IMG/VR virus record: IMGVR_UViG_3300030433_003430
Location: 1 to 56,163 of that record
Reading direction: 5' to 3' (one strand)
DNA length: 56,163 nucleotides
Origin: a virus
Lineage: Duplodnaviria; Caudoviricetes
The stretch's first letter is position 1. Each line of letters opens with the position of its first letter. The notes beneath the pieces were generated by a model, which was given only the letters and a program-made list of their open reading frames with translations, was not told the DNA's origin and searched no databases. This document shows positions 1 to 56,163 of this stretch, piece by piece. Made by a program: the position numbers and the translations under genes.

Positions 1-53
1 GCAGACTGGTTCTCATTTATAAATCTTTTCCAGTTTTCAAGTAGTTGTTTCAT
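1..53 (-). CDS. 5' end of a hypothetical protein with the shared N-terminal tag (runs off window)
   Basis: Hand translation of 53->1: MKQLLENWKRFINENQS...; the ATG overlaps the TAA of the 53..148 ORF (TAATG). Confidence 0.75.
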   Translation of the reverse strand, partial: MKQLLENWKRFINENQS

Positions 54-148
54 TACTTTTCCTTACAACAGCAAGTACAGCAGCCGCAACAGCAGCAGCA
101 GTGTGCGTCGTTAAATAAGTTCTTTAATCTGTGTAATACCTTTTTCAT
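53..148 (-). CDS. 31-aa cysteine-rich peptide (not in ORF track)
   Basis: MKKVLHRLKNLFNDAHCCCCCGCCTCCCKEK*; GGAGG 9 nt upstream of the ATG; fills the gap between neighbours exactly; stop coupled to the next ATG. Confidence 0.75.
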   Translation of the reverse strand: MKKVLHRLKNLFNDAHCCCCCGCCTCCCKEK

Positions 149-151
149 TTT

Positions 152-604
152 TTATTCCTCCGCTTTTACGCAGTTTCTGTATGTCTTGCCATACATCTTT
201 TTTGTTTTTCTTTTTGGATGAGTCTTGTAACCTTTTTGGCAGCGCTCTTCCAAGTCGTCTTCTGGCTCTTCGCTGGGGAACCTTTCTTGGTCGTATGGGG
301 CGTCTTGGTTTAGATATCGAAGGGCTTCTTCTGCAAACTCTTCTCCCATATCTTGGTCTTCGTTGTTATAAACAAACAGAGGCGGGTCACTTGTTGGATC
401 GTAATCAGCAACATATTCCTCACCATCAGTCATTTCTATTTTATAGAATTCTCTGCCTTCAGGGGCTTTGAGCGGTGAAGAGGCTTTTATAAAATCGCTT
501 GCTTCTTCATATGAGACAGGCTCCATGCTCTTTATTCTATAATCTTCTCCGAAATCTTTGTATTCGTTTACAAACTTTCTCCATTCATTCAGTATCTCTT
601 TCAT
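152..604 (-). CDS. hypothetical acidic protein with N-terminal tag and C-terminal CxxGY...NCV motif
   Basis: Likely start at MKEILNEWRKFVNE (604; AGAGGA upstream) rather than 634; C-terminal CQKGYK...YRNCVK resembles a short motif recurrent in T4-like phage hypotheticals. Confidence 0.7.
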   Translation of the reverse strand: MKEILNEWRKFVNEYKDFGEDYRIKSMEPVSYEEASDFIKASSPLKAPEGREFYKIEMTDGEEYVADYDPTSDPPLFVYNNEDQDMGEEFAEEALRYLNQDAPYDQERFPSEEPEDDLEERCQKGYKTHPKRKTKKMYGKTYRNCVKAEE

Positions 605-1250
605 CTTCATTTTCCTCTGGTTCTGGTTCTTCACCTTTCTTTACCAACTCTTTATCTACAATATCATAGCCTTCCACAACTCCTACATTTTCGTAGTCAA
701 AGCCGGGAAGTATGGCAATCTTTTGTTCTGGGAACTGACCGTTCACAATAAACGAACAAGCCTGACCTACCACTTCTGTAAATAGTGCTGGGTATGCTGC
801 TGGTGGCACGGTCTTTATGTGGCTGTTGTAAGAAGCAATTTCACCTCTACCATCAAAGTTTGTATTCCTTTGAATGTGTGTCATGTAATCATGGACTGCC
901 CTAAACTTCTGGTTTGTTTCTGGGTCAAATACCGCATGATCTGAATCAAGTGTGGAGATTTTTAAGACTTTGTTTTGATTAACATCTTGTCTTAATTCTT
1001 CAGCAGTTTCATATGGGTGCTCATCTACAAATTGGACATCTACCCTTTTGCTAATTTTATCAAACATATTGTTGACAAAAGGGATCATAGCCTTAAACGA
1101 ATCAACGGCCGCATCCTCGTATTCAGGGGCAGCAGCATAAGCCTCTGCAACTAATTGGCAATACTTATCCCAACCATTTGGTCCGGGCTTAAGCATTAGG
1201 GCTTCATTTAGGGCGACAAACTTTCGCCATTCTGTTAGAATCTCTTTCAT
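585..1250 (-). CDS. hypothetical protein, N-terminal tag plus FRAVHDxxxH...GE putative metal-binding motif
   Basis: MKEILTEWRKFV start; FRAVHDYMTH and RGE motif; ATGA-coupled to the upstream gene. Confidence 0.7.
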   Translation of the reverse strand: MKEILTEWRKFVALNEALMLKPGPNGWDKYCQLVAEAYAAAPEYEDAAVDSFKAMIPFVNNMFDKISKRVDVQFVDEHPYETAEELRQDVNQNKVLKISTLDSDHAVFDPETNQKFRAVHDYMTHIQRNTNFDGRGEIASYNSHIKTVPPAAYPALFTEVVGQACSFIVNGQFPEQKIAILPGFDYENVGVVEGYDIVDKELVKKGEEPEPEENEDERDTE

Positions 1251-1666
1251 TGCTCTTCACCTATATGTGAAATGCCAAACCTTTCTGCTAATAACTTAGA
1301 CAGATTGCTTGGGTCTTCGCTGTTTTCTGCTACGAGTTGCTTGACTTCCTCTCGCTTTTTATCCGAGAGCTCTTCTTTTCTATTCTCGTAGTCTTTTTCT
1401 ATCTGGGCTATGATCTGATGATATCTAGCCAACTCCTCATCTCTCAAAGCAATTTCTTTCTGATGAGTGCTGGTGAGAGTTTCTACCTCTTCTTTGTGTG
1501 CTTTGTCTTTTATTCCTAAAGCAGCCTTGGCTTTGTCAGCGTGGCTTTTGAAAAATACCCACACAAATACAGTATAGGCTACGGCGGCAAGAATTTTCCA
1601 ATACTTCTTGGCAAACTCCCAAACCTTTGCTGACCATATCTTTGCTATTAACCAAAATTCTATCAT
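1247..1666 (-). CDS. putative i-spanin (Rz-like): N-terminal TM plus coiled coil
   Basis: TM ILAAVAYTVFVWVFF followed by a charged helical region; directly downstream of the holin-like gene; start 1666 gives an ATGA overlap. Confidence 0.5.
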   Translation of the reverse strand: MIEFWLIAKIWSAKVWEFAKKYWKILAAVAYTVFVWVFFKSHADKAKAALGIKDKAHKEEVETLTSTHQKEIALRDEELARYHQIIAQIEKDYENRKEELSDKKREEVKQLVAENSEDPSNLSKLLAERFGISHIGEEQ

Positions 1667-1866
1667 TTTCCATGCTTCCACTGGGTTGCCAAGTCAGTAA
1701 GACCTTGCACCCCAATATATGCTAAAGAAATTGCTACCCAATCGCTTGAGTCAAGCGGGGTGCGCTCAGTAAGCATAAGCCCTGTGGCTGTAAGCCATAC
1801 CATAAGTTTCCTAGAAACTAGTTTTGTAAGTAATTTATCTAGTCCATGCCTAATTACAGTCATCAT
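1663..1866 (-). CDS. putative holin (2 TM)
   Basis: 67 aa, KLVSRKL then a hydrophobic helix, second helix with YIGVQGLTD, basic C-terminus; GAGGA RBS. Confidence 0.6.
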   Translation of the reverse strand: MMTVIRHGLDKLLTKLVSRKLMVWLTATGLMLTERTPLDSSDWVAISLAYIGVQGLTDLATQWKHGK

Positions 1867-1875
1867 ATCATCCTC

Positions 1876-2034
1876 TCAGCCTAATAAATCTGTTTTTTCA
1901 AAAAAAGCCAACGAAATAAACACTCCAGAAAGTATCCAAAGTGCCGTATCCATTGGCTCAATGACGACGAAACCAAAACAGAAGAATATCAAAGCCTTTA
2001 ATAAGTTAGACTGAAAAAATCTTTTTGATTCCAT
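1876..2034 (-). CDS. 52-aa two-TM membrane protein (not in ORF track)
   Basis: MESKRFFQSNLLKALIFFCFGFVVIEPMDTALWILSGVFISLAFFEKTDLLG*; fills the gap; ACTATTTA motif 4 nt upstream. Confidence 0.6.
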   Translation of the reverse strand: MESKRFFQSNLLKALIFFCFGFVVIEPMDTALWILSGVFISLAFFEKTDLLG

Positions 2035-2038
2035 ACTG

Positions 2039-2046
2039 TAAATAGT
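2039..2046 (-). promoter_or_regulatory. ACTATTTA motif (putative late promoter)
   Basis: Identical octamer in intergenic gaps at 2039, 3380, 13757 and 44295. Confidence 0.55.
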
Positions 2047-2064
2047 TAGAATTTATAAATGATG

Positions 2065-2301
2065 CTATTTGAAGGTTCTTTCTTTGGAAGAATCATTCAA
2101 AGAGGAGATGAAAGACTTTTTAAGTTTCAACAGTCTATCAAACTTAACTTTGGTTTTGCTGTCTGTATAAAGAGCAGTTGGCTTTTTAATTTCACCATCA
2201 ATTACTTGCTCGCCAAAATCATAAAACTTAGCCTTTGGTTGGTCTGCCAAAGCGGTGGTAGTGAAAAGTGTGATTGCTACGACAACGAGAAACTTTTTCA
2301 T
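2065..2301 (-). CDS. secreted CglF/GltF-like small protein
   Basis: Sec signal (MKKFLVVVAITLFTTTALA); mature pattern YDF-x4-IDGE-x2-KP...KF-x2-LL-x2-KKSF, recalled as similar to the myxobacterial gliding protein CglF; AGGAGG RBS. Confidence 0.6.
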   Translation of the reverse strand: MKKFLVVVAITLFTTTALADQPKAKFYDFGEQVIDGEIKKPTALYTDSKTKVKFDRLLKLKKSFISSLNDSSKERTFK

Positions 2302-2333
2302 GGTGACCTCCTAAGTCATTAAGTTATGTATAT

Positions 2334-2362
2334 AATATACATTACAAAAAATCACTTGTCAA
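2334..2362 (-). promoter_or_regulatory. sigma70-type promoter for the CglF-like gene
   Basis: TTGACA (2362-2357), 17 nt, TATATT (2339-2334). Confidence 0.7.
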
Positions 2363-3372
2363 GCCATTTGTGAAGTTTTTTGTGTAACATTTTCTGGAGA
2401 AACTCTTGCTATCTGGTCCAATACATATCCGATGTCTTCTATCTTCTGGAGGTCTAAGATTCGGATGATTTTGTGCCTATCCTTGTTTCTTGGATCTTGC
2501 AGATATCTCTCCAAATGTCTTAGCACTATTTTGCCTTCATCATCAAAAAACATATCTTTATTAATGCCTTGAAGTTCAACCTTAATCCTTTTTAATTTTG
2601 CATATGTTTCTCTGGGATCTTTTAAATAACGGTAAAATTTTCGTCTCTTTATATCAGTGTCCTTTTGCTTTTTGGTAATGTTAGAAAATCGGATGCGACC
2701 TCTGCTTAGTTGTCTAGAGAATTCGTAATCTATACCATATTTTTGAGAAACAAGACCATCAACCGCATGTGCTAATTCTTCTACAAATACTTGCTTAATT
2801 CCATCCATATCAAGTGTACCTGATTTATCCAAATACGCATATGAATTGATGCCTATAAATGGTTTTCCAGATAGACCTCCGGGAGAGAAAAAGCCTCCGG
2901 GGAAGATATTATCCTCGTAAAATCTTTTTGCAACATACTCTGCACCGATGGCGTGTAACCGAGACACATTTGGTGTCGCTATGTTGACAATTGGTATGCT
3001 ATATATAATTTTTTTAATTGTTGGCAACACCTCTTCTTTATATACATCTAATCCATCTTGTAGTGTGCGGGTTGCTTCGTGGTTTGCCATGAAGTACCGA
3101 GCATATGATTTTTCTGCAATGCTGGAGTCGTAAGTCCTGTATACTACATCCCTCATCATGTCAGATATTCTTTTCATTGGCATCTTAGATGCCTTCGTTT
3201 TGAGAGATTTCCATTTTTTGTCATCGGCAACGGTGTTCAGATCAAGGCGATATCTCACAAACATATCAAGCGCTTCATCTACGGACATGTCACCCACCCC
3301 TTTCAGAATCTCCAATGATCTCCCTTTTTGCTCACTTACAAATTTATTCCAATTATCTAGTATTTCTTTCAT
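2359..3372 (-). CDS. hypothetical protein with N-terminal tag; zincin-like (EExxH variant)
   Basis: MKEILDNWNKFVSE start; FVEELAHAVD plus downstream YLKDPRETYA, arranged like an HExxH...E metallopeptidase core. Confidence 0.6.
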   Translation of the reverse strand: MKEILDNWNKFVSEQKGRSLEILKGVGDMSVDEALDMFVRYRLDLNTVADDKKWKSLKTKASKMPMKRISDMMRDVVYRTYDSSIAEKSYARYFMANHEATRTLQDGLDVYKEEVLPTIKKIIYSIPIVNIATPNVSRLHAIGAEYVAKRFYEDNIFPGGFFSPGGLSGKPFIGINSYAYLDKSGTLDMDGIKQVFVEELAHAVDGLVSQKYGIDYEFSRQLSRGRIRFSNITKKQKDTDIKRRKFYRYLKDPRETYAKLKRIKVELQGINKDMFFDDEGKIVLRHLERYLQDPRNKDRHKIIRILDLQKIEDIGYVLDQIARVSPENVTQKTSQMA

Positions 3373-3379
3373 AACAATG

Positions 3380-3387
3380 TAAATAGT
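3380..3387 (-). promoter_or_regulatory. ACTATTTA motif (putative late promoter)
   Basis: 7 nt upstream of ATG 3372, which has no SD sequence. Confidence 0.55.
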
Positions 3388-3392
3388 ATTAA

Positions 3393-6300
3393 TTATTGAT
3401 TAACGCATGCAAAACCGTCTACTTTATCAATTTCAATTGTCATATCAGCAATATCTTTCAAATGATCTACATGTGAGATAAGCAACACGGTTTGGTAGTA
3501 AGATTTTACCATATCTAGGATCCGAATGAATCCTTCCATGTTTTCTGCATCCAAAGCAGTTGCTGGTTCGTCCAAAATGAAAATAGAACCCTTTGGTAGC
3601 GAAGATACAGACAGCAAAGCCAGCCTAATTGCCATGGCAGCGATAGTTTTCTCTGCCCCAGAGCCCATTTCAATCGGTCTAGCCTCATATTTAGGGTGTT
3701 TGATGAAAATGTCTAGTTTGTTGCCCTCAGATTCAAAAAATACTTCAAAATCAACAACATTAGCCAATACTTTGCTAATCTCTTCGTTGATTACTGGCAG
3801 TTTCTTTTTAATAACATCCAAAGAAATACCGTTAGTGTGCATACATCGCATGAACAGGTCGTAGGCAGCAAAGTTGTCTCGGAGAGTTTCCATTTCCTCT
3901 TTCTGACTTGCAAGGTTTTCCAGTTTCTGTTCTAGAGATCCTCGCTCCTTAATCAAGCCAACAATCTCTTCGTTACATTCATCTAAGATTATTTGTTGAC
4001 TTTTGAGGTTATTTTGCTGTTCTACCTTTTGTTCAAGGAGTTGCTCCAAGTTCTCAATAGCCTCACGATTTTCTTCGTATTCCTCTATTTTTCCTTGAAG
4101 TTTTTCAATTTCTAGAGTCAGTGTAGACACTTTGCTGTCATTCTTTTCAATGACGACTTCATTTCTGGATATTGTGTTCCAGATTTCTTCTCGCATCTCA
4201 AGAACTTCTTCGTACTTTTTGATCTTTTTTTCCACAGCAGTTGGATCTAACTTTTCTATTTCACTAAAAATCTTTTCAGAATCTTCTCGCAGTTCTTTCA
4301 AGTTTTGCTCAATCACGCAAAGACTGCTCTGTGCATTGTAAGCATCCTTAATGAACTTACAAGAAGAAAACTCATCACCACAAGGCACTTCAAGCAAGAG
4401 TTTAACTTTGTTTTTATTCTGGATTAGTCTGTATTCTTGCTGTTCAATAACCTGATTGGTAGAATCAAGTTTTGATTCATTGTCCTCAATCTGCTTTTGC
4501 TTCTCTTTCAGAGCAGCAATGTCAAAGTTGTTGATAACTTCATTAATACTTTTGTGATCATTGCGTTTTACCTTACAGTCATCCATTAACTCTTGAGATT
4601 CTTTCGTCAGGAGTTCAATTTGTTTTTCTTTAGATATCTGTTCTTCTTTGACCTCAACGATGTTGATGATCTCGGCTGGTATTGATTCTATTTTTCTTTC
4701 AATTTCTGTAATTGAGTTTTCTGTTTTTTCAACTGCACCAGAGTATTTCCTGCATTTATTCTCCTGCTGTTGCTTTGAGGCAGAGTTTTGCTCAAGGAGT
4801 TGTCTAACATCTTCAATTTCGGTATCATATTGTTTTCCTTCCAGAAGTTTTAAGGCTCCCTTCATATCCGCAGCATCTTCTTTGGCCTTCTTGAACTTCT
4901 TTTCAAAGATCAAAAGATCAAGAAACTTGCCTAAGATTTCTTTTCGCTTTGTGGAGCCTTCGTTGATAAAAGAGAGACTGCCCACTTGAGACGACATAGA
5001 AGTTAGCAGAAAATCATCTACTGTTCCAAACATCTTGCGAATGTTTTTGTCTGTGCCGTTTCTGCTATCGCCGTTGAGTTCTTCTTCTTCCTGCGTCACA
5101 TGATCGTAGCAGGAAAAGTTAATATCGGTTTTAGCCTCTAGGGTTTCTTCGCCTTTTAGTTTCTTGATATACTTAGTTGATTCCCTCTCAATTAGAAAAT
5201 CTTTTTGACCCACTGCGATCTCAAGGCGACCTAAACCACTATCTTTATTTTGGTTAATTACATTAAGATTTTTTCTTTCATTCTTGCTGGTAGAGTTAAA
5301 CAGAGTATACAACAGCCCATCAATAATGGAAGACTTACCAGAGTAGTTCTTGCCAAAAATACCAACGATTCCGTTGAGTTTAGTAAAGTCTACTTTGTTT
5401 CCTTCGCCATAGTTGAATAAGTTATCCCACTCAAAAGATTTAAGAGACCAATTAACATTTCTGGCTACCTCTTCCTCTTCTTCAGCCATGGTATTATATT
5501 TTCTGTTTAGTGAAAAAACTTTTTCTAATGTTTCTTTGCTTGCCTCATAATCTTTCAGATACTCTTTAATAAGTTTCTCTTGTACTTTAATATCTCGCAG
5601 ATCTTCAATGTTAATTCCATCAGTTATGTCATTGACATCTGCCCTTTGCCCTGATGCCTTGTTGAGAAAAGTAACACTTTCTGGCTTGAATCTACCCTTT
5701 GCAATATCCATTGCACGACGCATAACATCAAGAGGCAAATTATTAGTAGACACCAGTCGCAATCGTGCTCCGTCTGGCACTTCTAAGTTCTTTGGCATTT
5801 TACCTTTTGGTGTCAACTCAATAGTCACAAAAGGCTTTGGATTTGTAAGCGAGTAGTGCTCACAAGTAAAATTATCTTTATCTTCAATATCCCAAAGCAA
5901 GAACCCTTTATCTGGTGTCTCGCCAAAGTTCTGCTGAACCAGAGAGCCGGGATAAGCAACTCGCCCTTCGTCGTCTAGTTTCTGATATGTCTTATGAATG
6001 TCTCCAAGCAAAACATAGTCAAATGGAGCGAACTGGTCAATGTTGATATCACCATGTTCCATTACCCAGCCAGTGTCGGTGGTAACGCCAGCCACAGAGC
6101 CGTGGAAAAGAGCAATATTTACTTTGCTTTCGTCCGTTGGGTCAATCCATTTGTCCTCATCAACAACAGATAAAACATTTAAAACAAAGCCATTGCCCAA
6201 GTCTACCTCTTGCGAGAACTTATGGAAATGAATGTCCTTGTGGTCTAGTGCTTCAACGATAGGGGTTACAGCGTCAATACGTCCCGGATTACGCAGGTTT

Positions 6301-6545
6301 AGGTCATGGTTCCCAAGGATCACATGTAGAGGTGCTATGTCTGCTAGGTTCTCAAAAAGATTGGCTGTCATGTGAAAATAAGCAGGGCTTAGTTGTAGTT
6401 TAGTATGAGCCGTGTCGCCTGTGTTTACAATAATGTCTGGCTTGAGTTCTCGTAGTTTTTCATAGAGTTCCTCAAACACAGCGGTGTATTCTTCATGGTA
6501 CCGATGGTTGCGAATGTGAATGTCTGAAACATGTGCAATCTTCAT
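3393..6545 (-). CDS. Mre11/SbcD nuclease - Rad50/SbcC ATPase fusion (T4 gp47-gp46-like)
   Basis: Phosphoesterase motifs SDIH, TGD, GNHD, FHG, GDIH, YPGS; then Walker A GKNYSGKSS, coiled coil with central CGDEFSSC, signature GSGAE, Walker B IFILDEP and H-loop ISH. Confidence 0.92.
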   Translation of the reverse strand: MKIAHVSDIHIRNHRYHEEYTAVFEELYEKLRELKPDIIVNTGDTAHTKLQLSPAYFHMTANLFENLADIAPLHVILGNHDLNLRNPGRIDAVTPIVEALDHKDIHFHKFSQEVDLGNGFVLNVLSVVDEDKWIDPTDESKVNIALFHGSVAGVTTDTGWVMEHGDINIDQFAPFDYVLLGDIHKTYQKLDDEGRVAYPGSLVQQNFGETPDKGFLLWDIEDKDNFTCEHYSLTNPKPFVTIELTPKGKMPKNLEVPDGARLRLVSTNNLPLDVMRRAMDIAKGRFKPESVTFLNKASGQRADVNDITDGINIEDLRDIKVQEKLIKEYLKDYEASKETLEKVFSLNRKYNTMAEEEEEVARNVNWSLKSFEWDNLFNYGEGNKVDFTKLNGIVGIFGKNYSGKSSIIDGLLYTLFNSTSKNERKNLNVINQNKDSGLGRLEIAVGQKDFLIERESTKYIKKLKGEETLEAKTDINFSCYDHVTQEEEELNGDSRNGTDKNIRKMFGTVDDFLLTSMSSQVGSLSFINEGSTKRKEILGKFLDLLIFEKKFKKAKEDAADMKGALKLLEGKQYDTEIEDVRQLLEQNSASKQQQENKCRKYSGAVEKTENSITEIERKIESIPAEIINIVEVKEEQISKEKQIELLTKESQELMDDCKVKRNDHKSINEVINNFDIAALKEKQKQIEDNESKLDSTNQVIEQQEYRLIQNKNKVKLLLEVPCGDEFSSCKFIKDAYNAQSSLCVIEQNLKELREDSEKIFSEIEKLDPTAVEKKIKKYEEVLEMREEIWNTISRNEVVIEKNDSKVSTLTLEIEKLQGKIEEYEENREAIENLEQLLEQKVEQQNNLKSQQIILDECNEEIVGLIKERGSLEQKLENLASQKEEMETLRDNFAAYDLFMRCMHTNGISLDVIKKKLPVINEEISKVLANVVDFEVFFESEGNKLDIFIKHPKYEARPIEMGSGAEKTIAAMAIRLALLSVSSLPKGSIFILDEPATALDAENMEGFIRILDMVKSYYQTVLLISHVDHLKDIADMTIEIDKVDGFACVNQ

Positions 6546-6802
6546 TTTCCTTTCCTTACTAATTCAAGTTCTTTGTTCCAAACTGGAACTGGGTATTTTG
6601 AACCCATGGGTATGACCATGTAATAATACTTATTCCAGTCATGATTGGCTCCGTGTATTTTTCCTTTTACTTCTGAGATTATGCCGAGCGTTTCTAAGGT
6701 GTCTTTTACCATTACTAGGTCACCGACTTCAAAGGTTGGATGATGTCTAGAAACTTTATTGGCAGCATGTCTATCTGATTGTTGTCCACCCATCTTATCC
6801 AA
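6542..6802 (-). CDS. small KOW/SH3-like hypothetical protein (start uncertain)
   Basis: FEVGDLVMVK...GII..V...WNKELELV pattern; ATGA-coupled to the nuclease gene. Confidence 0.55.
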   Translation of the reverse strand: MDKMGGQQSDRHAANKVSRHHPTFEVGDLVMVKDTLETLGIISEVKGKIHGANHDWNKYYYMVIPMGSKYPVPVWNKELELVRKGK

Positions 6803-6903
6803 GCAATGTCCTTTTCTTCATCTATTTTTACTACAATTGCCAAAGGATTATCATCAGGAAGTCCTATAGGGCTTAGGTAATAAACTAGATCTCCTACTCT
6901 CAT
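6715..6903 (-). CDS. small KOW/SH3-like hypothetical protein
   Basis: MRVGDLVYY...AIVVKI...IRW...FLDII pattern; AGGGGAG RBS. Confidence 0.65.
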   Translation of the reverse strand: MRVGDLVYYLSPIGLPDDNPLAIVVKIDEEKDIAWIRWVDNNQIDMLPIKFLDIIQPLKSVT

Positions 6904-6906
6904 AAC

Positions 6907-6940
6907 AAAAAACTCCCCTACATAATAGCAGGGGAGTTTT
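6907..6940 (-). terminator. Rho-independent terminator after the lipoprotein genes
   Basis: Minus strand AAAACTCCCCTGC-TATTAT-GTAGGGGAGTTTTTT: 13-bp stem (one G-U) ending in a U tract. Confidence 0.75.
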
Positions 6941-6950
6941 GTAAAGTCAA
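6922..6950 (-). promoter_or_regulatory. sigma70-type promoter overlapping the terminator
   Basis: TTGACT (6950-6945), 17 nt, TATTAT (6927-6922). Confidence 0.65.
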
Positions 6951-6963
6951 GTTTTATTTTAAG

Positions 6964-8583
6964 TTATTGCGCTTTCTTATACATGGAGGGGCTAGGATAG
7001 ACACCTGCACGAAAGTCTACGTCTCCAAAAAGCATTGTTTTGCCATTTGTAGTTGTTGTTGTAACAGTTTGCTTTACACGACTTCCATTAACCACTTTTT
7101 GATATTCGGTTGTCTTGAGTGGAATACGATTAATATTGAAGTGAGATAGCGGAAAAACCTCTGTTGTAGTGGAAACTCCGTCCATATTATAGTCTACCCA
7201 CACAAGCAACTTTTTAAACCCATCATCCATAGAAGTGATGGCCCTATCTCCGTTAGTGTCAAACACTGCGAGTTCTGTAAACGCTGGTGCGTCAGAGGTT
7301 CCAAACATTTCAGTTCCATCATCAGCAATTCCGTTTCGGTTAGCATCGTTAAACAAAAAGCCGTCACCTGAAATCCAACTTGTTGCGGTTGAGCGTTTAC
7401 CTGTCATGGCAAAATTGACACCACCATTGACGCTAGTAATGTCAAAAACACCGTTCTGGTTGACATCTACAATGATTGGGTCAGACACATTACAGGGTAC
7501 AACTTCAAAAATCTTTACAGCAGCAAGTGCAAACTCATCTGCAATACCTTGCTCAATCGCTTTGGAAAAATCAGTTTGTGCCTGTGCATACAACAGTTCT
7601 TCATCACCGCTAGTTGGAACAAAGTCTTGGCACAACGGATTTGCCGTTACTGCCTGAGAAATAGTATTGAGAGAATCGTCATAAACTGGATCTAAAAGTG
7701 CAGCGTTGGCATCACAAACCTCAATTGGGTCCGACATCACTGGATAATCTGCTTTAAATCCATTGGTTGTTAGCCAATTGTTCATGGTATTGATAAAATG
7801 CTGACGACCAACAACAAGCCCCTTTTCCATAGAACTTTCTACTGCTGTCGGAGTTTGGTTACACAGTCCATTTGTTTTCATTTGAACATGAAGCACGACA
7901 CGAGTCTTTTCTAGACCACTTATAGCTCCCTGTTCATACCAAAAATCCTGCTCTGACAAGGTTGCATTGAAATTTTGACGTTCAGTTTCTAGGGCTGCTG
8001 CCAACTTAGAGTAGGCGTCGGACCTTGCTTGGTCTACCAAATACTCACAACTAGCTTCTGATAGTGGCTTCGTATTATTGTAAAACTCCACAAAGGGACA
8101 ACTAGAAACCTCCGGTAGATCTACTCCAGTTCCCCACTCTGTGCTACCATCATATAGACCAAGATCTTCTAAAGCTAGATTTACCTGATTAATATAAAGA
8201 TCTTCGCCTACACTAATGCCTGCAAAAATATTGTCACGCAAAACATCAATCTCAGCTAGATCTTCCGCCGTGAGGTCAGCGAGGGTTACCCCCTCTACCT
8301 CCTCTACCTCAGTTGTCCCTTCCGGTTCAACTTCAGTTTCAGTTGGGTTGACTTCTGTCTCTGTGCCAGTTTCAACTTCTGTTGGAGTTGTACCTGTTTC
8401 AGTTTCAGTTGTCGTTCCAGTTTGCTCTGTTGTAGTCTCAACAGGTGTTGTTGTAGTATTATCATTCGCTCCTGTGAAGTTTACACCAGTAGCTTCTTCA
8501 GTTGTAGTGTTCACTGGTGTGGTGGTATTTTCACAGCCAGACAATCCAAAAACAAATAGTGTTGCAATAAAAAAGTTCTTCAA
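6964..8583 (-). CDS. lipoprotein with T/E-rich stalk, Cys-containing central domain and C-terminal FrpC-SPM/MIIA-like Ca2+-dependent autocleavage module
   Basis: TTG start at 8583 with GGAG RBS: MKNFFIATLFVFGLSG-C lipobox; C-terminal D-PIIVDVNQNG...SWISGDGFLFNDANRNGIADDGTEMFG...LAVFDTNGD...LLVWVDYNMDGVS...GDVDF. Confidence 0.8.
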   Translation of the reverse strand: MKNFFIATLFVFGLSGCENTTTPVNTTTEEATGVNFTGANDNTTTTPVETTTEQTGTTTETETGTTPTEVETGTETEVNPTETEVEPEGTTEVEEVEGVTLADLTAEDLAEIDVLRDNIFAGISVGEDLYINQVNLALEDLGLYDGSTEWGTGVDLPEVSSCPFVEFYNNTKPLSEASCEYLVDQARSDAYSKLAAALETERQNFNATLSEQDFWYEQGAISGLEKTRVVLHVQMKTNGLCNQTPTAVESSMEKGLVVGRQHFINTMNNWLTTNGFKADYPVMSDPIEVCDANAALLDPVYDDSLNTISQAVTANPLCQDFVPTSGDEELLYAQAQTDFSKAIEQGIADEFALAAVKIFEVVPCNVSDPIIVDVNQNGVFDITSVNGGVNFAMTGKRSTATSWISGDGFLFNDANRNGIADDGTEMFGTSDAPAFTELAVFDTNGDRAITSMDDGFKKLLVWVDYNMDGVSTTTEVFPLSHFNINRIPLKTTEYQKVVNGSRVKQTVTTTTTNGKTMLFGDVDFRAGVYPSPSMYKKAQ

Positions 8584-8584
8584 A

Positions 8585-8890
8585 TTACTCTCCTTCTTCT
8601 TCTTCAGTTTCTTCTTCTTCAACTACTTCTTCTTCGGCATCGGCTTCTTCTTCCGCCTCTTCCTCTTCTTCTGCTACCTCATCGCCGTCAGCATCTTCCT
8701 CTTCAGCTTCTTCTTCGGCTTCTTCCTCTTCAGCTTCCTCTTCGGCTTCCTCTTCGGCTTCCTCCTCTTCAGCTTCCTCTTCTTCGGCAGCATCTGCTGC
8801 TTCTTCTACAGTAGTCTCTTCCTCTTCTTCACAGCCAATGAATGCTGTTGCAAAAGCGAAAGCGGTAAATAAAATAAACAAATTCTTCAA
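8585..8890 (-). CDS. poly-glutamate lipoprotein
   Basis: TTG start, AAAGGAG RBS; MKNLFILFTAFAFATAFIG-C lipobox; mature 82 aa is about 70% E/D with no K/R. Confidence 0.8.
   Translation of the reverse strand: MKNLFILFTAFAFATAFIGCEEEEETTVEEAADAAEEEEAEEEEAEEEAEEEAEEEEAEEEAEEEDADGDEVAEEEEEAEEEADAEEEVVEEEETEEEEGE
8590..8830. repeat. degenerate 12-15 nt coding tandem repeats (Ala-Glu3-4)
   Basis: Repeated ttc(c/t)tcttc(a/g)gc units encoding AEEE/AEEEE. Confidence 0.7.
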
Positions 8891-8905
8891 AACTAATTCT
8901 CCTTT

Positions 8906-9865
8906 TTAAAAATTAAAGCTGTTTATAAACTTTTGTAAAAACGCATCTTCCGATGACATAAGCCTAGCGGCTTTTTTCCTATTTAGGAATTCTTTTTTCG
9001 GCATTTCGCCTACATCATTGTACGGAAATACATCAACATTATATACCTCCGCACCATATTTTATTAAGTTTTCTATCAAATACGATGCTTTTTTCTTCGC
9101 ATCCAAATCCAAAGCAACATAAACTGGCGTATCATTTAAAACGATACTTTTAAACAGTTTTGACTGCTGCTTTAAAGTGGATCCTAGAATAGGCACCGAA
9201 TTTTGTCCCGCTATTATAGCATCAAATACTCCTTCTGTCAAGGTTAAATCTTCATTCCAATCAATATAAAGTTCATTAAAGATAATTTTACTCTTCGCCG
9301 TTGGCGGATTCATGTACTTCCGCCAATCATCTTGGTAAGTTCTACCAATAAAATAGTTACAGTCGCCATTCTCATTGAAAGAAGGGACGATAATCCTACC
9401 AGCATATTCACCACTGGTGCAGAATCCAATTTTCCAAAACAAAATGTCGCTTTCATCAATACCTCTTTTAAGCAGATAGTTTTTTGCTGCCTTTGCTTGC
9501 AAGGTGTTATTATTGTTGGCCAACGATGTAAATTCTTCAGGCAGATTTACAACAATTTCTTCTTCCAACTCTTCTTGAGGGAAAATGCTCTCAATGATTG
9601 AGTCAAACTCAAGGAGATCTATGCCATCAACCAACTCCCGCCACTTGCTTTTATTATCGTAAGTGCCGTATTTCTTTACCAATCGGTAAATATTATTGCC
9701 CCTGTAATCACATATCCAACACTTGAACACATTTTTATCTAAATTTACACTGAGTTTCTTTTTGTGGTGGTTACATTTAGGACAATTAAAAAGATATTCT
9801 TGCCCTGTTCTGTTGTATCTTCCAAGGAAGTCTTTAAGAACTGTTATCTTTTCGCTGCTTGACAA
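8906..9865 (-). CDS. DNA primase (T4 gp61/DnaG-like, Zn finger plus TOPRIM)
   Basis: CPKC...CWIC, RIIVP, GR, KYMNP, TEGVFDA and LDLD motifs. Confidence 0.9.
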   Translation of the reverse strand: MSSSEKITVLKDFLGRYNRTGQEYLFNCPKCNHHKKKLSVNLDKNVFKCWICDYRGNNIYRLVKKYGTYDNKSKWRELVDGIDLLEFDSIIESIFPQEELEEEIVVNLPEEFTSLANNNNTLQAKAAKNYLLKRGIDESDILFWKIGFCTSGEYAGRIIVPSFNENGDCNYFIGRTYQDDWRKYMNPPTAKSKIIFNELYIDWNEDLTLTEGVFDAIIAGQNSVPILGSTLKQQSKLFKSIVLNDTPVYVALDLDAKKKASYLIENLIKYGAEVYNVDVFPYNDVGEMPKKEFLNRKKAARLMSSEDAFLQKFINSFNF

Positions 9866-10382
9866 GTTCCCATCCTGCTTTTGCTATCACAATACTGTCG
9901 GCAATGTCATAATACTTTGGCTTAAGATTGCCTGATTTTGTGTACTCTACTACAAACTTAGGCTCATTGTCAAGCAAAAACTGAACAACTACTTCTTTTG
10001 CTTTTTTTCCTTTGGTAACCTTGATACCGCAAGCCTTGCGAGCAGATGCGGCTGAAAGGTGCTCTGGCTTTTTCTTTAATTCTCTATAGCAAAGGTAGGA
10101 AACCACCCCGTTGAATGAGGAAAGTGTTGATAGAGTCTTTGCCGAGGAAAACCCAGACCGAAACATTTGTAAGCTTTGCTCAATAAAAATATCAGAAAAA
10201 TCATAGTTGTAATCCAACTTGAGTTCTAAGAAATAAGAGTATACTCTTTCGTACTTCTTATACACATCTGGGTAGTGGTTTTTGTTTCGTAGGTCTAGTG
10301 CTTCTGTATGTATGATAGTCCCGTCTTTATTCAAGATGGTAACACCAATAATACTAGTTGAAATATCTAATCCTAGAATCAT
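9834..10382 (-). CDS. RuvC-like Holliday junction resolvase
   Basis: MILGLDISTS..G, IFIEQ and DIADS acidic residues of the RNase H/RuvC fold. Confidence 0.85.
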   Translation of the reverse strand: MILGLDISTSIIGVTILNKDGTIIHTEALDLRNKNHYPDVYKKYERVYSYFLELKLDYNYDFSDIFIEQSLQMFRSGFSSAKTLSTLSSFNGVVSYLCYRELKKKPEHLSAASARKACGIKVTKGKKAKEVVVQFLLDNEPKFVVEYTKSGNLKPKYYDIADSIVIAKAGWELVKQRKDNSS

Positions 10383-10387
10383 TTATA

Positions 10388-11566
10388 TTATATATCAAGT
10401 TTTAGTTTGAATGTCAAGTCTCTTTCTTCAGTTTTTTTGACTGGGGTGGCAAGTTTGGCAATAGCAATTAGGTTTTTATTATTATCATAGATGCCAATTT
10501 TAGAAATATAGGTTTCTTTTTTAAACGGAGCAGATTCATCTGTATATGATGCGCTTACAATATTATTTATATCTAACTCAGTTCTCTCAGAGTAGTAATT
10601 AGATCCAGTTATTGGAGACGTTTCTTGTCCAAAGGATATAAAAGTTGGATTATTTGAATGATTGATTTGACCTTTTGGCGCATTTGCCAACATTGTCACA
10701 ACTTGTGTTTTATTTGTGCCTCTAAAATCTAATTCCCAAGCAGATTTTTGGTTAGATATCGCAATACCATCTTGAGCCCCAACGGCAAATTTAAGCCAAT
10801 TTGGAACTGTATCAGAATCAGAAGGGTTGTAATCTTCAGTAGAGTGCTGTCCACTTGTTAAATCCCAAGAGCCTGTCAACATCAAAAAACCTTCATTGTA
10901 CAAAGCAACTCCTGCAATTGAACCTGATCCATTACTATTTTCTGGCCCCGTCTGTATTAATTCTCCATTTCTTCTTTCGTCCTTTAATGTGCCAACTAAA
11001 GTACCTGAAACATAAAAGTTTAAAACTAAAGAACCTTCTTTTACTTTTGAGCCAAAAAATATTGATGGAATGCTTATTAAATTTACATTTTGTGTATCTT
11101 TATCCCATCCAGAGCCATTTCTTGAAGAATAAGAATAGTGCTCACTATTTGGACTGTAATAATTCATAGTGTTTTTGAGAGCCTCAAGCCTTGAGCGATC
11201 TTGCAAACTAGAACTAAAATAGTTTCTTGTTATACTAGCAGACATTGGATAGCTGCCTGTTATTACATCTCCAAATTGAAAATCTGAATTAAAGTTAGAT
11301 GTGGTGATTGTTTTGAAAGAAGTTAAAGAACCTTCTTTTGTCAAAAATGGGTGAATTAATTCTCCAACCGGTCTATCAACATTATATTCATACAAGCTTA
11401 TGAATCCCGGAGGGATATGTCCGATACTGTCACTTGTTAAATCTCCTTGATTATAAGGCTTTTCGTTGTAATATACAACACCACCATATATAAAAAAGGC
11501 ATTTCTAGGAAATGTTTTTAAAGTGTTTCTTATAATGTCGTCTTGACCAAATGGATAATATGGCAC
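10388..11566 (-). CDS. virion/baseplate structural protein (paralog of 11583..12707)
   Basis: C-terminal YISKIGIYD...LIAIAKL..PVKK....LTFKLKLD motif, typical of baseplate/tail-collar proteins. Confidence 0.6.
   Translation of the reverse strand: MPYYPFGQDDIIRNTLKTFPRNAFFIYGGVVYYNEKPYNQGDLTSDSIGHIPPGFISLYEYNVDRPVGELIHPFLTKEGSLTSFKTITTSNFNSDFQFGDVITGSYPMSASITRNYFSSSLQDRSRLEALKNTMNYYSPNSEHYSYSSRNGSGWDKDTQNVNLISIPSIFFGSKVKEGSLVLNFYVSGTLVGTLKDERRNGELIQTGPENSNGSGSIAGVALYNEGFLMLTGSWDLTSGQHSTEDYNPSDSDTVPNWLKFAVGAQDGIAISNQKSAWELDFRGTNKTQVVTMLANAPKGQINHSNNPTFISFGQETSPITGSNYYSERTELDINNIVSASYTDESAPFKKETYISKIGIYDNNKNLIAIAKLATPVKKTEERDLTFKLKLDI
10389..10417 (-). promoter_or_regulatory. sigma70-type promoter for the resolvase-primase-lipoprotein unit
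   Basis: TTGACA (10417-10412), 17 nt, TATATA (10394-10389), with an overlapping TATAAT; lies in the last codons of the upstream gene. Confidence 0.6.
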
Positions 11567-11582
11567 AGGCTCTACCTCCTGT

Positions 11583-12707
11583 TTAGTAATCCAATCTGAC
11601 TCTCAAAGTCAATTCCGTATCTGGAGTCTTTTTGAGTGGTTCTGATACTTTGGCTACAGCCAATAATTCATTATCGGCCGAATACAAGCCAACAGTTGTA
11701 ATATATGAGACAGGCTGGTCTAGACTGCTATTTTTAACTCTGATTTGGCTTGTACTATCTACATAGGTTGGATTTGAACTATAGTTAAATTCATTGTGAC
11801 CTGCTCTGCAAAAATAAATTGTTGAATTAAGCTCTGTAGAATTATTAAAGTCTATGTCATAAATTCTATTTCTAAGACCTACTGAAGATCCGGATATTGT
11901 TTGACTTGTTAATGATGAGTTCACAGTGCTGGCATCTACTAAATATCCAACTGTTCCTGTAACAAGACCGTTTGCAGAGTCTGTTGATGACCCAAGGAAA
12001 ACAGAGGCAGTTAACACTGCGATTCCTGCTTGATAGTATAAAAGTCCTACTTTTGAAGTGTTGGGTGTTGTAGATCCAGATCCAAACAAAACTGCATATT
12101 CTCCAGCAGGAGAATTTACTTTGTAAGAGTTTTGTGCATTTGTGTCAGTTATGCTGATTCCGGGAAGGGGTGTTGTTCCGGAGAGACCTTTAAAAAACGG
12201 GGCACCATAGCTAGTGTTATCTCCAACAACCATGTTGAAGCTTCCTTTTTTAATTTCATCTTTTTGTAAAAGCCTAGCAAAGTTTATGAAAATACACTCT
12301 TTTAGTTTATCATCACCGGTCAGATTCCCGTCAGCGTCAAAGTCTTGTATGTTTCCATTTACATCATGACCTACCAAAAGTTGAGCCATTTGGCTATAAA
12401 TGTTAATTTTATCTGCATTTTGGACATTTGAAGATGCAGATAGTGTAGAGGTATTTGAATAACCAACTGTAACATCAAAAATATGATTTGCAGAAGAACT
12501 TAAGTGAGGGTAATCAAAAACAGACTGAAATAAACCATGTGAATAGTTTTTGATATTATTTTCTGAATTTGTTGGTCCCAAAATGGGTAACGATGGATCA
12601 TTGTAAGTACCCGAAACAATTGACCCTGTGATTGGGATCGCCTCATGTAAAAGAGTTCTAGTTGATGTTACATCGTTATTTAAAAAATTTTTAAAGCTTG
12701 TTGCCAT
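11583..12707 (-). CDS. virion/baseplate structural protein
   Basis: FNYSSNPT and C-terminal YITTVGLY...LLAVAKV..PLKK....LTLRVRLDY. Confidence 0.6.
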   Translation of the reverse strand: MATSFKNFLNNDVTSTRTLLHEAIPITGSIVSGTYNDPSLPILGPTNSENNIKNYSHGLFQSVFDYPHLSSSANHIFDVTVGYSNTSTLSASSNVQNADKINIYSQMAQLLVGHDVNGNIQDFDADGNLTGDDKLKECIFINFARLLQKDEIKKGSFNMVVGDNTSYGAPFFKGLSGTTPLPGISITDTNAQNSYKVNSPAGEYAVLFGSGSTTPNTSKVGLLYYQAGIAVLTASVFLGSSTDSANGLVTGTVGYLVDASTVNSSLTSQTISGSSVGLRNRIYDIDFNNSTELNSTIYFCRAGHNEFNYSSNPTYVDSTSQIRVKNSSLDQPVSYITTVGLYSADNELLAVAKVSEPLKKTPDTELTLRVRLDY

Positions 12708-12722
12708 TTTTTTATCCTTTTA

Positions 12723-13706
12723 TTACTGTATTCTTAAGAAAGAAACTGGAATGCTAATTCTATACCCTGTTGTTGCACCGGTTATTCTAATATTGGTGTC
12801 AATTCTTCTAAATTTTGCCACACCGGCAGAGCCGCCAAAAGGACCGGCATATAAATTATTACTAGTTCCCAATAAAGTAAACAAATATGTTGAGCTATTT
12901 ATTTCTATAGAAGGCGCAACCCTAAATTGCAATCTGCTTCCACGAGGACCGGCAATTGGGGAATTGTTATTTTCATTTAAATTAGTTTTTACTATGCTGC
13001 CATTGCTAGTAGAAAAGCTATAGCTGGCAATATTGTCATCATCTAAATAAGAATATTGTTGCTGCTCTCCATTGTTGTCTACGATATATCCCAATCTATT
13101 ATCAATCTCTACAATATATTGTGTTTCTTGTAAGGTTGGGTCAATAGAAAAGCTTTTAGCAATTGCTGTCGTATTCAAACCTTGATCTACTGCAATAACT
13201 GAACCTTTTGAATTTACTTCACCTGACAAAAATACACCGTCAGGAACACTAGTTGGTCCTGTGTTTGCGTATGCGTTTTGTCTTTTAAAGAAATCATCAG
13301 TTGATTCGTTTGCAGAAACAAAGAAAGTTGTTTCTTCAGCCAAAATGCCAGTTAGTCCGTTTGTTCGTCGCTCTGGAGCGGGGAAGCCAGCATCTGGCTC
13401 CTCTTCATTTAACTTAATCACTGGAAGATATAACAGGTTTGTCTTAGGTATGGTGAGTAGCCTATTTTTCATGGTTGACATGTTATTTGTCAGGGCTTCA
13501 ATTACAGGTGTTGTCAAAATGTTGATGTCAAAATAAGCGGAGCCACTAGCATGATTCAGGTCGTACTTGGCATAATCAATTTCATCATCTGCAAAAGCAT
13601 ATTTAACGATCTTAAATGATCCGTCACCTCTTGCCAGCCTAGCTCTACCAGCGTCGGTAAGCACTGCATCTAAAATAATGTCTCCACTGTTATCTAAAAA
13701 ACCCAT
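12723..13706 (-). CDS. virion/baseplate structural protein
   Basis: N-terminal DAVLTDAGRARLA...YAFADDEIDY motif; context within the structural module. Confidence 0.55.
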   Translation of the reverse strand: MGFLDNSGDIILDAVLTDAGRARLARGDGSFKIVKYAFADDEIDYAKYDLNHASGSAYFDINILTTPVIEALTNNMSTMKNRLLTIPKTNLLYLPVIKLNEEEPDAGFPAPERRTNGLTGILAEETTFFVSANESTDDFFKRQNAYANTGPTSVPDGVFLSGEVNSKGSVIAVDQGLNTTAIAKSFSIDPTLQETQYIVEIDNRLGYIVDNNGEQQQYSYLDDDNIASYSFSTSNGSIVKTNLNENNNSPIAGPRGSRLQFRVAPSIEINSSTYLFTLLGTSNNLYAGPFGGSAGVAKFRRIDTNIRITGATTGYRISIPVSFLRIQ

Positions 13707-13739
13707 TTGTTATCTCCCAAAATGTGTATATTGCCTTTA

Positions 13740-13764
13740 TAATTAGCCTTTTCCTATAAATAGT
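13740..13764 (-). promoter_or_regulatory. tandem late-motif copies (ACTATTTA and GCTAATTA)
   Basis: 13757-13764 and 13740-13747 in a 92-nt AT-rich intergenic gap. Confidence 0.5.
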
Positions 13765-13798
13765 TATATATTTTTATTTATCTAAAATTAATACGGTT

Positions 13799-16700
13799 TT
13801 ACGTACCATCCATACCAACATTTAATTTCTTTGAAACATTAGCAACGTTTGTTTCTACACCCTTCACTTCTGCTACTTTATCAGAACTAGGTGCAATTAC
13901 AGTTCCATCACATTTTATCACCTCTTCTTTGAGTTTTATAGCCCTTTTTCTAAACGCCACATTCAAATCAATAATTTTGCCAGTATGCTTAGACCTAATT
14001 CTAAACTTATATTTTCTAGTGCCGTCGTTTGTAAATATGCCATTCTCTCTAATACCCAATTCAATATTGGTTGCCTCGGTGGCAGAATCTGCGTCTTTTA
14101 ATCCAGATTTTTCTATATTTACCAAGCCTTGCAATGCTTCAGCATCTATTTTAAGATATCTTTTAAATGATTTGGTTTTAAGACCCAATTCCATAGGTTC
14201 AAATTCAAATATAGAAATCACGGGATACACCACTCCAGAATTTTCTACCATTTCAAGTTGATAAACTGGTGAAGGATTCGTTGGGTTTCCATGAACGTCA
14301 ATTGCTCTAAATGTGTAGTAGTATTTTTTGTTATGAGAAACTTTATCTATATAGCTACTGAATTTTCTAGCATCTACCGTTGTTCTTTTTGTGTTAGCAA
14401 AGCTACCATAACTTGTTGGTTTTTCCTCCATTCTATATACTTCATATTCAACCAGATTATCATCTGACTTAAATAGGAGTTTTGGCTCAACATAAAATTG
14501 TGGTGGTAGTCCTAGCAAAAATGCCAATCCTGTTCCACCTTCATATGCCTTTAGAAGATCTCTATCTTGCGATATTCTTTTTTTATGAAATTTTAACCTA
14601 TCAGTTGGCTGCATGTATATTGGTTCTTGTTCTTGACCAGATGCAGTTGGCATAAAATTAATCTTTATCTTATTTTTTTCTCCCTTAAGTGGTAGCATAT
14701 CAATTTGTGGAGCTAACGCAGGGGAATCGCTAACTGCAACTACTTTTTTATAAAATGGAACTTCAAGCAGTTTTACGTCTGGTTCGCATACCACGTCAAA
14801 CATTGCCATTCTGCTGACTGTTCCTTGGGAAGCGGCGGAGCTATTGTCTTCCTGGCCAAAAAAAACGTTCCGCTTTGGATCAGCCGCATTGCTGTCTGGA
14901 CTATAGATAAACTCTTTCTTTTTAGGATAGTTTTCTTTTGCAGCATCTTGTAAAACATCAGAAAAATACTCTTTAAAATTTTCTCCATATGCATCCATAT
15001 TAGATGTCACATTTTCAAACTGAAACCCATACTTTGAACCAATAACGATTCTATACGCATATATTGTATACTCATAATTCTGCTCATACTTCACTTGTGT
15101 ATCTATATATTTTAATACTTCATCAGATGTTTCTAAATTAGTTGGCTTTGGCACCCAAATATTTTGCTTCACAGGTCCTACGGCACGGGGGATTCCGTTA
15201 TCATCTACAGCGACTTTTTGAATTCTATAGAATAAAGTTTCGTCATATGCTAAATCGCCGTTTAATATTTGTTCATAACTTCTAGCTGTTTGATTTACTA
15301 GTTCTCTATATTTTCCCATAAATTTAACAGCTTTTATTATATCTAAAAGACCATTTTTTTCAGTTGAATATTTGGATAAAAATTGAGGTTGTGAAAAAGT
15401 CTTCGTAATTGGATCTGCTTCTTGAGGTCTAATTACTTCCTGCTCAAAAGCCGTGGTTTCTTCTGTGTTGTCAAAAGCAGACAAAGTAGATAAAAACTTA
15501 ATATAGTTATCTAGCCAAGAATTAAGATCAAATTCTCTGTAAAGTTCAGAATCGCTCTCTTTTACAAGATCGTTTCCTAAATTTTTCTTGTCCTCTGTCT
15601 CGGCTGGAGGTACCACTTTGTAAAAGTTTTTGTAGTTTTCTATAGAGTATATTCTGCCATATTGTGTTGTACATATGGGCGCAGCATTTTGGAGGGCTGC
15701 TAAATCGCTATATTCAGGATCTGGATCACTAACACTATAATATCCTTGAAAATCAGAAGTTAAAGGGGCACTCTTAGATACATTTGGCTCTAACGCTACA
15801 CCGCTTTGTGGGTTAAAAATATTACTTATCCATGTTTTAATTAACCTTTGTGTTATTCCAGATTCATTAAATATTTCAGTGAAAGCTATCCTTGAGTCTC
15901 TTTTGAAATTTAAATTAACATAAAAAGGGAATTGAGTTTTTATGTTTTCATATTTTTCTAAGTATTGTTTATTTGTTTGGTCAATTATAATGTTATGCTT
16001 GTCAAACCCATCGTCTCTGGATGGATTGAAACCACAATTTAATAATCTATGACCGTAATATTCAAAATTATACTTTGATTGTGGATCATCAGTCAGTATA
16101 CCGGGAGTTCCATCTTTGTCTAATGGAACCTCATATATGTTTGGCATTTCTCTCTCTGTAAATGGAGATACATCAATTGAAGACACAACTGTTTCAACAG
16201 TTTCTTGACTAGTGCCCTCTTCATAAAGCTTTGAATAAAAATTGTATATTGGCTTAATGTCTGCAAAAAGATCACTTTTGTTTATTTCGTTTGTCAATCC
16301 CATCGCTTTTGTAGACATTGGAATTGACATGTCTATAGAACTATCTTTATAGTATTCAGTTGTGTATGTTTTGTACATACCCAAAGACTCTGTGTATGAT
16401 ACGAAAGAGTTTAGTTTGCCATTTTTAATAGCGGCGTCAAGGAACACGAACGACTCAGAGTCCCATGATTGTTTCAAATTATTTAAATCTTCTTTAGCGC
16501 TATCACTTAAAGCATGAACAGTCTTTTCTGCATCTTCCATGGATATATTCCAATATGGCAATATTATATCTTTTTTGCTAAACGTGCTTTTATAGTTGTA
16601 TCCAGCGAAATTCCCAAAAGAAAACTTTGGAAAAGAAAGAGACACCTCGTTACCTTGATAAGATACTTTTTTGTTTTTTGTATACATATCTGTCAATAAA

Positions 16701-17167
16701 GATATCATGGCTAACCTATTTGACACAACATCTTTGCCATCTAAAAACATTTTTAACCTGCTAGCTTTTCTTGGCAAATTTAAAGTTTCTGGCTTAACTC
16801 CTACAGGATATAATTTACTCCATTGAGCAGATACATCATCAATTTTTACTGTATTTGCAATTGAAAATTCTCCACTATATTGAAGTGGTAGCTTTGTTCC
16901 ATATATGCCAGAAAGACCAGAGTCGTAATATCCTATTTGTCCTTTAGAAAAACTCCAAAATTTTCCAGTTGCTTGACGAAAAGGATCTACTGTTGTTACA
17001 AACTCTTGATCTTCATAAGAGCCCGGAGGAGCAGAGGAATTAATTTTTAACTGCAATTCTTCTTTGGAAATTTCATATGATTGGGGGTAGTATGCAGTAT
17101 CTTTAACAATTAATACATACTTTGTAGAATAATCATTTTTTAATCTATTGTTTAAAGAATTAGACAT
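13799..17167 (-). CDS. large hypothetical virion protein with FN3-like C-terminal segments
   Basis: 1122-aa ORF; YIDTQVKYEQNYEYTIYAY and YIDKV...KYYYTFRAIDVHGN..NPSPVY are FN3-like strand patterns. Confidence 0.55.
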   Translation of the reverse strand: MSNSLNNRLKNDYSTKYVLIVKDTAYYPQSYEISKEELQLKINSSAPPGSYEDQEFVTTVDPFRQATGKFWSFSKGQIGYYDSGLSGIYGTKLPLQYSGEFSIANTVKIDDVSAQWSKLYPVGVKPETLNLPRKASRLKMFLDGKDVVSNRLAMISLLTDMYTKNKKVSYQGNEVSLSFPKFSFGNFAGYNYKSTFSKKDIILPYWNISMEDAEKTVHALSDSAKEDLNNLKQSWDSESFVFLDAAIKNGKLNSFVSYTESLGMYKTYTTEYYKDSSIDMSIPMSTKAMGLTNEINKSDLFADIKPIYNFYSKLYEEGTSQETVETVVSSIDVSPFTEREMPNIYEVPLDKDGTPGILTDDPQSKYNFEYYGHRLLNCGFNPSRDDGFDKHNIIIDQTNKQYLEKYENIKTQFPFYVNLNFKRDSRIAFTEIFNESGITQRLIKTWISNIFNPQSGVALEPNVSKSAPLTSDFQGYYSVSDPDPEYSDLAALQNAAPICTTQYGRIYSIENYKNFYKVVPPAETEDKKNLGNDLVKESDSELYREFDLNSWLDNYIKFLSTLSAFDNTEETTAFEQEVIRPQEADPITKTFSQPQFLSKYSTEKNGLLDIIKAVKFMGKYRELVNQTARSYEQILNGDLAYDETLFYRIQKVAVDDNGIPRAVGPVKQNIWVPKPTNLETSDEVLKYIDTQVKYEQNYEYTIYAYRIVIGSKYGFQFENVTSNMDAYGENFKEYFSDVLQDAAKENYPKKKEFIYSPDSNAADPKRNVFFGQEDNSSAASQGTVSRMAMFDVVCEPDVKLLEVPFYKKVVAVSDSPALAPQIDMLPLKGEKNKIKINFMPTASGQEQEPIYMQPTDRLKFHKKRISQDRDLLKAYEGGTGLAFLLGLPPQFYVEPKLLFKSDDNLVEYEVYRMEEKPTSYGSFANTKRTTVDARKFSSYIDKVSHNKKYYYTFRAIDVHGNPTNPSPVYQLEMVENSGVVYPVISIFEFEPMELGLKTKSFKRYLKIDAEALQGLVNIEKSGLKDADSATEATNIELGIRENGIFTNDGTRKYKFRIRSKHTGKIIDLNVAFRKRAIKLKEEVIKCDGTVIAPSSDKVAEVKGVETNVANVSKKLNVGMDGT

Positions 17168-17183
17168 TTATGTAATTATCTCG

Positions 17184-20100
17184 CTAATATCCCTGCGAGC
17201 CTCCTCCAGTAAATAGATTAAAAGCCACATTTTGTGCTTGTTCTGTAGCAACTCCTTGCTGTGTGCTGACAGGGGGTGATCCTTTAGTGGTGTTGTTTAT
17301 AAGCTCTGAACTAGTTTTTGCTTTTTCGGTATTGTTGGATATACCCTTTAAAAAGAATAATTGCTTTTTAACGGATCCGCCGCCAAGGGGACCTCCAGAT
17401 ACTCCCGGTTCACCGGCTCCAGAACCTCCGATGGTAACAAAATCTCCTGCCCCTTGTTGACCAACGGCTGTGGTAAAAGGTGTCCCTTGTGTGCCAAATC
17501 CTGCACCGGTTCCCACATCAACGCCTCCGGCTGCGCCTCCGACAAAGCCAGTTAGTCCAAGCTCAGTTACCGCACCAGCATCAAGACCTGTGGCTATTCC
17601 AATACCGGCGGCTCCACCTTCAACGCCAACTAACGCCTCTGCCTCTTCCATTGTTTGCCCTCCGGGTAAAAACTCTTGCGAATCTGGCTCAAAGAATGGG
17701 CTAGAGTCAAACTCTCCCTGCGTTTCTGCGTCTTCGTTTAATTCAGGTTCTAAAATTGGCGGTACTCCAAAATCAATAATAAAATGTTGGTTATACATTG
17801 GCAATTTTAGTGCTTCATATTCTTTGATTCCGTACAAGTCTTTCTCATATGGTAAAAGTCTACATAAAACTTGACCGCTGGTTTGTGCTGCGGATACAAA
17901 TTGGTCTTGGCTTAGTTCTGCCCAAATTGGACTATTAATTTGAATATTACCATATGCATCAGATTCATACCCAACTAGAGCTTCTACTTTAACTAACTTT
18001 TTAAAGTTTAACAAAAAGAATGATAAGTATTCAGGAGTTTGATATAAAAGTTGACGTTCAGATATAATATTCTCAATGGGCGAGCTTGGATTTGTCCCAT
18101 AAACTTTATAAAAATCATTTTCATTGCCGATCTCTGTAAATATATACGGTCTTTTTTCTTTTAATTGATCTTTTAAGCTTTTAAACGATGGAGAACTGTA
18201 GTCTTTTGTAAAATCCAAATTAGATAATAGGCATTTTACATGATTTGGTGCCCTTTTTAATGGAGAATTTTCTATGACATAAGGGTCTAAACTAGCTGAA
18301 TCAACCAGTTGTAGAGCGGAAAGAAGCGTCCAAGCTTGATATTCATCCCATCCAAAATTTAAAACATAATACGCCCAAGACCATATTTCATCACTCAATA
18401 TATCAAACGTGTTTTGAAGCATTGTTGTCAAGAGCATATTCGTCGGATCAACATTGGTATCAAATATATCTTTTTCCACCAACTGTGTTACTTGACTTAA
18501 AGACCCCGGAATCAACTGATCTAATGGCTTTACAGTTGTTTGCCTGTTGTTGAAAATGGTTAATAAATCATATTTGGCTTCGTTTGTTATGCTTGGCTTT
18601 ATAATTTGATCTGTCGCAAGCCCTTCATCAAAACCAACACCAGTTGCAACGCCGAAATCTTTTGGAAAATCAAATTTTTGACTAGCGATTGTATTTTCTT
18701 TTATTATGTTTAACATCACATTATTTATATCAGAAACGTCTGTTCTTAATAAACCACTGTTCAGCATGTTTTGAGATTCACTTTTCGCAAAGTTTATGAT
18801 TGATGGAGACAAATACGAGTTTCTTGAATACTGTATGTTGTCTTCTGGGTTCAATATTGGTCCTTGTTTGGCCGATATTTGACTTGGACTTAATTCGTTT
18901 TCTTCAAATTGAGATACTTGAAGTGGGTGCTTTGGTATTGATATGTCGTAATCAGACAAAGTAGAAAATAGCTTTAAGGTTTCTAGCCTAGTTCTATCAT
19001 CCCAAATAGGTCTGGAAATTCTCTTTAAACCTAATATTGGAGCAGAGTCTTCTTCAGTTGTTGAAGATGTTGATAAATAATCATACCCAGTCAGATGATT
19101 AATATCTCCTTCTACTTTAACCTTAAAGTGTTTTGATATTGTAAAGTGCCTTCTTGGATTAGAACCAGCAGCCAAATAAACTGATTGCCCTTTTCCGTCT
19201 GCGCCAACCTGTGGGGCGTCTACTGGTTTCTTATACTTTGAAACAGAAGAAAATATATTTAGTATTTTTTTATAAGTTGTTTCTAAAATCTGATACACTT
19301 TCAGGGCACCACTAGGATTTCCAAAGTTTGTCCCCGAAATAGATCCCAAAAAATTATATAGACCATAAATGTTTTCATCAAACTCTGTAAAAGAACTTAA
19401 AACATTAAAAAAATCAAATACTTTATTGTATGTAAACCCGCCGGGGTACTCTGAATTTAGATAATCAATTCCTTCAGAATTAAACCTGTTAGTATAAACA
19501 TTAAAATATTTTGGATTTGATGTAGCATCGTTAACGTAATCTAAAAGACCGCTTTTTTCTACAGAAGGTGTTCCGTAAAGTATTGTCTCTAAAATTGAAA
19601 TTTTTTCTGACATCCATTCTATGATTGGATCTTTTATTTCTATTTCAACAGAAAAACTATAGTCTCCGTCATTTGGCGTCTTTAAATCTGTTCCTGTAAA
19701 AAACCTCACGTTATAATCCATAGGCATTTCAGATAAGCCTAATGAAATTTGTGATATTGTTCCCACCGTTTCATTCTTTTCCTGATTTGATGCCTGAATA
19801 AGCACCCCATCATCTGAGTCTGTAGTTGAAACAACTAGCTTTGGCACATCATTCTCTACAGATTCATAAAGATCTACTGTTTTATCTGCGACGTTTTCTT
19901 TGTAAATTCTATGCCTATACACTTTTAAGCTATTAATTAATTTTTGATTTAGCAGGATATTTGCTTCTTCCGGATCTTCAAAAATATAATCTATCAATTT
20001 TGGAAAAGCAGAGTGGCTTTTGATAGCCTCTTTCATGTCTAAAGAAAAAAAGTACCTTGTATTTCCGGACCCATCCATAGCAAGATACATATCGCCAAAA

Positions 20101-21263
20101 TTAGCTTTGTTTTTGGATGCAGTTAAAGTTTTTGCTAAAAGCTTTTCATATTCTTCCGTACCATATGGATTGTTGGCAGCATCATCCTCTAATAATCCTT
20201 TTAAATTATCAGTTAATTTTTCAGTTGTTTTCTGATTAAACCAAGAGTTTGAAAACAAAGAATAGTCATAATTTAGTTGTTCTATATTTTTTACTTCTCT
20301 ATAATCTTGTATGATTCCATTTAAAACTGTTTGTTCAGTTAAAAAAGGACCCATTTCTAGAGGATTTCCCGGTGGGCCAGCCATATATCCTATATATCCG
20401 TTAGGACCGGGATTGGCATTGCCATGATAATGCACCTCTCCTGTCCAAATTTTGGCATTTTCTAAAGTTTCTAGCGGGACTGGGTTTCCGTTTACATCTG
20501 TTTCGGTTACATAAAATATTTGTGCGAAGTTATTTACAGTGCCATTTTGTATCACAGGTAAAATATTTACTTGTCCCATTGTTAGATTTTCTACTATTGA
20601 CGAAGGAAGATTTACAAAATCATTAAATGGACCTTCGTCTAGAAATATTTGTTGTGCGTCAATATATGCATGAGTAAAATAAGATAAATTTTCTACGGTT
20701 ATTCCGCCTTGTTCGGTTGGTATTTCAAAAACTAACTTATAAGGGAACACATATATTTTATTACCGCTAGAATCAAATTTTGTTTCAATTTGGCGACCTT
20801 CATTGGTAAACTGGTCTCCGTCTAACTCTTCTAAATTGCCCTCAAACCCTGAAAATTCTAAGTCTTTTACAATTACTCCGGGTATGTTTGAGACGCCGCC
20901 GAAAAAAGAACTTGCATCAATTACTCCCCCTTGCTTAAGATAATTAAAAGTATCGTTTGTTATGGCGAGTGTTTGTGCAGGATCTGTGCTTTGAACAACC
21001 CTAATTTTTAGATACTTTGTAAAATCATCTTTAAAAAACATTGAGTATATGTTTCCAGCGCTTTGATCAAAGCCTACCTCTACAGACAAGATAATTTCTA
21101 CTTGCATCCTGTCGGGGCTAGACGCACCAAATGCATCAGATGGATTTGGCAATGCTTCGTCATTAATATGTGGTTCGTTTGTAAGCTTAACTAAATCTTG
21201 ACCACCATCTAGCTTAACACTAAGAAAATTAATTTTTGGTAATAAAAATCCTGCTGTTGCCAT
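17184..21263 (-). CDS. large hypothetical virion protein with Gly-rich C-terminal tail
   Basis: About 1359 aa; start 21263 (TAATG coupling); located in the structural module. Confidence 0.55.
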   Translation of the reverse strand: MATAGFLLPKINFLSVKLDGGQDLVKLTNEPHINDEALPNPSDAFGASSPDRMQVEIILSVEVGFDQSAGNIYSMFFKDDFTKYLKIRVVQSTDPAQTLAITNDTFNYLKQGGVIDASSFFGGVSNIPGVIVKDLEFSGFEGNLEELDGDQFTNEGRQIETKFDSSGNKIYVFPYKLVFEIPTEQGGITVENLSYFTHAYIDAQQIFLDEGPFNDFVNLPSSIVENLTMGQVNILPVIQNGTVNNFAQIFYVTETDVNGNPVPLETLENAKIWTGEVHYHGNANPGPNGYIGYMAGPPGNPLEMGPFLTEQTVLNGIIQDYREVKNIEQLNYDYSLFSNSWFNQKTTEKLTDNLKGLLEDDAANNPYGTEEYEKLLAKTLTASKNKANFGDMYLAMDGSGNTRYFFSLDMKEAIKSHSAFPKLIDYIFEDPEEANILLNQKLINSLKVYRHRIYKENVADKTVDLYESVENDVPKLVVSTTDSDDGVLIQASNQEKNETVGTISQISLGLSEMPMDYNVRFFTGTDLKTPNDGDYSFSVEIEIKDPIIEWMSEKISILETILYGTPSVEKSGLLDYVNDATSNPKYFNVYTNRFNSEGIDYLNSEYPGGFTYNKVFDFFNVLSSFTEFDENIYGLYNFLGSISGTNFGNPSGALKVYQILETTYKKILNIFSSVSKYKKPVDAPQVGADGKGQSVYLAAGSNPRRHFTISKHFKVKVEGDINHLTGYDYLSTSSTTEEDSAPILGLKRISRPIWDDRTRLETLKLFSTLSDYDISIPKHPLQVSQFEENELSPSQISAKQGPILNPEDNIQYSRNSYLSPSIINFAKSESQNMLNSGLLRTDVSDINNVMLNIIKENTIASQKFDFPKDFGVATGVGFDEGLATDQIIKPSITNEAKYDLLTIFNNRQTTVKPLDQLIPGSLSQVTQLVEKDIFDTNVDPTNMLLTTMLQNTFDILSDEIWSWAYYVLNFGWDEYQAWTLLSALQLVDSASLDPYVIENSPLKRAPNHVKCLLSNLDFTKDYSSPSFKSLKDQLKEKRPYIFTEIGNENDFYKVYGTNPSSPIENIISERQLLYQTPEYLSFFLLNFKKLVKVEALVGYESDAYGNIQINSPIWAELSQDQFVSAAQTSGQVLCRLLPYEKDLYGIKEYEALKLPMYNQHFIIDFGVPPILEPELNEDAETQGEFDSSPFFEPDSQEFLPGGQTMEEAEALVGVEGGAAGIGIATGLDAGAVTELGLTGFVGGAAGGVDVGTGAGFGTQGTPFTTAVGQQGAGDFVTIGGSGAGEPGVSGGPLGGGSVKKQLFFLKGISNNTEKAKTSSELINNTTKGSPPVSTQQGVATEQAQNVAFNLFTGGGSQGY

Positions 21264-22219
21264 TAACAAGGCTCCTCTTCATTCTTTGGTGTTTTGCTGT
21301 AAATATCTGTTGTAATATTTGCTTGCAAATCATCTGCTATTTCATCGTCAACTCTTACATCAAAATAGTATTCAACATTGCTATCATTTAGTTCAATCTT
21401 TTTCTCCAAATCGCCTGAGTAGTATATTTCATTAACCACTTTCTCGCCATTAACAAAATATAAAGGCTCTAGAGTTTCTGTTATTTTATTTGTATCTGGT
21501 TCAGTAGTTATTTGATACACCTCTATTTCAAAGTTTTCGTTTTCAAAAAGTGCATTGTGTTCTCTGAAATCAATTAAAATATAATCTTTTGTTATCTCAA
21601 TATAATCCCCATTGGGAAATTTTGTAACATTAACATTTTGTATAATATTTTCTGTGCCTTTTACCTGTTTAACTTCTGTATCATAAAATGTCTGTACTTC
21701 TAATTGGGGTATCTTTAACAGACCTGATGAGCCTGTATATTCTGCGTTTGATCCTGTTATGGTGCCATGTAAAAGTTTTAATTCCCATGCTGGGTTTTTA
21801 TCAGAATTGTACTCACTCGTGCCCATGGGGATTCCCATGCTATAATAATTATCTATAGAATTGGGCGCTTTAGATAAGGCTTCTACCTTCTGCTCTTGAG
21901 TTAATTCAATTTGTTGAACCTTGTCTAAAAAAGGATTAAAAACATTTTTGACTTCAGACAGCTTGTGTATATTCGTTTCTATGCCTCCAAAGTTATGTTG
22001 AACTTTTGGTCTGACAGCTTGCCTAATTCTATCTGATGATTTTGTAGAATTTTCTAACTTATTACTGCTTCCACCAGAGGAATACTGATTGTCGTATATA
22101 ACATCATCATCAAAAAAAGCATAGTAAGCAGGGCTTAATGCACCACGAGAGAGCAAATGTTTTCCATATTGCGTCAATTGCAACTCTAATACTTCTTCTT
22201 TTTTATTAAAAAAACTCAT
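21263..22219 (-). CDS. virion/baseplate structural protein (N-terminus related to 12723..13706)
   Basis: Likely start MSFFNKKEEV; LQLTQYGKHLL...YYAFFDDDVIYD. Confidence 0.55.
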   Translation of the reverse strand: MSFFNKKEEVLELQLTQYGKHLLSRGALSPAYYAFFDDDVIYDNQYSSGGSSNKLENSTKSSDRIRQAVRPKVQHNFGGIETNIHKLSEVKNVFNPFLDKVQQIELTQEQKVEALSKAPNSIDNYYSMGIPMGTSEYNSDKNPAWELKLLHGTITGSNAEYTGSSGLLKIPQLEVQTFYDTEVKQVKGTENIIQNVNVTKFPNGDYIEITKDYILIDFREHNALFENENFEIEVYQITTEPDTNKITETLEPLYFVNGEKVVNEIYYSGDLEKKIELNDSNVEYYFDVRVDDEIADDLQANITTDIYSKTPKNEEEPC

Positions 22220-22257
22220 TACTTTAAATATGCTTTTGCACAAAAATATAATTTATA

Positions 22258-25200
22258 TTACTGCTTTATATCTTGCTGTGTTAGATTTCCTACATTTATT
22301 TTATTTTTTGACTCTTCGGTGCCGACCGTGCTAACGTTTCTTTTGTCAGCATATTCTCTTTTTACTCTATCTTCCAGATTTGGCTCTCCAGTTGTTGTTG
22401 GACCCGGAACAGGTCCAGATGGATTTGGACCCGCAAAGTTTGCAATACTATTGGGCTCAAAAGAAATTTCTGGTTCAATTTTTGCTAATTCTACCAAAGA
22501 GAAAAAGTCATACGGCCAATTATAACTATAAGTTAGTTGGTCCCCAGTTTCAAGCAGGTTTCCATCTGGGTTTAGTTCGCTTAACCCGAATCCCTTTTGT
22601 GCGTCTTGAGTAATTGACATACCAAAGTAATTGTTTTTTGCTCTCTGCTTTACTTTGAAGACTTGCCATCTTAATTTTGGTGGAAATATAGAAACATCTA
22701 AAACATTTTTAGGATTAATTGAATTAATGTCTTTACCAAAAAATTCTAGACCGGGACCAGTTAATACTGGATGTTCAATTGTTGCCTCTGCCTGTTCCGC
22801 TGTGACTGATATATCTGGCATCATATTTTGCCATATTAAAGATAAATCTTTTTTAGATAATTCATGTGAGAATTCAAATATATACATAACAAATGGATCT
22901 ACATTAGCATTGTTTAAGAAATCCATATGAGGTGGAATGACATATTTTTTCATCTTTTTTATCATGTCTGTTATAGATGTGTCTTGTATCTTAACAGGAG
23001 AGCCTAGCTCACCGGCATCTACAGCAAATCCTTTTGTTTCTAGGTTGTTTTTTTGCACATTAAACGCATCCTGATCAATCAATATCGGAGTGTCGTCTGT
23101 TAATATTGGTATTGCAATAATCGCCTCAGATACAACTTTAGAAGATGCTAAAGTGCCCACACGCTTTGTTTCTGTTTCAAAACCACAAATGTCTTTTAAC
23201 GATCCGTATCTTGGTATGCTTTTTGTCTCGCCAGTTACATCAGTAAATTCAAGCCTTGCAGACAGTCTTTGTGTTAATGGATCTGTTACTCCACCACGAA
23301 CGGTTGGGTCTAGACTGCCTTCTATATCCGCATCGGTTGCCTCCGAAGCCTGTGGGTATGATTCACGAATTTCCATAAAGATACCCTCTTTAACTTCAGG
23401 TATTTTACCAAACGTTCTCCACGGACCAGTGGTTGCATCTCTCTCTTCTGCTACAGCATTGATAATTGATCCAACAGAGATATCATGGTCACTGTAATCT
23501 AAAGTCGGACATTCAAATTTAGATTCAATAACCCATACATCCTGATTACTGTCTTGTGCACTAGTCACTGCTTTTTTTAGATAAGTTATATCCCCACCAG
23601 CACCAACAACTGGCTCGTATGAATTAAATTTAATTCCTGTTCTATTGAACAAATTGACAGACGATGCTACGCTCATTTGATTTTTGAATGCAGCAGAGGC
23701 TGTATTTACTTGCGATGCTTGAGAGCCAGCAAAAACGTTATTTGAATTTTCATTTTCATTAAAATATTTTGTTTCTATCTCTGCTGCGGAAAATATTTCT
23801 GATAAGGTGAATTTGTCTGCTTCACCAATGCCCATATTTTCTCTTAAAGCATGAGGTCTGAATTTTATTCTTGCTACAGAAGTACCATAAAAATATGGAG
23901 GAGTATACGGCGCTGGACTTGGGTCTTCCATCTGTTGCAAAATAGATATCTGCTCTGTATGCATTTGATCTTCTAGCTTTCTTGATGCAAAATTTGGTCC
24001 GTAGTGCATTCCTCTAACTGAAACAGATGAGGTGTGCTGTATGTTTGATGATGTTGCAAAAGAAGACACCTTGTATACATTTTCAGGACCCTCATACATT
24101 TTAAAATTGTCTGTTTTTCTAAGGACTACATCCATTGTGTATATCGTGCCAGATACCATTGTTTTAAAATCCTTCTCTTGCTTTGAAACAAAAGAGGTTA
24201 CTTTTTGATTTTCTAAGAAAAAGTCAACAGTTTCTGCCAAAAAGTTATGCATCGCTAAATTATATTTGTTGTCATAATCGCCTTTCCATGCAAAGTTTGG
24301 TGTAGGTCTATCGTAACCAGCATCCTGATACCATGTTTTGTATTCCTCCCCTAATTTTCGTGTGAATCTTTTTGCCTGATTGCTTTGTTGCAAGCTTGCA
24401 TTGGAATAATTTGGCCACATGTGATATATAAATGGCTTCGGCTTGTCTTCTAGCGCAAGAGAAAAGTTTTCTGCTTTGAATTTTGGAAGAAATTTGTTTG
24501 GACTTAGCACTGCATCAAATGGCATTCTCCAGTCAGGATCAAAATTACACATGCCAGCAGCACGATATCCATAAATAGAAGCAGATCCAGTTGATATATC
24601 AAGGGGATTTTTGCTCTCAATTGATCCAGTGATCACAGGCCAGTCAACTGCTATACCAGATTTTATGGTATTAAACATAATTCCGGGGGCAAAGAAGGGT
24701 TGTATTAAAGATGATAGTTGCTGCCTTTCTTGATCCCCATCAATGCTTGACTTTGTATCGTAACTCCCTGTTAAATTTTCCGCATATGAAGCGGAAAACA
24801 TTTGTCCAAGCTGAACGGTTCTAGTTACCGGATAGAATCCTTGATATGGAAGTAACTTTTTAATTCCTTTACAACTAATCTTTATTCTAGCGGGTACTAA
24901 CACATTATTATCTGTTGACACAGGTGTGCTTACGTGATCTGTTCTAAGAACTTCAAAGTGCTTCATGAAGTCAGAGTGCGAATATATTCTATAGAATTCT
25001 TCATTTAACGATGTAGAATCCTCTGAAGTTGCACTTGATGTATTTGAGGTACTAGAACCAATTAGATCTAAGTATTTACTATTTTTAGATTTAAATCCAT
25101 TTCCTTCTTTGAGGTAGTAATCCATGTGATCTGTTATTCTAAACTCTGGAATTACAGTATAGTCTTTCCCAATTCTTCTAATGTCGTTTGAGTATTCATC

Positions 25201-28200
25201 ATATGAATTAAACCAAGGATTTCTACTAGAAGTTAAGTTTGCTGTCCAATTAGGAACAAGACCTAAGTGCGAAAGAGTGTAAGGCAAACTTGTTTGATTA
25301 GGGTCATTTCCAGACAATGCAAAGTTTGGATATTCGTAACTTAAAGATGCAGTGGTTGGTGATGTGCCACCCAAAGTTGATGGCTCAGAAGCTGCATGTC
25401 CCTGAATTGGTACTCTATAAAGGTTGTAAATCCAGTTATTGTATGACAACTCTCCATTTAGAGTCCTAAGATTAATATCTGTTGGTAACCTATACGACCC
25501 CTCCCCTTGTCCATCTTCTGTTGCGCCCTGTAAAGTTCCACCTGCTCCTGTTGGCGCAATATCAACCATCGGATAATGTGCATCAAGAGGCCAACAACTT
25601 AAATCAAGAACGCCTTCATAAGAAGTTTCTCTAAATGAACCACCGTCAATTATAATCCCCATTGAATTTTTTGCAATACCTATAGATCTCAATCTATTTG
25701 TAGAGTAATCTTTCCAAAAAGTTCTCGCTTTTCCTAATGATCTATTAAAATCTGCGGATCCGCTGGCCTCATCATAATTTTCACGCATTCTTGTTTTTGC
25801 CAAAAATGTAAAAGATTCTTTTGGATATACTGTTTCTCTATATTTAAACTGTCCAACTTGTCTAATTGGGTTTGAACCTGCTTTAGGTCCATCTAATTCA
25901 TTATTGATGTATATTCTTTTTAAGTCATCATAGACCTGTTTTGGTAGTTCTAATGGCTGAAACCCTATTGTTTTTGTAAGACTATCAAAAACACCTGCAA
26001 CTCCAAGAGTATTCGTCATAGTAAAGTATGCTAAATTATTTCCATAACTACTTTCCAGAACAACTTGCGGACCTCCAAAACCATTTTCAGAATCGTAGTT
26101 CCACATATTAATCCTATGATACAAAGGCTTATATTTAGAACTTACCATTGGCTCTGTATAAGAAAATAATTTTTCTTCTTCTACATTTCTTGATATCGTT
26201 ATATTTTTGTTTAATATTATATTAAAAACTGTCTCTGTGGTTAATGTATCTTGTGTTCTAACAAATGAGAGTCTGTTGTTTCTTCTCATGTCTTTAACAA
26301 TAGGATTATCACCTTGCCTAAGTTGCTTCCAAGAAGAAAATCCACCTGCGCCATTATTTGCCAATAGTTGCAAATTTAATCCTTGAGGTGGGACTGCGCC
26401 TCCGACAGCCCCGTTAACAAGTGTTGCTCCTACAAAATCTGTATTAAAATTTAAAGAAATTGTATTTTCACTTATTTGAGATGGATCAGGAAAAGCAAAA
26501 TTATTAAAAGGAACAAACGGCTGGGGGTAAAAATTTGCTCCTGCTTGGTCTTGTGGGCGACCAAGCACGGGCTTGCCACTTGGCAATACCGATGTATCTA
26601 TAAAGGTACCAAAATCACTTGCACTAACAAAAGTAATGTCTGTTGATGCCAAAGAAGCATTTGATCCATTTGGTTGCTCATATCCAAAAATAGACGATAT
26701 GGCAGACGCTGTTATCCACGAGTACTGCATGTCGCTTCTTGGTATCATATGTTGAACAAAAGCATTATCAAACACAGATGATGTAACGACATCTAATCCC
26801 AATCCATCGTGTGACCCAATATCAGGTTTGCCATTAATATTTAATTTTTTCGCTCCATTTCTAGGAGTTTTGTGAAAAGAAGCCGAAGGTTGTCCAAATT
26901 CGCTATCATACCCTCCAAATGCTGCGTGTTTAGTCAATAAGCTTCTAAGAGGAGAGCGGACAGATAAGTTTCTAAATGGCAAAGCATTATAGACAGAAAA
27001 ACTTTCTGATTCTACATCCAGATATCCAGCACCCATTGTTTCTGGTCCTCCGGGAGCGGAGAATTTATTAACAAAAACGTACTTGTTTTTTCCACGGTCT
27101 GGGATTGTTCTGTCGTATAATCCGCTTACAAATGTTGATTCTGTAGACCCAGTTCCTATTCCTGAGTTTTCAATGAAATATTTGTTATTTATAGACCTTC
27201 CCGGTATTTGAACAATTTCATAATCATGAGTGTAGTTTCCTAAAGGAATAGTTGCCCCAGTGTCATCTGTAATTCCAGAACCGGGATCATTAGAGCTAGT
27301 TATGGTTTTTATATTTTTAATGTTAACAGAACTTTTAGCAATAAGATCTCTAGAGTAACCAGCTCTAGGATGTGCAGAGTTTATACTACTTGGATTATAA
27401 ATAACAAAATATGTGGATCCACCAACAGTAGATGTCGTTGTATGCCAACCTTCTCTTCTCCCACCATATCCGGGTGCAACTCCAGCGTTTAAACCAGAAT
27501 GTCTATATTGATATCCGCCCACATGAGCTTGTGTAAATGGACCTTGAGCAGGGACATCTTTTGTCTCTGAGTAATAATCAAGAAGGTGTTGGCTGGTTTT
27601 AAAGTATCCTGTTGGATCGGTATTTTGATCACCTATAGAGGAACTATAAAAAGTAACCGGGGAGTTCATTCTTCCCAAATATGAAGAACCTTCTTCTGCT
27701 CCGGGCTCAATTTTAAACTGTGGTTTGAATTTAAATTGAGGATTTATCTTTGTCGTGTCATTGCATGTTACAGGCTTGCTAAAAGTTGAAGTATTAAATT
27801 TTATATTTTCATCTGTAACAGGGGGAGTTTCAGCAAAAATAAACTGTCTCTTGTTTAATGATTGCCTAAGACCCATATTGTCTGCTTTTAATCTGATTGT
27901 AGTGTCAAGCTTTCTATTCAAAACTTGAACAGATGCAGAGTGTATAAACTTCCTGTCGTTGTCTACATTGTCGTCTCCAGACCATAAGCCATCAGTAGTT
28001 CTTATCGCTCTCTTTTTCCACCACAAACAATTATCTTGCTGTTTTCCAGAAATTGGAGCGTGACCAAATTCCCAATCATAAAGCATTTCATTAATGCCTC
28101 TGGCAGCATCTTCTAAGACTCCGACCTTACTTTCAACAGTTGGGAACTTTGTTTGATACTTGCCAGCACGATCAAGCATGTGGCTTTCAACAACATTGGT

Positions 28201-31200
28201 CACACCAGTTAATTTTGCAGAAACTGGTACCAATTCCGCCACCATTTGAGAAACAGACTCGTCAAGCCATTTATAAAAATTTAAATACTTCTCTAAATCA
28301 GGAGTATTGCCGACAGTGTTGAAAAATAAATTTCTAAACTTTTCTAAACCTTTGTAACTAATCCTATATCTATTGACAGGATCTCCAATTAAGTTCTCTA
28401 GAGCGCTTGCCTCTTTTGATGCATAGAAAAAATTGATCATCTCTTCAGAGATGGTTTGGTACATACTTTTTTCTAGCCCAAAAGAAAATTTAATTGGAAG
28501 TGTATTTTTTGTAAACGCCAAATCATCTGTTTCTGCTATTGTTATCATATTAGAATCATTGATATTTTCTGGCAACTGTTGTTTATAAGACGGCAAGAAG
28601 TCATTTAATACAGAATCTGTGCTATTTTCTACGAAGAAATCTCCTCTTGCATCGTGATTAGATTCTAAAAGATTTTTCTGATCTAAACCCCAAAGTTGAT
28701 AATTGTCATCTTGGTTAATAGTATAGCTTCTATCTTGTACAACAAACCTACCACTGGCATCAGACCCAGTAACGTTGTTAAAGTCCCAGTTTAAAAGCAA
28801 AGTTTTTATTCTTGGCACCTCAATATTTTGATAATATCTTGTGGCAAATAGGTATGCATTTTTTTCTGGGTTATTTACGCCTACACTAGATGGATCAATT
28901 GCGTGGAATTTTAATTCATCACTTGTAATTTCGTCAGCCCAATATCTACATGAGGAAACTAACACATCAGATCTTTCTCTAAGTGATCCTGTAAAGTTTG
29001 TTCTATGTGCGCCTGCATACATCCTTTTTTTCTGTGTTAGAAATCTTAAACCTGCTGTATTTGTTATGCTGCCGGTAATCTTAAATGAATTAATTACAAT
29101 GTCAGATATTGCGCTAACCCCTTCAAACTCTACGTCATATTCTTTTCCAGTTGATCCTGTTATCTCACTCCCTGCATATGGATATCCTTTTGGCTTAACT
29201 CTTACTGCAAAATTCCATTTTGTATCTTGATATTGATCCAAATAAAATTCACTAGCCATTAAAGGGATGACATCATTATAGCTTTTTAATACAAATTGAA
29301 CACTTCTAGACTGTTGCTCATCTCGTGCAGCAGTAGCTGCTACTGCATATACTTGAAAGTTTGCGTAATCATTTGCATCCCAAGTCATAACCTGCTGGTC
29401 ATCAGATCCGGGATCAGCTTTTGCTGAGTGCATACCAAATAGAGAAGAAGAAACGTATGGAAAATATTTGTTTGCGCCACTATTTGTTCCAAGTTCGGGT
29501 TTTTTGGGAAGAATAACCTCGGCCTCTACTGTCATAGCTAATTCACTATCAAAACCAGAAGAAGTATTAGTACTTCCTGTTATAAATCCAAAATTATCAG
29601 GCTCACTGCTGTTCTTAAAAGAGTATACGGTAGATGCATTTCTTGTAACATCATTAAAGTCAGCGTATGTTTTTCTAACTGATTTATCAACAAAATTATT
29701 TGTCAATGTATACTCTGCATTATCCGCATACATATTGATCTTATAAATTTCATCATCAACACCGAAGCACCTTATGAGGTTTCTTATTGCTTTTTGTGTA
29801 CCTTTTGATTTATTTATAAATGATAAATTATTATAAATGTTTTGATAGATATAGTTTTTGACATCATATAACTTCTTTTCATACTCTCTGTGATCATCTC
29901 TGTGTGCCAATGCAGAAATTACGTCTGTATCTGCAAATATTTCTGGTGTCACAAATCCTGCGTTTTTTAACAACTTAGAGGAAAATGGTATGGGCTTTAC
30001 AGTTGTGTCCATACTACTGCTAAGATATCTGTTTGTTTTTATTTTTGGAATTTCTTGAATTTGCAAATGCAAAGTGTCAAAATAGCTAGAAATTATCTGT
30101 GTTAAAGCTAGAGTTGTATCTCTCCCAGAATTAGAGTCTTCGTCTTGAATCCACTGCGGCAACGTATTAAACAAGAAGGCTGGGTTTCTGTAGTCCCATT
30201 CTTCTCCTTTTTTCATTGCCTCTTCTTTGTAGGATGAAACTAGTGGGTGCGAAGGATACAATATTGGATCTTTAAACTCTCTTTCTGCCGCATTTGAAAT
30301 TACCATGGCAGACCCAGTTTGTCTTTTGTCTGAGTCGTAGTTTACATACAAACCATTTGATACACGACCTGAGTAATCTAATATAGTTTGGTCTAAATTG
30401 CTATCACCTGTTTTTCCCTCATTAAATTTAAAGTAAAATCCCAAATCTGTATTAGATGTATCTGTGTTTGTACCTGCTCCAACTTGAGTAAACCAGTTAT
30501 CACCTATTTGCTTTTCTGTTCTAGCTGTTTTCCAAAATCTAAATTCATCTATAGATCCACTGTTATTTGCAAAGCCATTAAAATTTGTTATTGATGGAGA
30601 TTGCGCTAGTGCAGCACCTTTGATATCCTCTGTGGGATAATTCAGATAAGCATTAATATTCGCATTAATTCCACCAAGAGGGGATCCTGTAACTTCCGCT
30701 ACAGATGAGCCTGTTAAAATATTGTCTACTAAATTACCATTGAGGAATGTTTTGATTCGCAGACCTTTATCTGCGGTTTCATCTCCACTATTTTTAACTG
30801 TAATGGCATAGTGATTCCAAGTATCTGTTGAAAAAGATATATCCGACAAAGAGAAAATGGGCACTCTTTGTGCCCCACCAGATGTACCAGACATATATGT
30901 GAAGTGCAAAAGAGCACTGTCTAACGGTTGCCCGAGAAGATTTACTCTAGACTCTAGAATTATACGACCGTAACTTGCGCTGGCAATTTGCGTATTGCTT
31001 GTCCCATCATTATTCCAAACATCAAAAAAGCACCGTGTTGTATTACTTTGCTCGTGTGCGTTAAACCAAAGCTCTATAGTATTTCCTGTTTCACCATTAA
31101 TAGTAATATTCTTTTCTCTATTGTTGGCAGTATCATAGAAATTTGCTTTGTGCTCTGCATTTTTGAAATCTGTCGCTTTATTTAATTCTTGGTCATATAT

Positions 31201-31713
31201 TGGTAAAGATGCCTTATTGGGACCACCTTTGACATAAATGTATTGTGGGCTTATAGCAAGTGTATAATTTTCTCCAGTTGCAGCAGCGGGGAATGTAAAT
31301 GAGTCAGCGGGGAAACCAGTGGGTAGTCTTTCAAACATAACAAAGCCATTTGTTCTTGGATACTCATTTTCAAAAATATAGTTGTCTAGATAAGACGAAG
31401 AAAGAGACCATTGAATCTTTTCTTTCTTTGATCCATCATATGGATAGGCTTTGTAAATTCTTTCAATAGATGTTTTATAGTATTGTTCAGCAGAGCCATA
31501 TTTTGCAAAGTTTGCTGGTCTTGAAAAATCAATTGTTGGAACGAGGCGCTCTTTGTTTTCTAGTTCTGCACGAACATATCCAGCAGACTCTATTTGGTTG
31601 CCCAAAGAGTCTAAGCTTGCAGAAGATATAAACTTGCTACTCTTTGTTGCTTGTGGATTTGATTTTCCAAAAAGCGAACTTAGACTGTTGCTTTTGTCAC
31701 CGTATTTTGCCAT
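22258..31713 (-). CDS. 3151-aa baseplate wedge (gp7-like) protein with LamG/concanavalin A-like domains
   Basis: TIELWF...WNHYAIT...FLNG...GSIDEFRFWKTART LamG pattern (second degenerate copy downstream); KSKGTQKAIRNLIRCFG wedge motif; near gp6/gp25. Confidence 0.65.
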   Translation of the reverse strand: MAKYGDKSNSLSSLFGKSNPQATKSSKFISSASLDSLGNQIESAGYVRAELENKERLVPTIDFSRPANFAKYGSAEQYYKTSIERIYKAYPYDGSKKEKIQWSLSSSYLDNYIFENEYPRTNGFVMFERLPTGFPADSFTFPAAATGENYTLAISPQYIYVKGGPNKASLPIYDQELNKATDFKNAEHKANFYDTANNREKNITINGETGNTIELWFNAHEQSNTTRCFFDVWNNDGTSNTQIASASYGRIILESRVNLLGQPLDSALLHFTYMSGTSGGAQRVPIFSLSDISFSTDTWNHYAITVKNSGDETADKGLRIKTFLNGNLVDNILTGSSVAEVTGSPLGGINANINAYLNYPTEDIKGAALAQSPSITNFNGFANNSGSIDEFRFWKTARTEKQIGDNWFTQVGAGTNTDTSNTDLGFYFKFNEGKTGDSNLDQTILDYSGRVSNGLYVNYDSDKRQTGSAMVISNAAEREFKDPILYPSHPLVSSYKEEAMKKGEEWDYRNPAFLFNTLPQWIQDEDSNSGRDTTLALTQIISSYFDTLHLQIQEIPKIKTNRYLSSSMDTTVKPIPFSSKLLKNAGFVTPEIFADTDVISALAHRDDHREYEKKLYDVKNYIYQNIYNNLSFINKSKGTQKAIRNLIRCFGVDDEIYKINMYADNAEYTLTNNFVDKSVRKTYADFNDVTRNASTVYSFKNSSEPDNFGFITGSTNTSSGFDSELAMTVEAEVILPKKPELGTNSGANKYFPYVSSSLFGMHSAKADPGSDDQQVMTWDANDYANFQVYAVAATAARDEQQSRSVQFVLKSYNDVIPLMASEFYLDQYQDTKWNFAVRVKPKGYPYAGSEITGSTGKEYDVEFEGVSAISDIVINSFKITGSITNTAGLRFLTQKKRMYAGAHRTNFTGSLRERSDVLVSSCRYWADEITSDELKFHAIDPSSVGVNNPEKNAYLFATRYYQNIEVPRIKTLLLNWDFNNVTGSDASGRFVVQDRSYTINQDDNYQLWGLDQKNLLESNHDARGDFFVENSTDSVLNDFLPSYKQQLPENINDSNMITIAETDDLAFTKNTLPIKFSFGLEKSMYQTISEEMINFFYASKEASALENLIGDPVNRYRISYKGLEKFRNLFFNTVGNTPDLEKYLNFYKWLDESVSQMVAELVPVSAKLTGVTNVVESHMLDRAGKYQTKFPTVESKVGVLEDAARGINEMLYDWEFGHAPISGKQQDNCLWWKKRAIRTTDGLWSGDDNVDNDRKFIHSASVQVLNRKLDTTIRLKADNMGLRQSLNKRQFIFAETPPVTDENIKFNTSTFSKPVTCNDTTKINPQFKFKPQFKIEPGAEEGSSYLGRMNSPVTFYSSSIGDQNTDPTGYFKTSQHLLDYYSETKDVPAQGPFTQAHVGGYQYRHSGLNAGVAPGYGGRREGWHTTTSTVGGSTYFVIYNPSSINSAHPRAGYSRDLIAKSSVNIKNIKTITSSNDPGSGITDDTGATIPLGNYTHDYEIVQIPGRSINNKYFIENSGIGTGSTESTFVSGLYDRTIPDRGKNKYVFVNKFSAPGGPETMGAGYLDVESESFSVYNALPFRNLSVRSPLRSLLTKHAAFGGYDSEFGQPSASFHKTPRNGAKKLNINGKPDIGSHDGLGLDVVTSSVFDNAFVQHMIPRSDMQYSWITASAISSIFGYEQPNGSNASLASTDITFVSASDFGTFIDTSVLPSGKPVLGRPQDQAGANFYPQPFVPFNNFAFPDPSQISENTISLNFNTDFVGATLVNGAVGGAVPPQGLNLQLLANNGAGGFSSWKQLRQGDNPIVKDMRRNNRLSFVRTQDTLTTETVFNIILNKNITISRNVEEEKLFSYTEPMVSSKYKPLYHRINMWNYDSENGFGGPQVVLESSYGNNLAYFTMTNTLGVAGVFDSLTKTIGFQPLELPKQVYDDLKRIYINNELDGPKAGSNPIRQVGQFKYRETVYPKESFTFLAKTRMRENYDEASGSADFNRSLGKARTFWKDYSTNRLRSIGIAKNSMGIIIDGGSFRETSYEGVLDLSCWPLDAHYPMVDIAPTGAGGTLQGATEDGQGEGSYRLPTDINLRTLNGELSYNNWIYNLYRVPIQGHAASEPSTLGGTSPTTASLSYEYPNFALSGNDPNQTSLPYTLSHLGLVPNWTANLTSSRNPWFNSYDEYSNDIRRIGKDYTVIPEFRITDHMDYYLKEGNGFKSKNSKYLDLIGSSTSNTSSATSEDSTSLNEEFYRIYSHSDFMKHFEVLRTDHVSTPVSTDNNVLVPARIKISCKGIKKLLPYQGFYPVTRTVQLGQMFSASYAENLTGSYDTKSSIDGDQERQQLSSLIQPFFAPGIMFNTIKSGIAVDWPVITGSIESKNPLDISTGSASIYGYRAAGMCNFDPDWRMPFDAVLSPNKFLPKFKAENFSLALEDKPKPFIYHMWPNYSNASLQQSNQAKRFTRKLGEEYKTWYQDAGYDRPTPNFAWKGDYDNKYNLAMHNFLAETVDFFLENQKVTSFVSKQEKDFKTMVSGTIYTMDVVLRKTDNFKMYEGPENVYKVSSFATSSNIQHTSSVSVRGMHYGPNFASRKLEDQMHTEQISILQQMEDPSPAPYTPPYFYGTSVARIKFRPHALRENMGIGEADKFTLSEIFSAAEIETKYFNENENSNNVFAGSQASQVNTASAAFKNQMSVASSVNLFNRTGIKFNSYEPVVGAGGDITYLKKAVTSAQDSNQDVWVIESKFECPTLDYSDHDISVGSIINAVAEERDATTGPWRTFGKIPEVKEGIFMEIRESYPQASEATDADIEGSLDPTVRGGVTDPLTQRLSARLEFTDVTGETKSIPRYGSLKDICGFETETKRVGTLASSKVVSEAIIAIPILTDDTPILIDQDAFNVQKNNLETKGFAVDAGELGSPVKIQDTSITDMIKKMKKYVIPPHMDFLNNANVDPFVMYIFEFSHELSKKDLSLIWQNMMPDISVTAEQAEATIEHPVLTGPGLEFFGKDINSINPKNVLDVSIFPPKLRWQVFKVKQRAKNNYFGMSITQDAQKGFGLSELNPDGNLLETGDQLTYSYNWPYDFFSLVELAKIEPEISFEPNSIANFAGPNPSGPVPGPTTTGEPNLEDRVKREYADKRNVSTVGTEESKNKINVGNLTQQDIKQ

Positions 31714-33263
31714 TAATCTTCAACCTTAAACTTAAAAATCTCTGATTGTTCTTGATAACTTCCGTTTTTGTAATATGCCAACTTGATCCCGTAAGCATAT
31801 CCGCTTTCTAACAGGTCAATATTTAAATTAAAATAATTACCCTCTTTATCATATGACATTCTGGTGTATGACTCATCGCTTCCATCAGATTGTGGAGAGG
31901 ATGCAGAGCCTGTGCCATATGGTATTACTTCTAAATCATCTACAATTCTAAATACTTTATAGTAAGCATTTTCAATTATTTTATTTTCTATTTCTGCATT
32001 AGCAACAGTATAAATTGTAGGACTCCATCCCTTCTCTCTGACATATAATCTAAATGTTGCATTTTCGGATCTAGAGTATACTTGTTTTAAGTTTGTAATT
32101 TTATTAACATATTCTGGGCTTGGATTAGAGTTGGAAGCATTAAAAGAATATACTTCAATTGCACTCCCAGTATGATATTGAATAGCTCCTTGACTTCCAG
32201 AATTCCATACCGGAAAAACAGTTGTAATTGAAGAACTCACTGCTGGAAATACCACACTTGCTGTGTATATACCTGTTTCGTATTTACCCCCGACAGATGC
32301 AGTTTGATGACCGTCTGCGGTGATCCCCCCTCCAATTGCAAGCTTAATTGGGTCACCTGTTGGTGTTACGTTTAGTGCAGATCCAGAATAAAGACTTACA
32401 AAGATGGTGTCTTTAAAGTCTAGTGTAGGTATGTCTTTCAGTTGACCCTTAATGTAGTTGTACAAATATAGCGTGTTTATATTGTCCTCTGCTGGCGCTA
32501 AAGCACTGCTAAGATAAAAATTTCCTGCATCATCTTTTTTGGAAGAATCCCATCTAGCTTCAAGCACTGGCCTCTTAAAGAAAAATTCACTTGATCTAGA
32601 AAAAAACTTTTTTGTGTAATATGATTGAGAACCTGTTTCAAAACTTCCCGACAATTTGATTCCAAATCCATACCTAGCTAGACCTGAGCCAGATCCATGA
32701 AGAAACCTTTCCACCATTTCAGTAACATTAATCTCTAAGCTCTCTGTTCCGTCTTCAAAGTATTGACTTTTCACATATTTATTTTGTGGCTCATCAATAA
32801 AGTCTCCGCCTTCTTCGGTCCACTGAGTGCCCAAAGAAGACATAATCCAATTTGATCCGTCAATTCTATCATAGGTCTGATCTGTGTATTCATCCATATC
32901 CAAGCCGCTTCCCTCTTGCCAAGAAGCTGATATTGGCTGGACGACAATATGAAACTTTTTTGGTAGCGTAGATGCATGCCTAGCATTATACAATTTTAAG
33001 TACCATGAAACTGAGCCACTTTCAGGAATTGTTGGCACACTAGCACTGCGATCAGACTCAATACCATCAAAAGGAAAATTAATTAATATTCTTGATTTTT
33101 CTGATGACAGACCTGAAGATCCAGATGTTTGCCCCACTATATAAAAAGCTTCAAGAATATCGGCTGCACCCATATTAGAGCCTGTGCCTCTGCCAACTAA
33201 ATTTGATCTAAAAGCATTTGTAATTGTATTGTCAGCACTAGCTGTGTATCTATAGATTGCCAT
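31713..33263 (-). CDS. virion protein with N-terminal DNRLRE/CBM96-like domain
   Basis: ADNTI...NMG...SRILINF...LKLY...W.EG.G...GGDF...RPVLEARW pattern. Confidence 0.55.
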   Translation of the reverse strand: MAIYRYTASADNTITNAFRSNLVGRGTGSNMGAADILEAFYIVGQTSGSSGLSSEKSRILINFPFDGIESDRSASVPTIPESGSVSWYLKLYNARHASTLPKKFHIVVQPISASWQEGSGLDMDEYTDQTYDRIDGSNWIMSSLGTQWTEEGGDFIDEPQNKYVKSQYFEDGTESLEINVTEMVERFLHGSGSGLARYGFGIKLSGSFETGSQSYYTKKFFSRSSEFFFKRPVLEARWDSSKKDDAGNFYLSSALAPAEDNINTLYLYNYIKGQLKDIPTLDFKDTIFVSLYSGSALNVTPTGDPIKLAIGGGITADGHQTASVGGKYETGIYTASVVFPAVSSSITTVFPVWNSGSQGAIQYHTGSAIEVYSFNASNSNPSPEYVNKITNLKQVYSRSENATFRLYVREKGWSPTIYTVANAEIENKIIENAYYKVFRIVDDLEVIPYGTGSASSPQSDGSDESYTRMSYDKEGNYFNLNIDLLESGYAYGIKLAYYKNGSYQEQSEIFKFKVED

Positions 33264-35071
33264 TATCTAACAGTTCCTACAATGTCTGAGTCTGGGTATT
33301 TCACTTCAAAAACTACATCGTCTCTACCCAACAGAAGCCTACCATCTGGAGAAGTGTTTGCTTTTATATCATAAGATGTTGTAGAATACAGCGAACCAGT
33401 TTTTCTATCTATTTTTACAGATATAACATCCAGCAAGCCATCTACATCTTTTAAAGTTTTAAACATATCACTAATTCTTATAGGTTGACCTATATCATAT
33501 TTTGTATTTAATATTTCTGACTTCAATGCATCAATTGAATTTTGCAAAACCTCAAACTTGTTTTTCTCTTCATCTGCAATGATGTCAATTTTTATTCCGA
33601 TATTTACAACTCTTCCATCAAGAATATCAATTGTGTCATTTATCATTTTATATCTTGATAAGTAATTTTTTAAATTTTTCTTCAAAGTACTTGTTGCTTC
33701 TGTCAAATTTCCTTCTGCATCTTCAGAAACAATATATAAATTAAGATTTCTTTTGAAAGAATCCTCATCTTGTACAATATTACATCTTTTAACTGCTCCA
33801 AACTTCGGAGGCATATTGTAAATTACAGATTTATAATCACTTGATGTTACTGCTCTATTTTGAGATGTAAATGCTCCATATGCTCTATATTTTAATTCTT
33901 GAACACTAGGAGTAGAAACAGCGCCAATAATTGGATTTTCATTTTCAAACTCTAAAGAATTTATAACATTTCTAACAGATTGTTGGGCCAACGTGTCTAT
34001 ATTAGCAAAACTATAACGCTGATCAGATACAGAAGTTAAACTTCGGGCTCCAATGTTTGTATTATTTGTAGTATTAACTCGGTATTCAATAGTTAGAGTC
34101 GTATTAGTCGGTGAAATACCCATCTTTTCTGTTTCAATCAAGTTTGTTGGATCAAAACTTTCATCAACAACATAATCTTTTCCATTAACATTTAATATTA
34201 CTTTGCTAGGGTCACTGATAATTTCGTTTGTTAAATTAGCCTCAGATCCGTATCCAAATTGAAGATAAAATTGATTACTTAATTGTTCAAAGACAAATCT
34301 TCTTGGAACTCTTTTTGGTTTTAGAATTGATTTTACTCTATCGCTGTCAGCACCTTTATTTACAATTGGCACATAAATTGTATCTTGTGTTAAATAATCT
34401 ACTTCGTAATATTGATTTCCGTTTGTATCAAAAACCGATACTATTTCAGATATGTTTGTGTCTGCTATTCCAATTTTTCTAAATCTTTGAAAGTCTCCGA
34501 CTTCAACAGTTTTTCTTTTTATTTGACCAGAAACAACCTGACCATATGCTTTAATCGCATACGCAGTTGGAACTCCAGTAGTTGGATCAACATTTGATAC
34601 CACAACCTCATTACTAGCTAAAGAAAAATCCACATCTTCATTTAATGTGTAAGACGCTTGGTTTCCGGAAGATCCGAATACTGTTCCCTTCTTTAATATT
34701 GGAGCATATCTTAAATCAGGCTGAACTCCTGTAGAATTTGCAGGAACAACAATATAAAGTGTCACTATGCCACTAGCAACTGGGTATCCTTTGTATTTAT
34801 AACCCATTTGTCTAGCTAATTTTATGATATTATTGCTTTCTATTGCAGTTTCTAGGAAAGACTCGTTTACATTGTAATCCATGTAAAAAGATAAAATGTC
34901 TCCAACATATGAAACAGTGTCTAACATGATTGATCCAAACGATGCTTCATTGAAGTCTTTATATACGTTTGGATAATATCTTTTTACATGATTAATTAAG
35001 TCTCTTTTGATAGACTCAAAATCTCTACTGGTATAATTGATAGGAACTATATCTTTATTCTCAAATGGCAA
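33263..35071 (-). CDS. baseplate wedge subunit (T4 gp6/baseplate J-like)
   Basis: YTSRDFESIK..L, DFNEAS.G..ML...SYVGDILSFY, ESFLETA, LARQMGY, FG.G and QNRAVT..DY motifs. Confidence 0.9.
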   Translation of the reverse strand: MPFENKDIVPINYTSRDFESIKRDLINHVKRYYPNVYKDFNEASFGSIMLDTVSYVGDILSFYMDYNVNESFLETAIESNNIIKLARQMGYKYKGYPVASGIVTLYIVVPANSTGVQPDLRYAPILKKGTVFGSSGNQASYTLNEDVDFSLASNEVVVSNVDPTTGVPTAYAIKAYGQVVSGQIKRKTVEVGDFQRFRKIGIADTNISEIVSVFDTNGNQYYEVDYLTQDTIYVPIVNKGADSDRVKSILKPKRVPRRFVFEQLSNQFYLQFGYGSEANLTNEIISDPSKVILNVNGKDYVVDESFDPTNLIETEKMGISPTNTTLTIEYRVNTTNNTNIGARSLTSVSDQRYSFANIDTLAQQSVRNVINSLEFENENPIIGAVSTPSVQELKYRAYGAFTSQNRAVTSSDYKSVIYNMPPKFGAVKRCNIVQDEDSFKRNLNLYIVSEDAEGNLTEATSTLKKNLKNYLSRYKMINDTIDILDGRVVNIGIKIDIIADEEKNKFEVLQNSIDALKSEILNTKYDIGQPIRISDMFKTLKDVDGLLDVISVKIDRKTGSLYSTTSYDIKANTSPDGRLLLGRDDVVFEVKYPDSDIVGTVR

Positions 35072-35100
35072 CTTACTAACTCCTTAAATTAATTAGTTTA

Positions 35101-35499
35101 TTATTGATTATTCTTCAAGTTTATCTTAAGAGAATCGGATATTCCTCTAGAATTTATTGTATAGCTTATTGATATAAATAGCTTATTGTAGTCAGCAGGC
35201 GTAAAATCATCTCCATTTTCAATCAATATTTTTCTAATTTGTATAAATGGCATATATGTAGAGACTTGTTGCTTAATACTAAAATCCATTTCTAGTCTGA
35301 CTGCTGGTGTTATATTTTCAAAGATATACCTTTTGATGCCAACTCCAAATAGCGGATCCATCATTCTTTCTCCGGGAGATGTCAGTACTAAACATTTTAA
35401 ATTTTGCTTTGCAACTTCTTTAATAGACTTTAGCATTTCATAGCCGTAGTCTGAATCTAAAGATAGTGGTAATCGTGGAGCATATGTATTAGTTGGCAT
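35101..35499 (-). CDS. baseplate gp25/GPW-like protein
   Basis: KQNLK.LVLTSPGERMMDP.FGVGI..YIFE; start 35499 with AGGAG RBS. Confidence 0.9.
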   Translation of the reverse strand: MPTNTYAPRLPLSLDSDYGYEMLKSIKEVAKQNLKCLVLTSPGERMMDPLFGVGIKRYIFENITPAVRLEMDFSIKQQVSTYMPFIQIRKILIENGDDFTPADYNKLFISISYTINSRGISDSLKINLKNNQ

Positions 35500-35503
35500 T
35501 TTT

Positions 35504-38500
35504 CTATTCTCCTGTGTAATCAAACCTCTTACTGTTGAATACAATTGTTGCCGCTCTTTCTAGCGCTGCTTTTGTTTCATTCAGGGCTGTTATAACCTCT
35601 GCGTTTTCAGCGGTGTAATATTGCATTGCAGAAAATGAGCTAAAGTGTAACATATTTTCTAGTGGAAAACATATCTTTCTTAGTGACTCGTATTCATCAC
35701 TATTAATTAGTTCATTTCTTAAAATGTCATATTGCTCTTTAAGAATACCAAGATCTTGGCTGACCAAATCAGAAATATTTAAAAATTGAGCGATTGTAAG
35801 GTCTTTATCTATTTCTTGTTCTCTATTAAACATCGGAATGACTACTGAAAACGTTCCGTCAGAAGTATACACATCTTGTGGAAGAATCTCAGCGTTAGAC
35901 CCCAAATCTATTCCATTTTCTTTAGCTTGCTCATAAGTTGGGAATTGGTCTCCTAAGATTCTTTTAAACGACGGTAGCTGACCGTCTAGACAAATAATAG
36001 ACTTGTCAAGGCTCATAGTTATATATCTAGCTAATGTAAAGATAGGCTTTACATCTCCAATCTGTTCCAGAGGATATTGATCAAACAAAGTTTCACAAAA
36101 ATCTTTTATTGTAGAATCTTTACTATGCATTGGGTCATCGGGCCAATATGCAATTCCGTAACACATTCTAGACCCTATCTTAATGCTGCTAAACACATCA
36201 GAAAGCGGAGTATCTTCTGAAAAAATGTTGTCTTGAAGCGCTTTAAGTAATATTATTCTTATGTTTTCTAAATTAGCAACACCTCTAAAGGAATTATCTC
36301 TTGATTCCCAGTTTTCATTATATTTTGATTGATTTTCAGAAAAACTTGTAACTTTAACATAGTTTTGAGTAAAAAATATCCCTCTTCTGAAATATTTATA
36401 GCTATCTTCTCCAAAAAGGCTGTATTCTGAGGTTGGGTTTACACCAACAGAATTAAGCTCTTTGCCTTCAAATCTTTCATTAATATATCCTTGACCAGCG
36501 TAGCTATGTACAGGAAGAGACCCAAGTGGATACAAAAATACTCCGTCTAATTCAGATGCAATTTTAGGATTTGGAACAGATTTAATTACGTTTAAAAACC
36601 TATTGTAAACATCATAAAAATTACTATCTATGTAATAATCTATTCCCCTATCTTCACCTGTATATCCTGTAATTTCTATATCACTTTTACCAGTGATATA
36701 ATCAAAGACCTGATTATATACTGTTGTTAACTTGGCTAGTTCAGGTCCGCTATCTGTTTTTAACATTGTTTTTATATATTTTTTTGATATTTCATAAAAA
36801 TTATTATTTTTTATTGGGTATTCAAACTTTGAATAATATATTGTAGATCTCAAGAAATATTCTAAGACATAAACTCTCGCATGCGCCTCTAAAACACCAA
36901 TTAACATTCCATACTGTTTAGGTCCTATCTGTTCATCATTGGGGTTTTCATAATCACCTATATTGTAACTATCTGATATTTTTTGCTTTATGGCATCATA
37001 ATTGATAATTTGATTCACTCCAGATGATAAAGTATTAGAATATTGCTGCAACTCAGTTTGATCTGCTGTCCACGAGGAAGCAATTCTTTTGGCAATATTT
37101 TCCAAAATTGTTTTAAAAATTAAAGAATAAAATTTGTCCTCTAACTCGTTGAATCCGGTCAACTCTTGCACTAAACCATAGAGTTTAGATGGAAGTGAGG
37201 GAATTTTAATCGCATCCGATTCAATGACCGAAAATGTGAGACCATCTTCTCCCTCGTCCGTGACGTATATATCATCCTCTGGGGCATATTGTTTTTGGTA
37301 ATTCCACACTGTACCATATAAAATTCTTTGCTGCTGAGTTAAACCGTTTGATGATTGCACAGTTTTTGAAGGTTCTGTTTGATTAATTATTTCAATCACA
37401 GACTCTGGAGTGGGATAAGCCTCAATTACAGCAGTATCTAACTCTGTATAGTTAACTATTAGATCTGTAATGCCTATTTCTCCATCAGGGGTCAATATCA
37501 TCTTTGGCAGTTCGTATTCGCCAAACTGGGTGCCGTACATATACAAATTTCCTGATGTATTACTAAAAACAAGATTTTCTTTTGACAATACTTCGTTTAC
37601 TAATTTGTCAAACCTTTCTCCAAGCTTTAAATAATACTGCATACTTTCAGTTGTTAAAAAGGCCCTTGATGGACTAAGTAACGTTTCTGATACCCTTTCC
37701 ATGAAAAAATCTTGATTTTTTGCTTTCAAGTTGGCTGTTGATATTAGTCCAGAGTCTCCATCAGAATCAAAAATATTTGGAGTTGTTGTATTTGCTCCCT
37801 TGGATATTTCAAGAGCGTTGACCATATTTTTCATTTTATCAACTTTGCTTTTTAGTTCATAATAAAATGTTTTTTCAATAATAATATCAGATGGACACTT
37901 CATCTTCATTTGCTCATAGAGTTCTTGAGCAATGTCTACACATACTTCTGGATTTTTGTATGTCTGTGTGATGTCTTGTTGAGTTTGGTCTATTACTTTT
38001 TCAGAAATATTATCTCCTATGCATGCAAAGAATGTTTCTACTTTTGTTGTGTTATTGAGATAAAAATGCACATTTGGATAGGACTCTTTAGTTAACATTA
38101 AAATTTCTTTTAAAAGATCTCTTGAAGAACTACCACGATATAAACTCAACAACTCTGTTGGCGTTGTCATGTTTGAAACTGCATCTAAATATTGCACTGC
38201 ACTTGTTTTAGAAACATACAATACATCCTCTGTTAAGACCTCTTCATCGGATAGTACAGGTACTCCACAAGAACTAAATATGACTGCTAAAGATGATTCA
38301 TAAACGATATCGTCAAATATACCGATTGAATCTTTTATCATATCATTTGTATTTGATCCTCCATAATCTTTTACTATTGTATTATCAATTGATATTTTAG
38401 AATCAGCCAAGGTATCACCACAGCCTTTTAAAGACCTGCCTTGAATTTTTGCTATCAATTGTTCTATGAGATATATGATCGCATTTAAAATTAAGTGAGA

Positions 38501-40453
38501 TAAAATTCTTTCTAATAACCAAACAATTATGTTACCTATACCTTCAAGCATGTCAAAAGTTGGTATTTCTGTGGTAAAAGAGGGTATGTCAAAATCAAAA
38601 TCAAATGAACTGTTTGGAGCTTCTAAAGATAAATTCCCAATGCTTGGATACGACCCGCCTGAAAATGAAAAGTTTCCAGAGTCAAAACCAGATTGACCTA
38701 TAGTAAAATTTCTTAGTTCTTCTAAGCTAAAATCACTTATATCAAAGCCTTGTGCATCAAAATCAATGTTGCCAAAGCTGGGTGCCGATATGCTTCCTAA
38801 ATCTAAAGAAAACGATGAAAAATAATCTTTTCCAATCAAATCTACAAGTCTGTCTATTTCTATGTGTCGTAATATGATATTCCACAACTTATCAAGACCA
38901 CCTAGCCCTAATTTCCACCTTAATGAATTAAGCCAGTCAGCGTCCGAAAATTTATCTCCTGTTTTAATTTCAAAAGAATCTCTAAATCCTGCTCCTAAAA
39001 GCCTAAATGCAAAATCTGCGTCATAATCTCCTAAATTTAAGTTACCAAGATTTATATTTGGATCTAAGAAATCTAGTGATCCCCCGAAAAGCGATCCAAA
39101 AGAAAAGTCAAACGCTTTATCATATGCTGATGATCCAAAATACGTATCTAAATCAAATAAAGTCTTTTTTAGAATAAATTCAAAATCAAATGAAATATCA
39201 AAATCTATATCACCAGACTGACTAATTTTTTTAACTTTTGTGCTTACTGCTTGATTTTTTGATCTATATTCTATAGTTGGCTTGGGATCAATAACAAAAA
39301 TTTCTATAAAATCTTTTACAGTTAGTGAGGGAACACACATTTCTCTTTGTTTTAAAAACATTAAACCCACTCTTGGACTATTAAACGGATAGCTGTTTTT
39401 AAAATCGCTAAATCCCTTTTCTAATCCCACTACCCCATCAGTTATCTCTCCTGAGTAATAAGCACTTATTGGAATATAATCTGGGCCAAATCTTATATTT
39501 ATAAACCCCAAAGAGTCTGTTGATTGTGCAGGCTTATTTAATTGAACCACATCAGATACTGGTATATCATTTTCTTTTAATAAAAATCTAATTTTTGAGT
39601 ATGCATCTGACAGCGACTTGTTTGCTTTTTGAAAATCAAATCCTTTTATCAGATAATCTTCTTTTAGATAAGAGATGTATTTGCTTTTCAAACAATTTGA
39701 TAACTTTTTTTCGTTAGCATCAAGAGAACTAATGGGAATTTGTATTTCTAACTCACTATAATTCAATATTAAAGTTGTGACATCTTCATCATCTTTTGGT
39801 TCTGCTACATCATTATCTAAAATATACTGAACGTAAGTCGCTGGAAATATAACCCACATTCTTAATTTTGAATTTGGTCTAGACGGGAGATACAAATCTA
39901 AAACTTTACAACTCAAATATCCATTTAAGAATTGCTGCTTTTCTGAATCTGTAGCTTGAATTCCCAAATATTCAAACAATTGATCTGTAGCGATTTTCTT
40001 TGCATCTTCTTTGTTTTTTTGTAAATTTTCGCCACCTTGGACACATGCCTCTGGTAATTTAGCACATACCCAATAATTACCTACTTGTGCATCATAGTAT
40101 GGATTGTCTAATGTCCACCAATCTGGCTTTAAAACTACTCCAAGTGGAGACATTTTTTGCAGTTCTATCGGTGATTTTTGAAGTATTAAATCTTTATAAT
40201 TAAAAGTAGGCTCTATAAATTTTGATAAAATAAACCCATAATTTTTAGGGTTCTCATCTTCATCTAAAGTTGCAACATAAGCCCATTTATTATTTCCTGT
40301 AACCCATTCTCTTAGTAAAGATACGCCTGAAGTTGGCGTTAGTTTTTCTACTATACCAGATGAATTATTAGGCTTAACTCTCATTGGTATGAGTTGTGTT
40401 TTTGATGAAATATATCCATCTCCTGTTGTAACGATATGTGTAATTTCTGCCAT
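35504..40453 (-). CDS. 1649-aa hypothetical virion protein with N-terminal SH3b-like domain
   Basis: MRVKPNNSSGIVEKL...V.LL......KWAYV......YGFI.SKFI; lies between the spike and gp25 genes. Confidence 0.55.
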   Translation of the reverse strand: MAEITHIVTTGDGYISSKTQLIPMRVKPNNSSGIVEKLTPTSGVSLLREWVTGNNKWAYVATLDEDENPKNYGFILSKFIEPTFNYKDLILQKSPIELQKMSPLGVVLKPDWWTLDNPYYDAQVGNYWVCAKLPEACVQGGENLQKNKEDAKKIATDQLFEYLGIQATDSEKQQFLNGYLSCKVLDLYLPSRPNSKLRMWVIFPATYVQYILDNDVAEPKDDEDVTTLILNYSELEIQIPISSLDANEKKLSNCLKSKYISYLKEDYLIKGFDFQKANKSLSDAYSKIRFLLKENDIPVSDVVQLNKPAQSTDSLGFINIRFGPDYIPISAYYSGEITDGVVGLEKGFSDFKNSYPFNSPRVGLMFLKQREMCVPSLTVKDFIEIFVIDPKPTIEYRSKNQAVSTKVKKISQSGDIDFDISFDFEFILKKTLFDLDTYFGSSAYDKAFDFSFGSLFGGSLDFLDPNINLGNLNLGDYDADFAFRLLGAGFRDSFEIKTGDKFSDADWLNSLRWKLGLGGLDKLWNIILRHIEIDRLVDLIGKDYFSSFSLDLGSISAPSFGNIDFDAQGFDISDFSLEELRNFTIGQSGFDSGNFSFSGGSYPSIGNLSLEAPNSSFDFDFDIPSFTTEIPTFDMLEGIGNIIVWLLERILSHLILNAIIYLIEQLIAKIQGRSLKGCGDTLADSKISIDNTIVKDYGGSNTNDMIKDSIGIFDDIVYESSLAVIFSSCGVPVLSDEEVLTEDVLYVSKTSAVQYLDAVSNMTTPTELLSLYRGSSSRDLLKEILMLTKESYPNVHFYLNNTTKVETFFACIGDNISEKVIDQTQQDITQTYKNPEVCVDIAQELYEQMKMKCPSDIIIEKTFYYELKSKVDKMKNMVNALEISKGANTTTPNIFDSDGDSGLISTANLKAKNQDFFMERVSETLLSPSRAFLTTESMQYYLKLGERFDKLVNEVLSKENLVFSNTSGNLYMYGTQFGEYELPKMILTPDGEIGITDLIVNYTELDTAVIEAYPTPESVIEIINQTEPSKTVQSSNGLTQQQRILYGTVWNYQKQYAPEDDIYVTDEGEDGLTFSVIESDAIKIPSLPSKLYGLVQELTGFNELEDKFYSLIFKTILENIAKRIASSWTADQTELQQYSNTLSSGVNQIINYDAIKQKISDSYNIGDYENPNDEQIGPKQYGMLIGVLEAHARVYVLEYFLRSTIYYSKFEYPIKNNNFYEISKKYIKTMLKTDSGPELAKLTTVYNQVFDYITGKSDIEITGYTGEDRGIDYYIDSNFYDVYNRFLNVIKSVPNPKIASELDGVFLYPLGSLPVHSYAGQGYINERFEGKELNSVGVNPTSEYSLFGEDSYKYFRRGIFFTQNYVKVTSFSENQSKYNENWESRDNSFRGVANLENIRIILLKALQDNIFSEDTPLSDVFSSIKIGSRMCYGIAYWPDDPMHSKDSTIKDFCETLFDQYPLEQIGDVKPIFTLARYITMSLDKSIICLDGQLPSFKRILGDQFPTYEQAKENGIDLGSNAEILPQDVYTSDGTFSVVIPMFNREQEIDKDLTIAQFLNISDLVSQDLGILKEQYDILRNELINSDEYESLRKICFPLENMLHFSSFSAMQYYTAENAEVITALNETKAALERAATIVFNSKRFDYTGE

Positions 40454-40469
40454 TTTATACTACCAATGC

Positions 40470-41414
40470 TTAGTTAGTCCTATTATATTTGCTTATTATA
40501 AAATTAGATCCACCAGCTTTTAAGTGGTCTAGTTGACTTGTTTTAATATTAACAAGGTTATTTATGTGAGAAGGAAAATCCATAATAGCCATTTGTGTTG
40601 CATCAACTGTGCAAGCCACTGCTGCCTCTATTGACGGGACGGCGATGGGTGGAATAGTTGGTGCTATTATATGAGTATGAGCCGCCATTGCTGCATCTAA
40701 TGCTACTTGCTTCGTAGCTAAAGAATTTACTAAAGAGTTTAAACTTGATAATCTCTTCATCATATGATTTAGTATAGAAAGAAGATCATTTCCTTTTACC
40801 ATAGGCTGCAAATCCTTGTCATCGTTACCAGCTATTAAATCAATTCCTTTTATCTGAACTAGTGCTCCGCCTAAAGAGTTTTGATCTTCTGTTAAGGTTA
40901 CTAACTTAATTCCTTCTCTTCCTATAATCCTAACACTGTCAGCTTTTATTCCAATTCCAGATCTAGCCACTGAATTTCCTACGTTTCCATCTACTAAATT
41001 AAAATTACTATCAATGTCTGTTTTTTGACTAATGTGAATTCTTGCTGCATCTTTTTCAAAGTCTGGGTCTATATAAACTTTTTCTCCGTTTTCATCCGTT
41101 TCAAAAATTTCGCTAGATTTTCTTCCAACAACTATATCAATTGAGCCAGCTTGTGCGTCTCCTCTACCTCCATATCCAGATAAAAGACCAGCGGGTCGGT
41201 CCCTGCCCATAACTATTTCCGAATTATTTTGACCTTTCGCTGCGACAGTTTCGCATGGGGCTTTTCTATAGTTTGGAAGTGCCTCAATCTTTCTATCGCA
41301 TCCGATGCCCTCTAAAGACGCTCTTTCTTTTATTGTTGCATTTTGTATCTTTATCTTTGTTTGAGGAGCAACATTTGATAAATCACTCGGTTTTTTTATA
41401 TCACATCTAGACAT
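40470..41414 (-). CDS. baseplate spike (gp5 C-terminal/gpV-like) protein
   Basis: IVMGRD, SIDIVVGR, ARIHIS, IKADSVRII beta-repeat segment followed by the AHTH apex motif. Confidence 0.55.
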   Translation of the reverse strand: MSRCDIKKPSDLSNVAPQTKIKIQNATIKERASLEGIGCDRKIEALPNYRKAPCETVAAKGQNNSEIVMGRDRPAGLLSGYGGRGDAQAGSIDIVVGRKSSEIFETDENGEKVYIDPDFEKDAARIHISQKTDIDSNFNLVDGNVGNSVARSGIGIKADSVRIIGREGIKLVTLTEDQNSLGGALVQIKGIDLIAGNDDKDLQPMVKGNDLLSILNHMMKRLSSLNSLVNSLATKQVALDAAMAAHTHIIAPTIPPIAVPSIEAAVACTVDATQMAIMDFPSHINNLVNIKTSQLDHLKAGGSNFIISKYNRTN

Positions 41415-41423
41415 AGATTTCTC

Positions 41424-44003
41424 CTATTTAAATTGCTCACTCATAAACACTTTATCAGAGGTTTTGCGACCGGTTTCTACACTTTCCTCTAAAACATAAA
41501 CAGCATAATTGTATCTAACTCCATTTTTAATGACGCCTGATTTTGAAGAAACGAATTCTGTTCCATTAAACCAATTAAGTCTTGGAACTTGAACTTCCCA
41601 AACATACGGTCCAATATCGCTTGGATATATTCCAAACAAATATGCGTTTTCCAACAGCCAGTTCCAAGATAATAGATCATAAAAATTGTCATTATCTTCT
41701 TGCATGCCATTATTGCCAAACTGGAATACCAAACCAGTTTCAAATGAGCTGTGGAAACTATCAACTGGACCTAAAGAAGATTCTATTTTTTGTAAATAAT
41801 AATCATAATCATTTCTATATTTATGATTTTTCCACCCTCTTGACACTCTAAATATACCTGATATGTTATTAGTTGACAGTTCATCTTTTGTTATGACAGA
41901 ATTATCTAAAAATTTAAGCCATGCAAAATTTAATGATTCAATTCTTTTTGCTGCTAAAATGTGAAGTTTCTGCTTTCTACCATTTAAAACAGAAGGAACA
42001 TTAACTAAATTATCTGCGTAATCGGATATTTCTCCATAAGAATATACTCTAACACTGTTTCTTCTTAATGATTTTAAGTCACGATTAGTTTGCCAATTGT
42101 CTGGCTTTATTGCAATATCATTAATCAATTTCACTTTTGTTGCAATATTTTGTCTAACTATTTTTGTTGGCTCACTTATTAAATTTCCATTTTTATCTAC
42201 TTTTTGTTTTAGTATTCCTGCTATAGTATTTTTTTCTGGTAATAAAAAACCTCCGTTAGTGCTATAAAAATTACCACCTTTACTTGTCAAAGTAGGATAA
42301 TTATTTTGAGCAACAACAGGAACTTGAGAGCCGACATTTAATTGCTGACCCGGAGATAGTACAATCGGATTGCTTTCATCTGCATAGACTCCAATTGGAC
42401 CCCAAAGCGCTTCTCCAAGCCAGTTATATCCATTTCTTTGTCTTTTTGCATTACCGGCAGAAAACCTCTTTAGCCTTTCTAAAGCTTTTTGATCACCTTG
42501 ATTTGCCTTTTTTATATATGCATTTTTATACCCTGCTGCAAGATATGACCAATGAAGCTTATCAAACGCTTGCGCTGCTGTATAGCCTTGATTATAAGCA
42601 GCGTTGCGGAGGTCTTCAAATCTTAAAACTGTCAGAGCCCATCTGTCCATTGTTATTCTAGGATCTAAGGCGTTGTAATATCCTGCTACTTTCTTTCCAG
42701 TTCTTAAAGGCGGCGGTGGATTTGCTGCGGCCATTCTATCATCGCCTGCCTCAAGACCTTCAAGATAACTTACATCTCTAGCTACTATGTTCCCGCTGCC
42801 ATCTATATCTGGCAAGATGGTTGCACCATCTGTATACCCTATCTTTTGCTTTATATCATCTGGTAAAAATGAGCAAGCTTTTTTTATAAAAGAAAGTTTT
42901 TTTGCTGCACCCATACCAGTGTTATTTGTTATCTGAAAAAGTCCAAAGCCCGGTCCATACATTGGATATGGCTGACTTTTGTTCTCCCTAGCATTTGGAT
43001 TCATTCCAGATTCACCACCCGCCTGAACTATCGCCGCTGCTGACCATGAAGCTGACCACCCGAGACCCAGAGTCATTCTATCAAAAATGTACTGTGCAGC
43101 TTGAACTCTAGCTGGGTCATCAGCAATATTGTTTCCTCTGTATGTTCTAAATGTAGGTATTTTATTTCTTACAGCACTCACGGAGGCTGGGGTTCCCGGA
43201 GGTAGATCTCCAGCTTGATAAGAAAAAGGTGAACCTCCGTTAATGTAGTTGCCATCTGCTGGTAATGTTGGTACGCTTCCTGCGCCTCCACCTAGAAAAG
43301 ACGCTTTTGGATTTTGTTGATTATATGCAGTGTTAATCGTCATCCTTTCATAGTTGACCGGCTTTAAGTAAATTCCTCCAATTTGACCCGCACCTCTATC
43401 AACAAAATCAACCCACACTAGTGATCCTAGCTGCGGAGTGAGCGAAGCAATTGAAGAATCAGTGCTTGAAAACAAAGGATACATTTTTATAATTTGATTA
43501 TCATCAGGCTTAACTTTATTTACTTCTCCATAGCTTTGACCAGAAGAAGATTGCGATGAGTTATCTGATTCTGGTAAAGTTTTTGGAATCGGTAAATGTA
43601 CATGAAGTTCGGGTATTCTTACTCTGATTGTTAACATTGGGGTAACATCAGCTTGGGATCTTCCATTTTGTAATTCTGCTCTTTGAATCCAGTTTTTAGT
43701 TAATGAAGCAGGGTTTGGATTGTCTGGTGTGGCTTCAATTCTTAGCACAACTCCAATATAAGGACCACTCTCTTTATATAAGTCTGGTACTAGTTGGCTA
43801 CCTATGATTGCCCTTGTTTGACCAAAAAAATCAGTTTGAGCTAATGGACCAATGCCCATGCCAGATAAATTTTCTCTTAACTTTGTATCAAATAGAGGAT
43901 TTAATGTGCCATATTGTGCATTTAAATAAATGTAATCGCTTGTAGAAGAGGCATCAGCCCCAATTGTGCCAGATATTGTTTGCAAATTTGATGGACTAGC
44001 CAT
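41424..44003 (-). CDS. gp5-like hub protein: OB fold, tail-lysozyme domain and degenerate M15/VanY-like domain
   Basis: IRVRIPELH...PQLGSLVWVDF (OB fold); AAAIVQAGGESGMNPNARE...GFGLFQ (lysozyme-like); WNWLLENAYLFGI at the C-terminus. Confidence 0.65.
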   Translation of the reverse strand: MASPSNLQTISGTIGADASSTSDYIYLNAQYGTLNPLFDTKLRENLSGMGIGPLAQTDFFGQTRAIIGSQLVPDLYKESGPYIGVVLRIEATPDNPNPASLTKNWIQRAELQNGRSQADVTPMLTIRVRIPELHVHLPIPKTLPESDNSSQSSSGQSYGEVNKVKPDDNQIIKMYPLFSSTDSSIASLTPQLGSLVWVDFVDRGAGQIGGIYLKPVNYERMTINTAYNQQNPKASFLGGGAGSVPTLPADGNYINGGSPFSYQAGDLPPGTPASVSAVRNKIPTFRTYRGNNIADDPARVQAAQYIFDRMTLGLGWSASWSAAAIVQAGGESGMNPNARENKSQPYPMYGPGFGLFQITNNTGMGAAKKLSFIKKACSFLPDDIKQKIGYTDGATILPDIDGSGNIVARDVSYLEGLEAGDDRMAAANPPPPLRTGKKVAGYYNALDPRITMDRWALTVLRFEDLRNAAYNQGYTAAQAFDKLHWSYLAAGYKNAYIKKANQGDQKALERLKRFSAGNAKRQRNGYNWLGEALWGPIGVYADESNPIVLSPGQQLNVGSQVPVVAQNNYPTLTSKGGNFYSTNGGFLLPEKNTIAGILKQKVDKNGNLISEPTKIVRQNIATKVKLINDIAIKPDNWQTNRDLKSLRRNSVRVYSYGEISDYADNLVNVPSVLNGRKQKLHILAAKRIESLNFAWLKFLDNSVITKDELSTNNISGIFRVSRGWKNHKYRNDYDYYLQKIESSLGPVDSFHSSFETGLVFQFGNNGMQEDNDNFYDLLSWNWLLENAYLFGIYPSDIGPYVWEVQVPRLNWFNGTEFVSSKSGVIKNGVRYNYAVYVLEESVETGRKTSDKVFMSEQFK

Positions 44004-44287
44004 TAGCCTGTCTCCTTAATTAAGTCAAACAACTCCTCCTTGTCTTGGCTGCTTAACTCATCAGAACCTGCTGTTTTCTTTTGAATAAGTGCACTTACTT
44101 TTACAAGTTGTTCATTTGATCTTTGTAAGGTTTCAACATATTTAGCAGCGACAGTTCCAACTTTTTCTTTGCGTTCGTCGTCTTTTTTCATATAATCCAT
44201 CAACTCCATGAGTAGAGTTGTGGTAATAGCTCGGTCGCTTCTTATGTTCTTAATTGCTTCGTCAATGTATGAGTCTAGGTCTTTCAT
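44003..44287 (-). CDS. small helical protein, possibly small terminase-like
   Basis: 94-aa helical ORF with late motif upstream; only weak resemblance to T4 gp16-type proteins. Confidence 0.35.
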   Translation of the reverse strand: MKDLDSYIDEAIKNIRSDRAITTTLLMELMDYMKKDDERKEKVGTVAAKYVETLQRSNEQLVKVSALIQKKTAGSDELSSQDKEELFDLIKETG

Positions 44288-44294
44288 AGTAATA

Positions 44295-44302
44295 TAAATA
44301 GT
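44295..44302 (-). promoter_or_regulatory. ACTATTTA motif (putative late promoter) at the head of the structural module
   Basis: 7 nt upstream of the SD-less ATG 44287. Confidence 0.55.
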
Positions 44303-44308
44303 GCTAAT

Positions 44309-44989
44309 TTATATTTCTCCACGGTCCCATTTCTTTTTAAATACTCTATACCTAACTCTCATTTTATTTAAATTGTTGACAACTTGTTTTGTGTTAAGAC
44401 CTGTAATTTCTCTGATATAAAAATAAATGGCTTTTTTATTGTATATTTCAATGCAATCGGGAGAAGACAATAACATCCGAACAGCTTCATACACCTTTTC
44501 TTCGTTTGGCTTCATTGTAATTGCTTTTTCCCAATGATTAATCTCTTCCCAAAGATTTTTCCAAAATTCAAAGTCTTCTCTAGCAGCGTCATATTCGTGC
44601 TCTACAGTTATCTTTGTCATATCAATGTTTTTTGGAAGATCATCTATTTGAACTTCTCTTTGATTGCTTTGGTTTGTTTTTCTAACTTTGTGAATAAACC
44701 AGTTTTTAGTAATCACAGAGAAGTATGAAAAGGCTTTGGATCCTTTGTTTGGGTCATATTTATCCAAAATAGTTGTGAGCCAAATTTTGCATTCATCTTT
44801 TAACACTTCAATATTTGGTAGGGAAGTAAATCGGTAAGTATATATGATCTTATCAACCATCTCGTTGAATGCAGGCTCTATATATTGAATATATAATTCA
44901 GTTCTTATTTTGATATCATCAGTTCTTGCATATTGAACAATTGCATCTTCATGAACTTTTGTAAAATATAGGTTCTTTTTTTTAGCCAT
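44309..44989 (-). CDS. phage sigma factor, T4 gp55-like
   Basis: YFT...AIVQY, KII.TY.F and LDKYDPNKGSKAFSYFSVITKNWFI (sigma region 2 signature). Confidence 0.75.
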   Translation of the reverse strand: MAKKKNLYFTKVHEDAIVQYARTDDIKIRTELYIQYIEPAFNEMVDKIIYTYRFTSLPNIEVLKDECKIWLTTILDKYDPNKGSKAFSYFSVITKNWFIHKVRKTNQSNQREVQIDDLPKNIDMTKITVEHEYDAAREDFEFWKNLWEEINHWEKAITMKPNEEKVYEAVRMLLSSPDCIEIYNKKAIYFYIREITGLNTKQVVNNLNKMRVRYRVFKKKWDRGEI

Positions 44990-44990
44990 A

Positions 44991-45299
44991 TCAGTCTAAT
45001 TCTATTTCATTTATTTGGTCCACCCTTTCTTCTGTTAGATTATAAACATCGTTAAATTCTTTTACATGATCAATAATTTGTCTAGAGTGAACTATTAAGT
45101 TTTTAATGCTTGGCTCGCCATAATACATTTCCATTTCATATAACTGCTGTAAATGATTTTGGTAGGAAGCCAAGTCTTCTACCAAATTGCCCATATTATC
45201 AGACACTGATAGGAGTTTACCGAGCATTTTTCGGATATACCAAAGCAAAACACAATTAAGTGTTACAGATAACACTAAGAAAAAAATAAGAAGGCTCAT
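44991..45299 (-). CDS. small membrane-anchored coiled-coil protein
   Basis: N-terminal TM followed by a helical region. Confidence 0.6.
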   Translation of the reverse strand: MSLLIFFLVLSVTLNCVLLWYIRKMLGKLLSVSDNMGNLVEDLASYQNHLQQLYEMEMYYGEPSIKNLIVHSRQIIDHVKEFNDVYNLTEERVDQINEIELD

Positions 45300-45535
45300 T
45301 TGTACTCTTGCCTCGCTTCTTTCTTATCTTCCCTTAGCTGTTCTTTTGCTTCTTCAATATGTTGTTTCACAATATTGCCAGCAGTATTTTTTTTAAAATA
45401 TGTTGGCATAGAAGGCACCCTTGTTAGACTTCCTTCTGCACCACAAATTTGGCATACAGTTTCAATGCTTTTCATAGAGTGAAATGCTTCAAAGTGCTCG
45501 TCACACTGCTCACAGTGATAACAATAGGTCGGCAT
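45296..45535 (-). CDS. FmdB-family zinc ribbon protein
   Basis: MPTYCYHCEQC...FE...CQICG...LTRV; true start likely 45535. Confidence 0.8.
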   Translation of the reverse strand: MPTYCYHCEQCDEHFEAFHSMKSIETVCQICGAEGSLTRVPSMPTYFKKNTAGNIVKQHIEEAKEQLREDKKEARQEYK

Positions 45536-45536
45536 A

Positions 45537-45749
45537 TTATCCCTCAGTTTCTTCTGGGTCTTCTGTTCCCAATTTAACAAGGGGGGGATTTTTGACAAAG
45601 AGTTCTGCTTCGGCTCCCTCTTCTTCGGCAGCGGCAACAAACTCAAACCCCTTTAACACTGGAACAATGTCGCTTTGCTCCAAAAGACTTTTCTGGAGAG
45701 CCATCATTACCGCTCCAACTGCTTGATCTGACATATTATAATGTTTCAT
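45537..45749 (-). CDS. hypothetical protein
   Basis: 70-aa ORF with AGGAG RBS, fits the gap. Confidence 0.6.
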   Translation of the reverse strand: MKHYNMSDQAVGAVMMALQKSLLEQSDIVPVLKGFEFVAAAEEEGAEAELFVKNPPLVKLGTEDPEETEG

Positions 45750-45753
45750 ACTA

Positions 45754-46734
45754 TTATTCTCCTATTTGTTTTTTAAAGTATTCCAAGTCTGCCTCAAACA
45801 TCATTTTAGCAAGACCTTCAAATGTCACTTCAGGTTCCCAACCTAACTTTTCTTTTGCTTTTGTAGAATCTCCAAGAAGGTATGGTACTTCCTGTGGTCT
45901 GAAAAGTCTTGGGTCAATCTCTACATATTTATCAGCACTTCCCAATCCTGCTTGGTCAAAAACTGCATCTAAGAATTCTTTTACAGAGTGCGTCTCTCCG
46001 GTTGCAATAACATAATCATCGGCTTCTTCTTGTTGCAACATCATCCACATAAGTTTTACATAGTCACCAGCAAATCCCCAATCACGCTTTGCATCAAGGT
46101 TTCCTAAAAATAATTTATCTTGGAGACCCAGCTTGATTCTTGCGGCGGCCATTGTAATCTTTCTTGTGACAAAAGTTTCACCTCTTCGGGGTGATTCATG
46201 ATTGAAAAGAATCCCGCTACAAGCATACTGCCCATAAGACATTCTATAGTTTCTTACGAGATTATGAGCGAAAACCTTAGCGCAAGCATAGGGACTAGCT
46301 GGCATTAGCCTTGACTCTTCATTGAAAGGATAATTTGGATTATCTCCATACATTTCTGATGAAGATGCCTGATACACTCTACAGTTAGGTGCCAACTCTT
46401 TTGCAGCGTTAAGTAATCGTAAAGTACCCATAGCAATACCGTCTACTGTATGCTCTGGGATTTCAAATGAAACTCTAACATGAGATTGTGCTGCCAAATT
46501 GTAAATTTCGTCTGGCTTGTATTTATTAATAATTGACCACATGCACCCAGCATCGTTCAGGTCAAAATATTCTAATTTAAAATTAGGATTATTAAAAAGA
46601 TGATCTACCCTATCTGTGCAGATGAGAGATGTTCTTCTTTTCAGACCAACTACTTGATATCCCTTTTCAAGCAGCAACTCAACCAAATAAGATCCATCTT
46701 GTCCCGTAATCCCCGTTACTATTGCTGTTTTCAA
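45754..46734 (-). CDS. gmd: GDP-mannose 4,6-dehydratase
   Basis: [52 protein letters not shown] and RDWG. Confidence 0.97.
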
Positions 46735-47645
46735 TTTACTCCTCTTACATTTGGATAATTCATTTTAAACCATTCACAAGTCTTTTTTAAGCCCTTTTCT
46801 AGCGAAGTATAATTTTCTTTTTTCCAACCTAAATCAAGCAATTTTTGATTAGAACTTGGCTTTCTATATTGACCGGACGGCTTTTCGGTTTGCCAGACTG
46901 TATCCCCCTCATAGTCTAATAACTTACAGATCATCTCAACAACATCTCTAATACTATATTCTTCGGTGTTTCCAATATTTATTGGCTCTGGCTCGTCATA
47001 GTTCTCTAATAAAAACAGCAAAATCTTTGCAATATCTTCTGAATATGTAAACTCTCTGAGTGGGTTTCCGTCTCCCCAGCATTCAACATAACCAATTTTA
47101 TTTATCTTGGCCTCCCACACTTTTCTAATAAGAGCAGGTATAACATGACTATTTTCTAAATCAAAATTATCATTTTCGCCATACAAATTATTTGGAATGG
47201 CTGTAATAAAGTTGCATCCATATTGTTGTCTGTAAGCACGAGACATTACATCTACCATTCTCTTGGCATATGCATATCCAAAATTAGAATCATGTGGTGG
47301 GCCAAAGTGCAATTGATCTTCGGTTAGTGGATACTTAATGTATGGTGCGTCAGGATACACACAAGTTGAAAGAAGAGACACAACTTTATGTGCCTTGCCA
47401 GCATAGGCATAATCAAGTATCTTTTGATTTATGATAGAGTTTTCGTGATAAAAGTCTGCAATATAATCTGTATTTGCCTTTACACCGCCAACCTTTGCGG
47501 CAAGATGGATTACAGATTTGCCATTTATATCATAAGATAAATTATGGAACTGTTCTCTTGTTATATATTCTGCTTGTGACAAAATACCTTTAAAAGCAGA
47601 GCCTACCATTCCAGATGCGCCTGTAATTATAAATTTGTCTACCAT
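46731..47645 (-). CDS. fcl: GDP-L-fucose synthase
   Basis: [47 protein letters not shown] and WGDG.P.REF. Confidence 0.93.
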
Positions 47646-47923
47646 ATTGATATCCTTCCCAAACATATGTCTTTAAACATTATCCAATCCGCCAATTTTG
47701 CTTTTATTGGATTATTAAAAGCAGCCGGTTTATTTTTTTCAAAAAAATGGTGTCCTGACCATGCAAATGGATATATTATAAAAGGAGCCAAAATTAATAA
47801 TTTTAAACTAAACATCAAACACCAAATAACGTAGATTATGGTGGTCCACTGCCCAACATAGTGCATCAACCTGCACTTTGGATTCTTATGTAATTTTAAA
47901 TAATATCTATAATATTCTTGCAC
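47639..47923 (-). CDS. DUF962/Mpo1-like membrane protein
   Basis: YL.LH....R.MH.VG...AW.GH.FFEKNKPA.F. Confidence 0.8.
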   Translation of the reverse strand: MQEYYRYYLKLHKNPKCRLMHYVGQWTTIIYVIWCLMFSLKLLILAPFIIYPFAWSGHHFFEKNKPAAFNNPIKAKLADWIMFKDICLGRISIW

Positions 47924-47929
47924 AATGTA

Positions 47930-48739
47930 TCACTTCATGTAAGATTGTTTTATTTTATTTGCAACAGACTCAGCTATTGGACAATTTCCTGTTATACCTT
48001 TTTTAATATACGCTTGTTGGTTGTAAACAACATCAGGGTAGTGTCCCTGTTTTGGTCCTCTAATTCCCAATTCTGCTTTTATTCCGGTCATGTGAAGTTT
48101 CATTTGTTCCAAAGCTAATAAGCAAAGAGGCTCTGCTAATCTAAAATTAAATCCAATATATTCATGTATATACTTTCCTTGCTGACCGTGATTGCATATA
48201 GATCTAATTTTATTGTGATCTAATTTTGAATTGTCTGGTATACATATCATGCCACCCTCAAATGTTGATATGTTTTTGGTTTTGTAAAAAGAAAATGTAC
48301 CACAGTCAGAAAGCATGCCAGCATATTGTCCAGAATCAGTTTGAGATCCAAAGGCTTGTGATGTGTCTTCAATAACTATTAAATCATGCTTTTTAGCGAT
48401 TTTATTTATTTTCTCCATTTCACAAATTCTACCATACAAGTGTACTGGAATTATCGCTTTTGTTCTTGGTGTGATTGCTTCTTCAATTTTTTCAGGATCA
48501 ATTAAATAAGTTTTTGGATCTATATCTACAAAAACTGGTGTTGCCCCTGCTATGATTATTGCATTTGATGTTGCAATGAAAGTGAACGGAGTTGTTATAA
48601 CTTCATCTCCCGGAGAAAGATCCATGGACCACAAGGGAGCAATCAAAGCAGAAGTACCATTGTTAACTGCTATACAATCTTTTAGCTGAAAATTGTCTTT
48701 TACATAATTTTCAAATATTTCTCTAACTACTTGTGGCAC
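47930..48739 (-). CDS. DegT/DnrJ/EryC1/StrS PLP sugar aminotransferase (shortened)
   Basis: NNGTSAL, GDEVITTPFTF.AT, PVHLYG, IEDTSQAFG and SFYKTKN...EGG. Confidence 0.88.
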   Translation of the reverse strand: MPQVVREIFENYVKDNFQLKDCIAVNNGTSALIAPLWSMDLSPGDEVITTPFTFIATSNAIIIAGATPVFVDIDPKTYLIDPEKIEEAITPRTKAIIPVHLYGRICEMEKINKIAKKHDLIVIEDTSQAFGSQTDSGQYAGMLSDCGTFSFYKTKNISTFEGGMICIPDNSKLDHNKIRSICNHGQQGKYIHEYIGFNFRLAEPLCLLALEQMKLHMTGIKAELGIRGPKQGHYPDVVYNQQAYIKKGITGNCPIAESVANKIKQSYMK

Positions 48740-48752
48740 TTTGTGATCTCCG

Positions 48753-49466
48753 TTAGTTTAATTGTACACCAAATTCATTCTTATATTCATCAAATTTTAT
48801 CATTAGCTTTCTTTCTATTTCTGGTGGCATTGATTTATTATAATTTCCAGATCCAGCTTTGTCCAAGTCCCTTAAGCTATCACACTTCTCTAAAATTTTA
48901 ATTGACTCTATCATCATTTTTTGTTCTAAATTTTGTATTCTAATTTGTAAATCAACTAAAGTATCATCATTATAAATGTTAATTTTATCAATTTTTACTA
49001 TTAGTCCTCTGTCTATTTTTTCGTCTATTAAGTGACATGTTACGCCTTGATTTAGTTTATTAAATATGGCCCACTTAATAGTATCTAAACCTCGGTTTTC
49101 TGGTAATATTCCCGGATGCATATTTAAGACACCTTTATTAAAAGAATTAAACGCTATTGGCTTTAGTATTCTAGCTCCCAAAACTATGCCCAGATCCAGA
49201 TTTCTTTTTTTTACCTCTGTTTGCACCTCATCAGAATTGTGTTTAACTACTTTGTAATCTATTCCAAATTGTTCAGCTATTTCTTTTGGATGATGAAGGT
49301 GCAGATCTTTTGGAGAAATCCTTATTTTTGATTTATAAAAATTTAAATCAACTTTATCGGCGGCAAAAATAACATCCGGTTTTTTACCAGACATCATCAA
49401 ATTAATAATTCCATTTTGCGTTTTCCAATGATGAAAATTATATGCAAAAACTCCTATCTTCATCAA
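48753..49466 (-). CDS. sugar N-formyltransferase-like
   Basis: LNMHPGILPENRG...GVT.H.ID..IDRG. Confidence 0.85.
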   Translation of the reverse strand: MMKIGVFAYNFHHWKTQNGIINLMMSGKKPDVIFAADKVDLNFYKSKIRISPKDLHLHHPKEIAEQFGIDYKVVKHNSDEVQTEVKKRNLDLGIVLGARILKPIAFNSFNKGVLNMHPGILPENRGLDTIKWAIFNKLNQGVTCHLIDEKIDRGLIVKIDKINIYNDDTLVDLQIRIQNLEQKMMIESIKILEKCDSLRDLDKAGSGNYNKSMPPEIERKLMIKFDEYKNEFGVQLN

Positions 49467-50473
49467 TAAATCCCTTTAGATTCATATGCACACTCATATA
49501 TGTCTTGTATAATTTTAAGAGATGCATGTGCATTGTTTATTTTAAATTTATCTAAGTTTCTATAAAGTTCTGTGTGGTTAGGGCAGGAGCCAGCATAAGA
49601 TCCATATGAATTTGGTTTATTATCTATATCAGATGATTCTAGCATATTTTCAAATTCTACCCTACACCCATTGCTTAAGAAGTTATATGTTTCTATAACA
49701 TTCATAGCTTTTCCTCCAAGCTTTATATAACCATTTGAGCCCATTACTGATAGAGAACACTCTAAATTAAATGGCTCGGCTGCAATCGTTACTTCTAAAG
49801 TTCCTCCAAAATCTTTAAAATCTAATAATGAATATATGGTGTCTTCTATCTCAACATGACTATGTTTTGTTTTATAAACAGATGCAGAAGCAACTTTTGG
49901 TACTCCCAAAATATATTGCATTATGTCAATATAATGTATGCCGCATTCATGAAGAGTACCACCGCCAACTTTGGGTATAGATCTCCAGCCAGTAAAATAC
50001 TCAATTGGTCTTTGCCATCTTTGTACTAAACTTATTCCACGAATATTTCCCAAAAGGCCCTTGTCTATTGCATCTTTAAATAACTTAACTGATGGATTTA
50101 ATCTAACTTGAAGTACGCAATACGCATTTTTTTGATTCTTTTTTGCTAGATTTTCTATCTCTAATACATCTTCAGCATTTAAAGATATTGGCTTCTCTAT
50201 TAAAACATCTTTCCCACTATTAATACAAAATTTAGCTTGCTCAACATGAGATGAGTTGGGTGTGGCAATTGCAACTAAATCAATATCTTCTTTTGCAATC
50301 ATAGTTTTATAATCTAAATATCCACTAACATTGTACTTAGACTTTGCGGCATCTAATATATCCCTCTGGTTATCACATACAGATACTAACTCAAAATTTG
50401 AATTTTTATTAATCGCTTCCGCATGTCTTCGCAATATCGCTCCGCATCCAATTATTGCAACCTTTTTTTTCAC
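49463..50473 (-). CDS. Gfo/Idh/MocA NAD-dependent oxidoreductase (WlbA/WbpB-like)
   Basis: IIGCGAI..RH, IATPN..H, EKP, Q.R.NP, WQRP..YF and GG.L....IHYID. Confidence 0.88.
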   Translation of the reverse strand: MKKKVAIIGCGAILRRHAEAINKNSNFELVSVCDNQRDILDAAKSKYNVSGYLDYKTMIAKEDIDLVAIATPNSSHVEQAKFCINSGKDVLIEKPISLNAEDVLEIENLAKKNQKNAYCVLQVRLNPSVKLFKDAIDKGLLGNIRGISLVQRWQRPIEYFTGWRSIPKVGGGTLHECGIHYIDIMQYILGVPKVASASVYKTKHSHVEIEDTIYSLLDFKDFGGTLEVTIAAEPFNLECSLSVMGSNGYIKLGGKAMNVIETYNFLSNGCRVEFENMLESSDIDNKPNSYGSYAGSCPNHTELYRNLDKFKINNAHASLKIIQDIYECAYESKGIY

Positions 50474-50818
50474 TTATAACTCCTCAATTCTTTTTGCTTT
50501 GTCGTCAATAACTAAATCAAATGCTGGCTTTGAATTGTTTCCGGTTCCTGTTACCAAATCGTGATATTTACATCCCCACTCTCTTAGTTGATGTTCCGTA
50601 TATTGTTTATAGTCATTCCCTGAAATACTCCCACGAGAAGTCCAATATGTGATTTTCCAACCATCATCGTATAGTTGGTTTATTTTTGCTATATTTTCAT
50701 AATTTGGCACTGCTAGATCATACCTTCTTTCACCTTTGTAAAAGCATATGGTATCATCTATGTCTACTAATGCTAACTTTCCATGTGGGGTGTTTTTTGT
50801 TGATTTATTAAAATTCAT
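50474..50818 (-). CDS. small HAD-superfamily phosphatase
   Basis: VDIDDTIC, WTSRG and KP..D..IDDKA. Confidence 0.8.
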   Translation of the reverse strand: MNFNKSTKNTPHGKLALVDIDDTICFYKGERRYDLAVPNYENIAKINQLYDDGWKITYWTSRGSISGNDYKQYTEHQLREWGCKYHDLVTGTGNNSKPAFDLVIDDKAKRIEEL

Positions 50819-50827
50819 ATTATTATA

Positions 50828-51460
50828 TCAATAGTTTTCAGATGGACACATATTATACCACCAAATTGGGTGAGTTAAAACTAATATTTTTGACCATCTA
50901 TTAATATGTTCTGAAAAACAACCTTCCCTCCATCTACAACTGCTGTCTGAAAGGTATTTGTAATCTTTTAAATGTTGCGAATTGTAGCATCTGTTTTTTT
51001 CTGGTAAACATGAAACTAAATTTTTACCAGTTCTTGTAGGCTCATGAAGATTGTAAATTGAAATTTGTTTTCCAATGTAAGTTGATAATATTTCCATTTC
51101 TTGACTAATGTGTTGATCATATGTTATTGCCTCTGTAGGACAAAAACTTGGCTCATAATGCAAACCTATGTCTCCGCCATTATCTATAATTCTTTTTGCT
51201 AAATCAATTGACTTACTTGATAACATGTTATAGGATTTAGCATGTAATCTTAAAAAATAAGTTGCCTTAACTTTCAAGTCTTTTTCAGCTTTCATAAAGT
51301 TGCTACACAAAGATATGTCATGATCTACATCATGAACCATTATTATCTTATTTTTGTAATTTTTATTTAGATCATCTTGTAAATTACAAAATTTATATTC
51401 ACTATCAAGATACGATTGTATCGTTGATCTATAATGTTTTATTGTAAAATTAAAACTCAT
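50828..51460 (-). CDS. polysaccharide deacetylase-like (WbmS-like)
   Basis: HDVD, ATYF, IGLHY, H.P, YLSDS...WR and LTHPIWW. Confidence 0.7.
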   Translation of the reverse strand: MSFNFTIKHYRSTIQSYLDSEYKFCNLQDDLNKNYKNKIIMVHDVDHDISLCSNFMKAEKDLKVKATYFLRLHAKSYNMLSSKSIDLAKRIIDNGGDIGLHYEPSFCPTEAITYDQHISQEMEILSTYIGKQISIYNLHEPTRTGKNLVSCLPEKNRCYNSQHLKDYKYLSDSSCRWREGCFSEHINRWSKILVLTHPIWWYNMCPSENY

Positions 51461-51471
51461 CTACAAACCAC

Positions 51472-52542
51472 CTAAACTAAAGTAAAAATATCTTTTTCAT
51501 CTTGAAATATCTCAGTCCAAACTCTCTGCATTTCAATTCCCCACCTAATGTTGTATTTTTTTTGTTTAAAATTCATAATGTTATCAATTGCAACCTCTAC
51601 AAAATTTACACCAGAGGCTCGGCAATGCTCCATTGTTCCAGAAAATCTAGGGTTTACTTCTAATAGTTTCGGCACTCCACTTAAGTCATATCTGAATTGA
51701 AAATTGGCGTTATATTTAAGACCTAATTTTTCATACATACTCTCTGATAAATCAATTAAATCATTTTTTTTGATTGTTTTTCCACTTGTGCATATACCAT
51801 TGGATATGGTTTTCCTTGTTCTAGGAACGCATATAAACTCATTGTCTCTAGAAAAACAATCAACGCTGTACTCATCATGGGGTAAAAATTCCATCACCAA
51901 CAAATCACTAAACTTATTTGTTCCATCGCTCTTTAATATTTTAACCAATTCTTGAAGAGTAATTTCACTTGAATTAGGCTTTTTATTAAAGAAGTCTTCT
52001 TTACACAATTGATCTTTTATAACTCTAAAACCACGGGATCCGTGTGTTTTAGAAGGCTTTACACAAACTCTATGACCAAGGTTAGTTAATCTTTCATATG
52101 ATTGTAAAAAACTTTCCACATCATTACATACGTCATGGTCTACAATATTTTTTTGAAACCCTTGATCACATAAAAAATCAAACAATCTAGATTTATCTAA
52201 ACATATTTTTAACGAATTTTCATCGGACACCAATATTTTACAATTTATTTTTTCAAAAATATGTTTTGATTTTGCTAAAGGCAGCAACTCTTCATCTGCA
52301 CAAGGTATTATTAAATCAATTTTATTTTTTACACAATAGTCATAAATACAAGGAATGTAATTTGATGAAGTGCCTTTTGGAGATGTGAAAGTTTTATCAA
52401 TCAGCTTAAGACCTATTGAGCTTGGATTTATGTCACAGCCGTGTATAACATATCCAGATTGTAAGTTTTCACATTTTTCTAAAGATTTTTTTACAGTTAT
52501 AAATCCGGGGCTTCCTGATGCTGTGATCAATATTTTAGTCAT
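51472..52542 (-). CDS. ATP-grasp ligase
   Basis: IIP..DEEL, DK, VKP...HGSRGF, MEFLP..EYSVD and LEVNPRFSG. Confidence 0.85.
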   Translation of the reverse strand: MTKILITASGSPGFITVKKSLEKCENLQSGYVIHGCDINPSSIGLKLIDKTFTSPKGTSSNYIPCIYDYCVKNKIDLIIPCADEELLPLAKSKHIFEKINCKILVSDENSLKICLDKSRLFDFLCDQGFQKNIVDHDVCNDVESFLQSYERLTNLGHRVCVKPSKTHGSRGFRVIKDQLCKEDFFNKKPNSSEITLQELVKILKSDGTNKFSDLLVMEFLPHDEYSVDCFSRDNEFICVPRTRKTISNGICTSGKTIKKNDLIDLSESMYEKLGLKYNANFQFRYDLSGVPKLLEVNPRFSGTMEHCRASGVNFVEVAIDNIMNFKQKKYNIRWGIEMQRVWTEIFQDEKDIFTLV

Positions 52543-53336
52543 GACAACCCCATATCTTTTATTAAATTTAAAACTATTTGTTTTTTGCTTGGATCAGTCA
52601 AGGGTCTTACCAAATGTGCAGTCCAATAATCTTTGTTTTTTAATCTATCTAGTTCATAACTGCAATTGTACATTCTGTCTATTTTTTTGCTTTGAAGATT
52701 CTGCGAAACCCAACGGTTGTCCATAAAAATGACATCATCATGGTCATAAAGCTTACTAGATATATACGCTTCATCCATACCCCACCAATTATTTTGTTCT
52801 AAATTCCACCCAAAATTTGAATTTGATAGCTGATACCTTACATCCCAGATCCTTTTTAATTCCAACTCTAAACTATCTTCAATTTGAAGAATTTTTTTAA
52901 AAGTAGAGCCTTTTGCAATATTGTGACCAGACGCTATATGCTTAATGTCGCCGTAAGGATTTGCTCCCAATCCAACAACATATTTGTCATCAGAAATTGA
53001 AGATATTTTGTCCCACAATACAGAAGATATTGGAATTTCATCAATTCCAGTAAAACAACAAACATCATTTGGGAATTTATTTGCGATGGCCCAAAACAAA
53101 GTCCATGTTACCGTCCAGTCTAAATCCGGTCTTTGTATAAACTTTTCATATTTAGGAAACAAATATACATCGCCATGTTCTGTTTTTACTTCCCTATCTA
53201 ATTCTTCTTGCGTTCCGCAAAATATTAGTGTTGGTATTATATCTGTTGTTTCTTTATAAACTTTTGCAACAATGTCCCACATACCAGAATATAACAAAGA
53301 AGAGTTCAAACACATTACTGCTCTATCTATTTTCAT
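52539..53336 (-). CDS. hypothetical protein, probable glycosyltransferase-like
   Basis: Cluster context; TGIDEIP (DxD-like), DE, IDR and H..RP pattern. Confidence 0.45.
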   Translation of the reverse strand: MKIDRAVMCLNSSLLYSGMWDIVAKVYKETTDIIPTLIFCGTQEELDREVKTEHGDVYLFPKYEKFIQRPDLDWTVTWTLFWAIANKFPNDVCCFTGIDEIPISSVLWDKISSISDDKYVVGLGANPYGDIKHIASGHNIAKGSTFKKILQIEDSLELELKRIWDVRYQLSNSNFGWNLEQNNWWGMDEAYISSKLYDHDDVIFMDNRWVSQNLQSKKIDRMYNCSYELDRLKNKDYWTAHLVRPLTDPSKKQIVLNLIKDMGLS

Positions 53337-54109
53337 TTTATGCCCATTGATTTTTCATCACAAAAATTACACCAATCTTTTAATTGCCACAATGAATCGG
53401 CTGCTGCTCCAGAATACTTAATTAAATCTAATTGCAATATTACTGATTTTTTATATGTATAAGCAGTTTCATAACAAAATAGCCAATCTTCAGCAGGAGC
53501 CCCCTGAAGTTCTGTCCAATCTTTCCATCTTATTTTTTGTAGCACCTCTTTTCTAATTGATGTATTGCCACCATGGGTTCTACCAAACATATTACCATAA
53601 CCCCCTTTTGCGTAGAGTGGGTGATGATATGGTTTTATCATTTTTTTACATATTTCTTCAGATGATATAATTTTTATTTTTTGTTTATCAAAAGTTTCAA
53701 AATTACAACTTTCGTGACACCACCAATGATTTATGTGCATTGCATCAGTTGTTTCAAAACAATGCTTGATTGCCTCCACTCTCTGGTGATGGGGTATGTC
53801 ATCGGCATCATTATAGATAATAATATCACCCGTAGCAACATCAGACCCCTCTTGCCTATTAGGTCCGTGTGTTTTCTTGCCAATGTGGCTTATAATATTA
53901 AACTCTTCAAAAATATTTCCAGAAACACATTTTTTTAAATATTTTTTTGTTTCTTGTTCAATTGTCATTTTGTTAATCAGTGGAGCTTGACTCAAAGAGA
54001 CAATCACCTCGTCAGGCTTTGTTGTTCCATTTTCATATGCCTTCAACACACTAACTAAAGAGTTACAAAAGTGATATGGAGTGCAAGGTATAACTAAACT
54101 AGTTTTCAC
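53333..54109 (-). CDS. glycosyltransferase family 2-like
   Basis: SLVIP, PDEVIV, NR..G...ATGDII...DADD and ED motif. Confidence 0.8.
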   Translation of the reverse strand: MKTSLVIPCTPYHFCNSLVSVLKAYENGTTKPDEVIVSLSQAPLINKMTIEQETKKYLKKCVSGNIFEEFNIISHIGKKTHGPNRQEGSDVATGDIIIYNDADDIPHHQRVEAIKHCFETTDAMHINHWWCHESCNFETFDKQKIKIISSEEICKKMIKPYHHPLYAKGGYGNMFGRTHGGNTSIRKEVLQKIRWKDWTELQGAPAEDWLFCYETAYTYKKSVILQLDLIKYSGAAADSLWQLKDWCNFCDEKSMGIK

Positions 54110-54813
54110 TATAAAACATTCCTTTGATATTCGTATGTTTCATCTTCGTTCCATATTTCTCCGATAAAACCCTCGTCTTTACTTTTTCTAATTGTTGGAA
54201 ATTGCCTTCCACTATCTAAATAAGAGTTTCCATTGTTGTCAACATTCCTGCTGCTATGATTATACGCCTCATGGCTCGTTATACTATGGTTAAATTTTTG
54301 ATATAACCTGTTTAAAAACTTCATGTCATCCATTTTTTTAAATCTATAATCATTGTGAATAAAAGATTTATAATCCTCTATAAACGAGTAAGTCCCGTTA
54401 GGTCTCTTGTTAAACCCAAACATTCCACCCATCACAGTATAGTTGTGGTGAGGATGGTCTCTCATCAAATGGAGACTTGTGCCCTCGGATAACCACTCAT
54501 CAACGGCTTCTTTTTCCCTTTTCATTAATCTAGAATCTGCGTCTCTAACACAAAACACATCAATATCTTTATCGTCAAAAGGTAAAAATCTCCAAAACAT
54601 ACCGCCGATTATCGGAGTTCCCGTTACATTATAAACTTGTGCCCCCATCTGACTATATTCTTTTGCCATTTCTCTGGGTACACTGTTGTCTAAATAAATT
54701 CTTATTTTCCAATCATCACCATATACATTTTCTAAAAGTTCTATATTTCTTTTCATGCCAATGGTATATTTTGGATCGTCTCCATAAAGACTAAAAGATA
54801 ATATTTTATTCAA
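54109..54813 (-). CDS. GT-A-like putative glycosyltransferase
   Basis: SFSLYG, MFWRFL, RDADSR, H.MRDHP.H and GGMFG. Confidence 0.6.
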   Translation of the reverse strand: MNKILSFSLYGDDPKYTIGMKRNIELLENVYGDDWKIRIYLDNSVPREMAKEYSQMGAQVYNVTGTPIIGGMFWRFLPFDDKDIDVFCVRDADSRLMKREKEAVDEWLSEGTSLHLMRDHPHHNYTVMGGMFGFNKRPNGTYSFIEDYKSFIHNDYRFKKMDDMKFLNRLYQKFNHSITSHEAYNHSSRNVDNNGNSYLDSGRQFPTIRKSKDEGFIGEIWNEDETYEYQRNVL

Positions 54814-55531
54814 TTAATTTCTCCACCGTGTCTGAATGAAAAATTCCCTGCTTATATCTCAATATATTTTCTGAGTATATTTTTTCATCATCTTGAAAAT
54901 GTATGGCTATTTTTGGGACATCAGAAAAAGCAAACACTTTGATATCTCTAAGGGTTTTTATATTAAATTTTTTAGAGTGCCATACTCTTTCTGCCATGTC
55001 GGCGTCTGTATAATAATATTTAAATCTTGAATCATACATACCAAGAGATTTAAAAACATCTTTGTGATAAATTCCATAATTCAAACATATATCGCCTGTT
55101 CCATCTTCTTTTTTGCTATTAGATATAAACCAATTATCCGAATGTTCATTGCCTTTTAGCCACTCTGGATTAGTGTGATCCCCTGTTTTGCCGTACTTCC
55201 AATTAAAAATATACACACCCGAATTATCTAGATGCTGCATCACTTCGTTCCAGTCATTCACCAATAACACATCATCATTCCATTGGCATATATAATCATA
55301 AGATGCAGATCTTATGCCTATATTCATGTAGTGGTGATATGGGCTTCTTCTGCCAATTTCTATCAACTTAATTCTTGGATGATTTAATGCCTTTATTGCC
55401 TCAAGTGTTCCATCTGTTGATCCTCCGTCTACCAAAACTAGCTCAAGGTTTTTATTTGCAACAACAGTATTTTCTATTAAGCCCTTCAAAAGATGAACTC
55501 TGTTTAAAGTTCCAGTTACAATACTTATCAT
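54806..55531 (-). CDS. glycosyltransferase family 2
   Basis: ISIV...LNR, VLVDGGSTDGT, N.GI..A, NDD, G.YD..F..YY.D.D. Confidence 0.88.
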   Translation of the reverse strand: MISIVTGTLNRVHLLKGLIENTVVANKNLELVLVDGGSTDGTLEAIKALNHPRIKLIEIGRRSPYHHYMNIGIRSASYDYICQWNDDVLLVNDWNEVMQHLDNSGVYIFNWKYGKTGDHTNPEWLKGNEHSDNWFISNSKKEDGTGDICLNYGIYHKDVFKSLGMYDSRFKYYYTDADMAERVWHSKKFNIKTLRDIKVFAFSDVPKIAIHFQDDEKIYSENILRYKQGIFHSDTVEKLIE

Positions 55532-55532
55532 T

Positions 55533-56162
55533 TCACCACACAAACCTATTTTTATAATACTCTACAATATCTTGTATTTCTTCATTGAACTTCTTTTTTG
55601 TAAACCACCCTAAAGATTGTAATTTAGTATCGTCTACAGAATATCTGACATCTTGTCCCTGCCTAGAATATGCAAAATCAACATAATGTTCTAATTTTTC
55701 TACATCACACCCATAGCACTCAATAATCTTCCTAACGGTATCAATGTTTTTTTGCTCTTCATGCCCTGATATATTATAGATTTCGTTTATTTTTCCGCTT
55801 TCTATGATCTTCACAACTGCTTCAGCAGTGTCATCGGCGTGAAGCCAACTCCTATAAGGTTCACCATCGTTGTGCAAACAAGTTTTTCTACCACGATTTA
55901 GATTTTTAATGGTTAGGGGGATTAATTTTTCCGGATATTGGCCGATTCCATAGTTATTAGCGGGTCTTACAATAACATATTCCAAATCATAAGTCCTTGC
56001 CCAAGCCAAAACAAGCATATCTGCTGCTGCTTTGGAGGCAGAATAGGGATTACTAGGCTTAAGTAGGTCTTCTTCTTTATGATCTCCGCTTACAATGTCT
56101 CCGTAGACCTCATCTGTGCTAAAATGTAAGAAAATTGGTCTTTTCCCTACATTTTTTTGCTT
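55533..56162 (-). CDS. rmlB: dTDP-glucose 4,6-dehydratase-like SDR (5' end outside window)
   Basis: Frame stays open to the window edge: FSTDEVYGD...PSNPYSASKAAAD, NNYG..QYPEKLIP, RSWLH..D and R.GQD.RY. Confidence 0.85.
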   Translation of the reverse strand, partial: KQKNVGKRPIFLHFSTDEVYGDIVSGDHKEEDLLKPSNPYSASKAAADMLVLAWARTYDLEYVIVRPANNYGIGQYPEKLIPLTIKNLNRGRKTCLHNDGEPYRSWLHADDTAEAVVKIIESGKINEIYNISGHEEQKNIDTVRKIIECYGCDVEKLEHYVDFAYSRQGQDVRYSVDDTKLQSLGWFTKKKFNEEIQDIVEYYKNRFVW

Positions 56163-56163
56163 A

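Follow-up and report, generated by a model that had tools for sequence, protein, structure and literature searches.

A marine phage lipoprotein that ends in an FrpC-type self-processing module

Introduction

What would an FrpC-type self-processing module (SPM) do at the end of a lipoprotein encoded by a marine phage? Experiments have shown clip-and-link chemistry for FrpC, FrpA, ApxIVA and two close homologues but for no other protein, and in the literature consulted it belongs to the giant RTX proteins that animal-associated bacteria make. The anhydride left by an SPM is described as coupling to docked partners, cyclising onto its own protein, or hydrolysing (NeissLock; PMC7846742, PMC12538545). 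The gene considered here lies on a 56,163-nucleotide stretch of viral DNA (the window). An original prediction, made from the letters of this DNA, read the gene as a lipoprotein that cuts itself at an Asp-Pro bond, went on to suggest covalent attachment to envelope proteins with receptor masking or superinfection exclusion as possible roles, and knew of no described phage example. Our literature searches, which covered sources other than the supplementary homologue panels of Kuban 2020 and Lim 2025, also found no SPM described in a phage or in a lipoprotein.

Results

A compact lipoprotein precursor with the SPM as its last domain

The gene and its surroundings have the following layout, all on the minus strand:

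6964–8583, minus strand: whole gene for a 539-aa lipoprotein precursor (TTG start at 8583–8581, TAA stop at 6966–6964)
8590–8595, minus strand: Shine-Dalgarno-like AAGGAG, read from the sequence, 6 nt 5' of the TTG start
8533–8583, minus strand: signal peptide and lipobox L-S-G-C, residues 1–17, with predicted lipidated Cys17 (from the sequence and Cys conservation)
8272–8532, minus strand: Thr/Glu-rich disordered stalk, residues 18–104 (32 T and 19 E among 87 residues)
7486–8271, minus strand: all-alpha six-Cys domain in the AF2 model, residues 105–366 (262 aa), predicted to stay on the lipid anchor
7477–7482, minus strand: predicted scissile bond Asp368-Pro369 (GAC 7482–7480, CCA 7479–7477) in the motif VSD↓PIIVDVNQNG
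7006–7479, minus strand: FrpC-type SPM, residues 369–526 (sequence and fold match)
6967–7005, minus strand: short variable C-terminal tail, residues 527–539 (from the sequence)
6909–6940, minus strand: intrinsic-terminator-like hairpin with a 13-bp stem and a T run, 24 nt past the stop (consensus scan alone)
6950–6922, minus strand: promoter-like TTGACT-17-TATTAT, overlapping the terminator-like hairpin (consensus scan alone)
8585–8890, minus strand: upstream companion gene for a 101-aa lipoprotein with lipobox F-I-G-C and a tail that is 56% Asp/Glu

The start position agrees with that of the homologues, which begin with ATG at the residue where the window gene has TTG. Bacterial lipoproteins, the substrates of Lgt and Lsp, are marked by the lipobox consensus [LVI][ASTVI][GAS]C, and the window protein carries such a motif in its N-terminal signal, MKNFFIATLFVFGLSGC, and is predicted to be lipidated. 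The lipobox Cys is kept in all 32 aligned relatives that cover the N-terminus, and a regular-expression search finds a canonical lipobox in 22 of 26 family members derived from loci. The stalk that follows is predicted to be disordered (pLDDT 23–47 in the AF2 model) and is poorly conserved, with mean pairwise identities of 0.54 in the viral clade and 0.25 among the MAG copies. At the other end, the SPM and tail form a predicted leaving group of 171 residues (~18.6 kDa). The protein stops 13 residues past the SPM, with no RTX repeats or type I secretion-type extension, and has no Pfam family, HemolysinCabind or other, at E ≤ 10 in the copy scanned, which does not include PF26745. The original prediction had named the lipobox, the T/E-rich stalk, the six-Cys domain, VSD↓PIIVDVNQNG at 7482–7477, and a lipobox signal in place of RTX repeats on a phage contig, and all of these are present as it placed them.

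The companion gene's stop lies 1 nt before the start of the SPM gene. Of 11 related viral loci, 5 resemble the window in having a similar gene directly upstream, and none is found upstream in the 15 MAG loci.

The C-terminal domain is an FrpC-type SPM

Sequence and modelled fold together confirm that the C-terminal ~160 residues are a genuine FrpC-type SPM, for which cleavage is predicted. In a phmmer search against all PDB chains, residues 367–524 matched residues 2–171 of 6sjx_A (also 6sjw) with an E-value of 5.7e-19, and a profile of nine phage copies matched the FrpC SPM chain with an E-value of 2.7e-32 (profile positions 1–162 of 172, chain positions 2–173 of 182). The AF2 model of this part has a pLDDT of about 85–92. 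Foldseek aligns it to the FrpC SPM with an E-value of 7.8e-10 and a target-normalised TM of 0.76, and VIA-align gives Z = 20.2 with an rmsd of 3.2 Å over 156 of 179 residues, the next row having a Z of 7.0. Sequence identity between the two SPMs is ~30–33% in the structural alignments. An FrpC-type SPM whose Asp-Pro corresponds to D414-P415 was the core of the original prediction, which looked to a profile or structural match for its check, and both kinds of match were found.

The residues expected of a working module are also present. D368-P369 aligns with D414-(P415A) of 6sjx, and both D and P occur in all 34 family rows that cover the site. The Ca2+ residues reported for FrpC are D419/D421/D423/G424 with D456, D462-E474, D499-D511 and D521-E532, together with the pair W451/W519 (Kuban 2020, PMC7078468). 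Their counterparts in the window protein are D373/N375/N377/G378 with D407 (the latter in 33 of 34 rows), D413...E425, D442...D453 and D464...E475 in the other EF-like loops, and W403/W462. Each of the Ca2+ ligand and Trp counterparts is kept in 32–34 of 33–34 rows, and at positions 3 and 5 D and N replace one another.

The further identification of the module with the MIIA domain of NopE1, which the original prediction had made, was not supported. MIIA (DUF1521, PF07481; NopE1/NopE2 and Vibrio coralliilyticus VIC_001052) is described as undergoing metal-ion-induced autocleavage at Asp-Pro and as being unfolded until Ca2+ is added; it cuts at an internal GD↓PH, belongs to proteins secreted by the type III route, and has two Ca2+ sites (PMC6506597). 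A scan of the window for PF07481 came up empty at E ≤ 1, and the protein gave no Pfam family at E ≤ 10. The window module belongs to a different family, with a site S-D-P-I rather than G-D-P-H and four to five expected Ca2+ sites. A different Pfam family, PF26745, is precomputed on 118 of 120 listed homologues, and it appears to cover the SPM part, judging by which fragments carry it. No paper found in our literature search names this accession.

Conservation of the Asp-Pro bond

Possession of the fold does not in itself mean that a protein cuts itself. By profile search we found SPM-like domains in 25,666 cluster representatives at E ≤ 0.001. Among 277 near-full-length domains drawn from the 144 top-scoring representatives, only 36 (13%) have Asp-Pro, and in its place the other 241 mostly carry Ser-Pro, Ala-Pro, Pro-Pro or Thr-Pro. 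Since most SPM-like domains lack Asp-Pro, the fold alone does not imply cleavage, and the C-terminal domain of the window protein could in principle be a Ca2+-binding structural module of the same non-cleaving kind. Two differences from FrpC fit that reading: the counterpart of D478, which belongs to a fifth, transient Ca2+ site, is T in 20 and N in 13 of 33 rows, and the loop corresponding to FrpC 478–491 is ~8 residues shorter. Both D478 and D579 of FrpC are reported to be non-catalytic (Kuban 2020, PMC7078468), and D521, the counterpart of D579, is kept in all 33 rows. Against a purely structural role, the family keeps Asp-Pro in 34 of 34 rows, compared to the 13% seen in the superfamily sample, which argues that the bond is under selection in the lipoproteins; and every residue to which Kuban 2020 assigns a part in folding or in the narrow port surrounding the site is kept. 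We therefore regard a domain that never cleaves as very unlikely.

Outside the classical RTX proteins, too, SPM-like domains have a very wide distribution, which the original prediction had not noted. By profile, those of giant cadherin/Ig/RTX adhesin-like proteins belong to the same domain family as the window SPM, but they lie inside proteins of 1,000–7,500 residues, often in several copies, and where they lack Asp-Pro they are probably structural Ca2+-binding units. The other phage SPM matches that we considered (MT835772.1 and the loci L023–L025) are ordinary giant RTX-type proteins and do not have the lipoprotein architecture.

The gene family is common to marine phages and Myxococcota-type bacteria

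The lipoprotein family comprises at least 137 marine proteins (homologues at E ≤ 0.001). The viral copies of low GC, ten in number, group in a single clade (support 100/100), and on the related viral contigs the gene occupies one syntenic place (primase ... SbcCD). Native copies are also carried by high-GC Myxococcota-type MAGs, a point that the original prediction had missed, as it had the pairing of the gene in those bacteria with one for a propeller lipoprotein. The lipoprotein gene is not a phage invention, and the family is common to phages and marine Myxococcota-type bacteria. In a midpoint-rooted tree the viral clade looks nested among the MAG sequences. A separate bacterial clade is also acceptable by an AU test (p-AU 0.172), so either side may have been the donor of the gene.

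These bacterial relatives, and an IMG/VR match (L012, GC 45%) that groups with bacterial sequences, could be taken to mean that the gene is a bacterial passenger useless to the phage, or that the contig is not viral. This is extremely unlikely in view of the conserved position and the ten-copy viral clade. The window also carries genes for a baseplate wedge, a primase, and RuvC-like and SbcC-like proteins, the GC content of the gene matches that of the phage, and near-identical DNA recurs in marine metagenome runs from several studies. The sequencing runs listed as holding the stretch include no RNA, which is neutral as to expression.

As to the host, the gap between 35% GC in the phage and 53–66% in the sampled Myxococcota MAGs argues against those bacteria. 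No tRNAs are found in the window. Even the closest of the cultured phages, Microcystis phage Mel-JY01 and Flavobacterium phage immuto, share only 30–35% identity in SbcC-like and baseplate proteins.

The six-Cys helical domain

In the AF2 model the domain between stalk and SPM consists of helices at residues 106–140, 174–201, 211–237, 247–273, 294–314 and 326–359, with pLDDT mostly 75–92. Cys 162, 179, 241, 290, 318 and 364 are each kept in 34–35 of 35 aligned relatives, and six conserved cysteines fit an oxidising extracytoplasmic location. Within the viral clade the helical domain and the SPM are both conserved, with mean identities of 0.67 and 0.56.

We found no relatives of this domain in Pfam, NCBIfam, PHROG or PADLOC, nothing by Foldseek against the PDB at E ≤ 0.001 beyond the SPM, no matches in BFVD at E ≤ 0.001, and no usable match in the ESM Atlas. 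Its best VIA wide Z is 7.0, which is within noise for helical bundles, and when it was folded alone from 9 sequences the model was poor (pLDDT 52.6). Among the sequences examined it occurs only fused to the SPM: 15 shorter matches are fragments on short contigs, and none of 2,037 candidates places it in a longer protein, although this last count is weak evidence. As the domain has no recognisable fold or family, nothing independent points to its target. A spanin was considered and ruled out, since the protein has no PHROG match and lacks a membrane segment at its C-terminus, and its gene is surrounded by replication and recombination genes and not by lysis genes.

Lys254 is the only widely conserved Lys in the family (35 of 35 in the family alignment, 23 of 25 in a second set), which raises the question of whether the Asp368 anhydride could react within its own molecule. 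Attack by a residue such as Lys254 would give a cyclised, protease- and heat-resistant helical domain; intramolecular cyclisation is documented for SPM fusions (PMC7846742, PMC12538545), and Cys364 would tether Asp368 near the helical bundle. The conservation of Lys254 may have other causes, however, and stapling of this kind leaves unexplained the paired partner gene found in bacteria. We consider it quite unlikely.

A likely partner in the bacterial loci

In 11 of the 15 MAG loci, the next gene downstream on the same strand encodes one of a set of homologous lipoproteins with an Ig domain and a PQQ_2-type beta-propeller. Across 301 genomes of the Myxococcota-type phylum, the propeller (E ≤ 1e-40) is present in 10 of 11 genomes with the helical domain, compared to 3 of the 290 others. 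It is absent from the window, from the 11 viral loci, and from 5 phage records that are 40–78% complete.

Co-folding of a MAG helical domain with its neighbour, using the bacterial proteins and not the phage copy, gave an ipSAE of 0.58 (runs 0.58, 0.56 and 0.61), whereas the best control gave 0.02. At least 61% of contacts are common to the runs, and the partner has a pLDDT of at least 80. In the calibration, 58 of 80 solved complexes came up to the mark, as did 2 of 110 mismatched pairs, and an ipSAE of 0.60 or below was seen in only 7 of the 80 solved complexes and in both of the mismatches that passed, so the co-fold lends weak support. Together with gene order and co-occurrence, it makes the Ig and beta-propeller lipoprotein the likely partner of the bacterial SPM lipoprotein.

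The partner bears on the possibility that the protein clips without linking, in which case the SPM would be a Ca2+-triggered, self-removing pro-domain (helping the helical domain to fold, keeping it soluble or timing its export), the anhydride would be hydrolysed, and all activity would reside in the helical domain. The phages have no candidate partner gene, a hydrolysed linear product is among the normal results when an SPM cleaves in vitro (PMC7846742, PMC12538545), and the SPM is terminal, so that its removal frees a C-terminus 4 residues past the last conserved Cys. But the same product could be had more cheaply from a signal-independent protease site or a stop codon, and the retention in every member of a 160-residue module with all of its Ca2+ sites argues that the chemistry matters. 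The bacterial operon with a second lipoprotein, and its weak co-fold support, also suggest that a partner lies near the reactive end. On balance we judge clipping without linking to be unlikely.

Discussion

Taking these results together, we think it probable that the phage lipoprotein cleaves itself after export, leaves an Asp anhydride on its anchored fragment, and becomes bonded to a component of the host envelope. The domain order (lipobox signal, flexible Thr/Glu stalk, disulfide-type six-Cys helical domain, Asp368-Pro369, and a complete SPM last) comes from the sequence and the model, and the processing steps are transferred from the FrpC mechanism (Kuban 2020). The precursor would cross the inner membrane unfolded via Sec and receive its lipid at Cys17. 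Ca2+ is plentiful in the envelope of a marine host, and there the SPM would fold round four to five Ca2+ ions and strain the Asp-Pro amide; the side chain of Asp368 would then attack its own carbonyl, releasing the 171-residue SPM (~18.6 kDa) and leaving the stalk and helical domain (~38 kDa) on the anchor with a cyclic Asp anhydride at the end. Within minutes this anhydride would be captured by the nearest amine, forming an isopeptide bond, or by water. In the Myxococcota-type relatives, the likeliest acceptor would be the Ig and beta-propeller lipoprotein encoded directly downstream. Since the phage carries only the reactive lipoprotein, we infer that its bond would be to a host envelope component, which may be the host's version of the propeller partner or another neighbour. 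The envelope of the infected cell would be irreversibly altered, for example by blocking a receptor or a second infection. As far as the sequence shows, the destination may be the inner membrane, the outer membrane or the surface.

The window SPM is homologous to that of FrpC over the whole module, with the same fold, an Asp-Pro at its N-terminal edge, four EF-hand-like Ca2+ sites and the Trp pair in common, and because of these shared residues the same chemistry is expected: Ca2+-induced folding, Asp-Pro cleavage and an Asp anhydride. The setting is different. In FrpC-type RTX proteins the SPM is followed by nonapeptide RTX repeats and, at the C-terminus, by a type I secretion signal, whereas the window protein has neither, and its SPM comes last in a Sec/lipobox lipoprotein of 539 aa. 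The arrangement has a parallel in the FrpD-FrpC system of N. meningitidis, where FrpC(1-414) is reported to bind the outer-membrane lipoprotein FrpD, encoded upstream, and to be covalently linked to other surface proteins (PMC5233953, PMC7078468). Both systems have a lipoprotein anchor and a fragment with a reactive Asp end, but in the window family these are one polypeptide, and the bacterial partner is an Ig and beta-propeller protein encoded downstream. No sequence relation to FrpD or FrpC(1-414) was seen, the phmmer search against the PDB having returned only the SPM.

For the proposed role in infection, the nearest comparison is Llp of phage T5, which lies in the outer membrane's inner leaflet and has the receptor FhuA as its binding target (bioRxiv 10.64898/2026.03.26.714494, PMC9586334). 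As we propose for the window protein, Llp is a lipoprotein that the infected cell makes from a phage gene and whose site of action is the host envelope; it is small and binds non-covalently. A covalent, self-activating superinfection-exclusion lipoprotein would be a new mechanism. The window protein has no sequence relation to lipoproteins such as Llp and matches no known superinfection-exclusion or defence family among PHROG (E ≤ 1e-5) or PADLOC (E ≤ 0.01).

A bolder reading, which we put forward tentatively and think somewhat less likely to be right than wrong, is that this is the first viral clip-and-link system, and the first natural one of any kind that does not belong to a type I-secreted RTX protein: a Sec-exported lipoprotein, armed by Ca2+, that welds its helical domain to a specific envelope target and that has been captured by a clade of marine jumbo-type phages. 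Its target might be the beta-propeller lipoprotein (in the Myxococcota-type bacteria) or a free amine such as that of a peptidoglycan stem peptide, and the phage might use it to change the host envelope irreversibly, for example by blocking a receptor covalently so that superinfection is excluded, or by forming an outer-membrane tether that needs no enzyme.

A compact Sec/lipoprotein form of the SPM in marine bacteria and phages suggests that the module is a portable 'leaving group' able to arm any exported domain. The survey of SPM-like domains separates a large structural Ca2+-binding family from a cleaving-capable minority, within which the short, terminal SPM variants from cold seawater are candidates for NeissLock-type anhydride ligation tools. 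In the Myxococcota-type bacteria the results point to a defined two-lipoprotein module, and in the phages they offer a testable case of a virus that may use spontaneous covalent protein chemistry on the envelope of its host.

An FrpC-type self-processing module at the C-terminus

The C-terminal part of the SPM lipoprotein is a Neisseria FrpC-type self-processing module (SPM), by sequence, conserved residues and fold, as the original prediction had proposed. When the single sequence was searched against every PDB chain, the only significant matches were the pair of FrpC SPM structures, 6sjx_A and 6sjw_A (E = 5.7e-19, query residues 367-524), with Ser-Asp-Pro of the query aligned to Ser-Asp-Ala of the P415A precursor structure; a profile of nine phage copies gave a stronger match, covering 162 of 172 positions at E = 2.7e-32. 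In an AlphaFold2 model built from a 35-row alignment, the SPM domain has a pLDDT of about 85-92. Foldseek matches it to 6sjx (E = 7.8e-10, target-normalised TM 0.76), and an exhaustive aligner run on 48,161 chains ranked 6sjw first (Z = 20.2, rmsd 3.2 Å, 156 residues; next row Z 7.0).

We compared the module with the functional residues of FrpC in the available text of Kuban et al. 2020 (PMC7078468). Counterparts of D419/D421/D423/G424 and D456, the three EF-hand-like loops, W451/W519 and D579 are all present; of the 33-34 family rows spanning each position, 32-34 keep it. The only departures from this list are D478, where 20 rows have Thr and 13 have Asn, and one loop that is about 8 residues shorter than in FrpC; D478 and D579 are given as not catalytic in that text (PMC7078468). 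The original prediction had also equated the module with the MIIA domain of NopE1, and here it fails: PF07481 (DUF1521) in the Pfam library has no match to the SPM lipoprotein, and the MIIA domain is described in the available part of PMC6506597 as cutting at an internal GD↓PH, whereas the site here is VSD↓PI.

The ORF runs from 8583 to 6964 on the minus strand (539 residues), with a terminator-like hairpin at its 3' end. We place the start at the TTG codon at 8583, in agreement with the original prediction, because AAGGAG precedes it at 8595-8590 and homologs have an ATG at the same residue (MKNFFI...). Another TTG at 8622, from a mechanical ORF list, would overlap the preceding gene. The parts of the protein all lie where they had been predicted:

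Residues 1-17, minus strand: signal peptide with lipobox L-S-G-C, from sequence
Residues 18-104, minus strand: Thr/Glu-rich stalk (32 Thr and 19 Glu in 87 residues), predicted disordered
Residues 105-366, minus strand: six-Cys helical domain (Cys 162, 179, 241, 290, 318 and 364)
7482-7477, minus strand: predicted scissile Asp368-Pro369 (codons GAC CCA), in VSD↓PIIVDVNQNG

The chain ends 13 residues past the SPM. The predicted absence of RTX repeats was borne out by a Pfam scan of the protein, which returned 0 families at E ≤ 10.

An invariant Asp-Pro in a family of marine lipoproteins

A word-indexed search of 5.8 billion proteins (7,999 candidates scored) found 137 relatives at E ≤ 0.001. The 120 relatives listed are 37-93% identical to the query, are mostly 530-600 residues long, and come from marine metagenomes, including Tara 0.1-0.22 μm fractions. 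We aligned the query with 34 of them, spanning the identity range and including four fragments. Every row that extends to the site has Asp-Pro (34 of 34), every row that extends to the N-terminus has the lipobox Cys (32 of 32), and the six Cys are each kept in 34-35 of 35 rows. Of the 120 listed, 118 carry a precomputed Pfam accession, PF26745.1; it is missing from fragments that end before or within the first ~40 SPM residues and present on C-terminal fragments, so PF26745 probably models the SPM part of these proteins.

SPM-like domains are far more widespread. In 1.84 billion cluster representatives, the phage-SPM profile matched 25,666 proteins at E ≤ 0.001; 18,200 of these remained at E ≤ 1e-10 and 641 at E ≤ 1e-30. 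The best 150 are mostly 1,000-7,500 residues long, and the 17 that we scanned with Pfam include some with RTX, cadherin or Ig domains and some without any Pfam match. Re-alignment of 146 of the 150 gave 361 domain matches, and 277 of these, from 144 proteins, were nearly complete. Asp-Pro occupies the site in just 36 of the 277; elsewhere the pair is Ser-Pro (55), Ala-Pro (50), Pro-Pro (47), Thr-Pro (17) or another. Among these representatives, only members of the SPM-lipoprotein family have an Asp-Pro module at the extreme C-terminus. Many giant proteins have an N-proximal Asp-Pro copy and one or two C-proximal Ser-Pro, Ala-Pro, Pro-Pro or Thr-Pro copies. Two RTX proteins in IMG/VR loci (L024:799-7446 and L025:5398-12507) read A-S-P-L-V-I-D-L-D-G-D-G, with Ser-Pro replacing Asp-Pro.

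Ca2+-binding units with the SPM fold are thus very common, and only a minority is competent to cleave, judged from the residues at the site. An alternative reading, that the C-terminal domain of the SPM lipoprotein is a non-cleaving Ca2+ module, would fit this majority; the invariance of Asp-Pro in the SPM lipoproteins is meaningful because most SPM-like domains do not have it.

The lipoprotein gene in phage genomes

The IMG/VR record is estimated to be 26% complete and has every gene on one strand. Its PHROG matches are to baseplate wedge proteins, a primase, a RuvC-like resolvase and an SbcC-like ATPase fused to a phosphoesterase, and the closest cultured phages, Microcystis phage Mel-JY01 and Flavobacterium phage immuto, are just 30-35% identical. 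The SPM lipoprotein gene is surrounded by replication and recombination genes. Other features are:

3393-6545, minus strand: SbcC/Rad50-like ATPase with a fused N-terminal metallophosphoesterase (Mre11/SbcD-like), 1,050 aa
6542-6903, minus strand: overlapping pair of small ORFs, 62 and 86 aa, downstream of the SPM lipoprotein gene
8585-8890, minus strand: acidic lipoprotein, 101 aa, lipobox F-I-G-C, mature part 56% Asp/Glu with EEEEE... runs
13799-17167, minus strand: large ORF, 1,122 aa
17184-21269, minus strand: large ORF, 1,361 aa
22258-31713, minus strand: large ORF, 3,151 aa, with only a sub-threshold Laminin_G_3 match
35504-40453, minus strand: large ORF, 1,649 aa
44300-56163, minus strand: sugar-nucleotide/glycan gene run

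The family patterns had 33 matches in IMG/VR, of which 11 loci were confirmed. Their usual gene order is RuvC-like, primase, (acidic lipoprotein), SPM lipoprotein, (cytidylyltransferase), two small genes and SbcC-like, and the SPM lipoprotein gene has the same position in most of them. On L009, a related viral contig, the gene has different neighbors (12590-13732 and 13954-14580), including, as judged by eye, a protein whose glycine-rich N-terminal motif is tubulin/FtsZ-like and a ClpP-like protein. The 62-aa and 86-aa ORFs recur, conserved in both sequence and order, at most related viral loci and have no family match. The 1,050-aa fusion is also kept (best cultured match Microcystis phage Mel-JY01, 31% identity). 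The stop of the acidic lipoprotein gene lies 1 nt before the SPM lipoprotein start; such a gene directly precedes the SPM lipoprotein gene in the window and at 5 of the 11 related viral loci, and at 0 of 15 MAG (bacterial) loci. Speculatively, this membrane-anchored protein could serve as a local Ca2+ buffer beside a Ca2+-triggered one. The four large ORFs adjoin the baseplate wedge genes, have no PHROG match, and are presumably tail or fiber proteins of an uncharacterized phage lineage. The glycan run encodes three nucleotide-sugar epimerase-like proteins, an aminotransferase, a formyltransferase-like protein, a GFO/IDH/MocA oxidoreductase, an ATP-grasp enzyme, a phosphoheptose-isomerase-like protein and glycosyltransferases. 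Because related viral records of 72-267 kb are estimated to be 40-78% complete, we put the phage genomes very roughly at 180-340 kb.

The lipobox-plus-SPM architecture that the original prediction proposed to look for in viral databases was found at these 11 IMG/VR loci and in no other phage collection searched. SPM-only patterns added three other viral contigs, all with ordinary giant RTX-type proteins; the single tblastn match in 50,697 GenBank phage records is likewise giant and RTX-type; and BFVD gave no structural match at E ≤ 0.001.

Bacterial homologs and a candidate partner

Bacteria carry the SPM lipoprotein as well. When prokaryotes were scanned at one genome per species, 15 MAG loci were confirmed among 26 pattern matches, with titles naming Myxococcales/Myxococcota (9), Bradymonadales (1), Deltaproteobacteria (3) or 'proteobacterium' (2). 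Their GC content is 53-66%, with the SPM lipoprotein gene resembling its surroundings, against 31-39% in the window. All 15 copies end right after the SPM; 14 have ...PCNV[SG]DP... by pattern, the other (L035) having ...PCVVADP..., and by pattern 11 lipobox signals are canonical, two near-canonical and two unclear. When 26 locus-derived sequences were placed in a maximum-likelihood tree, the ten viral copies with low GC grouped as one clade (100/100), and L012, an IMG/VR contig with 45% GC, is placed among the bacterial rows. With midpoint rooting the viral clade is apparently nested among bacterial sequences, and a separate bacterial clade is not rejected (AU test, p-AU 0.172). The tree thus supports one transfer between phage and bacteria, but not a direction for it.

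The next same-strand gene in 11 of the 15 MAG loci encodes a homologous protein of about 570-670 residues, the propeller protein, which combines a Big_7 Ig domain with a PQQ_2/BamB-type beta-propeller (own lipobox by pattern in 8 of 11)–for example, at L031:3790-5649, L027:9527-11404 and L036:9606-11633, each directly downstream of the SPM lipoprotein homolog. Of the four exceptions, one stops 185 bp beyond the SPM lipoprotein gene, too soon to be judged, and L033, L039 and L040 have other neighbors. Among 301 sampled genomes of the MAGs' phylum, 11 have the helical domain (E ≤ 1e-10) and 13 the propeller protein (E ≤ 1e-40). Both occur in 10 of the 11 helical-domain genomes versus 3 of the 290 others (one of the three full-length), a co-occurrence inflated by relatedness; the genes are adjacent in 8 of the 11, and same-strand adjacency is independent of relatedness. 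This two-lipoprotein module of marine Myxococcota-type MAGs is undescribed.

When we co-folded a MAG helical domain (10-row alignment) with its neighboring propeller protein (7-row alignment), ipSAE was 0.58 (runs 0.58, 0.56 and 0.61) versus 0.02 for the best control. In the calibration, that mark is attained by 58 of 80 solved complexes and by 2 of 110 mismatched pairs; only 7 of those 80, and both passing mismatches, score 0.60 or less. At least 61% of contacts are shared between the runs, with partner pLDDT of at least 80. The model weakly suggests that the two proteins bind each other. We did not find the propeller gene in the window, the 11 viral loci or five related viral records: the phage keeps the predicted reactive lipoprotein without the partner gene.

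A known chemistry predicted in a new setting

In the literature searched, the supplementary homolog panels of Kuban 2020 and Lim 2025 lying outside its scope, the SPM is described in RTX proteins only, and we found no phage-encoded or lipoprotein SPM. Since the literature ties the SPM to RTX proteins, and the Pfam accession means that database curators had already modeled the domain, we regard the finding as a known chemistry and fold in a new setting; what is new is the architecture, the export route, the taxonomic range and the viral carrier.

According to the available text of PMC7078468, PMC7846742 and PMC12538545, the FrpC SPM is unfolded at cytoplasmic Ca2+, folds at sub-millimolar Ca2+ and breaks its Asp-Pro bond, leaving on the upstream fragment a cyclic anhydride that couples to amines of a docked partner, cyclizes onto its own protein or hydrolyzes. 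By analogy, the phage SPM would stay unfolded in the cytoplasm and fold on Ca2+ after Sec export. Seawater contains about 10 mM Ca2+, and the trigger would be met once the exported chain reaches the envelope of a marine host, so the protein would be processed constitutively but never before export, as with RTX proteins secreted by the type I route. Cleavage of Asp368-Pro369 would release an 18.6-kDa SPM and leave a lipid-anchored stalk-helical fragment of 38 kDa, ending in a reactive Asp368 anhydride with the same three possible fates. Hydrolysis would correspond to cleavage-only maturation, and cyclization to self-stapling via Lys254 (present in 35 of 35 rows); we keep both as alternatives to coupling.

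The predicted outcome recalls the adhesion model for FrpD/FrpC, in which the lipoprotein FrpD holds FrpC(1-414), whose reactive Asp bonds another surface (available text of PMC5233953, PMC7078468 and PMC3034196); in the SPM lipoprotein, anchor and reactive fragment are one chain. T5 Llp, which acts on FhuA, is a precedent for superinfection exclusion by a phage lipoprotein (available parts of bioRxiv 10.64898/2026.03.26.714494 and PMC9586334); in PHROG and PADLOC the SPM lipoprotein has no homology to superinfection-exclusion proteins or known defense families. We favor a role in which the SPM lipoprotein would covalently modify a component of the host envelope in the infected cell.
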